Part shown: piece by piece, positions 1-64,000 of the stretch
Position numbering within the stretch: position 1 is the first letter of the stretch
Layout: each line of letters starts with the position of its first letter
NCBI RefSeq assembly: GCF_052425735.1
Contig: NC_135770.1
Coordinates: 11,222,001-11,286,000 of the forward strand
From: Oculina patagonica
Lineage: Eukaryota
DNA: 64,000 nucleotides
Reading direction: 5' to 3'
Made by a program: the position numbers and the translations under genes
The notes under the pieces: model-generated
Told to the model about the DNA's origin: nothing
The model's database searches: none
Seen by the model: the letters and a program-made list of their open reading frames with translations, nothing else

Positions 1-1391
1 GGCGGAAATGCGTCACGAGACATTGAGTTGCAATACCGTAATGTGTTTCACAAGTACTTACCATTTGAAGAGAAAACATTGTTTTCCACATTCAATTTCT
101 TCGGATTGCGTTGTTCCTCGTGTGGTATTTCGCTTTTCCCGGAGAGCACTATTCATATTTTGAATCTTACCGCCGGTCGGAAGATCAGTTGTTGTTTTGA
201 ATTCGGATTAGTAACGGTGATCAGCTGTCACGGCATGGATCTACACACGACTTCCGTTTCCGCCACCAGTATGCTTCGGGTGACATCGAGCCGATCACGT
301 GGTATAATGTTTCGTCCCTTGTCTCTTTTTCTTCTCGGCACTTCGTGCCTCGTCGGAAAGCTCGCTGTCCGAAAAAAATCGTCGCCCGAGGGGCGACGAT
401 TTGTTCGCCCCAGGCGACCATTGTCAGAATACGATATCACCAGACCAGACAATCTGCAAACAAGTATCGCATGACGGCGTTGTACCACGTACGGCTCACA
501 CGATCGCTTTGAAAAGCTTTTGAAGGTCGTTTTGCACGGTAGAGATTTTGAATTGCGGACAAACTTGACTCCTCTGTGCCCTGTGCCATATCATGCATCA
601 TGGGTGCACTTTGAGGAAACTACCGTATCTAAACACATAATATAGGACTGATTCCCATGGGGTAAACTTAATTTCACTTGCAGTTTACTCTCTTTAGTTA
701 ATGATTGGTGACCCCCAATTTTTTTGGACAACGACATAACATTCTCTTCTTGACAGATCATGTCTTACAATCTGTCAATCTTGACAGATTGTAAAAAATG
801 AACAAAAAATCAATGTGGGAAGTTTAAAAATTTCCAATTATCCTGTTCATTCAGCATCAAATTCTGCCATCTCGCAACTTACAGTTAATAGGAAATATGG
901 TTACCAGTTGAATCAATTTGATTATTTAACAATTGATCCACATAAACAATGTCTGGCAGAGAAAATTGCATTTCAGGATTTGTTTGCAATATTCTTGGAC
1001 AAACAGACACTGCAGTTTAGTTGCGAAGCCCGATTTTTCAGTTGCAAGGTCTTGCAAGGTGGTCTTTTGGACATCAGTTCTTATCTCCGCAACAAATTCG
1101 GTTACCCCCAATACTTTAAAATTCTGAGATGAGTAACCCATTATCTCACAGTGGTGAAAGCTTTAGAAAAAAATCAATGTTATCAGATTTTCATGCAAAT
1201 GTCCTTATTAAGTGACTAGGAGTATTTCTACTCCCCGCTGGATGGGATGCTAGTCTGTTGCAGGGTGTCTTGTCACAGAAATTAAATGATGCAAAAGGTC
1301 TATTATATCATGTTCTTCCTGACTAACATGAACAGGCCAAAGTTCTCAATTGGTGAATAACTCTTATGAACAAAATAACGATTACAACATA

Positions 1392-2125
1392 CCATTTTTG
1401 ATCGGAGTCATTGGCCAGACCACGGGCTCGTGACCAACAATCATTGCCAGCAAAACTGCACCAAATGAAAATACGTCAACTTTGGGACCATACTTAGCAT
1501 CACCAACAACTTCAAAATTTCTCATAACAGGATAAGTTTCTGGAGCTGCGTATACTGGTGTACCTGGCACATTGGTGGCATACATTTCACATCCTGCGGC
1601 AAATACTTTGGCCACACCCATATCAGCAATCTTGGCACTGCCATTTTCTGTCAACAATATATTCTTTGTTGCTAGGTCACGGTGGACGACAGGCGGCGTC
1701 AAGCTATGCATGTACTGGAGACCTTGAATCACATCCAAGGCTATGCAAATTAGGTTGATGTTTGGAATTTTCGGAGATGACGTTGACTCTTTGATGTATT
1801 TTTCTAAATCACAGTGCAAAAGTTCTGTAATGATTATGGGAGATAGTCCCTTGGGAAACAAAACGGTATGCAGTTTAACCACATTGGGATGGTTGAGCAT
1901 CTGTAGGACATCACATTCTCGCTGAAACTCTTCCATATACTGATCTACCACTTGGTTGAAACCATTTTCAAAGAGGAAGGAATGAAACCTTTTAGCTGCA
2001 ACCTCGTTTCCATTCCAAACAGCTTTGTAGACTTTTCCATACGAGCCTCTTCCGATTTCTTTCTTAAGAACAAGGCCTTTTACATGAGACTCAAGAGAGT
2101 CTTCCTCGGATTCACCATGACTCAT
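1392..2125 (-). CDS. Protein kinase catalytic-domain exon (TKL/Raf-like Ser/Thr kinase); 3' exons not identified
   Basis: GRGSYGKV, VAAK, HRDLATKN, DMG (DFG variant), APE and DVFSFG motifs. The frame runs into a donor site (AAT G|gtatgt) before subdomains X-XI. Confidence 0.88.
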
Positions 2126-5100
2126 TTTACAGTGTAATAAGTGGAGTTACCTTGATAAAATCGTCTGCCAGCCTTCTTCAGTTGTGTGTACGCACGCCAT
2201 CTTGCAAGATATGTTCTTCCGGGAGATGTCCCTCACTGAAGATCGCGCTCTAGCGCTGTTTATTTGCAACGTAAAACTAAGCATTAAGGCACATTAAGGA
2301 AACATTTCTGGATATGAATACAACATTGCATTAGGCAGCTTCTTTCAAGCTGACTTCTTGAAAGATTTGTCGATTCGGGTCCAACAGGGTCAAACAGTGG
2401 GGACGCACAAAAAACTTGACGACGACGAACCTTCGCGGTGCATTCTGGTCGATACTAGTCACGCAACGCTTTTCGCAGCATACTCACCCTCCCCCGCTCA
2501 GTCATCTGGCACGGGTACCGTCGGTGTCATCAGTGCGCTGATCGATATGACGAGTTTTGTAGCGCACACTGCTCGATGTCCCTTTAAGATGAGTAATTTG
2601 GGATTTTGATATCAATTAGCGAGTAAGGACGGCCTGGGGAACGCCAGCGTCATTAATTATTAGCTAAGCTGGCATACCTTGGCGGGGAGGTGGGGACAGG
2701 GGGGGTAGGGAGGGAGGAGGGGAATATGGGAATAACGGGATCATTTTCCGGAACAGCGTCTGGAAATTGAGTCTATACCAGGGCGATCGGGCATGAATTC
2801 TTTTAACAGTCAAATGCCCCTCCTGTTTAACATGGGAATCCTCCGGACTCACGCACATGTTTCTGGCGCGTTTTCTATACAATGATCTTCGAAAAATTTC
2901 TCCTCAATTTTCAATAACAAATTGGGGGATTAGGTTTGGTGGGGGGGGGGGCCTTGAGATAATATAACGTGGAACTCTCCTTATTTGTACCAGAAGAAAT
3001 TATCAACTATTTTCTAATAATTATCATTAATCATTGATTAGTTCACAGGGGCTGGAAAGAACTCACGTGTGGGAGAACGAGTATGAAAGAAACAGGGCAA
3101 AATAATTTGTTCCATGTTGTCTTGCAAGTCTAACTTAACATGACAAATCTATCACTTTCTATTTATACAAACACTAGGTAAATAGAGAAGAAAAGAAGAA
3201 ATTAACAGAGTAGAGCGGTGACGAGGAAGCCTAAAGAGAACTCTCTGGGGTGGGGGAGGGGGGGGGGGAACTCTTATAGGAAAGGAACGGGGTTGCTCGT
3301 CGGGAAAATTTAAATTAAACCCCAATCTGAAGACCAATCTGGGCGTGTCTCAATGTTTTCTACCCTATAAAAAGAGATAATTTTTCATATCTGACCGGTC
3401 TAGACCGCCAACACAGTATGACGATGTTTTCCCTGCTTTTTTCATTTGTAAACCCTAAACGAGACCTTGACAGATAAAAATATTAGCATTCGGTCCTCAA
3501 CACCCTAAGTGAGTCCAAAATCCTTAAGGCTGAGGTAAATGTGAAGTTGAGTGAGATTTTAAGAGGTGTAGTTTAAAGAAGGGTTAGAAAAAAAAAATAA
3601 TTTTGGAACGCCACCACACAGTTGACCGCCATGCAAGAGCACTCTAGGTTGTCAGGGGACTGTTTGGCGTCCATCTACTAATTTTTCAACTTTAAATTCT
3701 AATTTTCAAACTACATCAAATCTTCATTTATTCTTATTTCCCCAATTTTTTAACTCCTGAGAGAAACCCCCCCCCCCCCCCCAACCCAAAAATTCCCCCA
3801 AAAATCACCCAAAAATTTACAAAACAGAGATTTATCGACATTAAGTCAACGCTATCACTGCTTCTTCATCCACTTCAACAACAACATCATCATCATCATC
3901 CGTCCTTGTATTGTCACGCCCTATGATTGTGCACTCCTTGAATCACGCCAAACGGCATTTTTGTTGAAGCGAAGTGACTTGTATGCCATGCACATACTTC
4001 ATTGGTTTCTAGTGGTTAAAACCAGGAAGGGAAGGGCGAGAAAGGAAAAAGCGCCCTGGGAACGGGCCCGGTTGCTAGGCCATTTCGTATGAGGGCTTGG
4101 CGGTGCTACGTGACTCTGCTGACAGAGAGCCCCGCCCAATCCTGCACCGCCCCCCAGGACCGCCCATGGCTTAATCACCACTCCACCGGACACGACTCAG
4201 CAATGGAAATCGAGCCTAGGCCCGCCCAAGCGATCACTTTCAACACGTTAAGTGACTGTGCAACTTTCTGTCCAAATATAAATTGTCACTCATGACCGAT
4301 GGTTATGAGTTCTACTTATCGCCCACTCACTTCCAACTTGAATCAATTTAACACTTTCCGCTCCCGTGAGAAAAAAGAGATCATCGTTCTTTTAGTTACA
4401 GTTGCTTTAACTAAACGGATTGCGTCTCGGCTATTAGAGCTTAGTCCTAAGTAAAAGCTACTTCAAATTTAATTAAGAGGGTCAAAGTCAATTTTATACT
4501 AGGAAACATTCGAGTTAAGGCAAATTAAACTAGATGCTTGCTGCGTATTTTATTGGAGTTTAAATACAGACAAACTTTTTAGTCACAAAATCATTTTACC
4601 GAGTATCACTGTTGCAGCCTCAATGGTACCGTAAGGTCACTTACTCGAAAAGATTTTTAACGCAACATCGTTGCGTTAAAAGTCAATGTCGTGCCGACTT
4701 GCATGGAGCGCGGGCGGGACGATTTTTAACCCAACGTTTTATTGCGGCAATACTAATGTTGAGGAGTTTTGAACTATTTGAAAAAATCTGCGACATTGTT
4801 TTACTAAATTTATTAAACACTTGATTAAAAGTTGCGTTAAAAATCGTCTCGTGTAACATTCCATTGTCAAGTGTAGCATGGATTAAAAATCGCCGTTACT
4901 TAAAAACCGTCATTAAAAAACGTCTCGTGTAACATTGCCTTTAGACTTGAGAAAACTGATGGCCCATGTACACAGAACTCAAAGGCCCGCCTCTAGAGGT
5001 TTTTTGCCACTACTACAGGCCGCCTAGCCCCCTATTATTTTGGCTCGTCACGCAATCTTCGATTGGGGAGAAAAGATTGCGTGACTAGCCAAAAGAACGT

Positions 5101-5577
5101 CTGCTTTTTAGGAGGCTACAGGCCGCCTGGAAATTTATAGGTTGTCTGAGTGATCACTAGGGTCAATAAGTCTGTCGCTATGTCATAGTAATATTTCTGT
5201 TAATGTTTCGGCTATTTTCAGTTGACTGACTGCGACATATGTAAGGAAAATGCAGCAACATAAATGTTTATTTTTCTGAAATAGACAATAAATTAATGCG
5301 CGCTTAAAAGGTTTTAAGGCACCCTTCCGGTTATTATTTAGACACACGAAGTCAAGTTATGTATGTTATGAACGCTTTTCAAAGAGAAACTTTGAGTGAA
5401 AGCTTCCTTTGGCAAATTTAATGCAGACCTTTTTGCGCGAAATCGGTGTCGTTTTTTTTTTCCAACTGATTATCATGATTATTTTTCTTAAAATTTCCAG
5501 TTTTCAACATAACGTTTATAAAAGGTTGTCACTCAGCGCCATTAGTTTATTTGATAAAAATTTTGATTACGCAATTA

Positions 5578-5751
5578 CAGTTGAACCCCGTTATTTCGAA
5601 CCGTCAGGGGAAACAAAAAATAGTTCGAAATAGCGGGAGTTCGAAATAGCCGATAGTAAATGACTGAAGGGCAAATCCAAGGGAAACGGGTTTTAGTTCG
5701 AATTAACGGGGAATTCGAAATAACCGAGTTCGAATTAGCGAGGTTCAACTG
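5578..5751. mobile_element. Tc1/mariner (pogo/Tigger-type) MITE
   Basis: TIRs CAGTTGAACC...GGTTCAACTG flanked by TA on both sides, with internal TTCGAA repeats. Confidence 0.8.
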
Positions 5752-8700
5752 TATTTCAACAAAACTGTAAAGAAATATTGTCGAAATTTGACTACAATGC
5801 TTATTGTGGGGCTATAACAATAATAATAACATAATAATATAAAATATTCAATGAGGAGGCCTCTAATCACTAAAAGTAGTTTTCAGGAGGGTCTTCTAAA
5901 CATAAAAATTAACCAAAAAGCTAAAAGATATAAACGAAATCGGCAATCTAAAATGTTAAAAATGAAGAAATTGTTAAAAATTGATTAATTGTTATAATTC
6001 TCTCTTAAGTGACCTTAAGTATTTTTAAAAAGACTTCATCCCATTATATTAAGCGCGTGCTAAATGAAATCCTTCCGGACTTTTCGTTTTCATAGCGGCC
6101 CGCTGACTCCAGAAGGTAACTCAGTATGTTTTGAAATTGCCGTGCGAGGGCACAGAAAGGGAGTTGCCATATGTCAATATCTTTTTTTAGCGTTTATGCT
6201 TTCCATGTGCAATTTCTCAACGGCCTTAAGGACAATGAACAAATGCGGGTAGCCAGACCGCCGTGAAAAAGACAGCGAACAGTCTCTTTCTTTTTTGTTG
6301 GCGAAAAATGTTTTTTCTCCTCCTCCACATAGCCTGCGTTGCAGCCGGCGGTTTAGACTGTCTACAACTCAGGCTACCTCCACATTCCCTTCTCGTTTTG
6401 TCTCCTTATTTGTATGTTTACTTTTTTACTTGCTCGGAGGGAGATTAAAGACCGACTGCTTGCACTCTTGGCTTGAAAGGAGGAGGAGGTATTTGCTTTT
6501 GTTGAAAGGTAAAATTAAACAGATCCCCATTTCCAGATTTTTCGAGAGACATCCCCCCTCCCACACACGCACACACCAAACAACAACCACGCATCTCCAA
6601 GTTCAAGTTTACCATAAACCACATTTGTTTCTATCCTACCTCCTTCAGCATGCAGTCGGGTACCACTAGACTTGCTACAAGTCGACTCTTACGAGCGACG
6701 AAGTCGTGATAAACGAGCAGCAAAGTCGGGACATGGGAAGTCTGGGGTACCACGTGCTTTTGTCGTCTGTCGGCGCACGTGTAATGTAATATATCGATCA
6801 TCCTCGATTGGGTTTCTGATTATTATACCTGTTGATTAATTAGCTGTCTAAAGTAATCTTTCTCTATTGGTGGCAATGGAATAAAGAAAAATAATTCAAT
6901 TCAACAGTGATAAATAGCTTCACTTGGCTTGTTGTCGTGTTTGTTCCGGATTTTCTCTTTTCTTAATTTGAGCCGTTAATTAAAAATAGATGCGATTAAA
7001 CAGGTGGACAGAAAAACTACAATGAAGGTCAAAAGGCGTATTTTTCGGAACTAAGTCAGATCAGACCTGGACTCTTAATAACGCTTTCGTTTGTTTGTGT
7101 GAGATGACCTCTATCGCGCGCGACTGCCTCGCGTGCCATTTTTGCGTGCGTGTCAGGGTGTGTCGCGTGCCTGTGATGCCATTTCGTGCCGATGGAAAAA
7201 TAAGTTGGATCGATTAAGATTTCCCGGTTCATTCGGGAGATTATAGATTATCTGATTGATATTAATAAAACAAGCATGTCTGTCACTCACGGAAAGTTCC
7301 CCTTCTTCGCAGGGTTCCACAGATAACTAAAATTTTAAGCCGTTATTTTTCCTTGGAAGGGTAAAAAAGGAAATAAAATTAATTTGTCACCGATCGCGGT
7401 CTTTAAGGAGATACGAACGCTGGGACTGGATGGCGACTGTCGCGACCCTGTCATGGCTCCTGTACTTCCCCCAGCCATGCCCTTAGTATTTCATAAATAC
7501 TTGTACACGCACTATCAACCGGAAGGCATTTGCGCGATTTTCTGTTTTTTCACTCAAAAGAATTAATCAGAGGACTTAATACTTTTTAGAGCAAGTCGAC
7601 TAAGCGGTTTGCAGTCGTAATAAATTTTTCGCAGGGTAACAATTTTGATTTTCAAGGTTTTGATCTTTAAAGTTAGAAAAACTCCAAATATGAACGCGGC
7701 GTACTGGCATACTAGCCAATCCTCCAGTACAAACGACTAGTCCCCTTCACATATGCTCAGAAATAGTCTTGTGAAGCAGATTATCTGTCATCTGTTGGGA
7801 CAGCCGGAAGAAAAACAATAGTCATTTATCCCCTGATGAAATGATTTAAAAGGCTATATACAATTAAGATCAGGAAAATAAAACTTACTTAACGAGTGAG
7901 GTTAGGAGGGCAGGAGCCCTGCCAACACCAAACGGACGTTGATACGTTTCCGCAATGGATTGTCTTCTGAATAAAGAGGAGAAAACTAGGCAGATGTCTA
8001 ACTCGACGCGTGCAAAAGAACAGGAGTTTTATTTTAAGCGGATAGACATTCACAATGAATCCAAACCGAACATCGCGTACGGGACGCAATCACAATAAAA
8101 CGTAAATGATAGTCAACGTTGCCCTTTGTCCTAAACAGGGTCTTAAAATAGGGAGTGTTGTCCTTCGCAGGGTAGCTTATAGGTATTTGAAGTTTTTATT
8201 GTCCTAAACAGGGTCAGGGTTTCAAACCCCCAGCGGCACCCCTATACCTAAACATGGGTCAAGTACCCCCCCCCCCCCAGTGATTTTCAACAAGTTGTAC
8301 AAGATGCGTGAAGAGGCAGTGATGTTACAAGGGGAAAAAGCGCTCGCGAGGAAACTTTTGCTCATTTCTTATCCAAATGGCAGTATGGTATTTTATCCAA
8401 GTTAGAAGACCGCAGAGAGCCCATACAGGCTGTTTATTTTTTAGTCTCACCTGTAAGCTAAATTCTTGCGAGCATTCATGTTTATTTTGATAGGAATCAT
8501 TATCTCTAGATTACTGAATCGATCTGAGTGTCACGAACGAACGCGAAGGACACGCATATTTGAACACGAAATAAAGTTGAATGTTCTTCACCGGGGTTGG
8601 TTGAAAAGAAGGAGTAGGAGAAAGTTATTAGAGTCAGGATATCTCCGGATGAAAGAAAACAACAATATCAGGACCTTATTTCACATGTGAAAACGACTGA

Positions 8701-9526
8701 GGCTCTCTTTCCAGATTTCCGCTCATTTCACTTTCACCTTCTTCCAACCTTTATTTCTTGCTACATAAATGATAGTTCTTTTAAGGAAAGAAGCGCTGGT
8801 TGAGTCAAAACTGGTGGCCCTGCAGGAGCAGGCCATATGAGAATCAGGAACCAGGTTGGTAAATGCAGGAGGTAAAATGCAGCAAAATTTGGATCTTGTT
8901 ACCAAGTGCTGTAAGTGAGATAAGGTAATAAGCTCGATTCGGACACCTAAAGTAGGCTTTTGATCCTTGGGAGACAAATCTAGAAGGACCTAAGACGGAG
9001 TGAAATTTCAATTCATCTTACTTTGAAACAAAAAAGAGAACCACGCAATGATGAATAAAACTTTTTGTGTTTTAATTTGCTTTTCGTGTTTTGTTTATTT
9101 GATTTAGCTTGCTAGAATAGTGAAGTATATCTGCGAACAATGTGTGCCTCCTTATCAGTAATTGTTGTAGTCAAGCTTAGTTTTTGTGTGGTCTGAATAT
9201 TTTATTTCATAAATAATGACGGAACGCTTATTACCCTTAAATTTCAAGTTGACGACAAAAAAATGCTTTGGAAGAGTATATTCGAACTTTCCAGCGTACT
9301 ACTTAAATTAATCTACAGCTAGATTTTACTTAACTATTCCCTTGAAGTCCCAAGGGTGTCAGTTCAGGATGATATTCCTCTTTGGTTATATGTCATGTTG
9401 TCTCATAAATTCTTAAAGCTTACCAGTTTAAGAAGACGTTTATGACAATCAGTATAAGGTTTTATATCGTGTAATTTAAGGTAATTCAGGAGCAAAGTCA
9501 AACTTATTCTACTTGGTTTACGTGCG

Positions 9527-11575
9527 TTTTCCCGCGCTTGATGCCGGTTCACATAGTTTCCCGCGCTTGGCACCGCTTGCATGTTTTCCTGTGCTTGGTA
9601 GCAGTTGCATGTTTTCCCGCGCTTGGCACCGCTTGCATGTTTTCCCGCGCTTGGCACCGGTTGCATGCTTTCCCGCGCCTTGTATCGGTTGCATACTGTC
9701 CCGCGCTTGGTACCGGTTTCATGTTTTCCCGCGCTTGGTACTGGTTGCATGTTTTCCCGCGCTTGTTGCCAGTTGCATGTTTTCCCGCTCTTGGTACCGG
9801 TTGCATGTTTTCCAGCGCTTGGTACCGGTTGCATGTTTTCCAGCACTTGGTACAGTTGCACGTTTTTGCGCGCTTAGTACCGGTTGCATGTTTTCCCGCT
9901 CTTGGAACCGGTTGCATGTTTTCCCGCGCTTGGTACCGGTTGCATGTTTTCCCGCGCTTGGTACCGGTTGCATGTTTTCCAGCGCTTGGTACCAGTTGTA
10001 TGTTTTCCTGCGCTTGGTACCGGTTGCATGTTTTCCCGCTCTTGGAACCGGTTGCATGTTTTCCCGCGCTTGGTACCGGTTGCATGTTTTCCAGCACTTG
10101 GTACAGTTGCACGTTTTTGCGCGCTTAGTACCGGTTGCATGTTTTCCCGCTCTTGGAACCGGTTGCATGTTTTCCCGCGCTTGGTACCGGTTGCATGTTT
10201 TCCCGCGCTTGGTACCGGTTGCATGTTTTCCAGCGCTTGGTACCAGTTGTATGTTTTCCTGCGCTTAGTACCGGTTGCATGTTTTCCCGCTCTTGGTACC
10301 GGTTGCATGTTTTCCAGCGCTTGGTACCGGTTGCATGTTTTCCAGCACTTGGTACAGTTGCACGTTTTTGCGCGCTTAGTACCGGTTGCATGTTTTCCCG
10401 CTCTTGGAACCGGTTGCATGTTTTCCCGCGCTTGGTACCGGTTGCATGTTTTCCCGCGCTTGGTACCGGTTGCATGTTTTCCAGCGCTTGGTACCAGTTG
10501 TATGTTTTCCTGCGCTTGGTACCGGTTGCATGTTTTCCCGCTCTTGGAACCGGTTGCATGTTTTCCCGCGCTTGGTACCGGTTGCATGTTTTCCCGCGCT
10601 TGGCACCGGTTGCATGTTTTCCCGCGCTTGGTACCGGTTGCATGTTTTCCAGCGCTTGGTACCGGTTGCATGTTTTCCAGCGCTTGGTACCGGTTGCATG
10701 TTTTCCAGCGCTTGGTACCGGTTGTATGTTTTCCCGCGCTTGGTACCAGTTGCATGTTTTCCCGCGCTTGGAACCGGTTGCATGTTTTCCCGCGCTTTGT
10801 ACTGGTTGCATGTTTTCCCGCGCTTGGAACCGGTTGCATGTTTTTGCGCGCTTAGTACCGGTTGCATGTTTTCCCGCTCTTGGAACCGGTTGCATGTTTT
10901 CCAGCGCTTGGTACCGGTTGCATGTTTTCCAGCACTTGGTACAGTTGCACGTTTTTGCGCGCTTAGTACCGGTTGCATGTTTTCCCGCTCTTGGAACCGG
11001 TTGCATGTTTTCCCGCTCTTGGAACCGGTTGCATGTTTTCCCGCTCTTGGAACCGGGTGCATGTTTTCCCGCGCTTGGCACCGGGTGCATGTTTTTTCTC
11101 GCACTTGGTACAGTTGCACGTTTTTGCGCGCTTAGTACCGGTTGCATGTTTTCCCGCTCTTGGAACCGGTTGCATGTTTTCCGCGCTTGGTACCGGTTGC
11201 ATGTTTTCCCGCGCTTGGTACCGGTTGCATGTTTTCCCGCGCTTGGCACCGGTTGCATGTTTTCCGCACTTGGTACAGTTGCACGTTGTTGCGCGCTTAG
11301 TACCGGTTGCATGCCGTTTCCAGCGCTTGGCACCAGTTGTATGTTTTCCCGCGTTTGGTACCGGTTGCATGTTTTCCCGCGCTTTGTACTGGTTGCATGT
11401 TTTCCCGCGCTTGGAACCGGTTGCATGTTTTCCCGCGCTTGGAACCAGTTGCATGTTTTCCCGCGCTTTGTACTGGTTGCATGTTTTCCCGCGCTTGGAA
11501 CCGGTTGCATGTTTTCCCGCGCTTGGTATCGGGTGCATGTTTACCCTCACTTGGTACCGATTGCATGTTTTCCCA
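9527..11575. repeat. 28-bp minisatellite (~73 units) with a 251-bp higher-order repeat
   Basis: Consensus TTTTCCCGCGCTTGGTACCGGTTGCATG. The variant block TACAGTTGCACGTTTTTGCGCGCTTAG recurs at 9851, 10102 and 10353. Confidence 0.97.
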
Positions 11576-12346
11576 AGTATTTTACAATGTTTTGCGCTGG
11601 TTTTATATAACTAACCGCTCTATTACAGAATCTCGTAAAAGTGTTGGGCTCGTTCTCTCGAATTCAAAAAATAAATAATTTATTATAAGAATACTCTTTG
11701 GAAATCAATAAATACAATCTTTTCAATCTTTCATAAATAATAAATAAATAAATAATTTAGTGACCTTTGGCCATTGGAGATAATTTTAAAACAGGTATAT
11801 AAATTATGTCAACTATTACAAGAAATCCTGAATAAATATAACTACAACTATGAATAACGGTTTTTTACAAACGAACATATTTCCTTAGTAAAGGTTACAA
11901 CTAGTTTAAACAATTAAAAACATATTCTTTATCTTTTATCTCTTTGAAAAAACATCTTGTAGTTTTTCTTTCGATCAAAGAAACTTATTTTTTCGAATAT
12001 CGAAAACGTTGTACAATTAAATATACTAAAATAAATTATTTTCTTGTAATTTCAATAAGATACCTAAGCGGTAATCTATATTATACCTAAATGTCTTTGG
12101 TTCTTTGTTATTCGTCTCCTGACGCTGTATGTTCCATAAAACTCAGAGTGTGGCAAAAATATCATCGTTCCACATGAAACCGTTGGAACAATACAACATC
12201 ACTCTGATCATAGCAATCTGATATTGAAAATATAAAGTCTAGCGAATATAATGTCTTTTTTGTAAACAATAAATATATGTTCTTGAATAAATAATTTAAA
12301 TAATTTCTTGAATTCCATATTAAAAAAAACCTAGAGACCACTAGCA

Positions 12347-15300
12347 TCAGTTATATTCTACGAACTGAACTGATCGCTGCCACGGAAATGTTTTTCTCGC
12401 CGATTTCGTTCTTCCATCTTTAGTTATTGCCAGATACCATAACTTGTTAAGCTTTGAACGAAATCTTGTGTATCCCTTGGGCGAAAGATCTTGAAAGAAC
12501 ACACAGCCCTGATCTGCCTTGGCTTGTTGGGACAGCTGCGGATCAATACAAGAGTTATTTATGTCAGTACTTCAGCCGCGTGTTCAGTCTTATCTCGCTT
12601 ATGCGCGTTGCCTGTTTGGGGGATATGACATGGAGTATTGGCCATGGGAAAGAAGAGTATCACATCAGTGTCTGTAACTCGTGGCGTGACAGAAACTAAA
12701 TTGTCAGTTTGACCAGAAAATTTTACAACCTCCGCGCGTTTTCGCTAACTGAAAAATTGCTTTTCTATTTTAAAAAATGCTGTAAATTTGGCGCAAAGAT
12801 TGACGTTTCAGGGGTGTCTCGGTACCCCTTCTTATCGAGGCTGTCTAAGTATTCGGCTAGACAATATGATCAGTCTGTCTCGATATCTCAGAACACGAAT
12901 CATTTAAGTACCCGGGCAGACGATATGGCATTAAGTGATTTTGTCTCACAATGACTAATCGTTGTGCCGGTTTTACAGATAAGTTAACTGACACTTCTCA
13001 CCCATCAGCCTTAGAGTACGGCGATGTATCACCATTTGTTTTTATCTTCCCCCTCATCACGTATGAATAAGTTTTTTTCTCATTTCCTCTTGCCCTTCCC
13101 GTCACCTTTCTATCCCAGCCCAATTTCTTAACTCAAATGTCATATGTTTTTAATGTTTCAGAATGAGCTATCCCGCAATGCTATATTTGTTCTGGGTTTT
13201 ATTCTCTGTGACACCTGTTTGCATAGCGCATGTTAAGGAATGTCTGTGTGTAAATCTGTGTTTTATTAATACATTTCTCTGTTCTATGTTGGCTCGTTAT
13301 ATCTTTTATTCCTCTTCATGGGAGGTTACTACATGGCCTGCCTGTCTGTCGTCTGCGGTTAAGACGTTTTTCCTCCGTACTTCATTGAGAAGTCAACGCA
13401 TACTTCAATGTTTAAAACAGACAGTCTTCCTAACGAAAACACGAACTCGCGAAATGTTCTCCCTTGCGTACATCCGTGACAAATAACGTAGTTTGTGAAT
13501 CTCATCCGGATCAAAAACATTTTCCTCGACGATTCTCGCTGTCGTAAAACCGTATAGGGCAACTTTCAGATGCGCACCCATTTCCGTGAGAAATCCCCGC
13601 CCTTGGGGTCAAAAGTGCTTCATATGCCTCGTCATTCTGTGGAAAAGTTTTGCACTGTTTCTCATTGTTTTTTTTTTCTCACGAAGCTTTTCTAAACTGA
13701 GCCAAACCACCATATAAACCGATGCCAAATTTTCTACATACCCCCAGGGCATGTATGGTTTCGCCTCAGGGGGTACGTTAAAGTTTGCAATACTTTACAA
13801 CCCCGATCAGTATAACAAACCATACCCAATACACTGATACAAGAAACCGTTTCTAGTGGAAACGGTCGACTCCAAAATATTAAAAGACATTGCCCAACTG
13901 GACTTTTTTTCATGCATTTGCCATTACAAACATCACACCCAGAGAACAGATGTTAAAGTTGTCATGATTTTATCCGAAAGTGATAAATAAACGTTTAAAA
14001 CTTACTTGCGCTACGACTGTTCCATGCTTGTCGAAACATAAACATACACTTCCATCGTATGACTTCAATATAATTTGACCCCCAGATCCCAATGATTCCA
14101 GCTTGATCTTAACTGCAAAACAAAAGATAATATCATTACAACCAAGCATAGCGAATGTGATAAACCTACGAGTGGCTGTGATACTGTCACGCTGCTGTGA
14201 AAATTGCGCTATCTGTGACACGATACATACTGTACTTAGCGCGCGCACGCGAAACGAAAACGTGATCGAGCGTTTTACGAAAGAAAAGTGTTTTTTTGTG
14301 AAACTTAAATGTTTTCCACCTTGTGTAGTGCTAATACAGTTTCTTAAAAGATAGCCGGTGTAAACTACATCGGTGATTTAAGGGCGATACAAGTATTAAA
14401 TAGATTCAAAATTCAATTCATCGAAGACAGCTTCGATATCGCACCAAAATCGCCGGTAGTTTATACATGGGACGTGATTTGTGGTCGCATTTCATAAACT
14501 CTCGCGTGAAGTCGGTACAAAATAAGTCCGTGTTCACCCATTCACCGGCCATTAAAAAAAATTAAGACCTCTTTGTTAACATTATGATCGTTAATTAAAA
14601 ACAAAAAGGTCGGCGGAAAGACAAGTCCGGTTCACAACACTCACCATTTAACTCGTGTTTGTCACCGCTGCCGTCAACTTTGCCGTTGTGAATTCGTACA
14701 AACTTCGCACTGTTTCTCGAGTACAATCTTTTGTACTTGTGGATTCCGACAACATTTTTATTGTCCATTACATCTTTCGGGTTTATACCACTGTTCTCTA
14801 GCGCTTGTATGTCCTGAAAAATGAAAGTAAACAACATTTAATTACATTGCGGACCTACCAAGGCGATCGAACGTTCGGCAGGCTTTGCGCTGTGGTTTCG
14901 GTGGCCCTATGCAGGATATATCAGTTTGCTTGCTAGTCTTTTAGTGGTCTTGCCGCCTTTGCTGTGAAACGAAGACCGCGCAGGGTAAACATTCCGTGGA
15001 CTGCGCGCGCGGCGGTAAGTAAACTTGCGTGGGAGTTTCAAGTTGTTTTTCCGCCAACGAGCTCGAGATCGACTGTCGCGTTTGACAGCCATGACAAAGT
15101 TCCCGCGAATTGCCAAGAAAAACAACAGTCTCAAATATCAGGACAGCTGGAAGATACATACAGGAACCATTGTATCTAAGATGATTATTGACCTCTGACA
15201 TAAGGATTTTATTATCTTCCAGCCGCGATTTAACTGGTAACTGAAATTCCTCGCAGGTAAATTGTTGTCCTTGCTCTATCGCCACCAGACTGATATTTTT

Positions 15301-15879
15301 GTGCACTGGCTTCCTAGTGTTGAGAGGCAATAACAATGCCTCTCCTGATACGAATCTTCTTAATATTGGTCGAATGACGTAAATTCTTTGAGGGAAGTCG
15401 ACATGCATGGCCTTTTTAATAAAATCTGAAATATTTAGCACTGAATTAAAAATTCCACAAAAGTTCACCAACTTTTAAAAAAACGTTCTAACAACGTGCC
15501 ATACACAACGATTTGCAAAAATTAGCTCAAATAGATAAGACTTTTTTTGAAGTACGGCATTTTGCGCAAATGATGTTTTAATTGTTAACTTAGGCTCAAG
15601 AGCCTTTTCAATATACAAGCGAACGCGAGCGATTTAGAAAAGCAAAATACAAAAATTGTAAAAGTCCTTACCGCATTATGTGGAGTCGATTTTCTTGTGG
15701 GCATTGCAAGACATCTGCGAATTAAAACAAAGAACGCGCTTTAAATGTTGGAAATTAAAGTGGCTCACCAACTCAAAGTCAAAGGAGAACTCCGTTTGTG
15801 AAATAAATGATAAAAAGCTTACTCACGATGACAGGCATATAACATAAATAATCCAAGTGTAGAGTTGTTCCCACGCCAT
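12347..15879 (-). CDS. FGF8-like: Fibroblast growth factor, FGF8/17/18-like, ~186 aa, 5 coding exons (15879-15827, 15714-15672, 14813-14645, 14112-14006, 12535-12347)
   Basis: GT-AG, phase-consistent splicing gives a signal peptide (MAWEQLYTWIIYVICLSSCLA) and an FGF core: KRLYSRNSAKFVRIHNGKVDG...CLCFDKHG...CVFFQDLSPKGYTRFRS...WYLAITKDGRTKSARKT...QRSVQF. The LYSR motif and split 5' exons resemble the FGF8 subfamily. Confidence 0.92.
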
Positions 15880-16009
15880 CTTTATGTTGAGTTTGTATGA
15901 GGTGTCAGTGCTACCTGCGTTTGATAGTCCTTTGTAAATTGTGGAATTCAGGTGCTGTTGACCTTACTGATGCGTGTAATGATTATGTCGTCTCATTCAG
16001 TTATCCAGC

Positions 16010-16017
16010 TTTTATAT
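16010..16017 (-). promoter_or_regulatory. Putative TATA box of the FGF gene
   Basis: ATATAAAA on the minus strand ~130 bp upstream of the ATG at 15879. Confidence 0.5.
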
Positions 16018-19000
16018 CCCTGTTTACCGCCCGGCCGGACACGCGAGCCTGCTGACAGATGTCGTCGTCAAGTGGTCGGCATGCCGAACATTCCACGAAC
16101 TCGGTCTCTCCGAACGACGTTTCCTTGATACAAATAGCGAACAATAGGGCCAACCGAACAGCCGACCCCGCCCCGAAGTTGTCGCAGAATCACGTAATAG
16201 CACGCACAATGCTGTCACCGGAATTGGAGCTTTCAAATGAGTTTTTCTCAACGTGTATGCGGAAAGCGAGGGTCGTGTAGGAGTACTGTGGCTTATCTTG
16301 CGAACCACACCAATCAGTTTACAAGGGTCTGCAATTCACGTGGTCATAATGTTAACGCAAAACCTTTAATGGCTGTTATATTATTTTCAGTTCGCAGCAC
16401 TTGAAAAATGTTCCGGTTAGTAAAGCATACAGTTCTGACGCAAAAGGAACAAATTCATGATAGGCTATTCAATGGATATTTTCTTTGTCGCAGGAAGCAT
16501 CGCCGTCGCCGTTTAAACAATTATTTACAAAGATACTTGTGCGCTGACTGACCGGTTGTGCTAAAAAGGCTGGATTCAGCTTGAGACAAAAATACCCTTC
16601 CAAATTTAAGGCTTCCCTTTAGGGATTTACAAAATTCGGGTTTGGTTTCTTTCCTTGTCGGAAGCGAGACGCTATTTCATTTTCCCAAGCAAATAAACCC
16701 TAAAAATGTCTTACTCCTAAGCAACGCTAGAATCCAGTCAGATCACTCGAGTGTCAAATATTATGCAAAACTTTAGCCTACACAAACAATCTGTTCTCGC
16801 AAATTCTGGAATTGTCGTACAAACAAAGGCAAGGATTAAAAGTTCAGCAAAGAAAACGTATTGAGCCCCCTCAAGAGAGGCGGCGTAAAAACATTTCTGT
16901 ACCGTAACGTAATTTTAGATTAATGTTGTCTTTAAAAGAACATTTGTACACGTGGGAGGGGTTTTCCCCGAGTCATTTATTTAGAGGTGTGTAGGTCTGA
17001 TATTGTCACTTAGAGCCGAATGAAGTGAAAATAGCGCAAAACGGTGAACAATTTTTAATCAAAAAAGGATGTGCCAAATTCCTTTGACTATCTTATTCCC
17101 CTAATTATTGAAACCAGTTTGAAGAAAATTATGATTTTTTTGGTTGTGGAAGGAAAACTAATGGCGTTGGTCAGACGAATCCGGTTGGCACTTTAGATGT
17201 ATCTATAACATTTCTGATTGAGGGTATTTTTCTGACGAAGGTTGCATAATTTTCGCTTATGTCATTAAAAAATGAATAGTTCATTAAAGCTCGTAGAATT
17301 TTCTGGGGTTGCATTAAACTAGTGTGTGGGTTTTTATAAAAAAGAAAAGAATTTTTTAAGTGTGTGGAATCCAGTATTTTGAATCAGTTATGCAGTTTTC
17401 TTGTTGCCTAGTCTAACCACACAATGGCATAAACGAAAGGGAAATTAGGATAAGAATTTCTATTATATAAATAAGTACATTACATCATGTGACAAACACT
17501 TTGTCGCTATATTTCAGACGTGGCGGCCTCTGTGGTTCCTATATCTCGCTGAATTGCCAAATTGATGATGGCTTTTTCAGCTTTTTAAAATTTCTCGGGC
17601 CGGAATTATTTTAAGTGCCTATTTACAGCGGTTCAAATTTAGATCGATTTTTCGATAAAGAGCTTGTGAATACTTTGTTTGGTGACCGCTCGTGCAATGC
17701 GTTGATATTTCATGACCAAGAAAGAAAATGTATGACTGTTATGACGTCAATAAGTCACATAAGCCGGTGGTTGATGAGTTTGTATATTTGTAAGTATATG
17801 TTTTGATAAAATTGAAATTTTACCCGCAAATCACATCCTTATTAATTATACAGCAATAGTTAGCTTGAAGCAAGTAGTTGCTGAGTTGCTAGATCGTAAA
17901 AGATAAGAGAGGTATTAATGCCCTCGTTGCGTTTGACCCTTTTTCTTTTACAACCATATCAGTTAAACTTCCGGAAATTTACCATGCAACCAGTCATGAA
18001 AAAACTATATTTAGTCCATACTTAATTTATATTTGTTACGGAGTTTGTGAAGTTCCGGAGGCAAAAATCGCTCAAAAATGGTCAATGCTCGAAACGATTT
18101 ACGTATTTAAAAAAAACATAGTACATCAGAGGCACCTTGAAAATTTATTTCCTTTAAATTCCTTCAGGTCTTGTTTTTCCCACAGGAAAGGAAAACAAAC
18201 AACTTTACCTTGAGATCAAAACAAACATCGCAGCCTACAAACGCAATTTCAATCTTCGCCAAATTGGAGCCGAGTCAGGTTTCTGTTTTCAATGGAGACT
18301 ATAAGGCTGAAAAAACAAGGCCCTTGCGTTAACACCTATTGTTCAAGTCATTTGTAAAGGGGCAACGACCGGATAGCCGCACTCCAAACGATTTATATAC
18401 AAATCGGAGGTTCGTAAAGAGGAAATATTCAACATAATTGTGGTTTGTTTAAGTTCAGAGGCTGCAGATAGTCTTCAGTGTTAATACAATGCCGGCAAAG
18501 AATCAAACAAGCTAAACTCAAATCCAATTTGGCCTCGTTTACTGAAAACGCACGTGCTAAGCTAAGAACACACTTCTATATACTGTATGCATAATATTTC
18601 GACTATGCGTTACGGTTTCTTTAAGAAGAGAGCTTTCGATCGATAGAAAATAGAGAGCTTGTGTTAATTGAGGGATATCTATTAACACGAAGCGACCACT
18701 GCAAGTCTACTGCATATTGTCACGTAGTTTTTGCAACCAAGTTGGAAAACTTTAGTAAAGAAACGGGAAATCTTAGTATAGTGTAAAGTATATTGATGGC
18801 ATATATCCTTAAACCACTAATCTCGTTTTTTTATTGAGAATTTACAAATTCGTCCACTCTTGGTGTGCTTTTTTTTTTAATGTTTAGTTATCCGATTAAG
18901 TTCTTAGCACGTTTTGACTAGCAAATGACAAAAACACTAAAAACTGAAAAAGTGATAAAAAAGTAAAAGAAAGATGTAAGCTGAACCTGATAATTAACAA

Positions 19001-19810
19001 ATGAAGAAATTGACTCACTATTCGTCGTAGAACCGACTTGCCAACTTTCTAAGAAGTCTTACACGATTATTTGAAGTAATTCCTTTTACTCTTAAAAAAA
19101 AAAACAGCATTACCAAAATCTCATACAAGAATCGCAACTAGTTGTGTAATGAATAAAATTTGACCTCAGTTTATTGAGTTTAAATCGTGTTATAATTCAA
19201 GTCATTTTATGCTTTCAAGACCAATATCAGAATGTGTTTTTAGATCTGAACTAATATTACGCTAATCCCTACACGACCTTTAAGTGCATGGAAGGTATTT
19301 CTCTAGGTCCGTTCTCTCAACCGTCACCGACCAGTTTTGTAACCGTTTGTTCGAACAGTTCTTTCGAAATACAGCCCTTAAAGAACAATAAAGCGCATAA
19401 CTCAGATCTAACGAAGCTTTAAGCCAGGCAAAATAAGAGAGATGTTTGCTTACTTAGAGTTACTTTTAGAGTAAATTAAAATAAGGGATTGCAAGTTCAA
19501 TACAAGGAGCCTGTATGGTGCGTTGCTCTCAGAAATGAGCAAGGGCATGCTTATAGAACTCGAGACTCTGCACGAACAATTAGCATAATCGACATACTCG
19601 GCAACCAACAGCCATTCAAACTCAAGACACGCTTATGATTTCGCTTATCGTCAAGTTGAAACTTGTATTTTTTTATATATTTCTCGTTAGTAAAGAAATC
19701 AACTAATTTCAACAAAATCAGCTGACAAAACTAGGTTAAGTTGATGTGATACAAGAATTATTCACCAAGGGAGGTGTGCTATACGTAAAATTCCCAAACT
19801 TATTAGCTAT

Positions 19811-19978
19811 ATAGACCTCTTTCATAAATGGGGTCTAATTGTTATTCTTAGTGATGTAATAAGCCCGTAGCCCGCAAAGATAAAAATAAAAGAATTTTTA
19901 GTCAAAAACGAGGCGGAAGGCTATTTGCAGTGCACAAAAGAATAATTATTATGCTCGCCATTTATGAAAGAGGTCTAT
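19811..19978. mobile_element. Short MITE
   Basis: 21-bp TIR ATAGACCTCTTTCATAAATGG / CCATTTATGAAAGAGGTCTAT. Confidence 0.75.
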
Positions 19979-20008
19979 TAGTCTGACATTATCAACTTAT
20001 AAATTTAA

Positions 20009-20353
20009 GGTGGCTCTGCAACCGCTCCGGAGAAATTTTTTAAAATTTGCAAAATGATGTACCTTAACATGCTGATCATTATTTAATAATAAGAAATTGA
20101 GGTCACTGGACTCGTTTTTGAGTTATTAACGCTTGAAGCTAAATAAAGGGTGTTTAACAGGTTATACCGTTGCTATGGTTACCAGTGAGGTCAAGAAAAT
20201 AACCACAATTTGTATTTCAATGACTGGGCATTTTGTTTGATACCATGTATGTAGTGGTAGCTTTATATAAATATTTGTAGCACTAACCCATCGAAGTTAG
20301 GAGACTCAAAGTATGAGAGCGGAAAGTGCTGGATTCAACTGTTTTGGGCCTCC
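20009..20353. mobile_element. Kolobok-like non-autonomous element
   Basis: TTAA on both sides, with termini GGTGGCTC...GGGCCTCC. Confidence 0.6.
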
Positions 20354-21924
20354 TTAATAAAAGTGAGAAAGATTGTGACGGATAGTGCGCCGACGACAAT
20401 TTTGAGAAAGTTATGCGTCATTTTCAGTGGCTGTGCGTCACACGAGAATTTTGTCCTCTCACTGAATGGATATTGCAAAGGAAAATTTAAAAGCTGGCCG
20501 CCCGTGGACATTCAAAGAGTTAAAGCACCTTTTCAACGAACGCCCACATTCTTTTTTAAGATCGTTCCCGCCTTTTTCCTTCTTAACATGTGTACATGTG
20601 TTGTTTTAAACTTAATACGTGCTTGTTAACTCGCTGAGCCAATTCATTACACAACATAAACATAATCTTCTTTCAACTTTTTACACGGTAATGAGACTAC
20701 AAGCCGACCAATTTATAATAATTGGATGAAAATCGAAATAAAAAAAAAACTGACCTGCTAAAATTAGAGAGGTCGTGGTCCTAGGAAATGTTTTCAATTC
20801 AATTATTTAGAAATTGTGTGTAGGTGTGTTTGGTTATATCACGCATGAAGCTGTGAAACTTAGTTAGCACTTGAAAGAATAAATTTGCACAGTTGGAAAA
20901 CAAAAAAAGTATGCACGTTTTGGAGTGATAATGCGATTTAAATTTGACATGGAAGAATTTAAACTTACTCAGTCTTGCCAACCTTCGCGTGATTCCACTT
21001 AATTTCCGTTCAAAAAAATACCCGCTTAATAGGGGGCCACGGGTATCAACTGACTACAGCGCTATAAAAAGAAAAAGTGACGATAATTTTTAAATTAATT
21101 TCTCGTGATTTATACGGAAAAAGAACAGTGATACGTCAGAGGTTTCTTGTATGACGTATATATGACTGAATTTTGTTTACGATCGTACGTAACTAGGCTT
21201 TGTAATAAATTGGCATTGGACCAGTTATAAAGTTCAGAAAAGCTGGTCAACACTTGTCGAATTCTCTCTCTCCAGTTGATTATCCACTTAGCAGTATTAT
21301 ATCTTACTGTTATTAAGCCTATTCAGAGTGGTTTTATCAGTGATGACGGGCGAAGGCTCGTTAAGCCAGGATATATGTCAAAGTACGTAATTGTGGTTGG
21401 CAAAGTATACGAGGAAAAAAACGCGCTGAAACACAAGACTTGCGGTTTGAATTAGCGGACATTGTGTAAACTTGCGGTGCATTCCAAACTGTCTAAGCAA
21501 CAAGACTTTCCAGTGGGTTAAATTGTTAGAAAATCATAGATATTTCTTGGAGATACAATGCTTAAAGGAAGTTCTGAGATCGTGAGAGTTAAATTGATTG
21601 GCAGTGCAGAGTTGACGCAAAAAACTCGGGCAAACTTTGTCATGTCCTTGTGTTTCTTGTGTATTGTACTCGCGCCGAATTTAGGTATAATCGAGATAGC
21701 ACCGAAAACCTTTTTTTTATTGGATTTCAAGTTTCAAGTGCATGATGTTTTCATTTCAGACCTCAGTAAAACAGTTGAACTTGAAGAGGAAAAACAAACT
21801 GTTTCTAGCCCTTCTTATAGATTGGAAGGAAGGCTTATTAACTTAGTAAAAATATTCAGTTTTTGCATCAGTGTCTCCTTTATTACGTAATTTGTTTTTG
21901 TTAATTTACGCACATCCCAAATCC

Positions 21925-22855
21925 TTCAAGGTTTTAATCTCATTCAGTGTCAATAAAAATATTGTAGTTTTGCTATGTTTATAACCAAAAAAGACCTGAT
22001 AAAATTTATAAAATTTGAATCTGTCAGCTATCAAAAAAGTACATACACGTTAAAGAGGGTCCGAATGGGGGGGTCCACATGTCAGTAGTCAGTTAAAAGT
22101 CTATTACTTAGTCGGTTGTAGTTATATTTTTCACCCTTTGTCGCTAGTCGGGTGTGAATTGGAGGGTCCTCATGTCGGTAGTCAGTTAAAATTAAATTAT
22201 TTTGTCGTTTGTCAGTTGTATTTTTCGCTCTTTGTCGGTAGTCGGTTAACCCCATTCAGACCCTCGTTAAACTGTAGCCCGTAATTCGGGCGCGTGTGCG
22301 CTTTGAGGTTTTTAATCTCATTTAGTGTTGATTAAAATAACGTAAATTTGCTATGTTTATAATAAAAAAAATAAGACCTTAAAAATTTCTAAAATGTAAA
22401 TCTGTCAGCTATCAAAAAAGGGACTTTAAAACTGTAGCCCGTAATTCGGGCGCAAGTGTGCTTTGAGATTTTAATCTCATTCAGTGTTGATTAAAATAAC
22501 GTAAATTTGCTATGTTTATAATAAAAAAATAAGACCTATACAGTGTCAATAAAAATATCCGGTGGACTTGCTATGTTTATAACTGAAAAAATTGACCTGA
22601 TAAAATTTTAAAAAATTTGACATGAATCTGCTAGCTATCAAGCGTATATACCAGAAACTGTAGCCCGTAATTCGGGCGCGAGTGTGATTTGAGGGTTTTT
22701 TAATCTCATTCAGTGTCACTAAAAATATCCTGGATTTGCTATGTTTATTACCAAAAAATAAGACCATATAAAATTAATAAAGGGGAATCTGTCAGCTATG
22801 AAGTGTTTATATGTAGAACTGTAACCCGTACAAATTCGGGCGCGAGTGTGCAAAA
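21925..22855. repeat. Degenerate ~155-bp tandem repeat (~5 units) interrupted by a MITE at 22055-22265
   Basis: Recurring TTTTAATCTCATTCAGTGT...TTGCTATGTTTATA...AATCTGTCAGCTATC...AACTGTAGCCCGTAATTCGGGCGC. The MITE has TIRs GAGGGTCCGAATGGGG/CCCCATTCAGACCCTC and GTTAAA duplicated on both sides. Confidence 0.8.
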
Positions 22856-25800
22856 CGCAAGGCGAGGATCGAGCGTGACTGCGCGATCGAGGAGAGTGGA
22901 AACTACTTTCTTAACGTAAAATCTTGATTGGTCAGAATTTCAGTAGGTGTGAATAACTGACTTTGTAGAAAAAGATTGTGATAAGTTGTTAGCCCTAATG
23001 CATGCGATCTAAATGAACTCCCAGCAATACTATCTAAATTTATTTCTCGTACTAGGTTCGCGCCATAACAACACTACAAAGCTAGACCATAAGAGTTTTC
23101 GCTACACTAGGAAGCAATACATTATATATGTGTTGGCCAAAGAAGACGAAAGAGCCATTACATCATAAAACTTATCAAAGACGCATCATAACTGAATGAT
23201 GCTTAAAAGTGACAGTGGATATGTTTTCATATCCGTATGGATCGTTCAAATGCCTGATCAGACAAGAAAGAAAGGTAAACGAAAATCAAAGTTTAACTAC
23301 GAAAATCTGCTGACTGGCATGTGCAGTACATCAACTCTCGCGCGCTGTCCATCGAATTTCCACGATGTAAAGCCAACAAAAACTCTATTACAAGCGTGTG
23401 CAAGATTATCGCATAATTTTTCAAATTTTAATCTTTTATTAGAATACGTGTTTAAATTAACGCGTGGTTTGTTTCCAAATTAACGTGTAGTCTATCCAAA
23501 TTTAACGTGCAATTTGTGGGGGTAATTTGTGTCTAAATTAAGGGGTAACTTGTGGCTAAATTAACAAGTAATTTGTGTCTAAATTTAGAGTAATTTGTGT
23601 CTTAATTAACGCGAAATTTGTGTCCAGTTATTTTGGTCATTTTTAGGCGCGGTTTAGATGCTTGTCCATCACGGAAAGTCCATATCCATTTGCAAAAGTC
23701 CGAGGAATTTGCTCATTTTGAAAGTGCAAAGAATTCTGGAATATTTTAAAAAAGGAACCGAATGTTAAATCCGTGAGCTGCATGTTATACAGGCTAGGTC
23801 TGCGGTACCATGGGAAAGTAACAAACTCATCGAGAAGGGATCCGGAAACGATAGGCATAGAAAGCAGGCCAAGTAACTAAACTTTGGATTTCTTGTACGA
23901 ACTATTTGCCTGTCGATCTATTTGAGGCAACAGTTCTATTTTGCCACTCAATGCTATCTTTACTTTTCAAAAATAATCCAGTCCCCAGCTTTTCTTTGAT
24001 TTTCTGTCGCCAGCGCTTACCAAATAAGGGGAAAATACTAATTGAAAATAACGCCCGTTTTCAGTACTTATATATCTTTTTTTATACCTGATGCAAGAGG
24101 ATATTTTATCGCCCGTGACATAACAACACGCGCGCTCGATTTTCCCTGTGATACGCCGAAAATCAAATATTTAAAAAGAAGTGCTTATTAAGTGCATTCT
24201 TATGTTAACCACAGATATTATACAAGAAGATCGATTTATATTTGACCACATAACATAGTCCTTTTATCGTTCGAATCAGTAACAGAGGAGTTGAATTCGT
24301 GTTCACAGGAAATACTGACCAAAAATAGGAAATTCTCGTACGATCTTCGATTTATATCGGAAAGATAGATATAACGAGAAAGTAACAAAGTATATTCAGA
24401 AGAATAAAAGCTCATCTGACCAGATTTCTAAAAAAGCGATGGAATAACTTGCCACGTGATTGCGGTGGGGGGGGGGATTGCGGTACTTGCTGAAACTGGC
24501 CCGAAACAAAATATTGCCCCGTGGCGCTAGCATTCAAGACATCTCTGTATATCTCTTTCTTCCACCAGACAAATTCAATATTATTTGTTGTACCTAGTGA
24601 AAGAAATATCTTAATTGTTCTCTCACGTTCGGCCTAATTAATATGTCGGTAACATTGTGTTGACCTGTCTTTGTCAAGCGTGTTTTGACGTGCTTACACT
24701 CTTTCAATGCGCCGGTTTTTTCCGCCGGAGTCGTGTAAGATGTTCGTTTGTGGTTCGCCGAAATTTCGGTGTCTTGCAAAGTGAGAAGTCTGCAAAATTC
24801 CGTTATTAATTCCTGCGGTAGCTAAAATAGTAAGTGATATATAATCAGCCGGCTTTTTGTGAATTTCAGAAAGAGATTTTTATTTTCTGTTTAAGTACCG
24901 CTCTTCAGTATTTGGTAGATCAATAACAAAAGAAAGCAAGATTTTTAACACATGGCTCGTCGGCATTTTAGATTTCATATAAAGCTCACGAAGTTAACCA
25001 CGTGTTAAGCCACCTTTGTTGTCTACGCGCTTATACACAAGAAATGCGTTAATCAGAGAACAAAAATGCGGTAAAAAGTGAACAAAAAAAGGGGAAAAAG
25101 ATTAACATGTAACAACTTTCTTCAACTTTTCTTCCATGTCACTCAGTTCCAATTCTAAAGTATTAATTCCCTAAACTGTTACACCTGAAAATGTTCAATT
25201 CTTGCGGTAACGTCGTCGTTTCGTTTACGTGATCAGGAAACTTTGGCCAGCCCTTAGTTTAATTCAGCGCTGTTTAAAATCAAATGGGACTCGAACTATA
25301 AGAAACAAAACCCTAAGAGATTAGAGACATTATTGTATGTTGTGAGCCTGGGTTTTCCTTAGGTTCAGCTATTCCAAAGTTAGTTTAACAAACCTGCGGT
25401 GAGGTGAAGGCATCATATACGCTTTGCAATGAAGAAAATAACTTTGAATACTCAGTATTCAGGGCCGTAACAAGCAAGAGGCAAGACGAGGCACTACCCT
25501 CGTCTAGATTTAAACCCAAAATTTAAAAAAAAATTTTTTTATTTGGGAAAAAAATTTTTTTTTTTTTTTTTTACCCCCCCCCCAACCTATTTTTTTTTTT
25601 AATACCCCCCCCTTTTGGTATAAGCCAAAGTTAAATTCTTTTCAAGGCAGTATTGTTTTGAAACTAGACAAGAACGAGACTTATTAATTAACGGAAAAGT
25701 TGTTGAATTGAAAGTTACAAAGACTTTGAAGTGGAAAAAATGAGGCGCATAAAACGAACCTGTTTCTCAATTACTTATCAGACAAACTCTTATATTCTTA

Positions 25801-26175
25801 TTTAGACAGCATTGTTATAACACTTGGAAACTTGAATAATAAAAATAGTCTGAGTTACAATTAATGTCGCGTTAACAAAAGTCTGTTGTATACTTTAAAA
25901 CAGAAAGGTAGCAATTTTCTTCAATTTTAGATAATTGTTATATTCTTATCTAGACACTATTGTCAAAACACACGACATGAACAATAAAATGGCCGTTTAA
26001 GTTACAATAAACATCACACTAGCAAAAATTAACTGTATATTACAAAATAGTAAATTAGCAGAATTTTCAGACAGCCGCTTTAATTTTTATTTGGACAGTA
26101 TTGTTAAAACACGCGCCATCAACAAAATTGGCGTTTAAGACGAAACAAAAGTCGGAGTAGCTTAAGTCACTGAAG

Positions 26176-26183
26176 ATATATAA
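26176..26183 (+). promoter_or_regulatory. Putative TATA box of Pinhead-like gene A
   Basis: ATATATAA ~60 bp upstream of the ATG at 26239. Confidence 0.55.
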
Positions 26184-26238
26184 GCGCTGTAACATCAGTC
26201 ACATCTCATTTACGCCTAAAGACGACCGGGTTCTAAAA

Positions 26239-29200
26239 ATGTCTCGATTAGTTTTTGTTTTCATGTGTCTTTCATCAAATGTTCTTGGAGGGACAGAAGA
26301 ACGGCGGATCAGTCTTAAGCAAGGTTTGTCTGTCTTAGTCTTCTTTCTCGTCGTTTTTCAAATAGGGAATAGCTACAGTTTTTGTGAATTACTTTTCGTC
26401 ATTTTTACTGTCGTTTCAATTTCGGCTTTGCGTGTGTGCTATTTACCCGAGGTCCTTTTTTTACCAGCACGCGGGTAAAATCAAACAAGTACCGTTCGTG
26501 TTTTTGAGGCCGCAAACATGTCTTAATTTAGATGATCGCGTAGGTAGATTTGATCCCAGGTATTAAACCAAAATAGTAGCGACGTTGACTGAAAAGACCT
26601 CCCAAACTCTACAAAAACAAGAGAATTTTTGATTATCCCGGTGTTAGTGGAAAAACCCGACAGCGACGTGTGGATAAGCTTACGTTTGATCTCACATACA
26701 GTAGACCTCATCTTATACGCCGATAACCTAGCCAATTCGACCACCTACTTATAACAGACACCTTTTCGGCCTGAAAGATGCTCAGTCTGAACCTCTTTAT
26801 ACAGCCGACTTTAATACGATCAGATTTCGATGGCTAACTCGTTGGTGGTCATTAAACGGGATTTAACTTTAATGTCAAGTGGTGGGCACGTTTGTTGTCT
26901 GTTGTGTTTAAACATGTTCTCATGGAAAAATCGCGACTACAACTGTATGTATTATCATTAACCTAATCGCCGGAAGCGGCTTAAGTCTGTCTTTGTTTTT
27001 ATAATACAGTTTACTTCTAAATCCACTTAAACGCGGCTGTTTAAACTGCCTTAGTGTCGGTAGTTGAATTCGAAAAACGCTTACTTGTTTTATTTATTGA
27101 CTTAACTCCAACACTAGCAATTTGTTTAAAGCTTGTGCAAGGATTCATTGAATTTTTCGTGTTCTATTGATGAAAAAAACGTTTTGAGTTGCTTTGGTTG
27201 GAAAACTTTCCAATCGTTTTTTTGTTGAAGAGGTAGATAAGTATTCAGTAAAATTATAAATGATCAATTATTACAATCCCTTTAAACAAATTAACCGAAA
27301 ACGATTGCGGATAAAAAGGTAGAACCCAGTAGAACACGCAATACCTCGGAGGAGAAAACTCAACTCCTTCTTATAGTCGGGGTATCGTGTTTGCCTAGTT
27401 TCTAGGCTCAATGAATCGCGCCGTCACGGATCTCTGGTGACGTGCGCGGTAAAGCGGGAGGAGGGGAGGGGAGAGGAGGGACTAGAATGTACCACACATA
27501 GGTCAAGTGATTGCAACTGATCTAGCCTGTGTAGCAGGCGTCTGTGTAGTTAATTTAGTGCGTTTAAAAGAGAGCGCGATCGCGAGAAGGTCAAGCGTTT
27601 CCCATATGCGCGCTCAAAAGTGCGGCGTCTGCTACGCAGGCTACAACTGATCATATAAATGAGTAATAATATATGATGAAATAGAATAATAAAAAAGTGG
27701 CTAAAATAACTATTCTTCTCCATTCAGATGGCCGATTGACTTCACTTCCCGACAGTGCTATTGGCCTTTGGCTTCAGCAACAAAACATGGTTAAGAGAGT
27801 ATGCCACAGGGAGACCACGAGCAGAGTGCACACAGGTGACTACTGTTTTTCTTACCACTCCAGCAAAAAAAATTGCTTGATGCATGTATTGTGTTCTAGA
27901 TAAGGGCCGAAATTCTGGGCGGGGCAAATCAACAGTTACGGAACTGAATTGTCAGAAAAAACTCTGTTTGTTGACCTTGGTTGATGAATACGTGAAATAC
28001 AGTTGAAGGAATAGAGGTGAAGGAAGATACTAGATGCTAACCTCAACGGAACATTGTACTTAACATCAAGTGTTTTGATTCATGAAAGTCAGTTAAATGA
28101 TGCTTAATATCGCTAGAGTTGTTTGTCTTCGCTTACACTGAGTGGTAAACATACAACTATTTCCCTTATTACTGAAACAGATAAGAGGCGCCACTGTCGA
28201 ACATCAATATCGGATGCTCAACGAAAAACATTTTTGATGATAGATTTCAAGTGGTTGGACTGAATAGGACTGAACGTTGTTCACTTATCAATAGCAAATG
28301 CCAGCGACTTAAAAGTTCATCAAATAACAAGTATCCATGAAAAGTTTACGAAATCTACGCGGAGAATAATAAATAACACATGCAGATGCATTTAATTTAA
28401 TTTTTAAAACAATTCAAGTGCCCAACACTTGACGGTAGCTGTTCAGACTAGGTTCTAGTTGTTTTTCTTTGATCGTGGTTGATATTGGAGTTAACACTTA
28501 AGCAGTTCTGTTAGTTAACTTAATTATTTATTCACGAATAGTTTATAGACGTTTGAAAGAGAGAGGTTGACAATTGTAATGAGGGGAACGGATGTTTTCA
28601 AGTTTTGCCTCTCGCTGTAAGTGAAGTTTATCTCTAGCAATATAAATGTATCAGGAACTCGGGAATCAAAACACTTGATCATAAGTACAATTTGGGTTTT
28701 CAAGTACTTCCGTCAATTCCCTTCATGATTAAAGAATTCACGTACTCTGTTCTAGGAATGGGACAAACATTTCAAGTGGCCAATTGTAAAGCAAGTCTTG
28801 TAGATGCCGCGAGAGAGGTGGACCACTCGCGAGGAGATAAGGTATGCATCCGGAACTTTTTACATTAAAGATGCAAAGGCTACTCTGATCGCTTTAACGT
28901 TGCTATGGCAACCAGTCTTTCCTTTGAACCAAAGCAAGCGTTGCCTTAATCCGGCCAGCTAGTTAAAAAGGTTTTTTCCGCTATCCCAGCACAGTAAGAT
29001 GTTTTAGGAACTAAACAGCAGAGATTTTAATTGAGAAAAAGACCACGCCCAAGGTAAGGCGGCGTAATAAATAATGTTCAGTTGGTTAGACCTCAGACCG
29101 AAAAAAAGGTCATGGTCTCCTGTCCAGGCTTCAGTAGAAGGGCTGCACAGAGTAAAAAATAGAGAGAATAAGAAAGCAGAGGAAAACGAAAAGGAACGGA

Positions 29201-31426
29201 GCAAGGAAAAAAATCGCAACGGTTTCGCCAAAAAATGCGCCAAAGTAAAATATTGTACATTTTTACATAAAAACTTCATCAGCATCTTACTGCAGTGCGA
29301 GAAAGTACACTGGTAGCAAAGTTTAGTTTAGAGAAATTTAGCACCGTAGCGCCAAAAAATTAATTTAACGGTTTAAAGAACGCGCTATTTGAGTAATTTC
29401 AAATTTTTATGCACCCTTTAAATTTCCAGACCCACTCAAAGGAGTCCACTCATGCATGTTGTCTTGTTATTTTTTTTTTTTCTCAGGTGGATTGTCCTGG
29501 TACCGACCATTGTATTGCTTCGCTGTCTGATATCACAACCATCAGGACTTTGACTGGTGTTCGTGACGTCACGAGTGACGTCAGTTGCTCGTGCATTTCA
29601 CGTGAAAGGCGCTGTCAGCGCATGTCCAATGAGCAAGTCTTTTTCAAGGGAACAAAGTTTGAAACGAGAGTCGATGTCGGCCAGTGTATTGGAAAGTGCC
29701 GTTCACATAGTAAGCTATGTTTTCTATAAGCACGACATTTAGAAAGCGTGAGGATTTCATTTGTTAAGCGCACAGCTCTCAGCCAATTACACTCTATGAA
29801 AACCAACCATACTTGCTCAGTCTCCTTTGAGTTTTGAAGTATTACAAAAGCCAAACAAATGAATATTTTCAAGTGAGAGAACAAACATGATATCGCTTTT
29901 ATTTAGTAGTGAACTTTAGGGTCTTGAGAACATGCGAACTTTTGATTTAAAATACAGAGAGCTTTCTTGAGCGGATTGCATGGGCCTTGTTTAACTGTTT
30001 AGACCGAATGCGAACAGCTCTCATACAATTTTAACGGCTGTATTTTGTTTCCTTTGGAAAAATTACTTGGCACACTGAACAGAGCTGTCAGTTCCATAAT
30101 TAACTTTTCCCTGTGTTTGTAGGTTCTCGTGAAGTAGAATGCAGGCCAACTTCGTTTAAGACCGTCACGGTTATGGGGCCGAATGGTGAGTAGAAAAGAC
30201 CAGAAATCCAACATCTTTTAAAAACACAGTAACCATTAGGTTGCTAACTGTAACGAATATGGGTAAGAAAAAATCTGGTCCATCCAGGCTGGAGCTCATC
30301 CCGGTTTCCGTAGTATTAAGCGACTAGGAGTATTGCTACTCCCCCCTGGATGGGATGCTAGTCCATAGCAGGGTTCCCCCCCAGCATTAAATTCACCGGC
30401 ACCCAATTATACACCTGGGTGGAGAGAGGCACTGTGAGAGTAGTCTTGTCCAGGAACACAACACGAATCCGGACGGCTCGTTCTGGAGTCCAGCGCGCTA
30501 ACCATTAGGCCACTGCGCCTTCCAAAAACAAATATAAGGGAAAAGCCCTCAAATTTACAGACGTTTTCATGGCTCAATGGTAAGAAATGCCCCACAACTT
30601 GAAGTCTTAAATGTTGTAACTCAGTGTGAATACGTAGTTTCAGGCAAGCTTTCAAGCGTTTGCTTTTAAACTTGGTATGACCACTAAATTTTGCACACCC
30701 TTTCGATTTATGGTGTATGTTTGTTTATAAGTGAATTTCTAAATGTTGACAAGTAAATAATGACGTCAGGAAGGATCGCCCTATAATTCTCGTTTTATGT
30801 TTCAGGGGCCAAGTGTGTTGAGGTGATCCAGTCTTGTGCATGTGAAAGAAAGTGCTACAGAGTCTCTCATAACGAGGCCTTTGAAGTTCAACACAACAAC
30901 GTCTCAGTGACAAAGGTGAGAGTTTAAACTATTTTTGGCATCGAATCATGTCACCTTACTCACCTTGAGGTGGTCCCAGGACGTTTGAAAGAAAACAGTG
31001 TTTAAGGTTATTTAATTTTTTGTCTTTTTTTAGATCATCGATGTTGGACGCTGCGTTGGAACTTGTTCGGGTCACGCAAAAGGAGAATGCCTTTATTGGT
31101 AAATATTTCCCTTTTTTTACTGCTGAGAGTGACTATTGTGTAATTTTTCTTTACGATATTATTACAGTGTTTAGGAAACGTGTGCATGTTGAGAATACTA
31201 TTTCGCATATATGCTGTAAATCGGATCAGTAATGCACTCCCTCGTAAGCAGTTTTCCCTCTTTTCTTTTTCACAGGATAAACAACCGAGATGGATCTGGG
31301 TCGAGAACCAGGCATTGCGCAATCCGCACCAAGACGAGGCCTAAACAATGTTACCCAGAATCCACCAGAGAGCAAACCGTGGGCGGGAAGAAAGTGACTG
31401 TAATTGACTCATGTGCGTGTCGTTAG
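26239..31426 (+). CDS. pnhd-like: Pinhead-like secreted triple cystine-knot protein A, ~296 aa, 8 exons (26239-26323, 27728-27835, 28756-28841, 29487-29709, 30123-30185, 30806-30915, 31034-31098, 31276-31426)
   Basis: All junctions are GT-AG with an open frame. Signal peptide MSRLVFVFMCLSSNVLG, then repeats ending CSC, CAC, CAC with VDVGQCIGKC, CRP...GPNGAKCVEVIQSCAC, CYRVS and IDVGRCVGTC, as recalled for Pinhead. Exons 1-3 are less certain than exons 4-8. Confidence 0.85.
30278..30522 (-). mobile_element. tRNA-derived SINE in an intron of gene A
   Basis: Reverse complement of the element at 36169-36465. Further fragments lie at ~1213-1278 and ~33198-33248. Confidence 0.8.
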
Positions 31427-32598
31427 TGGAGTCTTCGATTCACGTAATTGAACATTGATGAAAACAATCTGCTGAGAACGCTGCTAACAGAACTTTGTAA
31501 GATGGTTCAGAGGAAGACATTCAGAAAGTGGTATGGTGAACGAGACGAAGACAACAAAAATGTTGTAGAACGTTAACTGAGAGGTGGTAGATCAATGGCT
31601 AAATGCCAAGAACAGGGTTTATTAATAAATAATCAAACCTTGGATGATGGTGATAATGGAAAAAGCAAATAAAAATTCGACCATGGTTTTGCTGGATCGC
31701 GGCCAGACCTAAGGAAATTGCAAAATGAATTCAGGCAAAATGTTATCCAATCTAAACACTTGTAAGCAGCTAGCTCACTTAGAAATGGTAACTAAGCCGA
31801 CAGAAAATACAAATGAACAGAACAGAAGAACAATTCGTTTATTTTGTTGATTTTTGAAATGAGCTAGCAGAGCCATTCTATCAAGCACTGATAATTAATC
31901 CTGTTTAAGTCCTCGGGGAGATATTATCACAGCCATCAACTGTGATGAGTTTGAATCTTTCTCAGATATGAATAAGTAAGAGCAATTTATTCATTCAAGT
32001 CCGACACAAAACTGTAAAAAAAAAAAACATAGTTACACTTAGAAGACAGCCCTTGCAATGAAATGTATGTTGGGCATCAATCGTCTCTTTTCGTCAAACA
32101 TTTCCAGTCAATCATAACATGCCGTGTAATTTTGTGTAGTAGATGGTCCCTCTTTTAATGAATAAGTCAGCGAATAAGGTCTTCTAGCTTCTCTCGCTTT
32201 TGTAAAAGAATTTCAAGTTTGATATCATTAAAGGAGGATGGAACGACATAGTGTCGAGCGTGTGTATTTTTCTTTTTTTTTTCTTTACTTATCTTAACGT
32301 TTGCAAAGACCGTAATTTTGCAGGTGGCCTGACAATCAAGCGTTTGCTTAGAAAGTGCTTTTGTATGCGTTGACCATCATAATCTTGCAAAACAATTTAT
32401 ATTTTTCCCTGGTAGGCACTAATGACTACTCTTGTGCCATTAGTATTGCCTAATCCGCATAATGAAGGCTTTAATTATCAATAGAGGTGCTTACAAAGGA
32501 CTGTCAATTCAATGGATCTGAATTGTCTTTACACTCGTATGCACTCATTATCTCATCAATCATTTATTTCTCTATGCCAAACTAACCTAAGTTGGAAA

Positions 32599-34290
32599 AT
32601 GTCGATGTTTTCATTTCAAACTCAAACTCTTGGAATCTTTTCGTTGTATATTTGGTTTTTGATATGGATGAATTTTGCTGGCGTGGCTTTCATAACTGGC
32701 TGCAAGACATGCAACAGCAGAATAGAGCGAGAGAAAAGATTAATGGCCGTACAGGGACAGATCCTGGCCAAGCTTGGTATGACAAAGCCTCCAAACGAAG
32801 AAAAGATTTTTATGAATATCAGTCGTGATGTAATGCAGACTTACAGGAGCGCGGTGCAAGAAAAAGACAAGCTCTTACTCGAATCAAAGCTGTGCCGTTC
32901 ACAAGTCGACGCAGACGAAGAATACTTTGCTAAGAGAGTTGAACGATTCGTACTGGAAAAAGAGGTTGCTAGAACAGTCGTGTCAAGTAAGTATGCAAAG
33001 TATGCGTAAAGGCTAGGTCAGCGAGATTTGCTTAATTATGTTCTTAGAAATATTTTCGCGATTTTCAGAAGTTTTCAAGTCTTCAGGGCTTAAGCGAATG
33101 CTTCAAATGCATTACACTTACACTCGTTGACCGGCGTGGCTTAGACTGATTCGGAAGGAAGAATCGATCTGTATTACTAATAATGTTTTGGACGAGAAGT
33201 TCGAGCCCTGGCCGGGGTCACTGTGTTGTGTTCTCGGGCAAGACACTTCAATCTTGACATAGGGTCTCTCTTAAACCATCAAGGCTTGTTAAAAGACTTC
33301 TCTTATACATAACCCCGTTTCTACCTTCGATTGACGTGTAGCGACAATCTTTCGTTACTTGTTGCAATGCCACAGGAAATGAGGTTTTCAAGAATAAGAG
33401 TAGTTTTCTGAACATAAACAACATTTGCATAACACCAATAATAAACTCTCATAGGTTCCAAAGAAGAAAAGCTCAAGGATGTGTACTCCTTAAGATTCAA
33501 CATCACCAAACTTGCAATGGAAAGTGCACGGGTATCCTTAGCGGAGCTGCGGCTTTACCAGTCACCAAACCAACAACAGCCTCTGAGTGATGTGCGCATC
33601 GACGTTTGTGAAAACACCAGAGAAGATGACAATAACACCAAGAATGGCTGCTCCAATGCGCTTGATTCTAAGTGGAGTTTATCCAGCGAGGAGAAGTGGA
33701 TATCATTTGATGTCACTTCACTGGTTCAGAGGTGGCTGGATGATTCTACGTTGAACCACGGTCTCTCAGTGACCGTAACAAGTTCTGAATCTGCAAGCAA
33801 AGATGTGGATGTTTCCCCGATTTATCTCGGTGGACCAGTACCTAAAAAGGCCCACAACGAAGACGAAGAATCTTTGCCAAATATCCTAGTGTGGTTTGTG
33901 CCTCGCGAACGAGTGCACTCGTCGAGACGAAGAAACAGGCGGTCCCTGGATTCGAGTTATTGCAAGAAGCGACCCAAAGAAAAGCGTTGCTGTCTTCGCT
34001 CGCTGTACATCGACTTTGAGAAGGATTTGCGCTGGAAATGGCTTCACGCGCCGAAAGGTTTCTACGCAAACTATTGTGCTGGACAGTGTCCTTTAATGTG
34101 GGGAGTCGAGAAGCAGAACCACCACACTTCCATTATGGCTTTGTACAACAGAATCAACCCTAATGCCCCAGGGGACCCCTGCTGCGTACCAAAATCTTAC
34201 GAGCCCCTGGTTGTCCTGTACTTCAAAGATGGTGAACCTAAAATTGATGAGCTGTCCAACATGGCGGTCAGCGAGTGCACTTGTCTGTGA
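32599..34290 (+). CDS. TGFB-like: TGF-beta sensu stricto ligand precursor, ~407 aa, 2 exons (32599-32986, 33455-34290); start codon uncertain
   Basis: Signal peptide; LAP-like GCKTC...KRLMAVQGQILAKLGM...YFAK; furin site RRRNRR; 9-Cys mature domain SLDSSYC...CCLRSLYIDFEKDLRWKWLHAPKGFYANYCAGQCP...PCCVP...LSNMAVSECTC, closely matching TGFB1-3. Confidence 0.96.
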
Positions 34291-35045
34291 ACCGGCATAG
34301 TGGCTCTTAACAAGCTTGGGTTGGTCTTTCGGCGGAAGACATCTTTACGGCAAAAAACAGGAGCTCAAACATGGATTGAAATTTGTATGTATATGGGGTA
34401 AAACTGAGTTCCCCTTGTTATACAACATGTATCGCTAATCAGAGTCTTCGAGTCTTTTTTGTCATCTCAACGTTTTTTTTATACCTTTTTTGGGTTGGCT
34501 TAACGTTAAAGAATGGTCAAGAATGATGTCAAGTTTTATCAACGTTTTAGTGAATTAGAACTTACACTCCACGCAATATTTAGCAATGTAATATCACTGA
34601 GTTTTTACATTTCGTTTTACTCGGACTTTGTTGTCCTTGGGTGCATGAGGCCAGTTAGAAAATAAGATAGTAGGACTGCAGATAAAGGAGTGTGTTTCCA
34701 AACATGTGTATCAAAATAAAGCAAAAACTTACCTTGAATCAGTGTTTCTTGTTTTTAGCTAATGGCCCTTAGTACAAAACAACTTCTCAACAAACCTGTA
34801 GTCGAAAAAACCTACAAGGCCTCGACAAGCTCTCTAGCCGGGGAACTTGGATGAACGCGCCACTCCGACATATTCCCGCGCTTTTTTGAAAAATGAACAG
34901 GCGAATGTGCCATTTTGGATTTTCCCGCGCTTTTTGTAGCATGACGGTAACCGAATAAATTCGTCGGTTGGTTCGATTGGTGAACATAAATTGTAGCACA
35001 TCGTGCGCGTAAAAACTCCTACTGTAATATCTTGGCTGATGTTTT

Positions 35046-35290
35046 CAGGGGCGGATCCAGGATTTCAAAAGGGGGGGGGGGGGGTGGATGGCAGACCATT
35101 AGGGCCTAACCCTAACCCTAAGTGGCGGCAGACGGCGAATCGTGGCGTAACAACAACCAGACATGAGCGAGAGCTAATTTTTCTTTCTTTATTTATTTTC
35201 TATTTCAAATAAAGCGACATTTCCAATTTTTTTTACTGAAAAATGGGGGGTGGATATCCACCCTATCCACCCCCCCTGTATCCGCCCCTG
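35046..35290. mobile_element. hAT-like MITE with a 5-bp TSD
   Basis: TIRs CAGGGGCGGATCCAGG / CCTGTATCCGCCCCTG, GTTTT on both sides, and an internal CCTAACCCTAACCCTAA. Confidence 0.75.
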
Positions 35291-35588
35291 GTTTTATATT
35301 TAACTAATAACGTGTGGTTAATACGAACCAGAAAATAAACCGCTTCTCAATCAATGGAACAAGCTCATCTTGTGTTCAAGTGCTTTTATTGCAAGTGTTC
35401 ATGTAGTTACAATACCATTTGTCTGACATTTGGATGGTGCAAGTGCGTGAAAACATAGCTTGATAACAAGTTTACTACAAAAAATAAGCACACATTATTT
35501 TTTCGAAAAGACGACGGCTCTTGAGAAGGGACCTAGGAGAGGAGGAGAGGGGCGGATCCCCACTTTTTGTTGAATGAGTGCAAGACTT

Positions 35589-35752
35589 GTAGGTAAGTAG
35601 GTAGGTAGGTAGGTAGGTAGGTAGGTAGGTTGGTAGCTAGGCCAAGGGGTAGCCAGCCAGGCAGGCAGGCAGACAGGTAGGTAGGTAGGTAGGTAGGTAG
35701 ATAGCTAGGCACGCAGGTAGGTAGGTAGGTAGGTAGGTAGGTAGGTAGGTAA
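35589..35752. repeat. (GTAG)n microsatellite, interrupted
   Basis: Read directly; lies in the presumed 3' UTR of gene B. Confidence 0.95.
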
Positions 35753-35884
35753 GCAATTTAGCAAATTTAGTGAAATAGAGCAATTAGACTACGCCGTGGA
35801 ATCAGACATAACCGTTCAATACAATGGAGTTGAAAAATAATGAACTAAAAGATTCAGTTGAAGACGAATTGTACGTTCTGCACA

Positions 35885-38800
35885 TTAGTTACATTTGCAA
35901 CGTTTTATGACATTAACAGTCTTGGGAGCACCATGCTCAGCAAACAGAACTTGTGCCCCAAAGGACCTGGAACGGCATTTTCCTCCAGTCTCTCCGGGTG
36001 AGGACGACAGCATGCAAACTTTGGACGGCACGTCAGAGCCTGGGTACCAGAGAGGGTTATCTACCCTGTAAAGAATAACCAGTTTTAAAATGCGTAGAGT
36101 CAAAGGGTGAACGCTAATTCAAGTATACCATTTATATAAAATTGCATGTTGGTCACAACAGGAGGAATGGGAGACGCGGTGGCCTAAATGGTTAGTGTTC
36201 CAGACTCTGGATGGAGTGGTCCGGGTTCGAGCCCTGGCCGGGGTCAGTGCGTTGTGTTCTTGGGCAAGAAACTTTACTCTCATAGTGCCTCTCTCCACAC
36301 AGGTGTATAAATGAGTTCCAGCGAATTTTTATGCTGGGGGCAACCCTGCGATGGACTAGCATCCCATCCAGTGGGCGTAGAAATACTCCTAGTCGCTTAA
36401 TACTAAGAAAACCGGGATAAGCTCCGGCTTTATGGGCCACTTGGCTCCACGCAGACTTTACCTACCTTACAACAGAAGGACTTGCTCAGATACCTGATTA
36501 TATGTATTGTGTTTATGTTAAGGAGAAATTAATTTGATCTTGATAACTCTTATTCTTACCAATGAAGACAGCGCCCCTTCTTTCTTTTGGAACATTCTCC
36601 AACGCAGCGCCCGACATCAATGACCTACAGAAACGCGAATGTTATTAATATTCGAACCCTTTTCTTCTAGGCTCATCAATTAGAGTTGTACGTATTTATT
36701 AACGAAAGTAGCTACTTATGACAGCTATATCTTTTTTCTGGAATTTGTCTTTAAAGGCCCTTAACTCGACCAAACTATTTTAATTAAAGATAGGCGTCCT
36801 TTAAAAAATGCATGATTTATAATCTCCGAGTCACTAAGAGGACTGAGTCCCTTCATCGATCTGACGATTTTGGATCCTATTCCGACACTATGTCTTTTAG
36901 CCTGGGTGTGTTGAGCTGGATATTAGGATATTGAAAGAATTTTATCAAGGATGAGTTAATTAGCTCATGTAGTTTTGGCCGCCTTTATTAAATGAGACGT
37001 CAAACCTTGGTGATTTACTCGGTTAATATGTATCGCAAGAGAAGACAATAAGTCATGGACTTCTGCTTCTACTAATAAGAAGTTAGTTCTTATGGGAGAC
37101 TTCGGCTGAGCTTAGCCTAGCTTCTTTTCTCTGCTTCTCTTCTACTAAGGATTCAGTTATTCCCTGTCTTTTCAACTCTATTTTGGTTTTGTTTTTTTCA
37201 CGATTATATCCGATGCTATCAACGGTATATTTTATCAGTCGAAGAAAAGTTCACGCTGTTGTATATGCTATAAAGATCATGTTGTAGTATTTTTGTAAGA
37301 CAGTAGGGAGGAAAGAAGATCGAGCATCCATTCATATAGGGGCTTAAAATATCCTTGTTCAGGTATTTTTTACGCTGAACTCACCTGCTCCACTGTTTTA
37401 TTGGCACCGATCTTCTCGTCAAATACCGTGATACTGTATAACTGATGGAATGACACGCGGCGACAGTTTCGCGCGCAGCCGCACTTCAAGACTTTTTCCA
37501 CACAATGAGCACCTATGGAATCAGTCATGGGGTAAAGAATTAACGGTTGGAAAAAGCTACTGAGAAGTAAATCCGAGTTTTTAATGGGGATGTTCCTGGG
37601 CCTAATAGTTAGTGCGTCAGATTTGAAATTTAGAAAACCGTGTCATTGTCTTCGTATTAATATGTCCCTCGTTGATGAAAATATTTTTATCTCACAGTAC
37701 CTCTGTCCATCCAGGGGAATCGATCAGGAAACCGGACAAACACTGGGGTCATGCATAGTGGTGTTTACCTGCTATCTCATCGAGATAGAGCCACTATTGA
37801 TAATCATAGTGACTGTGAATGCTTTAGAAACCGGTATAAATTTTAGTTTTGGAACATAGTTAGTAGAGGAACGACCAGACGATACTGTAGACAAAGGTTA
37901 AAGAAACTTACCGTTCGGACCTTTCACGTTAACAGTTTTACTGGCAATGGGCAGACATGTCTTCTTTCCTGAACAAACAAATATCGCTGCAACTGTCAAC
38001 CTTGAATTTTGCTTATAAATTAGCTTCGCCTCAAAAATTATAATTAAGGGGACATACTCTTACGGAATGCTTTTACCTCGAATTCGACTCCAATGTTTTA
38101 ACAAGAAAATTGCAGATTATTATAAGTAATTAAGTTATAGAGGATGAGGTTATTTCTCTTCTTAGTTGGCATAAAAGACAAAAAATAGCATTTGCTGACT
38201 GGACAATTTTTCGATATGTTCGCGAAAACTGGAACTTTATTTTCTGTTAAGTCGTCAAACCGGGCGAATTTGAACGAGGACGAACGCTAAGGGTGAGCTC
38301 TACGGTAGACCTGCCAGCAGGCTCTCTTTTGCTTTAAAATCCGTGAGGATGAACGCGAAAATAACTATAATTACTAGCGCGATAAATGAGCGGCGAAGCC
38401 GCGAGTTTAGCTTGGTTGCTATTCTCGTGTTCATCCTCACAGATTTTAGAGCAACAGAGAGACTGTTCGCAGTATAACTCTGCGAGGTCGCTCACTCTCA
38501 TCTACGGTAGACCTGCCAGCAGGCTCTCTTTTGCTTTAAAATCCGTGAGGATGAACGCGAAAATAACTATAATTACGAGCGCGATAAATGAGCGGCGAAG
38601 CCGCGAGTTTAGCTTGGTTGCTATTCTCGTGTTCATCCTCACAGATTTTAGAGCAACAGAGAGACTGTTCGCAGTATAACTCTGCGAGGTCGCTCACTCT
38701 CGCGCGCTATAAACCATAGTATGTATAAACTAAAAAAAAAAAACTGAAAAGAAACGTCTGTGGACGGACTAGCTAGCTCCTGTATGGAGAATGAACAAAA

Positions 38801-40875
38801 CTTTGGGAATTCTATAAATTTACTGCTACACTTGTTGGGGGTCATGTAAGGTGTCATTAAAAAATCCTTCATTATATTTTCGAGCGCAGTTCATTTTACA
38901 TTACCTTTATTGCATGAGCCAACGCACTGACCGACATCAACAGTTTTCTCATATGTGGTTCCCCAGTGGAATACCCGGATGTTTGTCTGTCTGTGACAGC
39001 GAGGGCGAGGATCAAGACAGTGGCAGCTAAGAGCGCTGGTGACCTGCTTTAGACCTTCCAGTAGAGCAATCTCTTCAACTAAACTTTCATTTGCCACGCA
39101 CATTCGAGGGACATTACAAGGCTGAGAAAGAACGTAAAATAAAATCCTCAATTCGTTTAGGTGGAGACTTTTCTCTAAGCACACTAAATTGTTTTGTCAT
39201 ACGCAAGAATGAGGCCGTCCAAGCGATGTACAATCAACTGAACTGATCAGTAGGACAAAAAAAATTGAACGATGCGTTACAAGATTACTGTTTTGTTTCG
39301 TCTAGCTGTTACAAATAGCCTTATGTTACAAACAGCCTTATCAGTCGGGACGAAGAGGATTACGCAACAAAAAACGCTCTCTTACACCGTGTAATAAATT
39401 CTGCTTGTCAAATTGCCAATCCAGCAGTGCTCATATAAATTACCCGCTATTCTCTTCGAATTTAGCTTAGAGCGGGTTATTCTGTTTGAAAATGCTTTAT
39501 TTTTTCAGCGTAATGCTTTCTGCTGAACGGCCACTGAAATGGCTGAATGGTCAATGCGGGAGTGGCCTTTTCTGCTCGAAGCCGCTATGTCGGCAGAATT
39601 GATCCAAGCCCCATATCAGCATATTTTCATGGCTCTTCTATTTTGTAAAATACATCTGACGTACATTCAGCTAATAAACCAGGTTGTGGAAAAAAAGATT
39701 GTGGGGTAAATCACTGATTTAGTTTTTACCATTCCGCGGCGTTGATCTGGCTTTTCTGTTGTTTGGACAGAAGTGATACGACAATGGTTAACATTTCTGT
39801 GAACGGTCTGCAAATCTATCCCTGAAAAAGAAAATTTAACCATCAACAGAGTGGGAAATCGTCACTAAGATTATAAAGTCAATGGACATCAGAACCATAA
39901 CTGAGATGCTAAAGAAAAAACGCTTAGATAAACGAAAGGAAGATAGATGGATGCACGAAGAGATGGATACGTACTAGATTCGATAATAAATTACAAAACA
40001 CTTTGTAGCGCAAACATCTATTTCACCAGCTTTCTATGACAAAATTTTGAGTGTTCTTCACGGCTTATTTTATAGATTTTTTGTTCGAATAAGTTAACTT
40101 AGATTGTCATTAATTAAAAACTGCCGGACAAAGCGTCATTTCAGTTCATCGTTTTCAAGGCGATATTGAGCCCTGGACAGCTTGGTATTTGATTATTGAA
40201 GGTAGCTTTGAAAACTGAGATATCAATTTAGCTGCAAGAAGTGAAATACTAATATTTGTAAATTACCTTGTCCAAAATGTTCTTCTTGACTCACCAAACC
40301 ACAAATACTTGTTGTTCCTTTGCCATGAGACCCGCCATGAATGATCTGACGGCTGAAGTAATCTTAAAAAAAAGATATGAAATGAAAAAAAATGTTGTTG
40401 TATTTGTCTTTTTATGTTGCCGAATAATATAATTTTACTTTGTATTCCGTACCTTGGCTAACCGGTAAAACGTGCATGAAAGCGGACTAAATCGGAACTG
40501 AGCAATTGAACATATATCAGCGCGTAATCAATTTACTGTGTTTGAGCTCCGATTTTTCTAAGAGAACTCTTTAGACTAATTGCATAATTCAAACTTGTTT
40601 GCCGAAAATGAAAAACCGACCTGATATCGTAGAGATATATAACATATTTTGTTGTGCTAGAATAAAGATACGAAAAAAAAGTGATAAAGCAAACTAAAAA
40701 TAAATTGCGGTAAACACACACCTTTCTCCCTGCCTTTTTCCTTGGACTCTTCAGTCAGTTCGCTCACTGGAAACTGTGAGCTTAATCGACCATCTACCAG
40801 GAAGACCACTGTTGCAAGAATTAGAAACAAAAACAATATATTTTTCGCATAAGTCACGGTTATCTTATTTCCCAT
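35885..40875 (-). CDS. pnhd-like: Pinhead-like secreted triple cystine-knot protein B, ~329 aa, 8 exons (40875-40722, 40362-40267, 39821-39730, 39121-38905, 37968-37912, 37512-37385, 36624-36560, 36065-35885)
   Basis: GT-AG, open frame, hydrophobic signal peptide. LLEGLKQVTSALSCHC...CHRQ...YEKTVDVGQCVGSC...CLP...GPNGAHCVEKVLKCGC...IDVGRCVGEC...VIKRCKCN*. Intron phases 1,1,0,1,1,0,2 are identical to gene A. Confidence 0.88.
36169..36465 (+). mobile_element. Near full-length tRNA-derived SINE
   Basis: A-box (TGGCCTAAATGG) and B-box (GGTTCGAGCCC) head, a body shared with other copies in the window, and a CTTTACCT tail. Confidence 0.85.
38299..38700. repeat. Near-perfect 202-bp tandem duplication containing a MITE-like unit
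   Basis: TCTACGGTAGACCTGCCAGCAGG... starts at both 38299 and 38501. Confidence 0.92.
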
Positions 40876-41377
40876 CGCTCAGGTGTGTTGAAGATTTATT
40901 CCTCGACTCGCGTTTTTCGACCCTCGCTAACAGCCTGCCTCCTTTTTTGTTTAAACGTAACCGTGTTCTGTTTGCCGAACTTAAGGACATTTAATGACGT
41001 CTCATTAGAATACAAAAGCACTGTCCATTGCTGATACCTTACTGGACTACAGGAACAGACATTATTGTTCTTTTATATAATGCCTTTTGTCATGCTTTGT
41101 TATATTTTGATTATATGTTCACCTCGCGCGGGACGTGTAATAAATAGGTTTTGATTAGCGTTATTAACCTGGTTTGTGGATTTCTCTATGCTTGCAACAA
41201 CAGTACTATTTTCCCAAATGAAAAAATGAAATATTATCAATCCTGGTAGGTATAAATCGGTGTGTAATGCGGTCCTCGAGAGAGCAGGAGCCTGGGATTG
41301 ACTATGAAAGTTACTGCTGGAAAATACTGTAGACCGTACCGCAGGCGCAGATTCCAGAAAGTAGTAACTGAAAAAAG

Positions 41378-44300
41378 ATGGCGTCGATGGCGTCCATATC
41401 AAATGCTTGGAAACTGGGAATATTTTATACATTTCTCGCTAGTAACGGTAAGTAGTTAACTTTTTCCATTATTGAGTCTTTTATAATACTTTTATGAACG
41501 TAAATATCTACAATCTGAACAAGAATTCTCAAAGATTTACGAGGAATCTTGTTTTGGAATACAAATTCGACAGACGCTTCGGTCACTGTAAACAATGTCG
41601 CGACTCCAATATTTCGATTGTTGTTTGTGATTAATAACAGAAATACGAAAAATAAATCAATGTTTGTTTAAAGTAGTCATATTTCTCAGTACCTTCTAGC
41701 TTCTAGTGCCCTTTTTCTGTCTTTAAATGTTAGCAGTGTTGTGTTGAATTTCGGTAAACAAAACAATTAAATGGAACACTTTTCTCGCTCGGTTGATTTG
41801 CATTTGTATAGATCGCATTGAATTGCTAAACTAGTCTAAAGAGATTGTTACTTATCGTTTATGCGAGATTACAATTGTTGTCTATTACAATCCTGATCTA
41901 AAAGGATTGGAAATATATGGGATAAAAATAAAGTTAAAATCACGCAATTATTTTCTCAAAGTTAATATTGGATTTCATCGAAAACGATGAGCGTTTTGTA
42001 CAGTTGCAAATGGCTGTTAAGTAATAGATTTCCAATTTCATGTCTAAAAGTTAACTATTAAGTTTAAAATAAAGTTAACTAATATGGTTTTCATTTAAAG
42101 AAACAAATTAGGCCTAGGTGCCTTAATTCAAACCAAAAAACTGACTAAATTTTCGACTGGCGAGATACAGAGCTTTCTACTGTAGCCAATAAATTATAAT
42201 TTGTAGGCTTATTTTGACTGACAAGACTGGTAGATTATTTCAATTCAGTTACTATTGTGTTAAATTGAAATTAATTTAAAAAGGATAATACCAAATTATA
42301 ATAATTGTTGGAGATTATGACAATTTACTCAAAAGAGACCACATGTGTTGTAATTAATATTTATTGGTTAAAAACGTCTGGTTTGGCAGGGAAAGTATTT
42401 AATGTACCTTTGTCTGGCTTCTGCTTCTTTTTTTCTAATTTTAAAGGGGGCTAACAAACCTATTTGTATAAATGTAACAACTACTCTTTAGATTTTAATG
42501 CTATTATTAATTAATAATAAGTGATATTATATTATTATTTATTTAACAAATCAAAGTCTGAAAAAAATGTGGTTGCATGTGATTGTATGTGGCATAACCT
42601 CAGCTTCATCCTACACTGGAGTGTTGTCTGCTTTTATACATCAAGGCAGGTTAAACATGATATCTTTCTTGTCGACCAAGTCCAAGGGCTGTACTGGGAG
42701 ATATCTACCTTACGTCTTGACAATATACATCAAGCATAGAAACATCTGTACAGAAAAGGCAGAGGGTCAAAATTTTCTCAGTACAGTTTCCAAGTAAGCT
42801 TGTTTAATAACAGACTTTTACAGGTCAGACTAGCCCCCTCTTCTCATGATTGAAAATAAAAATTTAACTGTAGCTTTGTGTACTCTTAATGATTAACTTT
42901 CATTTTCTGAAAAAGGTTTCGTTTATGGCTTATCACCACCGCCAGTAAATGGCACTTCTGTAAAAGTTGGCTATTTATGGGAGAATCCAAGACAGGAAAA
43001 TGTTGACACTTCAGAGGTAGTAATGGACAAAAAACACTTGAACAGTGTTCTAAGATTGATTTGCGACATTTCTCCACCATTGCCAAATGACGAAGATCAC
43101 TGGGAAACAAGAGATGAACTCGTTAAATGGTACAAATTGAGTCCCAAGACAGAGGAAGTGAAAAGCATGCGTTACTGGTCCAGTGATATGACAAAAACTG
43201 CTATTTCATTCTCAAGTGTGGCACTTGATACTCTTGGAACTTATTTATGTGTCTATGATGGTATTTCAGCTGCCATTGATGTTTTAGGTAAGGAAAGTTT
43301 GTCCATTAAATCAATGGACACACATATAAATGTGATGTCTGTAAAATCTGGTATAATTTGACTGAAGCAGACTGTTGTTAACATGTCAGCTGTGCATGAA
43401 ATCTTACCCTTGACATGTCAATTCCATGTTGAAATGTCCTCTAAGATTTTGATGGGCCTATTAAAAACAAGGAACCCAACCATAAAAAGTGATAATTATA
43501 TTAAAAGTTCAAATAACATTTGTTGTGTGGCAGTGGTACATGAAATGTATAGGATGCATCTGTGTAAATCGTAAAACTTTAAGTATCATATATGACATAA
43601 CAACCCTCCAAGTTAAGACCATTTTAGTCGCCATGGCGACTAAATTTGAACTTACTCGCCATCCTTGGTCAGTGAAATTAAGAAGAAGGATTGAAAGCAT
43701 GCGCTTAATTTAGCGACTAAAACTAAGCTTTTTCACTGGCGACCAATTTTGAGCAGTCGGTGGCCAAATGGCCACTAAGGGAAATAAATAACTTGGAGGG
43801 TTGCATAAGTGTTTATTAATTTAATATATTATTATTATTCTAGTGGCTGATGTGGAGGTAGCCAAAGCTCTTAAAACAGCTAGTAATTTGACCGAGCTTT
43901 ACACTTTCGTCTCGTACATGAAGGATAAGTCTGGGATAAATGGATGGAAAGAACAACAACATCTCTTACAGGTAGGATTTAAATTTACCCATTGCATTTT
44001 TTTGCAGTATTACAGTAATTTTTACCCAAAGATAACTTCAATATTGACCATACAACATTACTAAAATAACATTTGGAATTGCATGGCTAGTTTATTTCCC
44101 CATAACATTATACATGTATACTGCTTTTGGTGCAGCTTACATCACAAGTATAAGCACATAATATTATGATTTCTTGAGGGAATTTTCAACTTGGTTCTCT
44201 TGCATTGAAGAGATGCATGTATATATTAGGCACTTGTTAATTTTAATGCAAACTTATAACCGGTATTAGTGCACTTCTCTTGTGTATTAAAAAAATCTTG

Positions 44301-45441
44301 TGTCCTTGTGGTATAAAAATCAACAATGCACTCAGGTGCATTAGCTATTCCCTTTTGCTGCAATGAACACCGTGAGACATGTTCATTTCATGGTATATAT
44401 TCCCAGGGGGGGACTCCGACTTGTGAATGACGGGGATGATTGAATGAAGGCAAAACTCAGGACCCAAAAAAGTCCCTAAGTCTTCTGACATTACCCAAAA
44501 AAATCCCTGGACCAAAAATAACCCCTTAAAAATTCCTTGTCAAATTACTCCTAAATTGCCAGGAGGGCAAATAATGCTCGGGTTTGATTATTCATCATAC
44601 CATTATAAATACGCCAAGGCCGTGCCAAAGCCCTTTAGTTTGTTTTTAATACCCTAAAAGATCCCTTATTTGAATCAAGTCACCCGAAAAAATACTTGCC
44701 AAATCTTCTTACCCAAAAAAATCCCAGAATCGAAAATTTCAAACCCAAAAAAATCCTTCGATCATCCCCGTCATTTACAAGCCGGAGTACCCCCCCCCCC
44801 CCCGGGTATATATTATACCTACTCCTAGGGAATGTTGATGTACTGCAACGAACTGCAACAAGTCAAAGGTTGCCTAGTATAACAAAGCCTTGAGAGTTTC
44901 ATTTTTTAAAACAATAATTTGCCTAAAATGTGACAGCACCTTACAGTTTTTCTGTTTTAATACAGCCCATCGGAACCATAGAGTATTGTCCAACAGAACA
45001 AAATTCTCATAAAGCTGCAAAATCAGGTTTGTAACTCTGTATGAAATATTTAGATGTTGGAGTAAAGCGAGTTAATAATCTTAACCAATGATTAATTTCC
45101 TTGCACCCTCATTGGACAGAACACATCAAATGGTACAAAACTGGACAACGGCCGTTATCAGACAATGTACTCGGTCTGATTTGATTCTGTCGCCCCATTC
45201 ATAGAGGAGTACAAAGTTAGATGAACAAACAGTCACCTTTTCAAGTCTAACTTTAGTTATTTAAAAACACACAGTGTTATGAAAATTAATTACATAAACC
45301 AATCAACTTGCAATTATCAGTGTAGTTTTTCTTTTAAAACCTTGGGGGTGGGGGTTAATAAAATAAATAAATAAATATTAAATAAACCCCTTTTGTGGCT
45401 TGCTGGTATATCAGAGGGTAGTACCTTTTCCTGAAAGATTG

Positions 45442-45476
<35 letters not shown>

Positions 45477-45483
45477 TGAGCGA

Positions 45484-45519
<36 letters not shown>

Positions 45520-48500
45520 ATAGACAAGGAGGGCGAGTAGTCTAATTGTTTTAGTAGAAACTCTAAAGAATTGCAGTCCAAAACCTACAATTTTATGTAC
45601 TTTTAAGCCAAAAATCAAGAAAAAATCACCGTTTAAAGAGCAACGCGCGTGCGATTGTTTTCTATCGGCGAATAGAAATCAATGGGAGAACCAATCAGAT
45701 TCGCGGATTTCCAATAGAACACGACTGAGTTTCTACTAATAAATGTTAGAAATTGATTGGCCAGGCAATTAACTGTCAATGATCATGATGATTATTTTAC
45801 AGTTGACCAGTTGTATCCAATGGATATCAAAATTGTTGCTGCAATGGGTGATGCCTTTACAGTAAGTAATATACAAAATTGATCTTCTTTAAATCAGTTG
45901 ATATTGAAACAATGTTTAATTTTTTTCTTGGGCATTATTGTTGTAACATCCGTATTTTTAATTTATTTTACTACTTATTTTTAAGTTGGGACTTGGAGCA
46001 AGGGCCACATCGATAAATGGATATTTTAACGAATACAGAGACATCTCGTGGAGGTACATAGTAAATCATTTATTTAATTATATTGTTGTTTACTCATACC
46101 GTAATCAGCTACAGGGTTTTCAAATCAAGCGGGTAATCGCTGGAGTTCTACCGGCTTCTTGTTGATGTGTCACCGATTACCGTATTTACTCAAATAAGCG
46201 CCGCGGCGCTTATTAAATTTTTTGCGCCTCCAGTGTGGCGCTTATTCGAGGGCGGCGCTTATTTCAAATTTGGACGCAACAAAGAATTTTATCTCCTACA
46301 GTAATTTAAAATACCTTATTATAGAAAATTAACGATACATGTAATTTACGTGAATTTCAAAAATTAGCATTAATTTTATGTACCTTAATTTATGTCATTG
46401 TTAATTTAAATCACACTATTTTACAGCATTGTTATTTTAAGAGACATTTATTTTCTGCAAAGTTATGTTTACACGTGATCTACTTCTCCGTCAAAGCCGC
46501 AGGAATAATAGAGGCAGCACAGGCGGCCCAGGCGTGATATGTGATCAATGTGATAATAATTTGGCCGATTGCGTAAGTCTGGTTCAGCCGTTTAAGACAA
46601 TGTATGAGAAATCTTCAAAAATTGCTCTAAATATTACATTTGTAAATGAACTGAAATAAAAATGGCTTACCTCTTGCAGGGATCCATATTCGTTTTTTCT
46701 CCAAGTCGTCAGCCGGGCAAGTATGCAAGATGACATACTTGCCCTGGCAAAATTTTACTTGCCCGTTCAAAAGTGAAGAATGGCGTTGTTATTATCACAT
46801 GCATGTAACACTGTGTATACATAAAATCAAGATTCAAGACAACATAAATAAATTTTGATTCACACGTATTTGTTAATGAGACTTTTTACTTGTCTACCTT
46901 GGCTGCCGGTTTACAAATGTCACAAAACATCACGCCCCCAAGCGGCTTGTGATGTTGCGGAAGCGTATGATGCGGGCACAAATGAAAGCCAGGGCCTTTT
47001 CGACTGCAACCACGGAAGAAAAGAACGCTTTTTCTCTTCTTATTCATATTTGGTTTGTTTTTCTGAAGTGTTAACATTGCTTTTTTTCTTCTTTGCTGGC
47101 GGTGCCAGACCAAGATAATGGCAATTTTTTATCAAAACATCAGCTGATGCGATCGCCTCGTGTTTTCGCGGATGCAGCTGCAGTACAAAATATCAGCGGT
47201 TGAGAGCTTGAAAATTGAGCCTGCAATGATTTCATTGATGGAAAATACCTATGGTGGGTGATTACCGTCATAATTAAACTTTGGATTTTGTTACTTGTTA
47301 TTGCATTTTGTTTTACAATAAGTTGCTTGTGTGTTTGAATTTTATGTTGGTTGTATCAATTTTCTGTCAGAATTCAGAAATTTTCGCCTAATCAAATTTT
47401 CGGTAACTCTAAACTTTCTAGTCATTTGAATTTTTCAGGTTGTGCCAGTTTTCGGGAACTATTCCAATTTCAGACTGTTTTCGTTTTTCGTTTCTGGTGT
47501 ATTTTCTGCCAGTAGTTCGAATTTTCCGACACATTCAATTTTCTGCCAGTAGTTCGAATTTTCAGACACATTCAATTTTCTGCCAGTAGTTCGAATTTTC
47601 GGACACATTCAATTTTCTGCTACTACTAGTTCTCGAATTAGCCTGGGGACTAGTGGGAGGAGTGGAAGTCACCAGATCGAGGTAATTTATTTCCCGCCTT
47701 GTTGATCCAAGATGGCGGATAGAGAGCCTTCGTCAAATTTTTCCCAGGCCATAAATCTTCTGCGCCAGGCAACGGAAATTCTTTCATCAAGTGAAAATGA
47801 AAATAATTCGTCGTCATCAACACCGTCTGGACCTTCAAACGGTAGTGGAAGGGCTCAAAGTGCCACTCATCCCGCAGATCCCGGTCCTTCACAAGACCGT
47901 GACGCAGCCGTCATGGCAAATTTCAGAAACCTTTTTTCACCGTATCCGGCATCTACTAGTTCATCATTTTCCCGTTCTCAGAAACCCTCACGGCCATCAA
48001 AGCGGGGAAGTCGACCAAGTCCTTACTACAAACCCAAAGAGACATGGACACACGATTTTTTTTGTCTTGCTAGTCCTCAGCAGGATCAAGTTCCATCGAA
48101 GTCTCAGAAGCTCGAATTGCAAGCTGCTGGCTTAGGAAGAAAAAAGGTGGTTCTTGGTAACAAAGACGGGGCAGTAGAGGTTAGCAAGAAGTTGGAAACT
48201 GCATACCCTAGACTGAAAGCCGGAGGTGGATTTGAAATATTGAGGAGTGGAATTGGCAGCAGTCTTGCTTTTGTACCACCACCAGCAACAGGATACTCTG
48301 TTCCTTACCTGAGGGATCAGGCAGGTCTTGGACAGGCCCTGGCCTATCTACGGCCATTGCAAGCAGAACTAGATGTTTCTCCCATTTCAACTGATATGGT
48401 GAGTGCAAATAGCATTTATAAAAAAATTGTAGTGGTGGATCATGGCTAAAGTCTTTCAAAAGTATATTTTATTACAAATATTATCTTTTTAAGAACTATT

Positions 48501-51500
48501 CGCTTTTTTGTTTACCCCTCAAATTTCTCTTGGGACGATTGTACGTCATTGTAAATCCCAAGAAAAATTGAAAACAATGCTTATGCAAAGATTTTGGGGG
48601 GTAAACAAGATGTATTATGGGAATGGTGAAAACAGCGAATAGGAAAATGTTGGAATCAAAATAATGACATACTGTTTACATTATTATTGTTAGGCTTCTA
48701 CAGCACAAGCAAATTCAAGTGTCCCTCAAGTGAACTGTACAACATGCGGGTTGCAGCTTAATGTGACAGAAGTCAGGTCCCATCAGCAGATATGCAGCAG
48801 AGAGGATGTAGATGCTGAAATAGATGCCCCTCCAGCACAGCGAATAACTCACATTGAAATTTCAGATTCTCATGGGGTAATCTATTTACTTCTTAGGTAC
48901 TAGACATCAATTTCATGTATAGGGGGAGGGGATTTTATTTTTTCATTGACCCATCACTGTGCTAAAAAGTACTATAAAAATTCCCTTTTCCCTCCATCTC
49001 CCTTGCCCCTCTTCCCTTCAGTCAAAAGTCACCTGTATAAAGACTTACAGATTATGTTCAGTGTGTACTACAGATGAAGCTTTTACATGTCAATACTTTC
49101 AGATTATTTTGATGATTTTTTGGAAGTGAATATACCTCATGTTTTGTTGCCCCCCATTGAAGCATGTGACAATACTTAGGAGATCTGATTCTTTATGTTG
49201 TTGTAAACATTGTTAATACATTGTAATTGATAAGCTCATGTCAGATTATTGACAAAAGCAAACATTGTGTGCAGTCAATGGAGATTATTTGTAGAAATTT
49301 TTTAAGGAATATCTTTTATTACTCATCAGAGTTTATCACAGATGGAAACTGCTGAGAAGGAAAGCAAGTCAAATGGTAACATATTGTTATTAGCAAATAT
49401 ACAGTAACGATAAAGATGAGATGTTCTAGTATGGGACAAAGAAAAGTTCTGAGTGCCCGACAGGGATCAAACCCATGGCCTCCTAGATACCGGAGACTCA
49501 GAATTTTTCTTTGCCCCATGCTCGTGTCATGTAGAACATCTCATCTTTGTTATTTATTTGCGAACTTAAAATTTACCATCTTTATTATTTAATACACAGC
49601 CTCATAATTATTTCCCTCATAATAATAAATTACCACCCAATGACCCTTTATTTGGGGGGGGGGGGGTGAAATCTGGATGTTTTCTGAAACAGCAAGTATA
49701 CGTGTATTAACATTATTTTGTACCTTACAAATCAAGATATATCAAAGCTCAAGGAGATGTTTCCAAGTGAAACTGAAGCTGCCCTTGAAAATGTCCTGGA
49801 CTTCAGCTTAAATGTGGAAGATGCAATTGATACTCTTGTAAACAAACCATCTGGTCAGTACCCATATGGAATAATATAATTGTGTTCTTGTCTCATGTCA
49901 GTGGGATCTACATTTTGTAGTCGCATGTAGTATATATAGACATTCTAAAGTAAAATTCATTTGTACAAGATTTTTTTTGTCACTCTTATTTCTATGTTAT
50001 TTATTTCAACCTTGAATTTGGAAAACGTTCTTATTCAGTAGACAAGAAAAGATATTAGTTTACTCATACTCCTTTTTTAGTTTTGTTCTTGGTTCAAATT
50101 TCCTTTCCTTTTGCCCTATACTCATTATCGTACATTAATAAAAATAAAAACAAAAGAAATGAAAATTTAACCAAGGATGAAATTTAACCACAACATTAAT
50201 CTATTTAGCCTAAGCTGGAAAATTATCAGTTGTCATATGTATACTTAAGGCATGGAGGGGGGAGGGGAGGTATTAATGGTAGATAAGGGTGCTGTTCTTT
50301 TAGGTAGGAGTGCTATCCCTAGAGGTAGGGTTCAGGCTGTATTTCCTATCACAATGCATTATTCAATTTTATTGTTTCTGTCGCGGAATCTTTACAAATC
50401 CCGCAGTCGTGGTCAATAATCAATGAGGACTGTATATCTTCGCTACAGTTTTATTTGCGGTGTTTCATTCCAAGTTCTTTCACAATTCAACAATCTAGCG
50501 ATTCGTCAATCTAACAATCCGGAAGTTTTTTCCGTTAACAATTCTAACACGATCTGATCTTACAATATACTCTACTTCAATTTTAATATCCTGTCTTGCA
50601 AAACCAGTAATTTTCCCATGATCACGAGTAGTGTAAAATCCCAAGCCTAAGTATTGTAATAATACTAAATTTAATTCCTATTTCACAATAGCACGTTCTC
50701 TTCCCTAATTTAGATAGCTATACGCGTGCAATTACATCAGTTCTCTTACAGCAATACATAGTTAATAGAGGGAAATGGTTATGAAGCCCGGGAAAGTTTT
50801 TTGTTATAGGTTATTGTTCGCTATTTTGAGGGTTGACTGTGCACAAAACCTGACAAAATACAAAAGGTGGTTACGTGTGTTCATGCAACTAACCAATTAA
50901 AACATTTGGATTACGTAACTCATGCATAGTGTATGAGAGCAAAACAAAAGATGTGCACGGTCATGGACCTTCCAACCTAAATTTTGGCCCTTATTGTTTG
51001 CTCCTTTGATGTTTGCCGGGCTTCCAAACCATTTCCCTGTATTAACTATGAGTAATAAAACTACGGAGTTTGTTTGCATTGTTGTGAAATATTATGTCAC
51101 GAAATCTACGTGTTACAAGCTTTTTGTTTAATAGTAATCAGTATAATAGTTAATATTTTGTGGCATTGCGTTACGGTCTAAATTAATGATCAATAATATG
51201 TGTAATATTTTTCAACAGTTTCTACAGTTGACTGGGAACCTCCCCCAATGCTTCAGCCCCGAAATGTATCAGCAACAGAAGCAACAGGAGGTATGTATTA
51301 TTGCGGGCGACCAGAGGAGCCCGTAATCCTAATCTCAACGTTGTTTTTACGCATGCGCGACATGTATATAGCCAGAACCTTTCCCGATTTTTTCTTCTTT
51401 CACCAAGAACGAACGACAAGAATTTTTTAAAGATGGCCGCCGCGTTGGCCAGTGTACTGAATTTACAAAGCCAAAGTTTCGCTTCATTTGTGTGTTAATG

Positions 51501-54500
51501 TCCATTTAAAAGTTTAAAAATTGAAAGAAACAGTTTAAAAGAATACGCTATTCTCGCTATGATGTGAAAAGGGGAACTGCAATAATTGTAAGAAGTAGAA
51601 CAGCAACAACAAAAGTAATGGTGATAAAAGTGGTAGTGACAGTGACATTTACTATTGCTTGGACTTGTTTAAGGTATGCCTGCTGATGACATTCTCGAGA
51701 CATTTAAACGAAGTGTTGTTAAAGAAAATGGTCCAACTATGGCAATTACCTTCAACCGATCAAAGAAGGCGATTCGGGAACTTTGCAGAATTTACAAGAA
51801 CAGCTCCGGTAAGCTCTCAAGACCACCAGTGGTGTACTTTGTTTCCAGCAGTGGAGAGGATGAAGAATACGAGGAGGAAGCAGCAGATGTGGGTGGACCT
51901 TTGAAGGAGTTTCTTACAATTGCTACACAAACAGTGCTTTCATCCACAGATCCTCAACTATTTGAAGGGGATGATGACCACAAACTGCCACTTCACTCAC
52001 AACAGCTGGTCCTACATGGCTACTTTAGAATGGTAGGAGAAATAATGGCACATGCCATCATCCATGGACAGGTGTGGATTATTGGTTTAGCAAAGCCTGT
52101 GAAAGAGTTTCTGTCTACTGGTTGTGCTGAACGAGCCTCACAACTTGCTTGTATAGAAGATGTTGCAGACCTAAATGTACGTGAGGTGTTGAAGCGCATG
52201 GCTAAACCTACATGTAATGAAGAAGATATCACTTCCTTGAACTCAGAGGATATGGTTACTAACTTGATGGGTGAAAGTGGAGTTAGTGTAGCAATCTTGA
52301 CTGTTCATAATGCGGCACAAGTTGCTTATGAAATCATGGTGTATCAAGTGGTACATAAGAGAATGAGAGAATTGGAGGAAATGAGGAAAGGCCTTGATAC
52401 TTTACAGCTTAGTACCTTGTTAAACTGCCATCCCAAAGTAACCTCTTTGGTATTTCCCACGGTAGAAGAGGCTGCCATTGATGCTGAAGTGTTGCTAAAG
52501 AGGGTATCTATGGATCCCATCGCTACACCAAGTATCAGAATCAACACTGCATACATATTTCTTCTCGACTACCTTGGAAAGGTGTGCGAGAGAACAGAGC
52601 CACAGGGTATGTCACAGTAGTTAAAGAGAAGTGCATGGTGCTCTTTAATAAATAAGTAGCAATGATACATGTGCCAACAAGTGCTTCTGATTTTCAAAAC
52701 ATTTTTTTTGTTTATATACTGCCTAGAAACAGAATGGAATTTTGATCCAATATCATATTGTTGTTACTTGCAGAAATTGGGATTAAGCCAGTGTTGACAT
52801 TTATCACAGGCTCCCCACTGATGCCAACGGAAATAGTCGTCAAATTTTTGCCCGAGGACAGCAAAAGGTTTTCCCTTCCAGATCCTGGCACCTGTACCAG
52901 GGAGCTAAAGATTCCAACATGTTATACAAATTATGAAGAGTTTCAGTCAGCATTTGATGCGACTGTAAGGGTACAGGGGAAAGGGTATGGAAGAGCCTAG
53001 TCATCAGTATATGGGGTTGCGAATTAGTGCAGTGAAAGGGAGTTGAAGTAATTCCTTGTTAGTGGAGGCCACGTAAGTTATGTTGTTGTTAACAAGGCAG
53101 GATGTGCATTCCCATTACAACAACGTACTACCATTTGCAACAAGCTACCAAGAATATCTAACTTTTTCCGCATCTGTTCAGACACAAGACGTAAAAGTTT
53201 GTGTATGCAAGCTACATGTACTGCACTTGTCAAAAGTTTTCTTTGCCCATTTATATGGTAAATTTGTTTTGCCCAGTAATACGAGTAAATGATTTTAATC
53301 TAAGTGATTGAGAAAGCTAGACAAACTTGCATTTCATAGTTGAAAAACATGCAAATAATTTAGCTCTTTATGGAAGCTTGAAAGTCTGGCAGTGTTAGTA
53401 GAGATCATCAATCACTAACTTTCTATCCAAAATACTGGGTAATGGTTATTTGTAATATAAACGGCATAGCATACTCTTAAGGCGGCGAAATACGAGATAC
53501 AAAAACCCTCAACTTGTGTCGCAACATTGTTGCATTGCCAGTTGAACGAGTTGTTGACTGTATTTATACCGCGCGCTCAACTTGTCTCGCAACAAATACC
53601 AGTGCTGCAAATTACAGTAACATGTTGCACAAAGTAGAACAGAGTTCTACTTTGTGCAACAATATTTTTCAACTTGCAACACCGAAAATTGTCGCGAGTT
53701 AGGTTTAACGCAACAACTCCTTCAACTGGCAATGCAACAATATTGCGAGACAAGTTGAGGGTTTTTGTATCTCGTATTTCGCCGCCTTTACTCAGTGACT
53801 AACTTATTCTACTACAATGCAGCAAAAGTAGTTTATTGGCTATCCATCAAAAACGTTTGACTGCTCTTGAGCCAATCAGATTGTTAGGTATCCTAACTGC
53901 CTGTCGCTTATTTAGTCTAGTATCATTAGTTCATGTTGTTGTTAATCCCACTGTTGAAGAAATTGAGATGATGTTGTTTCAAATGGTTATTAATTGTACT
54001 TAAAACAAAGTCTCTACAAAGTTGAAATTACAAAAATTTGGGATAGTAACATGTGCATAACAGGCCACAGGTCAGTTAATCTCAGTCACTTTTTATCTCA
54101 GTTGTTGTTAATCCAGTGCTGTCATTGTTACAGTTGGCTCTTGCAGAAACATGTTATAACATGTGCATAACAACCCACAGGCTAGTTAATCTCAGTCACT
54201 ATTTTTCGTAGTTGTTGTTAATCCAGTTCTGTTATTGTTACAGTTGGCTCTTGCAGAAACATGTTATGACATGTGCATCAGGTACCTATGATAAAGGTTT
54301 CTAGGATTTTGATAATTGCTCTTTTATGCACTGGCAATTATCCATTTGTGTTTTTATGATTTGAATTTGCACTGTTAATAAATAAAAGCCATCTGTTTGT
54401 CATTAGTTTGGTGTCTTTATTGTTAGAAGTTCTGCCTGCACAAAAAATGAGAACAAGGCAGTTCACTTGTTTCACTACTGAATTTGTCCAAACAGGTCAC

Positions 54501-57500
54501 AAGAAATTACAGTCCTTTTGATGTGATTAGCTTGAAGGACAGTTAATAATCCATCGATGCAGCAGGCAATGTCATAACAAAATTTAATGCTACTTACTTT
54601 GACCACAACATTTTGAAAAAAACTGTAAATTCATGAAGGCTATTAAGAGAGTTGAACCCTAAATATTCAACTGCGCTATTTTATTCTTGACCTGAGAAAC
54701 AGTGCATGCAAAAATTCACAATATCCAGTTCAATCAGTAGCATGGGCAAGATTTGTACAATTGGTGAACTGATCAGCTACTGTGCCCTTTCAATAAAAGT
54801 TAAGGCTTGAATATATATGTCTACACCTTGAAATTCGGAATATTGGCAAGGATCTATTGTTCTAGCTAGTTCCTCGTATGTTTCCAATGGAAATGGAAGT
54901 GAAGTCTGTGGTATAACCACTGACCCATCTGCACTGTGACAATGGCCATCCCATGTCTCTGAGGGTGCTGGACCTTCCCAATCAATGCCATAATCTTCAA
55001 TATCTGCCTGTTTAAAAGAAAAATTTATTATATGCTGTTATCTATTGAAATTCTACTGATAATAAATCTTATATACTCTATAATAAGCAAAGATATTGGC
55101 AAAGGTTTAAAACCTTTTTTTTCAATAGCTGATTTTTTTTGTTTGAGAAGATAAATGTTACACTTTTCAACAAGATACCCAACACCTCAAATCTGTCCTA
55201 AAAAGCTCTGCTGCACATCATTCTTTCAACTCTCTGATGAAACACCGTGATGTATGAAATGACTTACCCTTTGGTGTAGTTCTTGTACCACTCTGTGATT
55301 TGATCTTTGTAACTGCATCAAACCATTGACCCACATTTGGACAGGTGTCATATTTCTTTCTGTGCTAATGGGACCATTGTTGTGACCTGAAGAAAATATT
55401 CTTAGGTGCCTGTTGATTCTTGGCAAGTACACAAAATGTAGTGCAAATATGTGAATTTCATTGGAAGGATCTAGAAGTGAGCACTCCTCCATATGGTAAA
55501 ATAACTGGTAAAACACATATGTGCACCCAGTATACAGATCACGCCACAGTCTCTCAATACGCTGGTTATGCACACTTCTGCCAGCAATGTGACTTCCTCG
55601 GTTTGGTCCTCTTAATGGATGTGACAGCATGAACCAGGCAACATCGCAGTTTTCTCTACCTTTATCAGATCTGACCCTCGAAGGAAGCCCATAGGTCTGC
55701 ACTGCATTGTGAAATAGTCTGTACACCGTAGAAGCACGGTTGTTTGTGCTACATTGCAAAAACACGATCATTCTTGTGAAACCATCGATTCCTCCATGGA
55801 TAACAAACCTCCACCTTTAGAAGTCATATAAAATATATTATGTTGATTTCGTTGATTTCTTATTATATACATTAAACTCTAAATCCTTAGACATTAGCAA
55901 ACTCCCAAGTAAGAATTACTAAAAAATGCATAAAGCAAGTTTCCATAAAGAATTCAATCAATAGCATCAATAAAATCCCCCATACTGTCAAGAAGTTCAA
56001 GTTGAGTAAGCATAGAGAATGGGAATAGAGGATAACTAAAAAGACAAGTAGACAAATGCAACAGTGAATAAATGGGCTGAGGGGGGGATAAGTGTTGGTT
56101 TTTATTATCCTTTTTTTGGTTTTTATTATCCTGATAGAAATGACATAAAATAATAAAATACTGGCAATTTAGAAGAAAAAAAAAATGGACAGATTCAATA
56201 ATTAAAGGAATGATACCTTATTAGCTTATGGTTACCATCTATATGCCACAACGCAAGTGGTCCATATACTTGGTATCGTCTTCTGTGTATTGTCCTAAGC
56301 TCAAGCGCCCGTAGTAGGACCCCAGCTGGATTGACCCTCCGCATTGCCTCTCTTATTCTACACTGTTGGATTCTCAAACCTCTGCTCATCAGAAATCCAG
56401 TCATTCGCCTGTACCCGGTGTTTGGGAACTCTGTTAGGATGTTCTGAATCAGCTGGTCGAGTTCTTCGTTGTCAATGAGTGAGTATGTTGATCTCACACT
56501 CAACCCAAACTCGGACAAACGTCTTTCAATAGTTCGGACACTGACGCCTAGCAAAGTTGCAATATCGACGACAGAGAAGCATCTTCCAATCAGAAAATCA
56601 AGTTGATCTTTGGGAATTGAATATCTAGGACGTCCACGTTGTCCCGTAAAGGCAGTGGCTGGTGATGAAACACCAAAATTATCTTGACTTCCAATAAGAC
56701 AGTCTCGTGCACATCTAATTAGGTTGACAATTTGTTCATCGATTCCATACAAATCCACAACACGAGCCATTAAACTTTGCAGCCAATCCAGCCTAAAGTG
56801 TAAGGCGTCCACTGTATTTGGGTCAAGACCTCCTTCAATTTGCCGAATAATATTAAGTAAAAGCTCTCGCAAATATCTGAACGATTGTAGCTCTTCCTCA
56901 GAAGGAATGACTCTATCCGCCATCTTGGATCAACAAGGCGGGAAATAAATTACCTCGATCTGGTGACTTCCACTCCTCCCACTAGTCCCCAGGCTAATTC
57001 GAGAACTAGTAGTAGCAGAAAATTGAATGTGTCCGAAAATTCGAACTACTGGCAGAAAATTGAACGTGTCCGAAAATTCGAACTACTGGCAGAAAATTGA
57101 ATGTGTCCGAAAATTCGAACTACTGGCAGAAAATTGAATGTGTCGGAAAATTCGAACTACTGGCAGAAAATACATCAGAAACGAAAAACGAAAACAGTCT
57201 GAAATTGGAATAGTTCCCGAAAACTGGCACAACCTGAAAAATTCAAATGACTAGAAAGTTTAGAGTTACCGAAAATTTGATTAGGCGAAAATTTCTGAAT
57301 TCTGACAGAAAATTGATACAACCAACATAAAATTCAAACACACAAGCAACTTATTGTAAAACAAAATGCAATAACAAGTAACAAAATCCAAAGTTTAATT
57401 ATGACGGTAATCACCCACCATAAATACCGCATCAGCCAAGATGGCGGCCAAAATTATGATTTTATCACGACAGAAAGTTGCAAATTATGTTCTGTTTTCG

Positions 57501-60500
57501 AAAAGTTATGAATGGATGACAAGTGGTCAGAACGCAAGTAACTCATAAGAAAACTTAATAATTGTTTTTTTTTTTCCATTAAGTCAAACTTAAGTCGTCC
57601 AGCGGACGAGTTTATTTAATCTTTTGGTCGTCCATACGATGTTTTAGTCGTCTCGGACGACCGGACGACTGCGAATATGGATCCCTGCTCTTGTATTTCT
57701 TGCATTATTTTGCCTTCTCTGTGTTCCTAGGGTGGGATTTAGGCCATTTAAGCGATTTTCTCTTTCGACGGTTTAGCCTTCACTAAAGAAAAACTAAAGG
57801 CTGGCGACCCCGTGGGCCAACGGCCCGCACTCGAAGCTCCATAAATCCCACAATAATGGTTGAATCTCGCCAAAATCGTCTCACAGTAGCCGTCGATAAT
57901 TCTTCTTTCCATTTGCTTATCCTGAGGTTCCAAGGTTTATCGCAGCCGCCCGAAAAACGCTCGTTTTCGAGCGCCAGAAGTCCATATCTGCTTCGTCGAA
58001 ATGCGAAAGCAGTTATCTTGGGTACGGGATTTGAAATTCTAGCTTAGCGACCGCGCCATCGCAACAAAGTGGCCCTCGACCGTGGAGAGGCACAGGGAAA
58101 TCGTCATCATGCAAATTGTACCATCCGAGACCAAGCCGGGAACAAATTCCTTCGAGGAGTGTAACACGACGGCTAGGAGCTCTAAGCCTTGCGATTTGTG
58201 ACATGTCACTGCATATGCCAATACATTTGCATGATGACGATTTCCCCGTGCCTCTCCACGGTCGAGGGTCACTTTGTCACGATGGCGTGGTCGCTAAGCT
58301 AGAATTTCAAATCCCGTACCCAAGATAGCTGCTTTCGCATTTCGACGAAGCAGATATGGACTTCTGGCGCTCGAAAACGAGCGTTTCTCGGGCGGCTGCG
58401 ATAAACCTTGGAACCTCAGGAGAAGCAAATGGAAAGAAGAATTATCGACGGCTACCGTGAGGCGATTTTGGCGAGATTCGACCATTATTGTGGGATTTAT
58501 GGAGCTTCGAGTGCGGGCCATTGGCCCACGGGGTCGCCAGCCTTTAGTTTTTCTTTAGTGAAGGCTAAACCGTCGAAAGAGAAAATCGCTTTTAAAAATG
58601 GCCTAAATCCTACCCTAGGAACACAGAGAAGGCAAAATAATGCAAGATATACAAGAGGTAAGCCATTTTTATTTCAGTTCATTTACAAATGTAATATTTA
58701 GAGCAATTTTCGAAGATTTCTCATACATTGTCTTAAACGGCTGAACCAGACTTACGCAATCGGCCAAATTATTATCACATTGATCACATATCACGCCTGG
58801 GTCGCCTGTGGAGGCAGTGGAAAGAGCCAGGACGGGATGTATTCCATCCCTGGAACCATTCACTGAATATTAGTCACTATTTCGTCCATTTACATATCTT
58901 TGTTGTATATGGTTTATCAGAATGAAACCTCAAGTTCTGTTTTTCAGGACGTTGTTGTTTTGTCTTTTGAATAGCGCAGGTTGCAATAAAAATTACTACG
59001 CATCCAATTCGCGTTAATTAACTGCATGTAAGCACACACCACACGAGAATTCGCGTTAATTAAATGCATGTTAACATAAATTTTCGACAATTCGCGTTAA
59101 TTTTATTACGCGTACAATTTGTTCGCGTTGTTAAAATGCTTCATTATATTCCTATAATAAGGTAGCGTCTTTTAATTGCCAATATCCGTCTTTTGCTGAG
59201 ACAGAAGTGACACTACCTGTCCTGGCAAAGTTCGCGGCCTTCACAACATTTACAGAACTATGTATTGTAAGAATGTTGAATAGAAAAACCAATAGGCGAG
59301 CGGTAAAACAATCACTTTGAACTTCAAAACATCGCTCTTGATGAAGCGAAATGTTTAAGGTTGTTTTACAGTTGCTTTGTAGTGCCATTATTAGTAAAAC
59401 GTAATTCCTCGAATAAGCGCCGCATCAGGTCTGCGGCGCTTAATCGGGGGCGGCGCTTATTAACTTTTTTGTCCCAAATGCAGCGCTTATTCGAGGGCGG
59501 CGGTTATTCTGGGGCGGTGCTTATTCGAGTAAATACGGTACTCTGTGACTGGTCATAGCAATCAGCATCCCCTAGCTCAGCAGCCCCTAACTTGTCGCAG
59601 TCGCCTACTCTTTTAGTTGCTGAGACCTACTTCAAAACATTTTGAAACCCCTGCAGTTGTAACTAGTAGAAAGTGTTACATGTTAATATCAACCAGTTCT
59701 GCACAGGTTATATAAATAATGTAGCAACTTAATAATGTTTGGTTGTGTTATAGTATTGGAGGAGCAAATTATTTGAACCAAACAACAACTATACCAAGTA
59801 AGTGTTACATTCATCAATTTAATATGTTTTTATTTTGTTACAGTCAACGCGCTTCACGCATGAACGCACAACTTCAAACATTCATAAAATATTTCATTCA
59901 CCGATTTCATTTTCAGTTAATGAAATCATTCTTCGAAACTTCAATCGAACAATTGTAAGTCAAATTGAAAGTATTTAAAAGCCCATGGTAAAATTGAAAA
60001 TAAGACATCTGACGTTATGGCAATTGATAATTTTTTTTAAAATAATTTTTCGGCTGTGTGCTGTTTTTTTTTCGCGCGGGAACAAATTACATGTAAAAAT
60101 GAATGACTGTGTCACCGCCGCATTCACGTAGTTATGCGCTCGTACATGTGAAGTTGGCTTTACCATACCAGGGTCGATGTGAAGGGATTTCTTCAAGCGA
60201 ATGAAGTTTAGCCTGCGCCAGCTGAATGTCATCCTCTAACGATTCGACTTCACGCTGAACTTGTTTGGATGTTTTAACGCATCCTGACTGTCTTTCGATG
60301 CCGATGGCGGGATCAGTGAGACGGACTTCCTGTTAGAACTTTGAGTGGAAATTTCCCGAGAATTGTTCTTTTCCAAGCTATTGTGCACTTGAATCGACAA
60401 ACTAAATGCTGTGCCGGTCTCTTCTTCTACAACACACTTTTGAAGATGCAGTTTCTCCTCTTGGATGGCGCTTACTGGGATTCCCATTCGAACAAACTTA

Positions 60501-63377
60501 AAATTTTGAGGCAACAATTCTCCTACTTCGGAGACGATGTCCTTTGAGCGTTTTGCTTAGAAAAGCTGCTGTTCGTTCGACAAACGCAAGAGCGAGGTCA
60601 TTGCTCTTTATCTTTACTAGAATTTCCGACATTTTCAATTTCTCGGTCGCTTCCGCGCAAAATTTACAAATGAAGGATTCGATTATTCGAAACGTGATCT
60701 TTATCTTTCAATCTTGCGGTGAAGGCATGTCAATCAAATTGAATCATGAAATGTTCACGTGAATATTGGAACCTTACGTCGCCGAGCGTTCATGCGTGAA
60801 GCGCGTTGACTGTAAGCACCTGATGCACAGGATAAGACACATGCAGTCTTGTGATAATCCAAGTTTTGAACTAAGCTTGTATTTCAGTTGGGGAGTGTAT
60901 ACCTGCCAACTTTTTCTGGGTCAAAGACGTGAGATTTTTATTCTGAGATTGTTAGGATTTCTGGAGATGACATGACCATTCCCGAAGATTCCCGAAGATG
61001 TCCGAAGTATTCCGAAGACGTTACGAACATATCCCGAACACAGTCCCAGGACTTGTTTTGCTAAACAAGACCACATTCTCAATGCTTTTGTTGTCAAAAC
61101 TCTGAGATTCCGGGAAAGGTATCGTCATTTACTCAATTTACATAGAGTTATCGTTTCTCACATTGGTTTGAGTTCACATATTTTTGGAAAGTGTGCCATT
61201 TATGGTTGTAACTCACATTTTTCGACTAGGCGTGAGAAATTAGTTCGTAAGCGTGAGTTAGCGTGAGATCGAAGTTTTCAACTCGCAGGCATGAGACTCA
61301 CGCCTAAGGCGTGAGAGTTGGCAGGTATAGGCAGTGTAATCAGATTTCTGCACTCATTTGAATTAATTTCTTCATTATTAAGACAATATGCTTGACTGGT
61401 TTTGACCAGTTACATATAAATTAATATGGATCTTTTTGTTGGAAATATGTTTCTGTGTCCCAGTGATGTTATGAACCACTGGTCAATCCAGCAAGGTCCT
61501 TAATTTACTGAAAGTAACATTTACTGATTGAATCTTTCTTGAAAGTAATAGCTTTATTAACTTTTTTTTTCAATTTACAGATATTATAAGACAATTCAAT
61601 CCATCATTAAAGGGGGCTCAGACTTCAGAAAGCAAAGATAACTTTGATCATCATCTTAATGTTGCCTTCCTTGGTGCATCTGCAAGGTTTGTGATAAATA
61701 AAGTTAAAAAAAAATATGATAATTATACAATAAAATTCTCCCTGGCAACTGTCTTTTACATATTTTTATATAAATTCATATATGCTATCAGTAGGAGAAT
61801 TTGGTTTTATTTCTGGCACAAGTTCTAACGCAAACACAAATTACTAAATTTGACACTCAAGTAAAAATCGCTTTATATAGCTCGTAATACCATAGTTTGT
61901 TTTGTTCTTAAAGGGACCTTAAAGATCAAGCAAGAGACTTGGTTTTAAGACTGAAAGCTATGAAGGTACTTATTAATAAGTCATAATCAAATATCTTGTG
62001 TATGTATAGGAGTGTGACAGAATAAGTTAATTAAAATTTATTTACTCGTTCTCTGTGGTTCTTGCATCTTGATCAATCAGCACTCACCAGAACTGATGAC
62101 ACACTAGAACCAGAATGAAAGTTTACATTTTCAACCTGTGCTTTTACAGGATATTGACTATTACAATGACTGGAAGCTTCTCACCATTTGGATTGGAACA
62201 GAAGACCTCTGTCAAGTCTGCAATGATGAGGTAGGCAACCTACACAGCAGATTGTTTATCAAGATTTTAATATAATTGTAACAAGAACTTACACGTCTTC
62301 AAAGATGACTGTCGTAAAATATCATTTTTAATTTTCAGGACAAATTCAGTGCAAGCTCTTTCATAAAATATGTGATGCGCACACTTAAGTACCTTCAAGA
62401 GGTAAGATATTCTGTGTTGTGTGGTGTCATTACAGAATTAATGACTGTATGTTAGGCATGTATGTTTGGCTCTGCATGTGCATTTTTATATAAAGTATGT
62501 ACATATTTGTACATTCAGATGCTTCTGGTACATCTCGCTTTATAATTCTGATCCAGCCTCTTATACCTGCCAACTCTCACGCCTTGGGCGTGAGTCTCAC
62601 GTCTGCGAGTTGAAAACTTTGATCTCAGGTCAACTCTTGCTTACGAACCAATTTCTCACGCCTACTCGTTATTACAACCACAAACGACACACTTTCCAAA
62701 AAATGTAAACTCAAACCAATGTGAGAAACGAAAACTTCATGTAAAATGAGTAAATGGCGATACTTTTGCCGAAATCGCAGAGCTTTGACAAAAAAAAGCA
62801 TTGGGAATGAGGTTGTGTTTAGCAAAACAAATCCACGCACTGGGATCGGGATATGTTCGGAACGTCTTCGGAATACTTCGGACGTCTTCAGAAAACTTTG
62901 GATATTGTCGTATCGTCTTCGGAAATCCTGGCACTCAAAGGATAAAAATCTCACGCCTTTGACCCAGAAAAAGTTGGCAGGTATAGCCTCTGTAAGTTCC
63001 AATGCAAAATGACCAAATTCTGTATACATGTAATGATGTGAATTACCACGACAACACAAATTTTGACAGCAGTGATCTAGGGGATAGTTCTGATGCCGAT
63101 AGACAGGCTGACTGATCCTTGAAGAAAACACAAATCAACATTCCTTAGCATAATTGACATTGTGTTTACTTAAACTACCTATAAAGAGTCCATTTGTTGC
63201 TAAAGGTGCTGTATCTTTTGAAAGTATCTTTTCTTTTAAAATGTAACTGTTTTTTGATCATAATTATTGTCACTTACAGGTACCCAGGCTGTTTGTGAAT
63301 TTGGTTCCACCCATGGATGTTTCTCCTTTGTATGAGTTATATCAACAAGATACCAAGACGTGTCAAATTCTGGGATG
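41378..63377 (+). CDS. PLB1-like: Secreted Ig-like domain plus phospholipase B1-like (GDSL/SGNH) protein, 3' incomplete. Exons 41378-41447, 42916-43287, 43844-43971, 44966-45026, 45803-45861, 45986-46053, 59754-59797, 61581-61686, 61914-61965, 62150-62230, 62339-62401, 63280-63377
   Basis: Phase-consistent GT-AG splicing gives [25 protein letters not shown]...EYRDISWSIGG...[14 protein letters not shown]...LNVA...DQARDLV...[15 protein letters not shown]...VPRLFVNLV, the PLB1-repeat pattern. Exon 2 has Ig-like LIC...VKWYK...DTLGTYLC. Confidence 0.88.
43601..43803. mobile_element. hAT-like MITE with a 5-bp TSD
   Basis: TIR CAACCCTCCAAGTTA / TAACTTGGAGGGTTG, with CATAA duplicated. Confidence 0.78.
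44402..44806. mobile_element. Non-autonomous DNA element with CCC..GGG termini
   Basis: CCCAGGGGGGGACTCC ... GGAGTACCCCCCCCCCCCCGGG, with internal CCCAAAAAAATCC repeats. Confidence 0.6.
47712..53000 (+). CDS. Transposon-borne HECT E3 ubiquitin ligase (G2E3-like HECT) with UBZ-type Zn finger and CUE-like domain, ~730 aa. Exons 47712-48398, 48694-48876, 49330-49375, 49737-49853, 51674-52606, 52774-53000
   Basis: Spliced length 2193 nt with an open frame. CTTC-x11-H-x3-C; LKEMFP...LENVL...[10 protein letters not shown]; HECT motifs [39 protein letters not shown] (catalytic Cys) and terminal GYG. Confidence 0.88.
49405..49590 (-). mobile_element. Degenerate SINE-like insert in an intron of the HECT gene
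   Basis: The minus strand reads GGCCATGGGTTTGATCCC (B-box-like), with an internally repeated CTCAGAA-TTTT...GCCCCAT segment. Confidence 0.45.
53480..53787. mobile_element. PIF/Harbinger-type MITE inside the IS3EU-like element
   Basis: Long TIR AGGCGGCGAAATACGAGATACAAAAACCCTCAACTTGT with TTA duplicated. Confidence 0.85.
54048..54280. repeat. 110-bp tandem duplication between the convergent genes
   Basis: AACATGTGCATAACA...GTTAATCTCAGTCACT...GCAGAAACATGTTAT starts at 54048 and 54158. Confidence 0.85.
54777..56923 (-). CDS. DDE transposase (IS3/integrase-like core), ~494 aa. Exons 56923-56217, 55814-55268, 55007-54777
   Basis: GRP plus HTH ([16 protein letters not shown]), [43 protein letters not shown], and C-terminal YGIDWEGP. 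1485 nt with an open frame. Confidence 0.93.
58121..58221 (-). pseudogene. Pif1-family helicase motif V fragment forming the foldback spacer
   Basis: Translates as [30 protein letters not shown]; compare the Pif1 consensus LAxAxTIHKSQGxTL...F.PG. Confidence 0.75.
59841..60812. mobile_element. Tc1/mariner-type non-autonomous element
   Basis: Perfect 26-bp TIR CAGTCAACGCGCTTCACGCATGAACG, flanked by TA. Confidence 0.88.
60898..61329. mobile_element. MITE family with TATACCTGCCAAC TIRs, copy 1
   Basis: TATACCTGCCAACT...AGTTGGCAGGTATA; homologous to the copies at 62562 and 63609. Confidence 0.85.
62562..62985. mobile_element. Same MITE family, copy 2 (inverted relative to copy 1)
   Basis: Same TIRs, with GCCTCT on both sides. 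Confidence 0.85.
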
Positions 63378-63608
63378 GTAGGTTTAAATTAATTTTCATC
63401 CACATAATATCGAAAGTACATTTATGCACCTGAATGTGAATGTGAATGTATTTATTTTACCTTATAACAATGTTCCTTGTCAGTAGTCAGTGCTCTCTTA
63501 ACTTCTGTGTTAAGTGTCCAGCATGCAAAGAAAGTCCTGTCTGATAGCCCAGGGCTAGTGGTTTTTTCCTGTTGGGCAAGCTTTTTTCATCCATCACTTG
63601 CCCGATAG

Positions 63609-64000
63609 TATACCTGCCAACTCTCACGCCTTGGGCGTGAGTCTCACGCTTTCGAGTTGAAAACTTCGATCTCACGCCAACTCATGATCACGCTTACGAA
63701 CCAATTTCTCACGCCTAGTCGAAAAATGTGAGTTATTGCAACCAAAAACGACACATTTTCCAAAAAATGTAATCTCAAACCAGTGTGAGAAAATAAAACT
63801 CCATGTAAAATGAGTAAATGGCGATACCTCCCCCGAAATGACAGAGTTTTGACGAAAAAAAACATTGGGAACGAGGTCGTGTTTAGACCTGTTCAGCAAA
63901 ACACGTCCACGTACTGAGATCGGTCCGGAGATGTTCGGAACGTCTTCGGAATATTTTGGACGTCTTCGGAAAACTTCGTATATTGTCGTATCGTCTTTGG
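63609..64000. mobile_element. Same MITE family, copy 3 (cut by the window edge)
   Basis: TATACCTGCCAACTCTCACGCCTTGGGCGTGAG..., colinear with copy 2. Confidence 0.8.

Follow-up and report, generated by a model that had tools for sequence, protein, structure and literature searches.

In the coral Oculina patagonica, a precursor gene of the TGF-beta sensu stricto type is flanked by two genes, A and B, that very probably belong to the Pinhead family and form with it a conserved cassette (family membership and conservation being taken as one joint claim). The window, i.e., the whole stretch of DNA that was analyzed, comprises 64,000 nucleotides of contig NC_135770.1. Gene A and the TGF-beta gene are on the plus strand, and gene B is convergent on the minus strand. 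As a whole, the locus is best explained as a conserved cassette in which A and/or B tune the neighboring TGF-beta, a reading to which we assign a probability of roughly 0.55. The features of the locus are as follows:

12350..14840, minus strand: FGF gene upstream of gene A, Pfam FGF on two exon pieces
26239..31426, plus strand: gene A (Pinhead-like, ACROYT_G040235), 296 aa, 8 exons, ATG at 26239, stop at 31426
26239-26323, 27728-27835, 28756-28841, 29487-29709, 30123-30185, 30806-30915, 31034-31098, 31276-31426, plus strand: gene A exons, GT-AG borders
26239..26323, plus strand: gene A exon 1, start codon and hydrophobic N-terminus, sequence MSRLVFVFMCLSSNVLGG
29487..29709, plus strand: gene A exon 4, carrying the last part of knot 1 (C..CxC) and the first part of knot 2 (VDVGQCIGKC)
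31427..32598, 1,172 bp: spacer from the gene A stop to the TGF-beta ATG, both genes on the same strand
32599..34290, plus strand: TGF-beta sensu stricto-type precursor gene, 407 aa, 2 exons
32599-32986, 33455-34290, plus strand: TGF-beta exons, coding sequence
33952..34290, plus strand: mature ligand domain, 9 cysteines, furin-type site RRRNRR just before it
34291..35884, 1,594 bp: spacer between the convergent TGF-beta and gene B stops, contains repeats
40875..35885, minus strand: gene B (Pinhead-like, ACROYT_G040237), 329 aa, 8 exons, ATG at 40875, stop at 35885
40875-40722, 40362-40267, 39821-39730, 39121-38905, minus strand: gene B exons 1-4
37968-37912, 37512-37385, 36624-36560, 36065-35885, minus strand: gene B exons 5-8

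The coordinates and orientations given in a preliminary description of the window all held: gene A ends about 1.2 kb upstream of the TGF-beta gene, and gene B converges on it about 1.6 kb downstream. It was also borne out that neither flanking gene is visible as a whole in the track of open reading frames, since each is split by GT-AG introns into 8 short exons (63 nt in the case of gene A exon 5) and a single frame cannot show it. The spliced genes were exact copies of the annotated ACROYT_G040235 and ACROYT_G040237, both labeled 'hypothetical protein', and they are paralogs with a common exon structure. The N-terminus of gene A was read from hydrophobicity only as a probable signal peptide, in a stretch of low pLDDT.

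Gene A, the TGF-beta gene, and gene B are all transcribed and spliced in transcriptome contigs. The contigs were from four runs catalogued as RNA ('RNA?'), the depths of which cannot show co-expression or exclusive expression. Exon joints were found in gene A at 30916>31035 (exons 6-7) and 31097>31275 (exons 7-8), in the TGF-beta gene at 32986>33455 (GT..AG, three runs), and in gene B at 36064>36559 (exons 7-8, two runs). The upstream spacer holds a TGF-beta 5' UTR acceptor near 32570, where the loose end of an RNA contig points to an untranslated exon upstream of the TGF-beta start. Approximately 200 bp before this start (32391-32598) were conserved with Pocillopora, the blastn match beginning at 32391; no other conserved non-coding blocks were found in the two spacers when Oculina and Pocillopora were compared by blastn. 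The repeats in the downstream spacer give high word depth, and loose ends of RNA contigs were located there at 34938-35333. The two pieces of the FGF gene had Pfam values of 2.8e-10 and 1.1e-3, the second being under Pfam's cut-off. This gene is a conserved neighbor, found in the same place in Pocillopora, rather than an established part of the cassette.

The ligand encoded by the middle gene was classified by HMMER scores against PDB chains, and its sequence is of the TGF-beta sensu stricto type rather than the ADMP or BMP type, in agreement with the preliminary description, which had taken it for a true TGF-beta. Pfam recognized TGFb_propeptide and TGF_beta in the gene. The mature domain matched TGFB1-3 with 137 bits (~1e-39), against ~1e-19 at best for any other PDB ligand (74 bits for an activin/BMP2 chimera; 70 bits or less for natural activin, GDF8/11, and BMPs). 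Exon 1, where the prodomain starts, matched only TGFB1/2/3 proproteins in PDB (3.6e-7 to 1e-3), and the Actinia ortholog is named 'TGF-beta-3 proprotein-like' by NCBI. As in vertebrate TGF-beta1/2/3, the mature motifs CC(L/V)R.LYIDF and W(K/N)W(I/L)H.PKG are present along with the nine cysteines and the furin-type site, and the prodomain opens like the TGFB1-3 latency peptide, with the CKT cysteine and an alpha-1 helix matching KRKRIEAIRGQILSKL. Unlike in the TGFB1 prodomain, both 'bowtie' cysteines align with serines in the coral (CSC vs TSSES; HMMER), and no RGD integrin motif was seen in the aligned arm region of the coral prodomain (HMMER alignment). These differences make latency of the LTBP or GARP type uncertain. 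The bowtie cysteines and the RGD are not universal among vertebrate TGF-betas, TGFB2 being without RGD.

Genes A and B encode secreted-type proteins of approximately 300 aa with three tandem cystine-knot growth-factor-like modules each; 22 of the 296 residues in A and 21 of the 329 in B are cysteines. The AlphaFold2 model of the gene A protein is confident (pLDDT 87, pTM 0.74) and predicts three tandem hairpin-finger cystine-knot modules, which match artemin, TGF-beta3, BMP6, and hCG-beta singly at a TM of ~0.5. The triple cystine knot claimed earlier thus stands as regards the three modules and needs amendment for knot 1, which is degenerate in all cnidarian members: two canonical cysteines have been lost, and the CxGxC motif of this knot was not found upstream of gene A exon 4. 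The pattern C..CxGxC..C..CxC is kept in modules 2 and 3. The cysteine loss sets the cnidarian proteins apart from bilaterian Pinhead, and their binding properties may differ as a consequence. An origin of the Pinhead modules from a TGF-beta mature domain by tandem duplication was considered and rejected at the sequence level. The Pinhead family profile matched GDF11/GDF8 weakly (E 0.05), and profile-profile comparison of the family with the TGF-beta mature domain gave nothing (probability 0.4%).

That the flanking genes are Pinhead genes, as first suggested in the preliminary description, was upheld by BLASTP, by a tree, and by an exon profile. The gene A protein matched a Ciona protein at 1e-27 (37% identity over 180 aa) and a fish protein at 3e-21 (28% over 244 aa), and the gene B protein matched the Ciona protein at 9e-23; both database proteins are labeled 'uncharacterized' and are called Pinhead here because an admp-type gene follows each of them directly downstream. 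The alignment with these chordate admp-adjacent proteins is collinear and spans the full length, including all three modules. The search profile was built from gene A exon 4, the most conserved exon, and the corresponding gene B exon, and it matched 129 proteins in an exhaustive HMM search of 1.8 billion proteins. The matches included full-length relatives of ~300 aa in cnidarians, sponges, and bilaterians (Ciona, Styela, amphioxus, fish, lizard, echinoderms, a brachiopod, nemerteans, and arthropods), the lizard and fish proteins at ~1e-8 against the 1.8 billion. Exon borders of the coral genes fall at the same profile positions (~161, 180, 222, 243) as those of the amphioxus and Lingula genes. 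A cluster named 'Pinhead' in a protein atlas was matched with a score of 0.85, and no Pfam family was matched by single exons or by whole Pinhead-type proteins.

In the tree, A and B formed one clade (support 96/93) within which each holds Actinia and corals; the A/B duplication took place before sea anemones and stony corals diverged. The position immediately upstream of admp is not found in the coral, where the downstream neighbor is of the TGF-beta sensu stricto type. Adjacency to admp characterizes where pinhead lies in bilaterian genomes and not the protein itself, so this was not counted against membership. A third coral paralog has no ligand within 10 kb. Members from Nematostella, octocorals, or medusozoans were not named in word-indexed searches, by which absence is not shown. 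The 'Pinhead' of a sponge paper was 'one-eyed pinhead', an unrelated gene.

The adjacency of gene A, TGF-beta, and gene B exceeds chance. If there are some 10 TGF-beta-family ligand genes among about 25,000 genes, which we take as rough figures, a given neighbor is a ligand in ~4 of 10,000 cases. The linkage in other anthozoans, proposed as a check in the preliminary description, was examined, and the layout recurs in the anemone Actinia, with A (+), TGF-beta (+), and B (-), and in the coral Pocillopora, where the three genes are laid out as in Oculina. A partial cassette was found on two more cnidarian contigs, and in Desmophyllum, locus tag 020359 is bracketed by 020358 and 020360. Scleractinia and Actiniaria thus share the conserved linkage, and in the 10 kb upstream of gene A nothing alike was found between Actinia and Oculina. 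Of the refuting outcomes named in the preliminary description, neither a lack of Pinhead hits nor missing linkage in other anthozoans was observed. The Ciona, fish, and Lingula relatives are each followed on a common strand, after 1.6-2.2 kb, by a BMP-class ADMP-type ligand, and no ligand was found within 10 kb of the Pinhead-like genes in three sponges (Oscarella, Sycon, Ephydatia). The family thus extends beyond Bilateria, to cnidarians and sponges, and its presence in sponges makes it older than the hexacoral and bilaterian lineages. The partner ligands, TGF-beta and ADMP, come from two different ancient classes, which leaves descent from one ancestral gene pair hypothetical.

The Ciona Pinhead and Admp genes show mutual transcriptional interference in cis, and action of Xenopus Pinhead through FGF receptors has been reported. 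The pinhead-Admp gene pair is said to have been treated, at least in part, by Kenwrick in 2004 and Imai in 2012. Pinhead and admp have been described in the order, strand, and spacing seen at the Ciona, fish, and Lingula loci (Yan et al. 2019, PMC6989304), and Pinhead binds Admp in Xenopus, binding being also reported in Ciona (Itoh 2021, PMC8188501). Zebrafish Pinhead has been described as a BMP-like ligand itself (PMC6989304), so the mode of action of the family is disputed even in vertebrates. The range given for Pinhead in the accessible literature is 'from arthropods to vertebrates', with a role as the ADMP partner in dorsoventral patterning. No paper describing Pinhead outside Bilateria was found, nor any mention of flanking Pinhead-like genes in the accessible literature on cnidarian TGF-beta, which accords with the earlier remark that no description of Pinhead flanking a TGF-beta gene was known.

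The coral genes resemble bilaterian Pinhead in length (~300 aa), probable signal peptide, three tandem cystine knots, lack of a Pfam domain, and common intron positions, and the locus resembles the Pinhead-Admp pair in its geometry, with a TGF-beta-superfamily ligand gene following a Pinhead gene on the same strand at a distance of 1-2 kb. It differs from that pair in that the neighbor is a TGF-beta sensu stricto-type ligand and not a BMP-class ADMP, in that there are two Pinhead paralogs, one per side and the second convergent, and in that the host is not a bilaterian.

It is very improbable, and largely refuted already, that the likeness of A and B to Pinhead is superficial and that the two are generic proteins with multiple cystine knots (CTCK or DAN-like). 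Such a reading could draw on the missing Pfam model, on fold matches that have weak E-values and point to the cystine-knot growth-factor fold in general, and on the atlas score of only 0.85; it is opposed by the full-length collinear alignment with admp-adjacent chordate proteins (1e-21 to 1e-27) and by the intron positions common to coral, amphioxus, and Lingula. The family profile also had no significant match to PDB by sequence (best E 0.047), which marks the family as separate and the resemblance as more than a generic CTCK one. The DAN family, sclerostin, and norrin share the cystine-knot fold and an extracellular ligand-binding mode and appeared as weaker neighbors in the atlas and Foldseek, but they are single-knot proteins, whereas the Pinhead family has three knots per chain, and no significant sequence similarity to them was found. 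If A and B are Pinhead-family proteins, their position beside TGF-beta may still be without functional meaning, which we consider possible although rather unlikely. Short spacers and slow anthozoan rearrangement would then keep the three genes together, and A and B would act on other ligands (e.g., BMP or ADMP-related) or through FGF receptors. The conserved non-coding sequence in the spacers, being only ~200 bp of promoter or 5' UTR, is consistent with this, and the FGF gene, also a conserved neighbor in two corals, suggests that local gene order is kept more broadly. Moreover, the three sponge genes and the third coral paralog, without a ligand within 10 kb, indicate that family members can function without an adjacent one. 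However, bilaterians repeat the geometry with another ligand, the Pinhead gene being 1-2 kb upstream on a common strand, which chance would hardly be expected to produce if position did not matter, and the cassette has been kept between anemone and corals, yet the 10 kb upstream of gene A share nothing between Actinia and Oculina.

A different account concerns origin only and is compatible with a functional reading: the cnidarian-bilaterian ancestor may have had a larger cluster of Pinhead with ADMP-type and TGF-beta-type ligands, of which bilaterians retained Pinhead-Admp and hexacorals Pinhead-TGF-beta. The equal order, strand, and spacing of Pinhead and the downstream ligand in hexacorals and bilaterians would fit, as would the greater age of the family, which is present in sponges. 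Nevertheless, in none of the genomes examined is a Pinhead gene accompanied by both ligands, sponges have no linkage within 10 kb, the Pinhead tree lacks resolution in its deep branches, and the coral ADMP-related gene was not located; we judge such a cluster to be unlikely.

In the preferred reading, that of a conserved cassette tuning TGF-beta, A and B are candidate regulators of coral TGF-beta because they flank its gene. By analogy with Pinhead-Admp in Ciona and Xenopus, A and/or B may bind mature or latent coral TGF-beta extracellularly, and this binding would tune its availability. A functional link of A or B with TGF-beta at the protein level is proposed tentatively, at somewhat below even odds; the partner ligand is BMP-like in chordates and TGF-beta-like in the coral, so an interaction known from chordates may not extend to the coral proteins. 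The tight spacing (1.2 kb from the gene A stop to the TGF-beta start) might have been maintained by regulatory DNA that the genes have in common or compete for, and cis-regulatory coupling of the cassette genes, again suggested by analogy, is rather doubtful. It is possible, though rather unlikely, that such pairing follows a general rule dating at least from the cnidarian-bilaterian ancestor, by which a TGF-beta-superfamily ligand has a dedicated secreted three-knot partner, Pinhead, encoded next to it and coupled to it in cis, with hexacoral A and B as TGF-beta regulators.

In anemones, the cnidarian TGF-beta pathway has been linked with immunity and with tolerance of symbionts; in Aiptasia, this tolerance has been associated with TGF-beta sensu stricto (Detournay et al. 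2012, cited in PMC5446238). The Aiptasia ligand, from a related hexacoral, is probably of the orthologous class. In hexacorals, the Pinhead arrangement has a tight head-to-tail order, the neighboring ligand belonging to the other major class, and has been kept since the split of anemones and stony corals. The locus frames the comparative question of whether Pinhead-ligand adjacency is a conserved regulatory principle or a coincidence, and it puts forward A and B as definite, testable candidates for regulating cnidarian TGF-beta outside the cell. If Pinhead-ligand pairing is indeed an ancient and general rule, the two hexacoral Pinhead paralogs would be new extracellular regulators of the TGF-beta linked to the tolerance of algal symbionts.

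In the window, two Pinhead-like paralogues, genes A and B, flank a TGF-beta gene, and the three form a cassette with A and TGF-beta on the plus strand and B on the minus strand. The gene models were as follows.

26239-26323, 27728-27835, 28756-28841, 29487-29709, 30123-30185, 30806-30915, 31034-31098, 31276-31426, plus strand: gene A, eight exons
32599-32986, 33455-34290, plus strand: coding exons of the TGF-beta gene, 407-aa precursor
40875-40722, 40362-40267, 39821-39730, 39121-38905, 37968-37912, 37512-37385, 36624-36560, 36065-35885, minus strand: gene B, eight exons

The spliced A and B were exactly identical to ACROYT_G040235 (296 aa) and ACROYT_G040237 (329 aa), respectively, both annotated in the stony coral Oculina patagonica as 'hypothetical protein', and the exon borders were GT-AG. 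Exon 5 of gene A is 63 nt long. The preliminary description had placed A about 1.2 kb upstream of the TGF-beta gene in the same orientation and a paralogue converging on it about 1.6 kb downstream, and measurement bore out both distances: the TGF-beta ATG lies 1,172 bp downstream of the A stop on the same strand, and B and TGF-beta are convergent, with 1,594 bp from stop to stop.

For transcription, contigs of four public runs (catalogued as RNA, marked 'RNA?') were placed on 30780-36700, with 95-99% identity to the window. The TGF-beta intron was removed (32986>33455, GT..AG) in three of the four runs (word depth 30-295), the last two A introns (30916>31035 and 31097>31275) in two runs (depth 7-21), and the last B intron (36064>36559, minus strand) also in two (depth 5-29); neither co-expression nor exclusive expression of A, TGF-beta, and B can be read from these contig depths. 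One RNA contig broke off from the window at 32570, ahead of the TGF-beta ATG, which indicates an untranslated upstream exon, and the start was therefore set at the ATG at 32599 and not at 32512. Related copies of a short repeat were present in an A intron (30100-30500) and a B intron (36120-36520). The B-intron copy reached a contig word depth of about 1,500-8,200 in all four runs and is therefore a high-copy, transcribed element. A second high-depth repeat was located inside the TGF-beta intron (~33156-33353).

The ligand matched the Pfam models TGFb_propeptide and TGF_beta. When its mature domain was compared with all PDB chains, TGF-beta1, 2, and 3 scored 134-137 bits (about 1e-39), an activin/BMP2 chimera 74 bits, and natural activin, GDF8/11, and BMPs 70 bits or less. 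The mature domain has nine cysteines and is preceded by an RRRNRR cleavage site. For exon 1, TGF-beta1-3 proproteins were the sole PDB matches, and the CKT-motif cysteine and the alpha-1 helix aligned. The HMMER alignment with TGFB1 placed serines of the coral ligand opposite the bowtie cysteines, and no RGD motif was seen in the coral ligand in it. A homology search retrieved close cnidarian sequences only, and the Actinia orthologue is named 'transforming growth factor beta-3 proprotein-like' at NCBI. The ligand is accordingly classed, from score gaps and diagnostic features, as TGF-beta sensu stricto and not ADMP, as had been proposed.

No Pfam model matched A or B. A profile made from exon 4 of both genes was searched exhaustively against 1.84 billion representative proteins, and 129 proteins were retrieved. 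Full-length matches of ~300 aa came from cnidarians (corals and the anemone Actinia), sponges (Oscarella, Sycon), chordates (tunicates, amphioxus, the fish Arapaima, the lizard Pogona), and other bilaterians (echinoderms, Lingula, nemerteans, and many arthropods); a further sponge member, from Ephydatia, was found by a separate search. All these proteins were named 'uncharacterized' or alike, and the chordate members were identified here by gene position. In Ciona intestinalis, the gene of the 299-aa protein P0162 is followed after 1.6 kb, in the same orientation, by a TGF-beta-family gene of 545 aa. In Arapaima, 2.2 kb separate the gene of P0041 from the 359-aa ligand gene downstream of it; the corresponding gaps were 1.9 kb in Lingula and 8.3 kb in amphioxus. 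In a PDB comparison of the Ciona and Lingula neighbour ligands, the best matches were BMP-class (BMP2, 3, 6, 7; 1e-32 to 1e-40), whereas TGF-beta1-3 reached only 1e-12 to 1e-15. The Ciona, Lingula, and fish ligands each have 7 cysteines and a common ADMP-like motif, YVDFE.(I/M)GWS.WI..P.GYNAYHC. These positions agree with Yan et al. 2019 (PMC6989304; compare PMC8188501), who place pinhead directly in front of admp, 'ranging from arthropods to vertebrates'.

In BLASTP, A matched the Ciona protein at 1e-27 (37% identity, 180 aa) and the fish protein at 3e-21 (28% identity, 244 aa), and B matched the Ciona protein at 9e-23. Exon borders of the coral, amphioxus, and Lingula genes fell at equal profile positions. 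A protein-atlas search with exon 4 gave as the top entry a chordate cluster named 'Pinhead' (score 0.85), which is a lead only. On the position-identified chordate relatives, BLASTP, and common exon borders, A and B are assigned to the Pinhead family, in line with the identity first suggested for them.

An AlphaFold2 model of A, built on a 33-sequence family alignment, was confident (mean pLDDT 87.4, pTM 0.74) and predicted a disordered N-terminus followed by three tandem pairs of long beta-hairpins. Single modules were matched by Foldseek to cystine-knot growth factors (artemin, neurturin-type ligands, TGF-beta3, BMP6, GDF11, activin, hCG-beta, VEGF-B) with TM by target of about 0.45-0.53 and weak whole-chain E-values. 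The triple cystine knot of the preliminary description thus held for the three tandem modules, but not for the full cysteine set: modules 2 and 3 retain C...CxGxC...C...CxC, while in the family alignments module 1 of all cnidarian members lacks one of the paired cysteines (CC) at the N-terminus as well as the final CxxxC cysteine, both retained in the bilaterian and Oscarella proteins. Their joint loss suggests that the two pair as one disulfide bond. Derivation of the Pinhead modules from the TGF-beta mature domain, with adjacency left by tandem duplication, was also considered; the family profile matched weakly (GDF11/GDF8, E 0.05), profile-profile comparison gave no match, and the idea was dropped.

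The same layout was found in other anthozoans. In Actinia tenebrosa, a Pinhead-like gene (+, 316 aa) is followed after 1.0 kb by the start of a TGF-beta gene (+, 392 aa), on which a second Pinhead-like gene (-, 250 aa) converges. In Pocillopora damicornis, the A orthologue (+, 296 aa) precedes the start of a TGF-beta gene (+, 404 aa) by 1.8 kb, and the exons of the converging gene (-, 258 aa) fit the Pinhead profile. Two cnidarian contigs from ENA assemblies carried partial cassettes: in one, B converges on TGF-beta at a distance of about 0.5 kb, and in the other, A lies upstream of TGF-beta. In Desmophyllum pertusum, the Pinhead-like locus tags 020358 and 020360 are separated by one gene, which we infer to be TGF-beta. 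Conserved non-coding DNA in the Oculina and Pocillopora spacers was limited to about 200 bp right before the TGF-beta start.

In a maximum-likelihood tree of 35 Pinhead-family members, A-type and B-type proteins formed one clade (support 96/93), within which each type comprised Actinia and scleractinians (99/96 and 100/95, respectively); deeper branches were without resolution. Because both types contain Actinia and scleractinians, the duplication predates the Actiniaria-Scleractinia split, which implies the same age for the cassette. A third, very divergent coral paralogue, the Stylophora protein P0172 (263 aa), had a long, unplaced branch.

Other features of the window were noted as follows.

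1382-2125, minus strand: intact 247-aa ORF, protein kinase catalytic domain-like by eye only (HRDLATKN, ADMGVAK); perhaps a kinase gene with a single exon, or else one large exon
9400-11700, ORFs of 150-490 aa on both strands: long tandem repeat array with units such as GKHATGTKRGKTCNRYQARENMQPVPSA; probably minisatellite DNA rather than a gene
12350-14840, minus strand: FGF gene, on the opposite strand to A and about 11 kb upstream of it; 12350-12571 and 14598-14837 match Pfam FGF, 13973-14377 is FGF-like by eye only

An FGF gene occupies the equivalent place in Pocillopora (locus L002, 1-805).

The literature search turned up no account of Pinhead in cnidarians or sponges and no description of the A/TGF-beta/B cassette; a recent review on BMP signalling in cnidarians names Pinhead solely as a chordate ADMP regulator (PMC11226491), and 'pinhead' in a sponge paper was the unrelated 'one-eyed pinhead'. 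Compared with the known Pinhead-ligand pair, the coral cassette has another ligand class, a doubled Pinhead, and a non-bilaterian host. The superfamily has two major classes, one with the ADMP-type and the other with the TGF-beta-type ligands (PMC3169577); the bilaterian and coral partner genes are therefore not simple orthologues. An ancestral cluster with several ligands may have undergone differential loss, or a ligand may have been recruited separately beside a Pinhead gene. Within 10 kb on either side of the Pinhead-like genes of Oscarella lobularis, Sycon ciliatum, and Ephydatia muelleri, and of the Stylophora P0172 gene, no TGF-beta mature domain was found, with the same outcome from called genes and from a six-frame HMM scan. 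Adjacency of Pinhead and TGF-beta by chance is unlikely, as a given neighbour would be one of about ten ligand genes with a probability of ~4 in 10,000, estimated from rough gene numbers. In Oscarella lobularis (locus L003, 10001-16065), the Pinhead-like gene is followed after 0.9 kb, in the same orientation, by a gene for an immunoglobulin-domain receptor tyrosine kinase of 743 aa; the link of Xenopus Pinhead to FGF-receptor signalling mentioned in PMC8188501 makes this neighbour curious, and it may be coincidental.

In Xenopus, Pinhead binds Admp and reduces Smad1 signalling (PMC8188501). For Ciona, the same source, citing Imai 2012, also mentions Pinhead-Admp binding and repression of the two genes by each other in cis. 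For zebrafish, Pinhead has instead been presented as a BMP-like ligand (PMC6989304). By analogy with Xenopus and Ciona, A and B would most likely bind the neighbouring TGF-beta extracellularly, and the short head-to-tail spacing of A and TGF-beta would be maintained by shared regulation.

Follow-up and report, generated by a model that had tools for sequence, protein, structure and literature searches.

A young 10,173-bp transposon of the IS3EU/GingerRoot type, by all appearances autonomous, lies at positions 47250-57422 of the window (the whole 64,000-nucleotide stretch of Oculina patagonica DNA analyzed here) and carries, next to an integrase-type transposase gene, an intact gene for a predicted HECT-type ubiquitin ligase. 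The best explanation of these observations, to which we assign a probability of roughly 80 %, is that this is an autonomous-type IS3EU element with a long-kept HECT partner gene, the ligase aiding the propagation of the element. Comparison with related elements indicates that an animal IS3EU lineage has long had the HECT gene as a fixed partner, rather than having captured it recently from a host.

Structure of the element

The IS3EU class is defined by TA..TA termini, a 6-bp target site duplication (TSD) and the absence of the HHCC motif (PMC10045372), and fungal IS3EU elements have the ends TAYGG..CCRTA (PMC12730594). By its termini, the length of its TSD and the type of its transposase, the coral element is of the IS3EU/GingerRoot type, as a preliminary description of this DNA, which had called it an intact IS3EU-like transposon, recognized: it has the ends TATGG..CCATA, a 6-bp TSD and an rve-type DDE transposase without HHCC. 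The structural features of the element are the following:

47250-57422: whole transposon, 10,173 bp, termini TATGG..CCATA
47244-47249: left TSD copy, AATACC, matching 57423-57428 exactly
57423-57428: right TSD copy, AATACC, perfect 6-bp duplication
47250-47724, plus strand: left terminal inverted repeat (TIR), about 475 nt, beginning TATGGTGGG
56911-57422, minus strand: right TIR, 512 nt, terminating in CCCACCATA
47501-47620, plus strand: 37-bp subterminal tandem repeat of the left TIR, core TCGAATTTTCNGACAC, 3.2 copies
57015-57171, minus strand: 37-bp subterminal tandem repeat of the right TIR, 4.2 copies
53479-53788: palindromic MITE-like insertion in the intergenic spacer, with 78-nt arms that are 96 % complementary

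The clean 6-bp TSD and the near-identical TIRs noticed earlier are both borne out: AATACC flanks the element on either side, and the TIRs (~99 % identity) differ by two substitutions and one additional 37-bp tandem unit on the right. The repeat core TCGAATTTTCNGACAC occurs seven times in the window, against 0.18 occurrences expected, and all seven lie within the two TIRs; the 37-bp repeats are candidate transposase-binding sites. The first four codons of the HECT gene (MADR), with the ATG at 47712, lie in the left TIR together with a common upstream region, and the transposase ATG at 56923 is located within the right TIR, such that the two convergent genes begin with the same ATG, embedded in the TIRs. 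Because each TIR has the same upstream region and start codon, one would drive the transposase and the other the HECT protein.

Transposase gene

The predicted transposase, of the rve/rva_4 DDE type, is encoded by three exons with an intact reading frame (494 aa):

56217-56923, minus strand: exon 1, aa 1-236, helix-turn-helix at about aa 118-136, first catalytic Asp, D229
55268-55814, minus strand: exon 2, integrase-type catalytic core, D286 and E323
54777-55007, minus strand: exon 3 of the gene model, C-terminal 76 aa and stop codon

Exon 2 matches Pfam rva_4 with an E value of 2.7e-72 and rve with 26 bits, and the catalytic triad D229/D286/E323 (spacing D-56-D-36-E) is complete. The N-terminal 225 aa contain no HHCC motif and have a helix-turn-helix instead. 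The junction of exons 1 and 2 is backed by an uninterrupted homolog from Clytia, and exon 3 is conserved at 33-38 % identity in four related loci (L004, L007, L009 and L010). The preliminary claim of an intact, spliced DDE transposase thus holds.

The HECT gene and its product

The gene model of the window copy is ab initio and comprises seven exons that encode an intact protein of 754 aa:

47712-48398, plus strand: exon 1, aa 1-229, disordered N-terminus followed by a beta-grasp domain
48694-48876, plus strand: exon 2, aa 230-290, C-x2-C-x11-H-x3-C finger at 48736-48795
49330-49375, plus strand: exon 3, 46 nt, between the finger and CUE exons, keeps the frame
49737-49853, plus strand: exon 4, aa 306-345, CUE domain with MFP at 49757-49765
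51219-51290, plus strand: exon 5 of the gene model, linker, borders kept in related copies
51674-52606, plus strand: exon 6, aa 369-680, bulk of the HECT domain
52774-53000, plus strand: exon 7, aa 680-754, C-terminal end of the HECT domain, C720 at 52893-52895, stop codon

The second gene had been described as intact, with six exons and 730 aa; its intactness stands but the count does not, because the 46-nt exon at 49330-49375 is required to keep the frame. All boundaries of exons 3-7 are conserved as AG/GT in the related copies L007 and L001, and so is the length of exon 3. The protein thus consists, in this order, of a disordered N-terminus, a ubiquitin-like beta-grasp domain, the C-x2-C-x11-H-x3-C finger, a CUE domain and a HECT domain; the finger (aa 244-263), the MFP (aa 313-315) and the HECT catalytic cysteine (C720) of the earlier account are all in place.

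The HECT assignment is well supported by profile searches and a predicted structure. Exons 6 and 7 match the Pfam HECT profile with 23.1 bits (profile positions 9-177 of 306) and 21.2 bits (positions 234-303 of 306), respectively, each piece narrowly below the Pfam cut-off because an intron divides the domain. A profile of the family matches solved HECT domains over the full domain length with E values down to 6e-22, and in an AlphaFold2 model of the Clytia homolog the HECT domain is predicted with pLDDT >90 and superimposes on HECT structures with TM scores of up to 0.69. Besides the catalytic C720, the window protein has a tyrosine, Y751, at C-terminal position -4; all complete relatives aligned, from coral to fish, keep the TC motif and an aromatic residue at this position.

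The CUE assignment, likewise from profiles and modeling, is well supported too. The scores against Pfam CUE are 19.0 bits for the window protein and 20.3 bits for the one from Stylophora (cut-off, 21.1), and of the ten matches in a search of the PDB with the family profile, eight are CUE domains (best E value, 2e-5). In the Clytia model, the CUE region forms three helices. The closest solved match is SMARCAD1 (entry 6h3a). The partner of its CUE1 is the repressor KAP1 and not ubiquitin; some CUE domains bind partners other than ubiquitin.

For the finger, a UBZ4 identity is suggested by the cysteine-histidine pattern, the predicted beta-beta-alpha fold (pLDDT ~73 in the Clytia model) and sub-threshold profile matches. 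An alignment of 20 finger segments, drawn from 12 relatives, shows no variation in this spacing, and a scan of relatives for the pattern likewise found it constant; CCHC fingers with the same spacing are found also in families that do not bind ubiquitin. Against zf_UBZ (cut-off, 25.6), the finger of the window protein reaches 12-13 bits, the finger profile matches the fingers of optineurin, RAD18, WRNIP1 and Pol eta below threshold (E values of 0.035-0.26), FAAP20 is among the weak matches, and the best Pfam family across the members is zf-C2HC_2 (2.9e-5). Of the UBZ4 plus CUE combination proposed previously, the CUE part is well supported by the PDB matches; the UBZ4 part is suggestive, fitting in its spacing, with all its family matches sub-threshold.

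The beta-grasp domain (about aa 110-220, nt 48039-48371), absent from that proposal, is conserved in cnidarians and fishes. An AlphaFold2 model of 48009-48398 reached a pLDDT of 86.5, and all Foldseek matches of the model are beta-grasp or ubiquitin-like folds, although none is strong (E values no better than 2e-3).

Related elements in cnidarians and fishes

Complete two-gene elements with TATGG ends and 6-bp TSDs were identified in Clytia (L004, 18.2 kb, TSD AAAAGG), Astyanax (L005, 12.8 kb, CTCATC) and Gouania (L006, 20.5 kb, AATAAC). The two genes have the same, convergent orientation in these elements as in the coral one, and convergent HECT/transposase pairs were found also in L002, L007, L009 and Stylophora L010, other corals included. 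In the Astyanax element, the two genes have the same first exon and each starts 422 nt from its end of the element, mirroring the common MADR start in the coral. Near-identical or identical TIRs and two apparently intact genes characterize the coral, Astyanax and Gouania copies as young. In fishes, a second finger occupies the site of the cnidarian CUE domain, and we propose, from this alignment, that the two might substitute for each other functionally.

The dN/dS values of 0.13-0.45 for HECT exon 6 against related copies indicate purifying selection on the HECT gene. The gene is retained in other copies, although some have decayed, as happens in any transposon family, and some are frameshifted or have no transposase nearby (L001, L010). 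The presence of the same pair in complete elements of a hydrozoan and two teleosts, together with these dN/dS values, points to a long-standing partner rather than recent cargo.

In cnidarians, hemichordates and numerous teleosts, the relatives bear the annotation 'G2/M phase-specific E3 ubiquitin-protein ligase-like' or 'uncharacterized'. In the elements examined, the 'G2E3-like' genes are transposon genes and can therefore distort gene counts and analyses of gene-family expansion. This HECT family includes many of the multi-copy models that are named 'uncharacterized LOC' or 'G2E3-like' in teleosts, cnidarians and hemichordates; one search alone listed relatives in dozens of teleost species. 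The preliminary description had suggested that such annotations in coral genomes may be transposon cargo; the annotation names agree with this, but 'cargo' does not fit the same pair in distant complete elements. Related HECT domains occur also in hemichordate fn3-HECT genes, apparently host-owned, with no transposase nearby.

Possible roles of the ligase

The preliminary description had suggested that the HECT protein could break down host silencing factors, label target chromatin or turn over the transposase, three conjectural roles. If the HECT protein aids propagation of the element, the following sequence of events can be envisaged from its domains. The ligase would be catalytically active and co-produced with the transposase, the finger and the CUE domain would guide it to ubiquitin or to proteins tagged with it, and its activity would promote the spread of the element. 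As to where it would act, we tentatively prefer the DNA lesions made by the transposase, with the transposase complex or repair factors as substrates: their ubiquitylation might allow the very stable integrase-type complex to be cleared and the gaps to be repaired. A more extended scenario, in which the IS3EU ligase predates the split of cnidarians and vertebrates or spread between them, is needed for transposition, reads ubiquitin marks at the lesions and has the transposase complex or host factors as its substrates, and in which host HECT genes, the fn3-HECT clusters of hemichordates among them, derive from it, is doubtful as a whole.

The main alternative to the role at lesions is removal of host silencing factors. 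The HECT protein would then serve mainly in counter-defense, tagging silencing or restriction factors for degradation in the manner of viral E3 ligases. The TET/JBP genes of fungal transposons, IS3EU included, have been read as anti-silencing by the authors (PMC12730594). The closest solved CUE structure is that of SMARCAD1, whose CUE1 has KAP1 as its partner. However, no substrate-recognition domain for a silencing factor was found in the HECT protein, its recognizable modules are ubiquitin-related, and fingers of this type are familiar above all from proteins of DNA damage tolerance (RAD18, WRNIP1 and FAAP20 are among the weak matches); we consider counter-defense unlikely as the main role.

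A catalytically dead HECT domain, in which case the protein would provide the transposase with an adaptor or scaffold that binds ubiquitin, is rather improbable. With 15-20 % identity to the solved HECT domains, the domain is indeed divergent, and it is near or below the Pfam thresholds in some family members, but from coral to fish the family keeps the catalytic cysteine, the TC..L.lP motif and the aromatic residue at -4, and the HECT exon evolves under purifying selection.

Still less probable is that the gene is passive cargo, a host gene or fragment captured as in Pack-MULEs, with no part in transposition. Capture of host genes by DNA transposons does occur, the fn3-HECT genes of hemichordates appear to belong to the host, and the accessory genes of fungal IS3EU families vary, with TET/JBP and alpha-kinase as examples (PMC12730594). 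Against this stand the same gene in the same orientation in complete cnidarian and teleost elements, a start codon built into the TIR in both the coral and Astyanax, the dN/dS values and the conservation of the full domain architecture. Finally, that two unrelated neighboring genes were bracketed by repeats by chance, for which nothing more speaks than the general abundance of repeats in the region, is refuted by the ~475-nt, 99 %-identical TIRs with the same ATG, the perfect TSD and the same structure in three other species.

We found no earlier description of transposons with their own ubiquitin ligase in the literature searched. Should the ligase be needed for transposition, this would be a new route for a mobile element to exploit the host ubiquitin system, and the coral, Astyanax and Gouania copies make up a defined, testable two-protein system.

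Comparison with known systems

With IS3EU/GingerRoot elements, the coral element shares the integrase-type DDE transposase without HHCC, TA..TA termini, 6-bp TSD and long TIRs, as well as the occurrence in corals, Hydra-type cnidarians, fishes and acorn worms. The accessory genes described in these elements are fungal (alpha-kinase, TET/JBP), whereas that of the coral element encodes a HECT protein; a HECT or any other ubiquitin-system gene in IS3EU/GingerRoot was found in no paper of the literature searched, and a TIR-embedded start codon serving both genes is not described in the IS3EU/GingerRoot papers searched.

The nearest reviewed protein by fold is G2E3 (ranks 1-4 in a search of the Swiss-Prot AlphaFold models, E values of 3e-19 to 2e-17), from which the 'G2E3-like' names originate, and the family profile matches true fish G2E3 with an E value of 3.8e-8. 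At its N-terminus, G2E3 contains PHD-like zinc domains (zf-HC5HC2H), in place of which the transposon protein has the beta-grasp domain, the CCHC finger and the CUE domain; zf-HC5HC2H/PHD matches neither the window protein nor its relatives and is present in a true G2E3 (P0170). The gene was rejected as a G2E3 ortholog, given a HECT identity of only 16-19 % and the lack of PHD-like zinc domains. The HECT domain of G2E3 itself has been reported to be inactive in vitro.

The coral finger has the same spacing as the UBZ4 fingers of RAD18, WRNIP1 and FAAP20 and a predicted beta-beta-alpha fold, with matches that are sub-threshold. With the CUE domains of Vps9, Tollip and SMARCAD1, the coral protein shares the MFP, a predicted three-helix bundle and profile matches; ubiquitin binding is putative here. 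To our knowledge, no architecture in which a UBZ4-type finger and a CUE domain are joined to a HECT domain has been described.

ULP1-like proteases are known from Mutator-like elements (MULEs), and OTU proteases from some Helitrons and Ginger elements. Like these and the fungal TET/JBP elements, the coral transposon keeps a second enzyme gene beside the transposase; the enzymes of those elements are proteases or DNA-modifying, whereas that of the coral element is, by prediction, a ubiquitin-conjugating E3 with putative ubiquitin-reading modules.

Element boundaries and transposase

Two inverted repeats bound the window element (47250-57422); the left one measures about 475 nt and the right one 512 nt, and in a gapped alignment they are identical except for 2 substitutions and one 37-bp tandem unit, the extra unit being in the right repeat. 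The element starts with TATGGTGGG and ends with CCCACCATA. The repeats extend inwards as far as ATGGCGGATAGAG, and therefore its two convergent genes share a common ATG and the first four codons, MADR.

47244-47249 and 57423-57428, target-site duplication (TSD) AATACC, direct duplicate of 6 bp on both flanks
56923-56217, 55814-55268 and 55007-54777, minus strand, transposase in 3 exons, open frame of 494 aa
47712-48398, 48694-48876, 49330-49375, 49737-49853, 51219-51290, 51674-52606 and 52774-53000, plus strand, HECT gene in 7 exons, predicted product of 754 aa

The 37-bp subterminal repeat has a 16-nt core of which the 64-kb window contains 7 occurrences, all within the two inverted repeats (0.18 expected by chance). 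Divergence of 2 substitutions per about 475 nt of repeat indicates that the element inserted recently; no second copy was found elsewhere in the 64-kb window, and no tRNA genes were found inside the element.

Exon 2 of the transposase matches the Pfam family rva_4, 'integrase core domain' (E 2.7e-72), and the protein combines the catalytic residues D229, D286 and E323, spaced D-56-D-36-E, with a helix-turn-helix upstream of the catalytic core; the HHCC motif is absent from it. Both splice junctions are confirmed because the Clytia homologue aligns straight through them without a break. Complete IS3EU families, which form one lineage with GingerRoot, are defined by TA..TA termini, by duplications of 6 bp and by a DDE transposase that resembles integrases but lacks HHCC (PMC10045372), and the ends of fungal IS3EU elements read TAYGG..CCRTA (PMC12730594). 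Judged by its sequence, the window element has every one of these published features, that is, the termini, the duplication, the transposase type and the fungal-type ends. The preliminary description, which saw here an intact spliced DDE transposase within an IS3EU-like element with a clean 6-bp TSD and near-identical terminal repeats, is borne out by the open frame, the rva_4 match, the termini and the flanking duplication.

Structure of the HECT gene

The 46-nt exon 3 was included because the open reading frame requires it, and exons 3-7, with their AG/GT borders, are kept in two related copies, at L007 and L001 (L001-L011 are loci of related proteins with flanking DNA). The gene is intact, as previously described, but the open frame takes 7 exons and 754 aa rather than 6 exons and 730 aa. 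Domain evidence for this protein comes from its separate exons and from full-length homologues. Several smaller repeats lie in and beside the element:

50757-51050, inverted repeat with 39-nt arms around about 290 bp, in HECT intron 4
53479-53788, palindromic MITE-like insertion with 78-nt arms, 96% complementary, in the intergenic spacer of the element
54047-54278, 110-bp tandem repeat, 2.1 copies, 90% identity, downstream of the HECT gene
57841-58500, foldback with 276-nt arms, 96% complementary, a short way to the right of the element

The first of these probably represents a nested MITE of small size; the intron that holds it exceeds its L007 counterpart by about 850 nt.

The two HECT pieces of the window score 23.1 and 21.2 bits against Pfam HECT. 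Given that single-sequence searches with these pieces against solved structures returned weak matches, we used a family profile, which aligns with entire solved HECT domains at E values down to 6e-22. In the predicted Clytia model, the HECT region has pLDDT above 90 and a TM score of up to 0.69 by target against HECT structures. The catalytic Cys (C720) and an aromatic residue four from the C-terminus, Tyr in cnidarians and Phe in fishes, are kept in all complete relatives.

Upstream of the HECT domain, AlphaFold2 run on the window's own sequence models residues about 110-220 as a beta-grasp domain (pLDDT 86.5, pTM 0.77). All Foldseek matches of this model among PDB entries and Swiss-Prot models are ubiquitin-like beta-grasp domains, including Ras-binding domains, SNX17 FERM F1, the RING1B C-terminal domain, USP7 UBLs, SAMP1, SAP18, UBX and coilin; these matches are weak, with E values of 2e-3 and higher, and we therefore assign the fold and not the family. 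A language-model search returned weak ubiquitin-like look-alikes and suggested that the domain also precedes other HECT domains.

The zinc finger (residues 244-263) has the pattern C-x2-C-x11-H-x3-C, with spacing unvarying in 20 aligned segments from 12 relatives and across further relatives scanned, and adopts a beta-beta-alpha fold in the predicted Clytia model. The window finger reaches a sub-threshold 12-13 bits against zf_UBZ, the family profile finds the fingers of optineurin, RAD18, WRNIP1 and Pol eta at E 0.035-0.26, and the Pfam matches across members, likewise sub-threshold, are to zf-C2HC_2 (best 2.9e-5), the autophagy-receptor finger, zf_UBZ, UBZ_FAAP20 and the XAF1 fingers. As matches are sub-threshold throughout, a UBZ4 identity is no more than plausible.

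The CUE domain corresponds to exon 4, with MFP at residues 313-315, and scores 19.0 bits against Pfam CUE (cut-off 21.1); the Stylophora relative, named 'CUE domain-containing' in UniRef, scores 20.3 bits. In a search of PDB with a five-sequence profile, 8 of the 10 matches are CUE domains, among them SMARCAD1 (the best, E 2e-5), Tollip, Vps9 and CUEDC1, and the region forms three helices in the predicted Clytia model. The HECT domain with its catalytic Cys and the CUE domain with MFP, both proposed in the preliminary description, are thus upheld, and its UBZ4 finger stands as a pattern but not as a family assignment.

Relatives and conservation of the gene pair

An exhaustive search with HECT exon 6 as the query yielded 395 related proteins, including those of Clytia hemisphaerica, Saccoglossus, Glandiceps, Ptychodera, Sanderia, Astyanax mexicanus, Gouania willdenowi and two corals, Desmophyllum pertusum and Stylophora pistillata; a profile search of a 5.8-billion-protein set with the mixed alignment A1 yielded 3 proteins only. 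Teleost members are very widespread, with zebrafish, medaka, stickleback, cod and carp among the dozens of species that have them; most are labelled 'uncharacterized protein LOC...' and some 'G2/M phase-specific E3 ubiquitin-protein ligase(-like)'.

Complete elements of other species, with their inverted repeats and target-site duplications
L004, Clytia, 9491-27721, 18,231 bp, inverted repeats about 170 nt, TSD AAAAGG
L005, Astyanax, 9579-22415, 12,837 bp, inverted repeats more than 553 nt (100%), TSD CTCATC
L006, Gouania, 9501-29964, 20,464 bp, inverted repeats 705 nt (100%), TSD AATAAC

All three start with TATGG and end with CCATA, and each holds a HECT gene and, convergent to it on the opposite strand, an rva_4 transposase. 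Both genes of the Astyanax element begin exactly 422 nt from their respective element end, and their first coding exon, MEGEEERQQ, is the same, an arrangement that matches the common start inside the repeats of the coral element. Further convergent HECT/transposase pairs are found at L002, L009, L007 (closely related to the window family) and L010 (Stylophora). The older copies L002, L009 and L010 yielded neither inverted repeats nor duplications; at L007, repeats are present and a clean duplication is not visible. L008 stops at a contig edge; in L001 one intron contains an LTR retrotransposon, and a transposase is lacking within 10 kb. Other copies keep the HECT gene, in the three bounded elements and in the convergent pairs, although some copies are decayed: the CUE motif of L001 has changed from MFP to SFP (3328-3444), and the HECT exon of L010 has a frameshift at 11701-11703.

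Compared with the window element, its relative at L007 (6658-16840; ENA ERZ25071797) is a mosaic, with protein identity of 83-97% over HECT exons 3-7 (94% in exon 6), 38% in exon 1 and 55-66% in the transposase; the L007 repeats, too, include the ATG (ATGGCGGAC). This mosaic suggests an exchange of modules between IS3EU families.

Cnidarian proteins have the order beta-grasp, finger, CUE, HECT, and fish proteins the order beta-grasp, finger, second finger of equal spacing (CPIC..P....H.S.CGE), HECT. The swap of one candidate ubiquitin-binding module for another at the same position fits selection for function and not for a particular module. Hemichordate relatives (P0014, P0022, P0024 and P0031) are encoded by tandem genes (L003, 10001-16283; L011, 10001-24882) that join fibronectin-III repeats to the HECT domain of the transposon family, and no transposase was found nearby at these two loci; on weak evidence, they may represent a domestication. 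In a quick unrooted tree with long branches, their HECT domains fall beside those of the cnidarian transposons (SH-aLRT 92). Because of these branches and the lack of a secure root, we draw no direction of transfer from it.

Possible function and comparison with known systems

Collectively, these observations show an IS3EU element that looks autonomous and has both of its genes intact; the partner of the transposase gene is a HECT gene that is conserved, is under selection and encodes ubiquitin-related modules. Upstream regions and start codons are identical in the two inverted repeats, which could serve as twin promoters for the joint production of transposase and ligase. The ligase is presumably catalytically active, and the finger and CUE domain would direct it to ubiquitin marks. 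The best-known carriers of fingers of this pattern are DNA-damage-tolerance proteins, and strand-transfer complexes of the integrase type, being very stable, have to be removed actively, as ClpX does for MuA. The mechanism that we tentatively prefer, with a probability of about 0.3, is that the ligase acts at lesions made by the transposase. Counter-silencing by the HECT protein is a somewhat less probable role. It is doubtful that the protein, in which the catalytic Cys is kept, acts as an inactive scaffold. Passive cargo is quite improbable for a gene whose HECT exon has dN/dS of 0.28, 0.45, 0.33 and 0.13 between the window copy and four relatives.

The top-ranked reviewed proteins by fold are G2E3 of four vertebrates (E 3e-19 to 2e-17), which explains the 'G2E3-like' names. 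Relatives do bear such annotations, as the earlier proposal on coral genomes had it. A reading as a G2E3 orthologue was rejected: the N-terminal architecture differs, and the transposon protein lacks the PHD-like zinc domains that G2E3 has.

The transposon with a HECT partner is a real feature. The IS3EU and GingerRoot papers examined make no mention of HECT or ubiquitin, and full-text searches linking IS3EU or transposons with HECT or G2E3 returned nothing relevant. Zebrafish, from which the founding Repbase family comes, has relatives of the HECT protein, and the ORF may therefore already be in the hands of Repbase curators. Fungal IS3EU elements carry accessory genes of other kinds, namely alpha-kinase and TET/JBP (PMC12730594), so that the mere presence of a second gene is no novelty.

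Follow-up and report, generated by a model that had tools for sequence, protein, structure and literature searches.

The window (the whole stretch of 64,000 nucleotides that was analysed) contains, at 47250-57422, an intact DNA transposon with two convergent, inward-facing genes, which encode a transposase and a HECT ligase (Table 1). The termini read TATGG..CCATA (TATGGTGGG...CCCACCATA), and the 6-bp sequence AATACC is duplicated at both flanks, in agreement with empty-site contigs from runs X1 and X3, in which the left flank extends to 47249 and is followed by GCATCAGCCAAGATGG, i.e. the right flank just past AATACC. Both features are those of IS3EU/GingerRoot transposons: the target duplication in this group is 6 bp, the termini are TA..TA (in fungal members, TAYGG..CCRTA), and the DDE transposase is IS3/IS481-like and lacks an HHCC finger (PMC10045372, PMC12730594); coral homologues have been noted (PMC6839031). 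The transposase conforms as well. Pfam rva_4 matches exon 2 and the end of exon 1 (1.3e-62), weak HTH matches lie ahead of this IS3/IS481-like core in exon 1, and the predicted DDE residues, taken from the 494-aa model, are D (WHIDG), D (RSDKG) and E (RIERLW); inspection of that model by eye revealed no HHCC zinc finger. The splice sites of the model were derived from GT..AG and the continuity of the Pfam profile, not from RNA, and AATAAA is present at 54685, on the transposase gene side. By these sequence features, the element is an IS3EU/GingerRoot-type DNA transposon, young, apparently autonomous and carrying two genes. Its TIRs are 475-512 bp long, compared to 100-150 bp in GingerRoot.

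In the ligase, contigs from RNA runs of two organisms join exon 1 in frame to the exons encoding the CUE and HECT domains, both of which are matched by Pfam, and the resulting ORF comprises 754 aa. Exon 6, used as a single sequence, had no match among PDB sequences; a profile of five homologues was required, and it matched the HECT domains of SMURF2/ITCH/HUWE1 (E about 5e-12). Fungal IS3EU/GingerRoot elements are known to carry passenger genes, alpha-kinase for example, that run opposite to the transposase (PMC10045372, PMC12730594). The cited IS3EU/GingerRoot literature describes neither a HECT partner nor gene starts within the TIR, the GingerRoot paper mentions none of 'promoter', 'start codon' and 'ubiquitin', and a literature search linking HECT to TIR transposons returned nothing relevant.

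Table 1 Features of the two-gene element in the window.
Feature	Position	Strand	Evidence
Target-site duplication, left copy AATACC	47244..47249	.	AATACC on both sides, empty-site contigs
Left TIR, 475 nt, terminus TATGGTGGG; holds ligase upstream sequence, ATG and first 13 coding nt	47250..47724	+	
37-bp subterminal tandem-repeat array, 3.2 copies	47501..47620	+	
E2F-like motif TTTCCCGC, 22 nt upstream of ligase ATG	47690..47697	+	conserved in L008; post hoc
TISU-like start element CAAGATGGCGGA, contains ligase ATG	47708..47719	+	consensus comparison
Ligase gene, 754 aa, seven exons, CUE and HECT domains	47712..53000	+	RNA contigs, translation, Pfam
Ligase exons	47712-48398, 48694-48876, 49330-49375, 49737-49853, 51219-51290, 51674-52606, 52774-53000	+	GT..AG joints, X1/X3 RNA contigs
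Transposase gene, 494 aa, three exons (56923-56217, 55814-55268, 55007-54777); HTH region and rva_4 DDE core	54777..56923	-	
TISU-like start element CAAGATGGCGGA, contains transposase ATG	56916..56927	-	consensus comparison
E2F-like motif TTTCCCGC, 22 nt upstream of transposase ATG	56938..56945	-	post hoc
37-bp subterminal tandem-repeat array, 4.2 copies	57015..57171	-	
Right TIR, 512 nt; holds transposase upstream sequence, ATG and first 13 coding nt	56911..57422	-	
Target-site duplication, right copy AATACC	57423..57428	.	AATACC on both sides, empty-site contigs

The two TIR arms differ by three mismatches and by one additional 37-bp tandem unit in the right arm. The left TIR contains 10 ATTTTC motifs, all in the same orientation and formed in part by the 37-bp array; these repeat arrays and motifs are likely binding sites for the transposase. 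The identity of the arms runs through ATGGCGGATAGAG and ends exactly there, after which the left arm reads AGCCT and the right arm TCATT; alignment of the arms thus confirms the initial annotation, according to which the ligase starts MADRE (ATG at 47712, +) and the transposase MADRV (ATG at 56923, -). Therefore, all upstream sequence and the first four codons are common to both genes and, given that the 462 nt upstream of each ATG consist entirely of TIR, any promoter carried by the element must sit in the TIR. In both genes, an in-frame TGA is located 9 nt upstream of the ATG, which has A at -3 and G at +4. No further ATG was found within 368 nt upstream of the ligase ATG in the left arm; in the right arm, a single mismatch gives rise to an additional in-frame ATG, located 252 nt upstream, with a uORF of 30 codons. 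The further claim, that both genes use the shared ATG, is supported by the upstream in-frame stops, by the splicing of ligase exon 1 and by the MA/MAD starts among relatives. Specifically, 80 of 120 database matches of the transposase and 66 of 120 of the partner start with MA, mostly MAD, MAA or MAE, i.e. what ATGGCGG or ATGGCCG would encode. We rejected a homologous N-terminal domain as the origin of the shared start: when the first 55 residues were compared profile to profile (79 transposase vs 64 partner sequences, including those of the window), the alignment was restricted to residues 1-4, with a probability of 5%.

Among the public RNA runs, which were compared with the sequence of the left 6 kb, a polyA raw-read run contributed 19 reads and a small-RNA run 2; the rest are assembled contigs, the ends of which are branch points of the graph and cannot show RNA ends. 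A contig from run X1, a high-depth variant with 4 differences that may derive from another copy of the element, spans the inner TIR edge (47593-47897) and reaches 119 nt upstream of the ATG. A contig from run X3 begins at 47695, 30 nt before the branch point between TIR and unique sequence (k-1 if 31-letter words were used), so that run X3 appears to contain the two TIR junctions. Some RNA-run contigs extend past the outer edge of the TIR and into different flanking sequence, and the coverage of the TIR may therefore come from read-through transcripts or DNA. The Logan contigs for L008, L011 and L012 are unspliced and contain no RNA 5' end.

The initial annotation had proposed a search of related families for an ATG at the inner TIR boundary, and shared starts were indeed found in four further two-gene elements, L002, L004, L006 and L009, in each of which both genes share their first codons (MASGQ/MASGQ, MAD/MAD, MAE/MAD and MAA/MAA). 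The shared start sequences are ATGGC(G/A)TCCGGTCAAG in L002, ATGGCGGATG in L004, ATGGCGGA in L006 and ATGGCCGCT in L009; the target duplications are CAGGAA, GGTTTC, TATATG and CTTCTC/CTACTC (with one mismatch), respectively, and the termini are TATG, reading TATGGCG or TATGAGG. Transposase exon 1 is 45-58% identical to that of the three relatives fetched through exon 1. Because the shared start recurs with different shared codons, the arrangement is not due to chance. The co-variation of the first codons between both genes within each element implies some homogenising process and, on this comparison, the two ends of related elements are evolving in concert. The inner TIR boundary differs among families, falling 9 to 17 nt past the A of the start codon, and in L001, a natural derivative, the TIR together with the whole of transposase exon 1 is inverted-duplicated onto the opposite end, an overrun of 1.1 kb; thus, end-copying does happen. 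No TIRs were detectable in the fetched stretches of L003 and L005, which are informative on the ATG context alone, and L010 was discarded as a comparison, as a LINE interrupts the element and the transposase start falls off the locus.

The proposal that TIR homogenisation keeps the regulation of both genes identical holds in part. The co-variation of the first codons agrees with homogenisation; however, in L004, L006 and L009, the strict TIR stops 29-50 nt ahead of the ATG and the leaders differ between the ends (in L009, weaker similarity is observed), so that regulation need not be identical. These three elements share mainly the ATGGCGG/ATGGCCGCT start motif. Judging from these relatives, identical regulation is not a family rule, and the start motif is what is retained.

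This start motif resembles TISU, for which the consensus, YY1 binding and short leaders have been described (PMC3177215, PMC2518114); in mammals, this single element governs both transcription, via YY1, and cap-proximal translation (PMC2518114, PMC3177215), from a very short 5'UTR (median 12 nt) with transcription starting within about 30 nt upstream. At both genes of the window element, CAAGATGGCGGA matches the mammalian consensus SAASATGGCGGC at 11 of 12 positions, with A instead of C at position 12 and the ATG as the start codon. Similar starts are present in the relatives (AAAGATGGCGGA, TAAGATGGCGGA, CAAAATGGCGGA and CAATATGGCGGA, and the weaker TAACATGGCGTC in L002), and each of the ten gene starts examined has the ATG of the motif as its start codon. 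The window contains 4 occurrences of AASATGGCGG vs 0.11 expected; the one at 34258 lies inside a TGF-beta coding region and was set aside as incidental. For the E2F-like motif, identified post hoc, TTTSSCGC occurs no more than 70 nt from the ATG in 5 of 7 loci (background, 0.35 per kb) and is missing at some ends (L005, L007 and the transposase side of L006). In the comparison of the window TIR with L008 (aa identity, 78%), good conservation is confined to ATCGAGGTAATTYATTTCCCGCC..CAAGATGGCGGAT. TISU is an element of mammalian housekeeping genes, with YY1 dependence known from mammals only, whereas here the likeness is one of sequence; a literature search linking TISU to transposons returned nothing relevant.

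Given that each TIR holds the upstream sequence and start of one gene, and that four relatives have the same layout, a single duplicated control region probably switches on both genes. This reading builds on what was observed directly, namely, the anatomy of the element, the start codons, the ligase splicing, the conserved layout and the co-variation among relatives; from these we infer promoter activity, the position of the transcription start, factor binding and the end-copying process. The outer zone of the TIR would comprise the cleavage end (TATGG) and the same-orientation short-repeat arrays (ATTTTCNG), probably bound by the transposase. The inner ~100 nt would be a TATA-less promoter with a short leader, in which an E2F-like site precedes a start codon embedded in the TISU/YY1-like CAAGATGGCGGA. 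As the element carries two inverted copies of the TIR, an identical promoter, leader and start point would face inward from either end, one copy driving the transposase and the other the CUE-HECT ubiquitin ligase, with common control of both products. Occasional copying of one end, inverted, onto the other would keep the ends alike as far as the first codons, and both genes would survive such copying only when the junction lands within the first few, dispensable codons. We give this explanation as a whole, a TIR promoter, leader and start doubled in mirror image, driving both genes and kept alike by end-copying, somewhat better than even chances.

The coupled-promoter idea is plausible and agrees with maize MuDR. 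MuDR comes from another superfamily, Mutator, and has a MULE transposase and a 9-bp target duplication. In MuDR, the mudrA transposase and mudrB helper genes are convergent, and the near-identical ~215-bp TIRs are where the transposase binds and where the promoters and transcription starts of the genes lie (PMC3440606). The two elements have in common two convergent genes with the same TIR sequence ahead of each; they differ in that the partner in MuDR is mudrB, not a ubiquitin ligase, and the host is a plant. For MuDR, we found no report that the TIR also includes the ATG and initial codons of the two genes.

The variable inner TIR boundary and the 1.1-kb overrun in L001 would also be compatible with the shared sequence being a structural by-product of end-copying repair or template switching that sometimes overruns into the coding region; each gene would then need just a promoter of some kind, and the shared codons and ATG context would be without special regulatory meaning, the more so as the two N-termini are alike in four residues only, so that those codons look dispensable. 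However, the leaders in L004, L006 and L009 have diverged and the ATGGCGG/ATGGCCGCT island is still common to both ends, MA[D/E/A] starts predominate among hundreds of relatives in both genes, and the proximal footprint is kept in L008. These observations indicate selection on the motif itself, and we consider the by-product reading rather improbable. Conceivably, the AAnATGGCGG island, which is placed symmetrically, on or close to the inner border of each TIR, as transposition signals are, acts at the DNA level as a site for a YY1-like DNA-bending factor or the transposase, its overlap with the start codon being incidental. This is unlikely, given that the motif provides the start codon in every gene start examined and that, in L004, L006 and L009, it lies 29-50 nt inside the strict TIR, which better fits a gene signal. 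Least probable by a small further step is read-through from a host gene or surrounding transposon, with the TIR merely a transcribed leader: the element lies inside other repeats or an intron and RNA-run contigs cross its outer edge, but one outside promoter cannot serve genes that point opposite ways, an element spreading to new sites requires its own promoter, and a read-through mRNA would have the handicap of upstream ATGs at +2 and +95 in the tip of the TIR.

Within the preferred explanation of one duplicated control region, a narrower and tentative version is that the 'coding TIR' of cnidarian two-gene IS3EU elements is a mirror-image TISU/YY1-type dual initiator of transcription and translation that would match cap-proximal expression of transposase and ligase and be kept symmetric by repeated inverted end-copying; we regard this as possible, at odds well short of even. 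The X1 contig, if it represents mRNA, fits poorly with a very short TISU-type leader. If true, it would extend the reported TISU-type elements beyond mammals, and to a mobile element, for the first time.

The arrangement would mean that one piece of control DNA allows a cut-and-paste transposon to carry two genes and coordinate them, as the repeat recognised by the enzyme would also supply both genes with a promoter, a leader, the ATG and the initial codons, tying end recognition, gene expression and end-to-end concerted evolution together in one sequence. It gives a concrete reason for the MAD/MAA/MAE starts in both protein families and accounts for the annotation of such elements as two ordinary host genes with a common 5' end. 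For cnidarians, the inner end of the TIR offers a compact, natural candidate promoter/initiator module some 100 nt in length. An arrangement that sets up joint expression of transposase and HECT ligase suggests that the two act together.

Alignment of the two terminal inverted repeat (TIR) arms, located by an inverted-repeat search of the window, showed three mismatches and one additional 37-bp tandem unit in the right arm (4.2 copies vs. 3.2 on the left), with identity breaking off exactly past ATGGCGGATAGAG. The initial annotation had placed the start of the ligase (MADRE) and that of the transposase (MADRV) within the TIRs, and both are borne out by this alignment: all of the sequence upstream of the two ORFs, together with their first codons, is a mirror-image pair of one sequence. 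In both genes, an in-frame TGA is located 9 nt 5' of the ATG, with A at −3 and G at +4. No further ATG was found in the 368 nt searched upstream of the ligase ATG on the left side; on the right side, one mismatch creates an extra in-frame ATG 252 nt upstream, opening a 30-codon uORF.

Coordinates of features in the window
Feature	Position	Strand
Satellite	9528-11513	
Left TIR arm	47250-47724	
High-depth contigs, inner TIR and first 185 nt of ligase exon 1	47593-47897	
Ligase ORF, ATG to end	47712-53000	+
Alternative donor segment, ligase intron 2	48877-48896	
Insertion in ligase intron 4	50757-51050	
110-bp tandem repeat	54047-54278	
AATAAA, transposase gene	54685	-
Transposase exon 3	55007-54777	-
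Transposase exon 2	55814-55268	-
Transposase exon 1 (from ATG)	56923-56217	-
Right TIR arm	56911-57422	
TISU consensus site beyond right end	57437-57448	
Foldback in surrounding repeat	57841-58500	

The element has the termini TATGG...CCATA, with AATACC at either flank. Contigs from two public runs follow the left flank to 47249 and continue directly into the sequence 3' of the right AATACC; because they represent the empty site, they fix the element ends and the 6-bp duplication, and, since the flank itself is repetitive, they may stem from paralogues of the repeat around the element. Next to the element, this repeat contains a foldback made of a 276-nt inverted repeat whose arms are 96% complementary and separated by 108 nt. 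IS3EU elements are characterised in the literature by TA..TA termini and a 6-bp duplication. In fungi, the ends read TAYGG..CCRTA, and some elements have a passenger gene opposite to the transposase (PMC10045372, PMC12730594). GingerRoot, noted in corals, belongs to the same lineage (PMC6839031). On every feature tested, the element appears to fit IS3EU/GingerRoot.

Joining GT..AG sites predicted from the sequence, not from RNA, gives a 494-aa transposase ORF, in which exon 1 has weak HTH matches and the beginning of Pfam rva_4, and exon 2 matches rva_4 at 1.3e-62. In the ligase gene, contigs of the public RNA runs X1 and X3 yielded six GT..AG joints, and the introns between them were mostly at zero depth in the binned contig coverage, so that spliced RNA is present in these runs. 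The joined exons form an intact 754-aa ORF from the shared ATG, which is part of the spliced ligase mRNA. The protein contains a CUE domain (Pfam, 8e-5) and a HECT domain of which two exons match neighbouring segments of the Pfam profile (7e-5 and 3e-4), and a profile of five homologues matched the HECT domains of SMURF2, ITCH, WWP and HUWE1 (~5e-12). Run X1 shows an alternative 5' splice site in intron 2, with the donor after 48896 vs. 48876; the 48896 donor shifts the frame to a premature stop, ending the ORF at 336 aa. Intron 4 holds a ~294-bp element with 39-nt inverted ends, over which the RNA-run contigs are very deep. One X1 contig skips 50750-51050, so other transposon copies lack this insertion. 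Neither AATAAA nor ATTAAA was found within 1 kb 3' of the ligase stop. The 1.8-kb spacer between the convergent 3' ends holds 2.1 copies of a 110-bp tandem repeat.

A word-based protein search gave 614 matches for transposase exon 1 and 203 for exon 1 of the partner (ligase) gene, and their contigs were fetched. The shared-start arrangement is conserved in four related elements.

Starts and TIRs in the window element and related loci
Locus	Protein identity	TIR	Start	N-termini (transposase / partner)
Window		475/512 bp, identity unbroken through ATG	ATGGCGGATAGAG	MADRV / MADRE
L002	58% (transposase exon 1)	~489 bp, 39-bp subterminal repeats, identity unbroken through ATG; target-site duplication CAGGAA	ATGGC(G/A)TCCGGTCAAG	MASGQA / MASGQG
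L004	50% (transposase exon 1)	strict 258 bp, ending 45-48 nt short of ATGs; leaders unlike	AAA(G/C)ATGGCGGATG	MADA / MADD
L006	45% (transposase exon 1)	strict identity ends 29-30 nt off (transposase side), more on partner side	CCAAA..ATGGCGGA(A/C)AG	MAES / MADS
L009	46% (partner protein, through which it was found)	349 bp; weaker homology runs on through ATG	ATGGCCGCT	MAAD / MAAR

In L002, unbroken TIR identity takes in the ATG; in L004, L006 and L009, the strict TIR stops 29-50 nt short of it. The first codons are alike within each element and unlike between families, a pattern of concerted evolution of the two ends. Proteins starting with MA, mostly MAD, MAA or MAE, account for 80 of 120 transposase and 66 of 120 partner matches; past residue 4, the N-termini of the two proteins are unrelated.

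The start context CAAGATGGCGGA agrees at 11 of 12 positions with SAASATGGCGGC, the consensus of mammalian TISU, a YY1-bound element just 3' of the transcription start that directs translation of mRNAs whose leaders are very short (PMC3177215, PMC2518114). Relatives share this core, and the window contains four instances of AASATGGCGG (0.11 expected). An E2F-like TTTSSCGC lies 22 nt 5' of the ATG in the window element; L002, L003, L004 and the partner side of L006 also have one no more than 70 nt from the ATG (background 0.35 per kb; P ~5e-6, post hoc); this background count was raised by a ~2-kb satellite with ~28-bp units, most of which contain the motif. In L008 (78% protein identity), the TIR is mostly diverged and ATCGAGGTAATTYATTTCCCGCC..CAAGATGGCGGAT is retained, a phylogenetic footprint over exactly the TISU-like and E2F-like motifs. 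A more distant partner-gene relative (L011:1-150, L012:1-135) has AAAAATGGCGGAC at the start and, upstream, a palindromic TGACGTCA (CRE-like) and CACGTG; thus, upstream motifs vary between lineages and the start motif is retained. Just beyond the right end, the surrounding repeat contains a 12/12 TISU consensus, CAAGATGGCGGC, heading only a 35-aa ORF; it may be the relic start of an outer element. The outer TIR carries ten ATTTTC motifs in the same orientation, and relatives have comparable AATTTTCGG or CATTCGGC arrays, most likely transposase binding sites.

RNA-run contigs do not reveal RNA ends, and, because some run past the outer end of the TIR into different flanking sequence, TIR coverage may reflect read-through or DNA. 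One X1 contig, a high-depth variant of uncertain origin, extends 119 nt 5' of the ligase ATG. An X3 contig starts at 47695, 30 nt ahead of the branch between TIR and unique sequence (k−1, assuming assembly from 31-letter words), which suggests no more than that X3 contains both TIR junctions. Raw reads numbered 19 in the polyA run and two in the small-RNA run. Over the inner TIR and the beginning of ligase exon 1, X1 and X3 contigs are 10-20 times deeper than over the other exons and show 3-4 fixed differences, suggestive of a variant in high abundance or of a family of truncated derivatives that keep this 5' part.

Functionally, the nearest system is maize MuDR, with two convergent genes whose promoters and transcription starts lie within near-identical TIRs (PMC3440606). 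Compared to MuDR, the coral element is new in its superfamily, its partner gene and the location of start and first codons inside the repeat, and also in first-codon co-variation across families and TISU-like and E2F-like content. The literature searched holds no description of start codons within TIRs, such codon co-variation, a HECT-type partner or TISU/E2F content.

The shared start is a solid observation, from which we infer the following mechanism. The inner TIR would serve as a promoter lacking a TATA box, with a short leader that leads into a TISU-like start, and, because it is present at both ends, the two genes would be co-regulated; transposase bound to the neighbouring arrays could feed back on both. 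The two TIRs probably regain their symmetry when one end is copied, in inverted form, over the other. L001:9730-11986, a palindrome derived from a related element, is a natural example of such copying: its two arms, 1104 nt long, 94% complementary and separated by 49 nt, each comprise the TIR and the entire exon 1 of the transposase. Where the copy junction lies only a few codons into the ORFs, both genes would stay intact, which would explain the variable TIR boundary, 9 to 17 nt past the A of the ATG.
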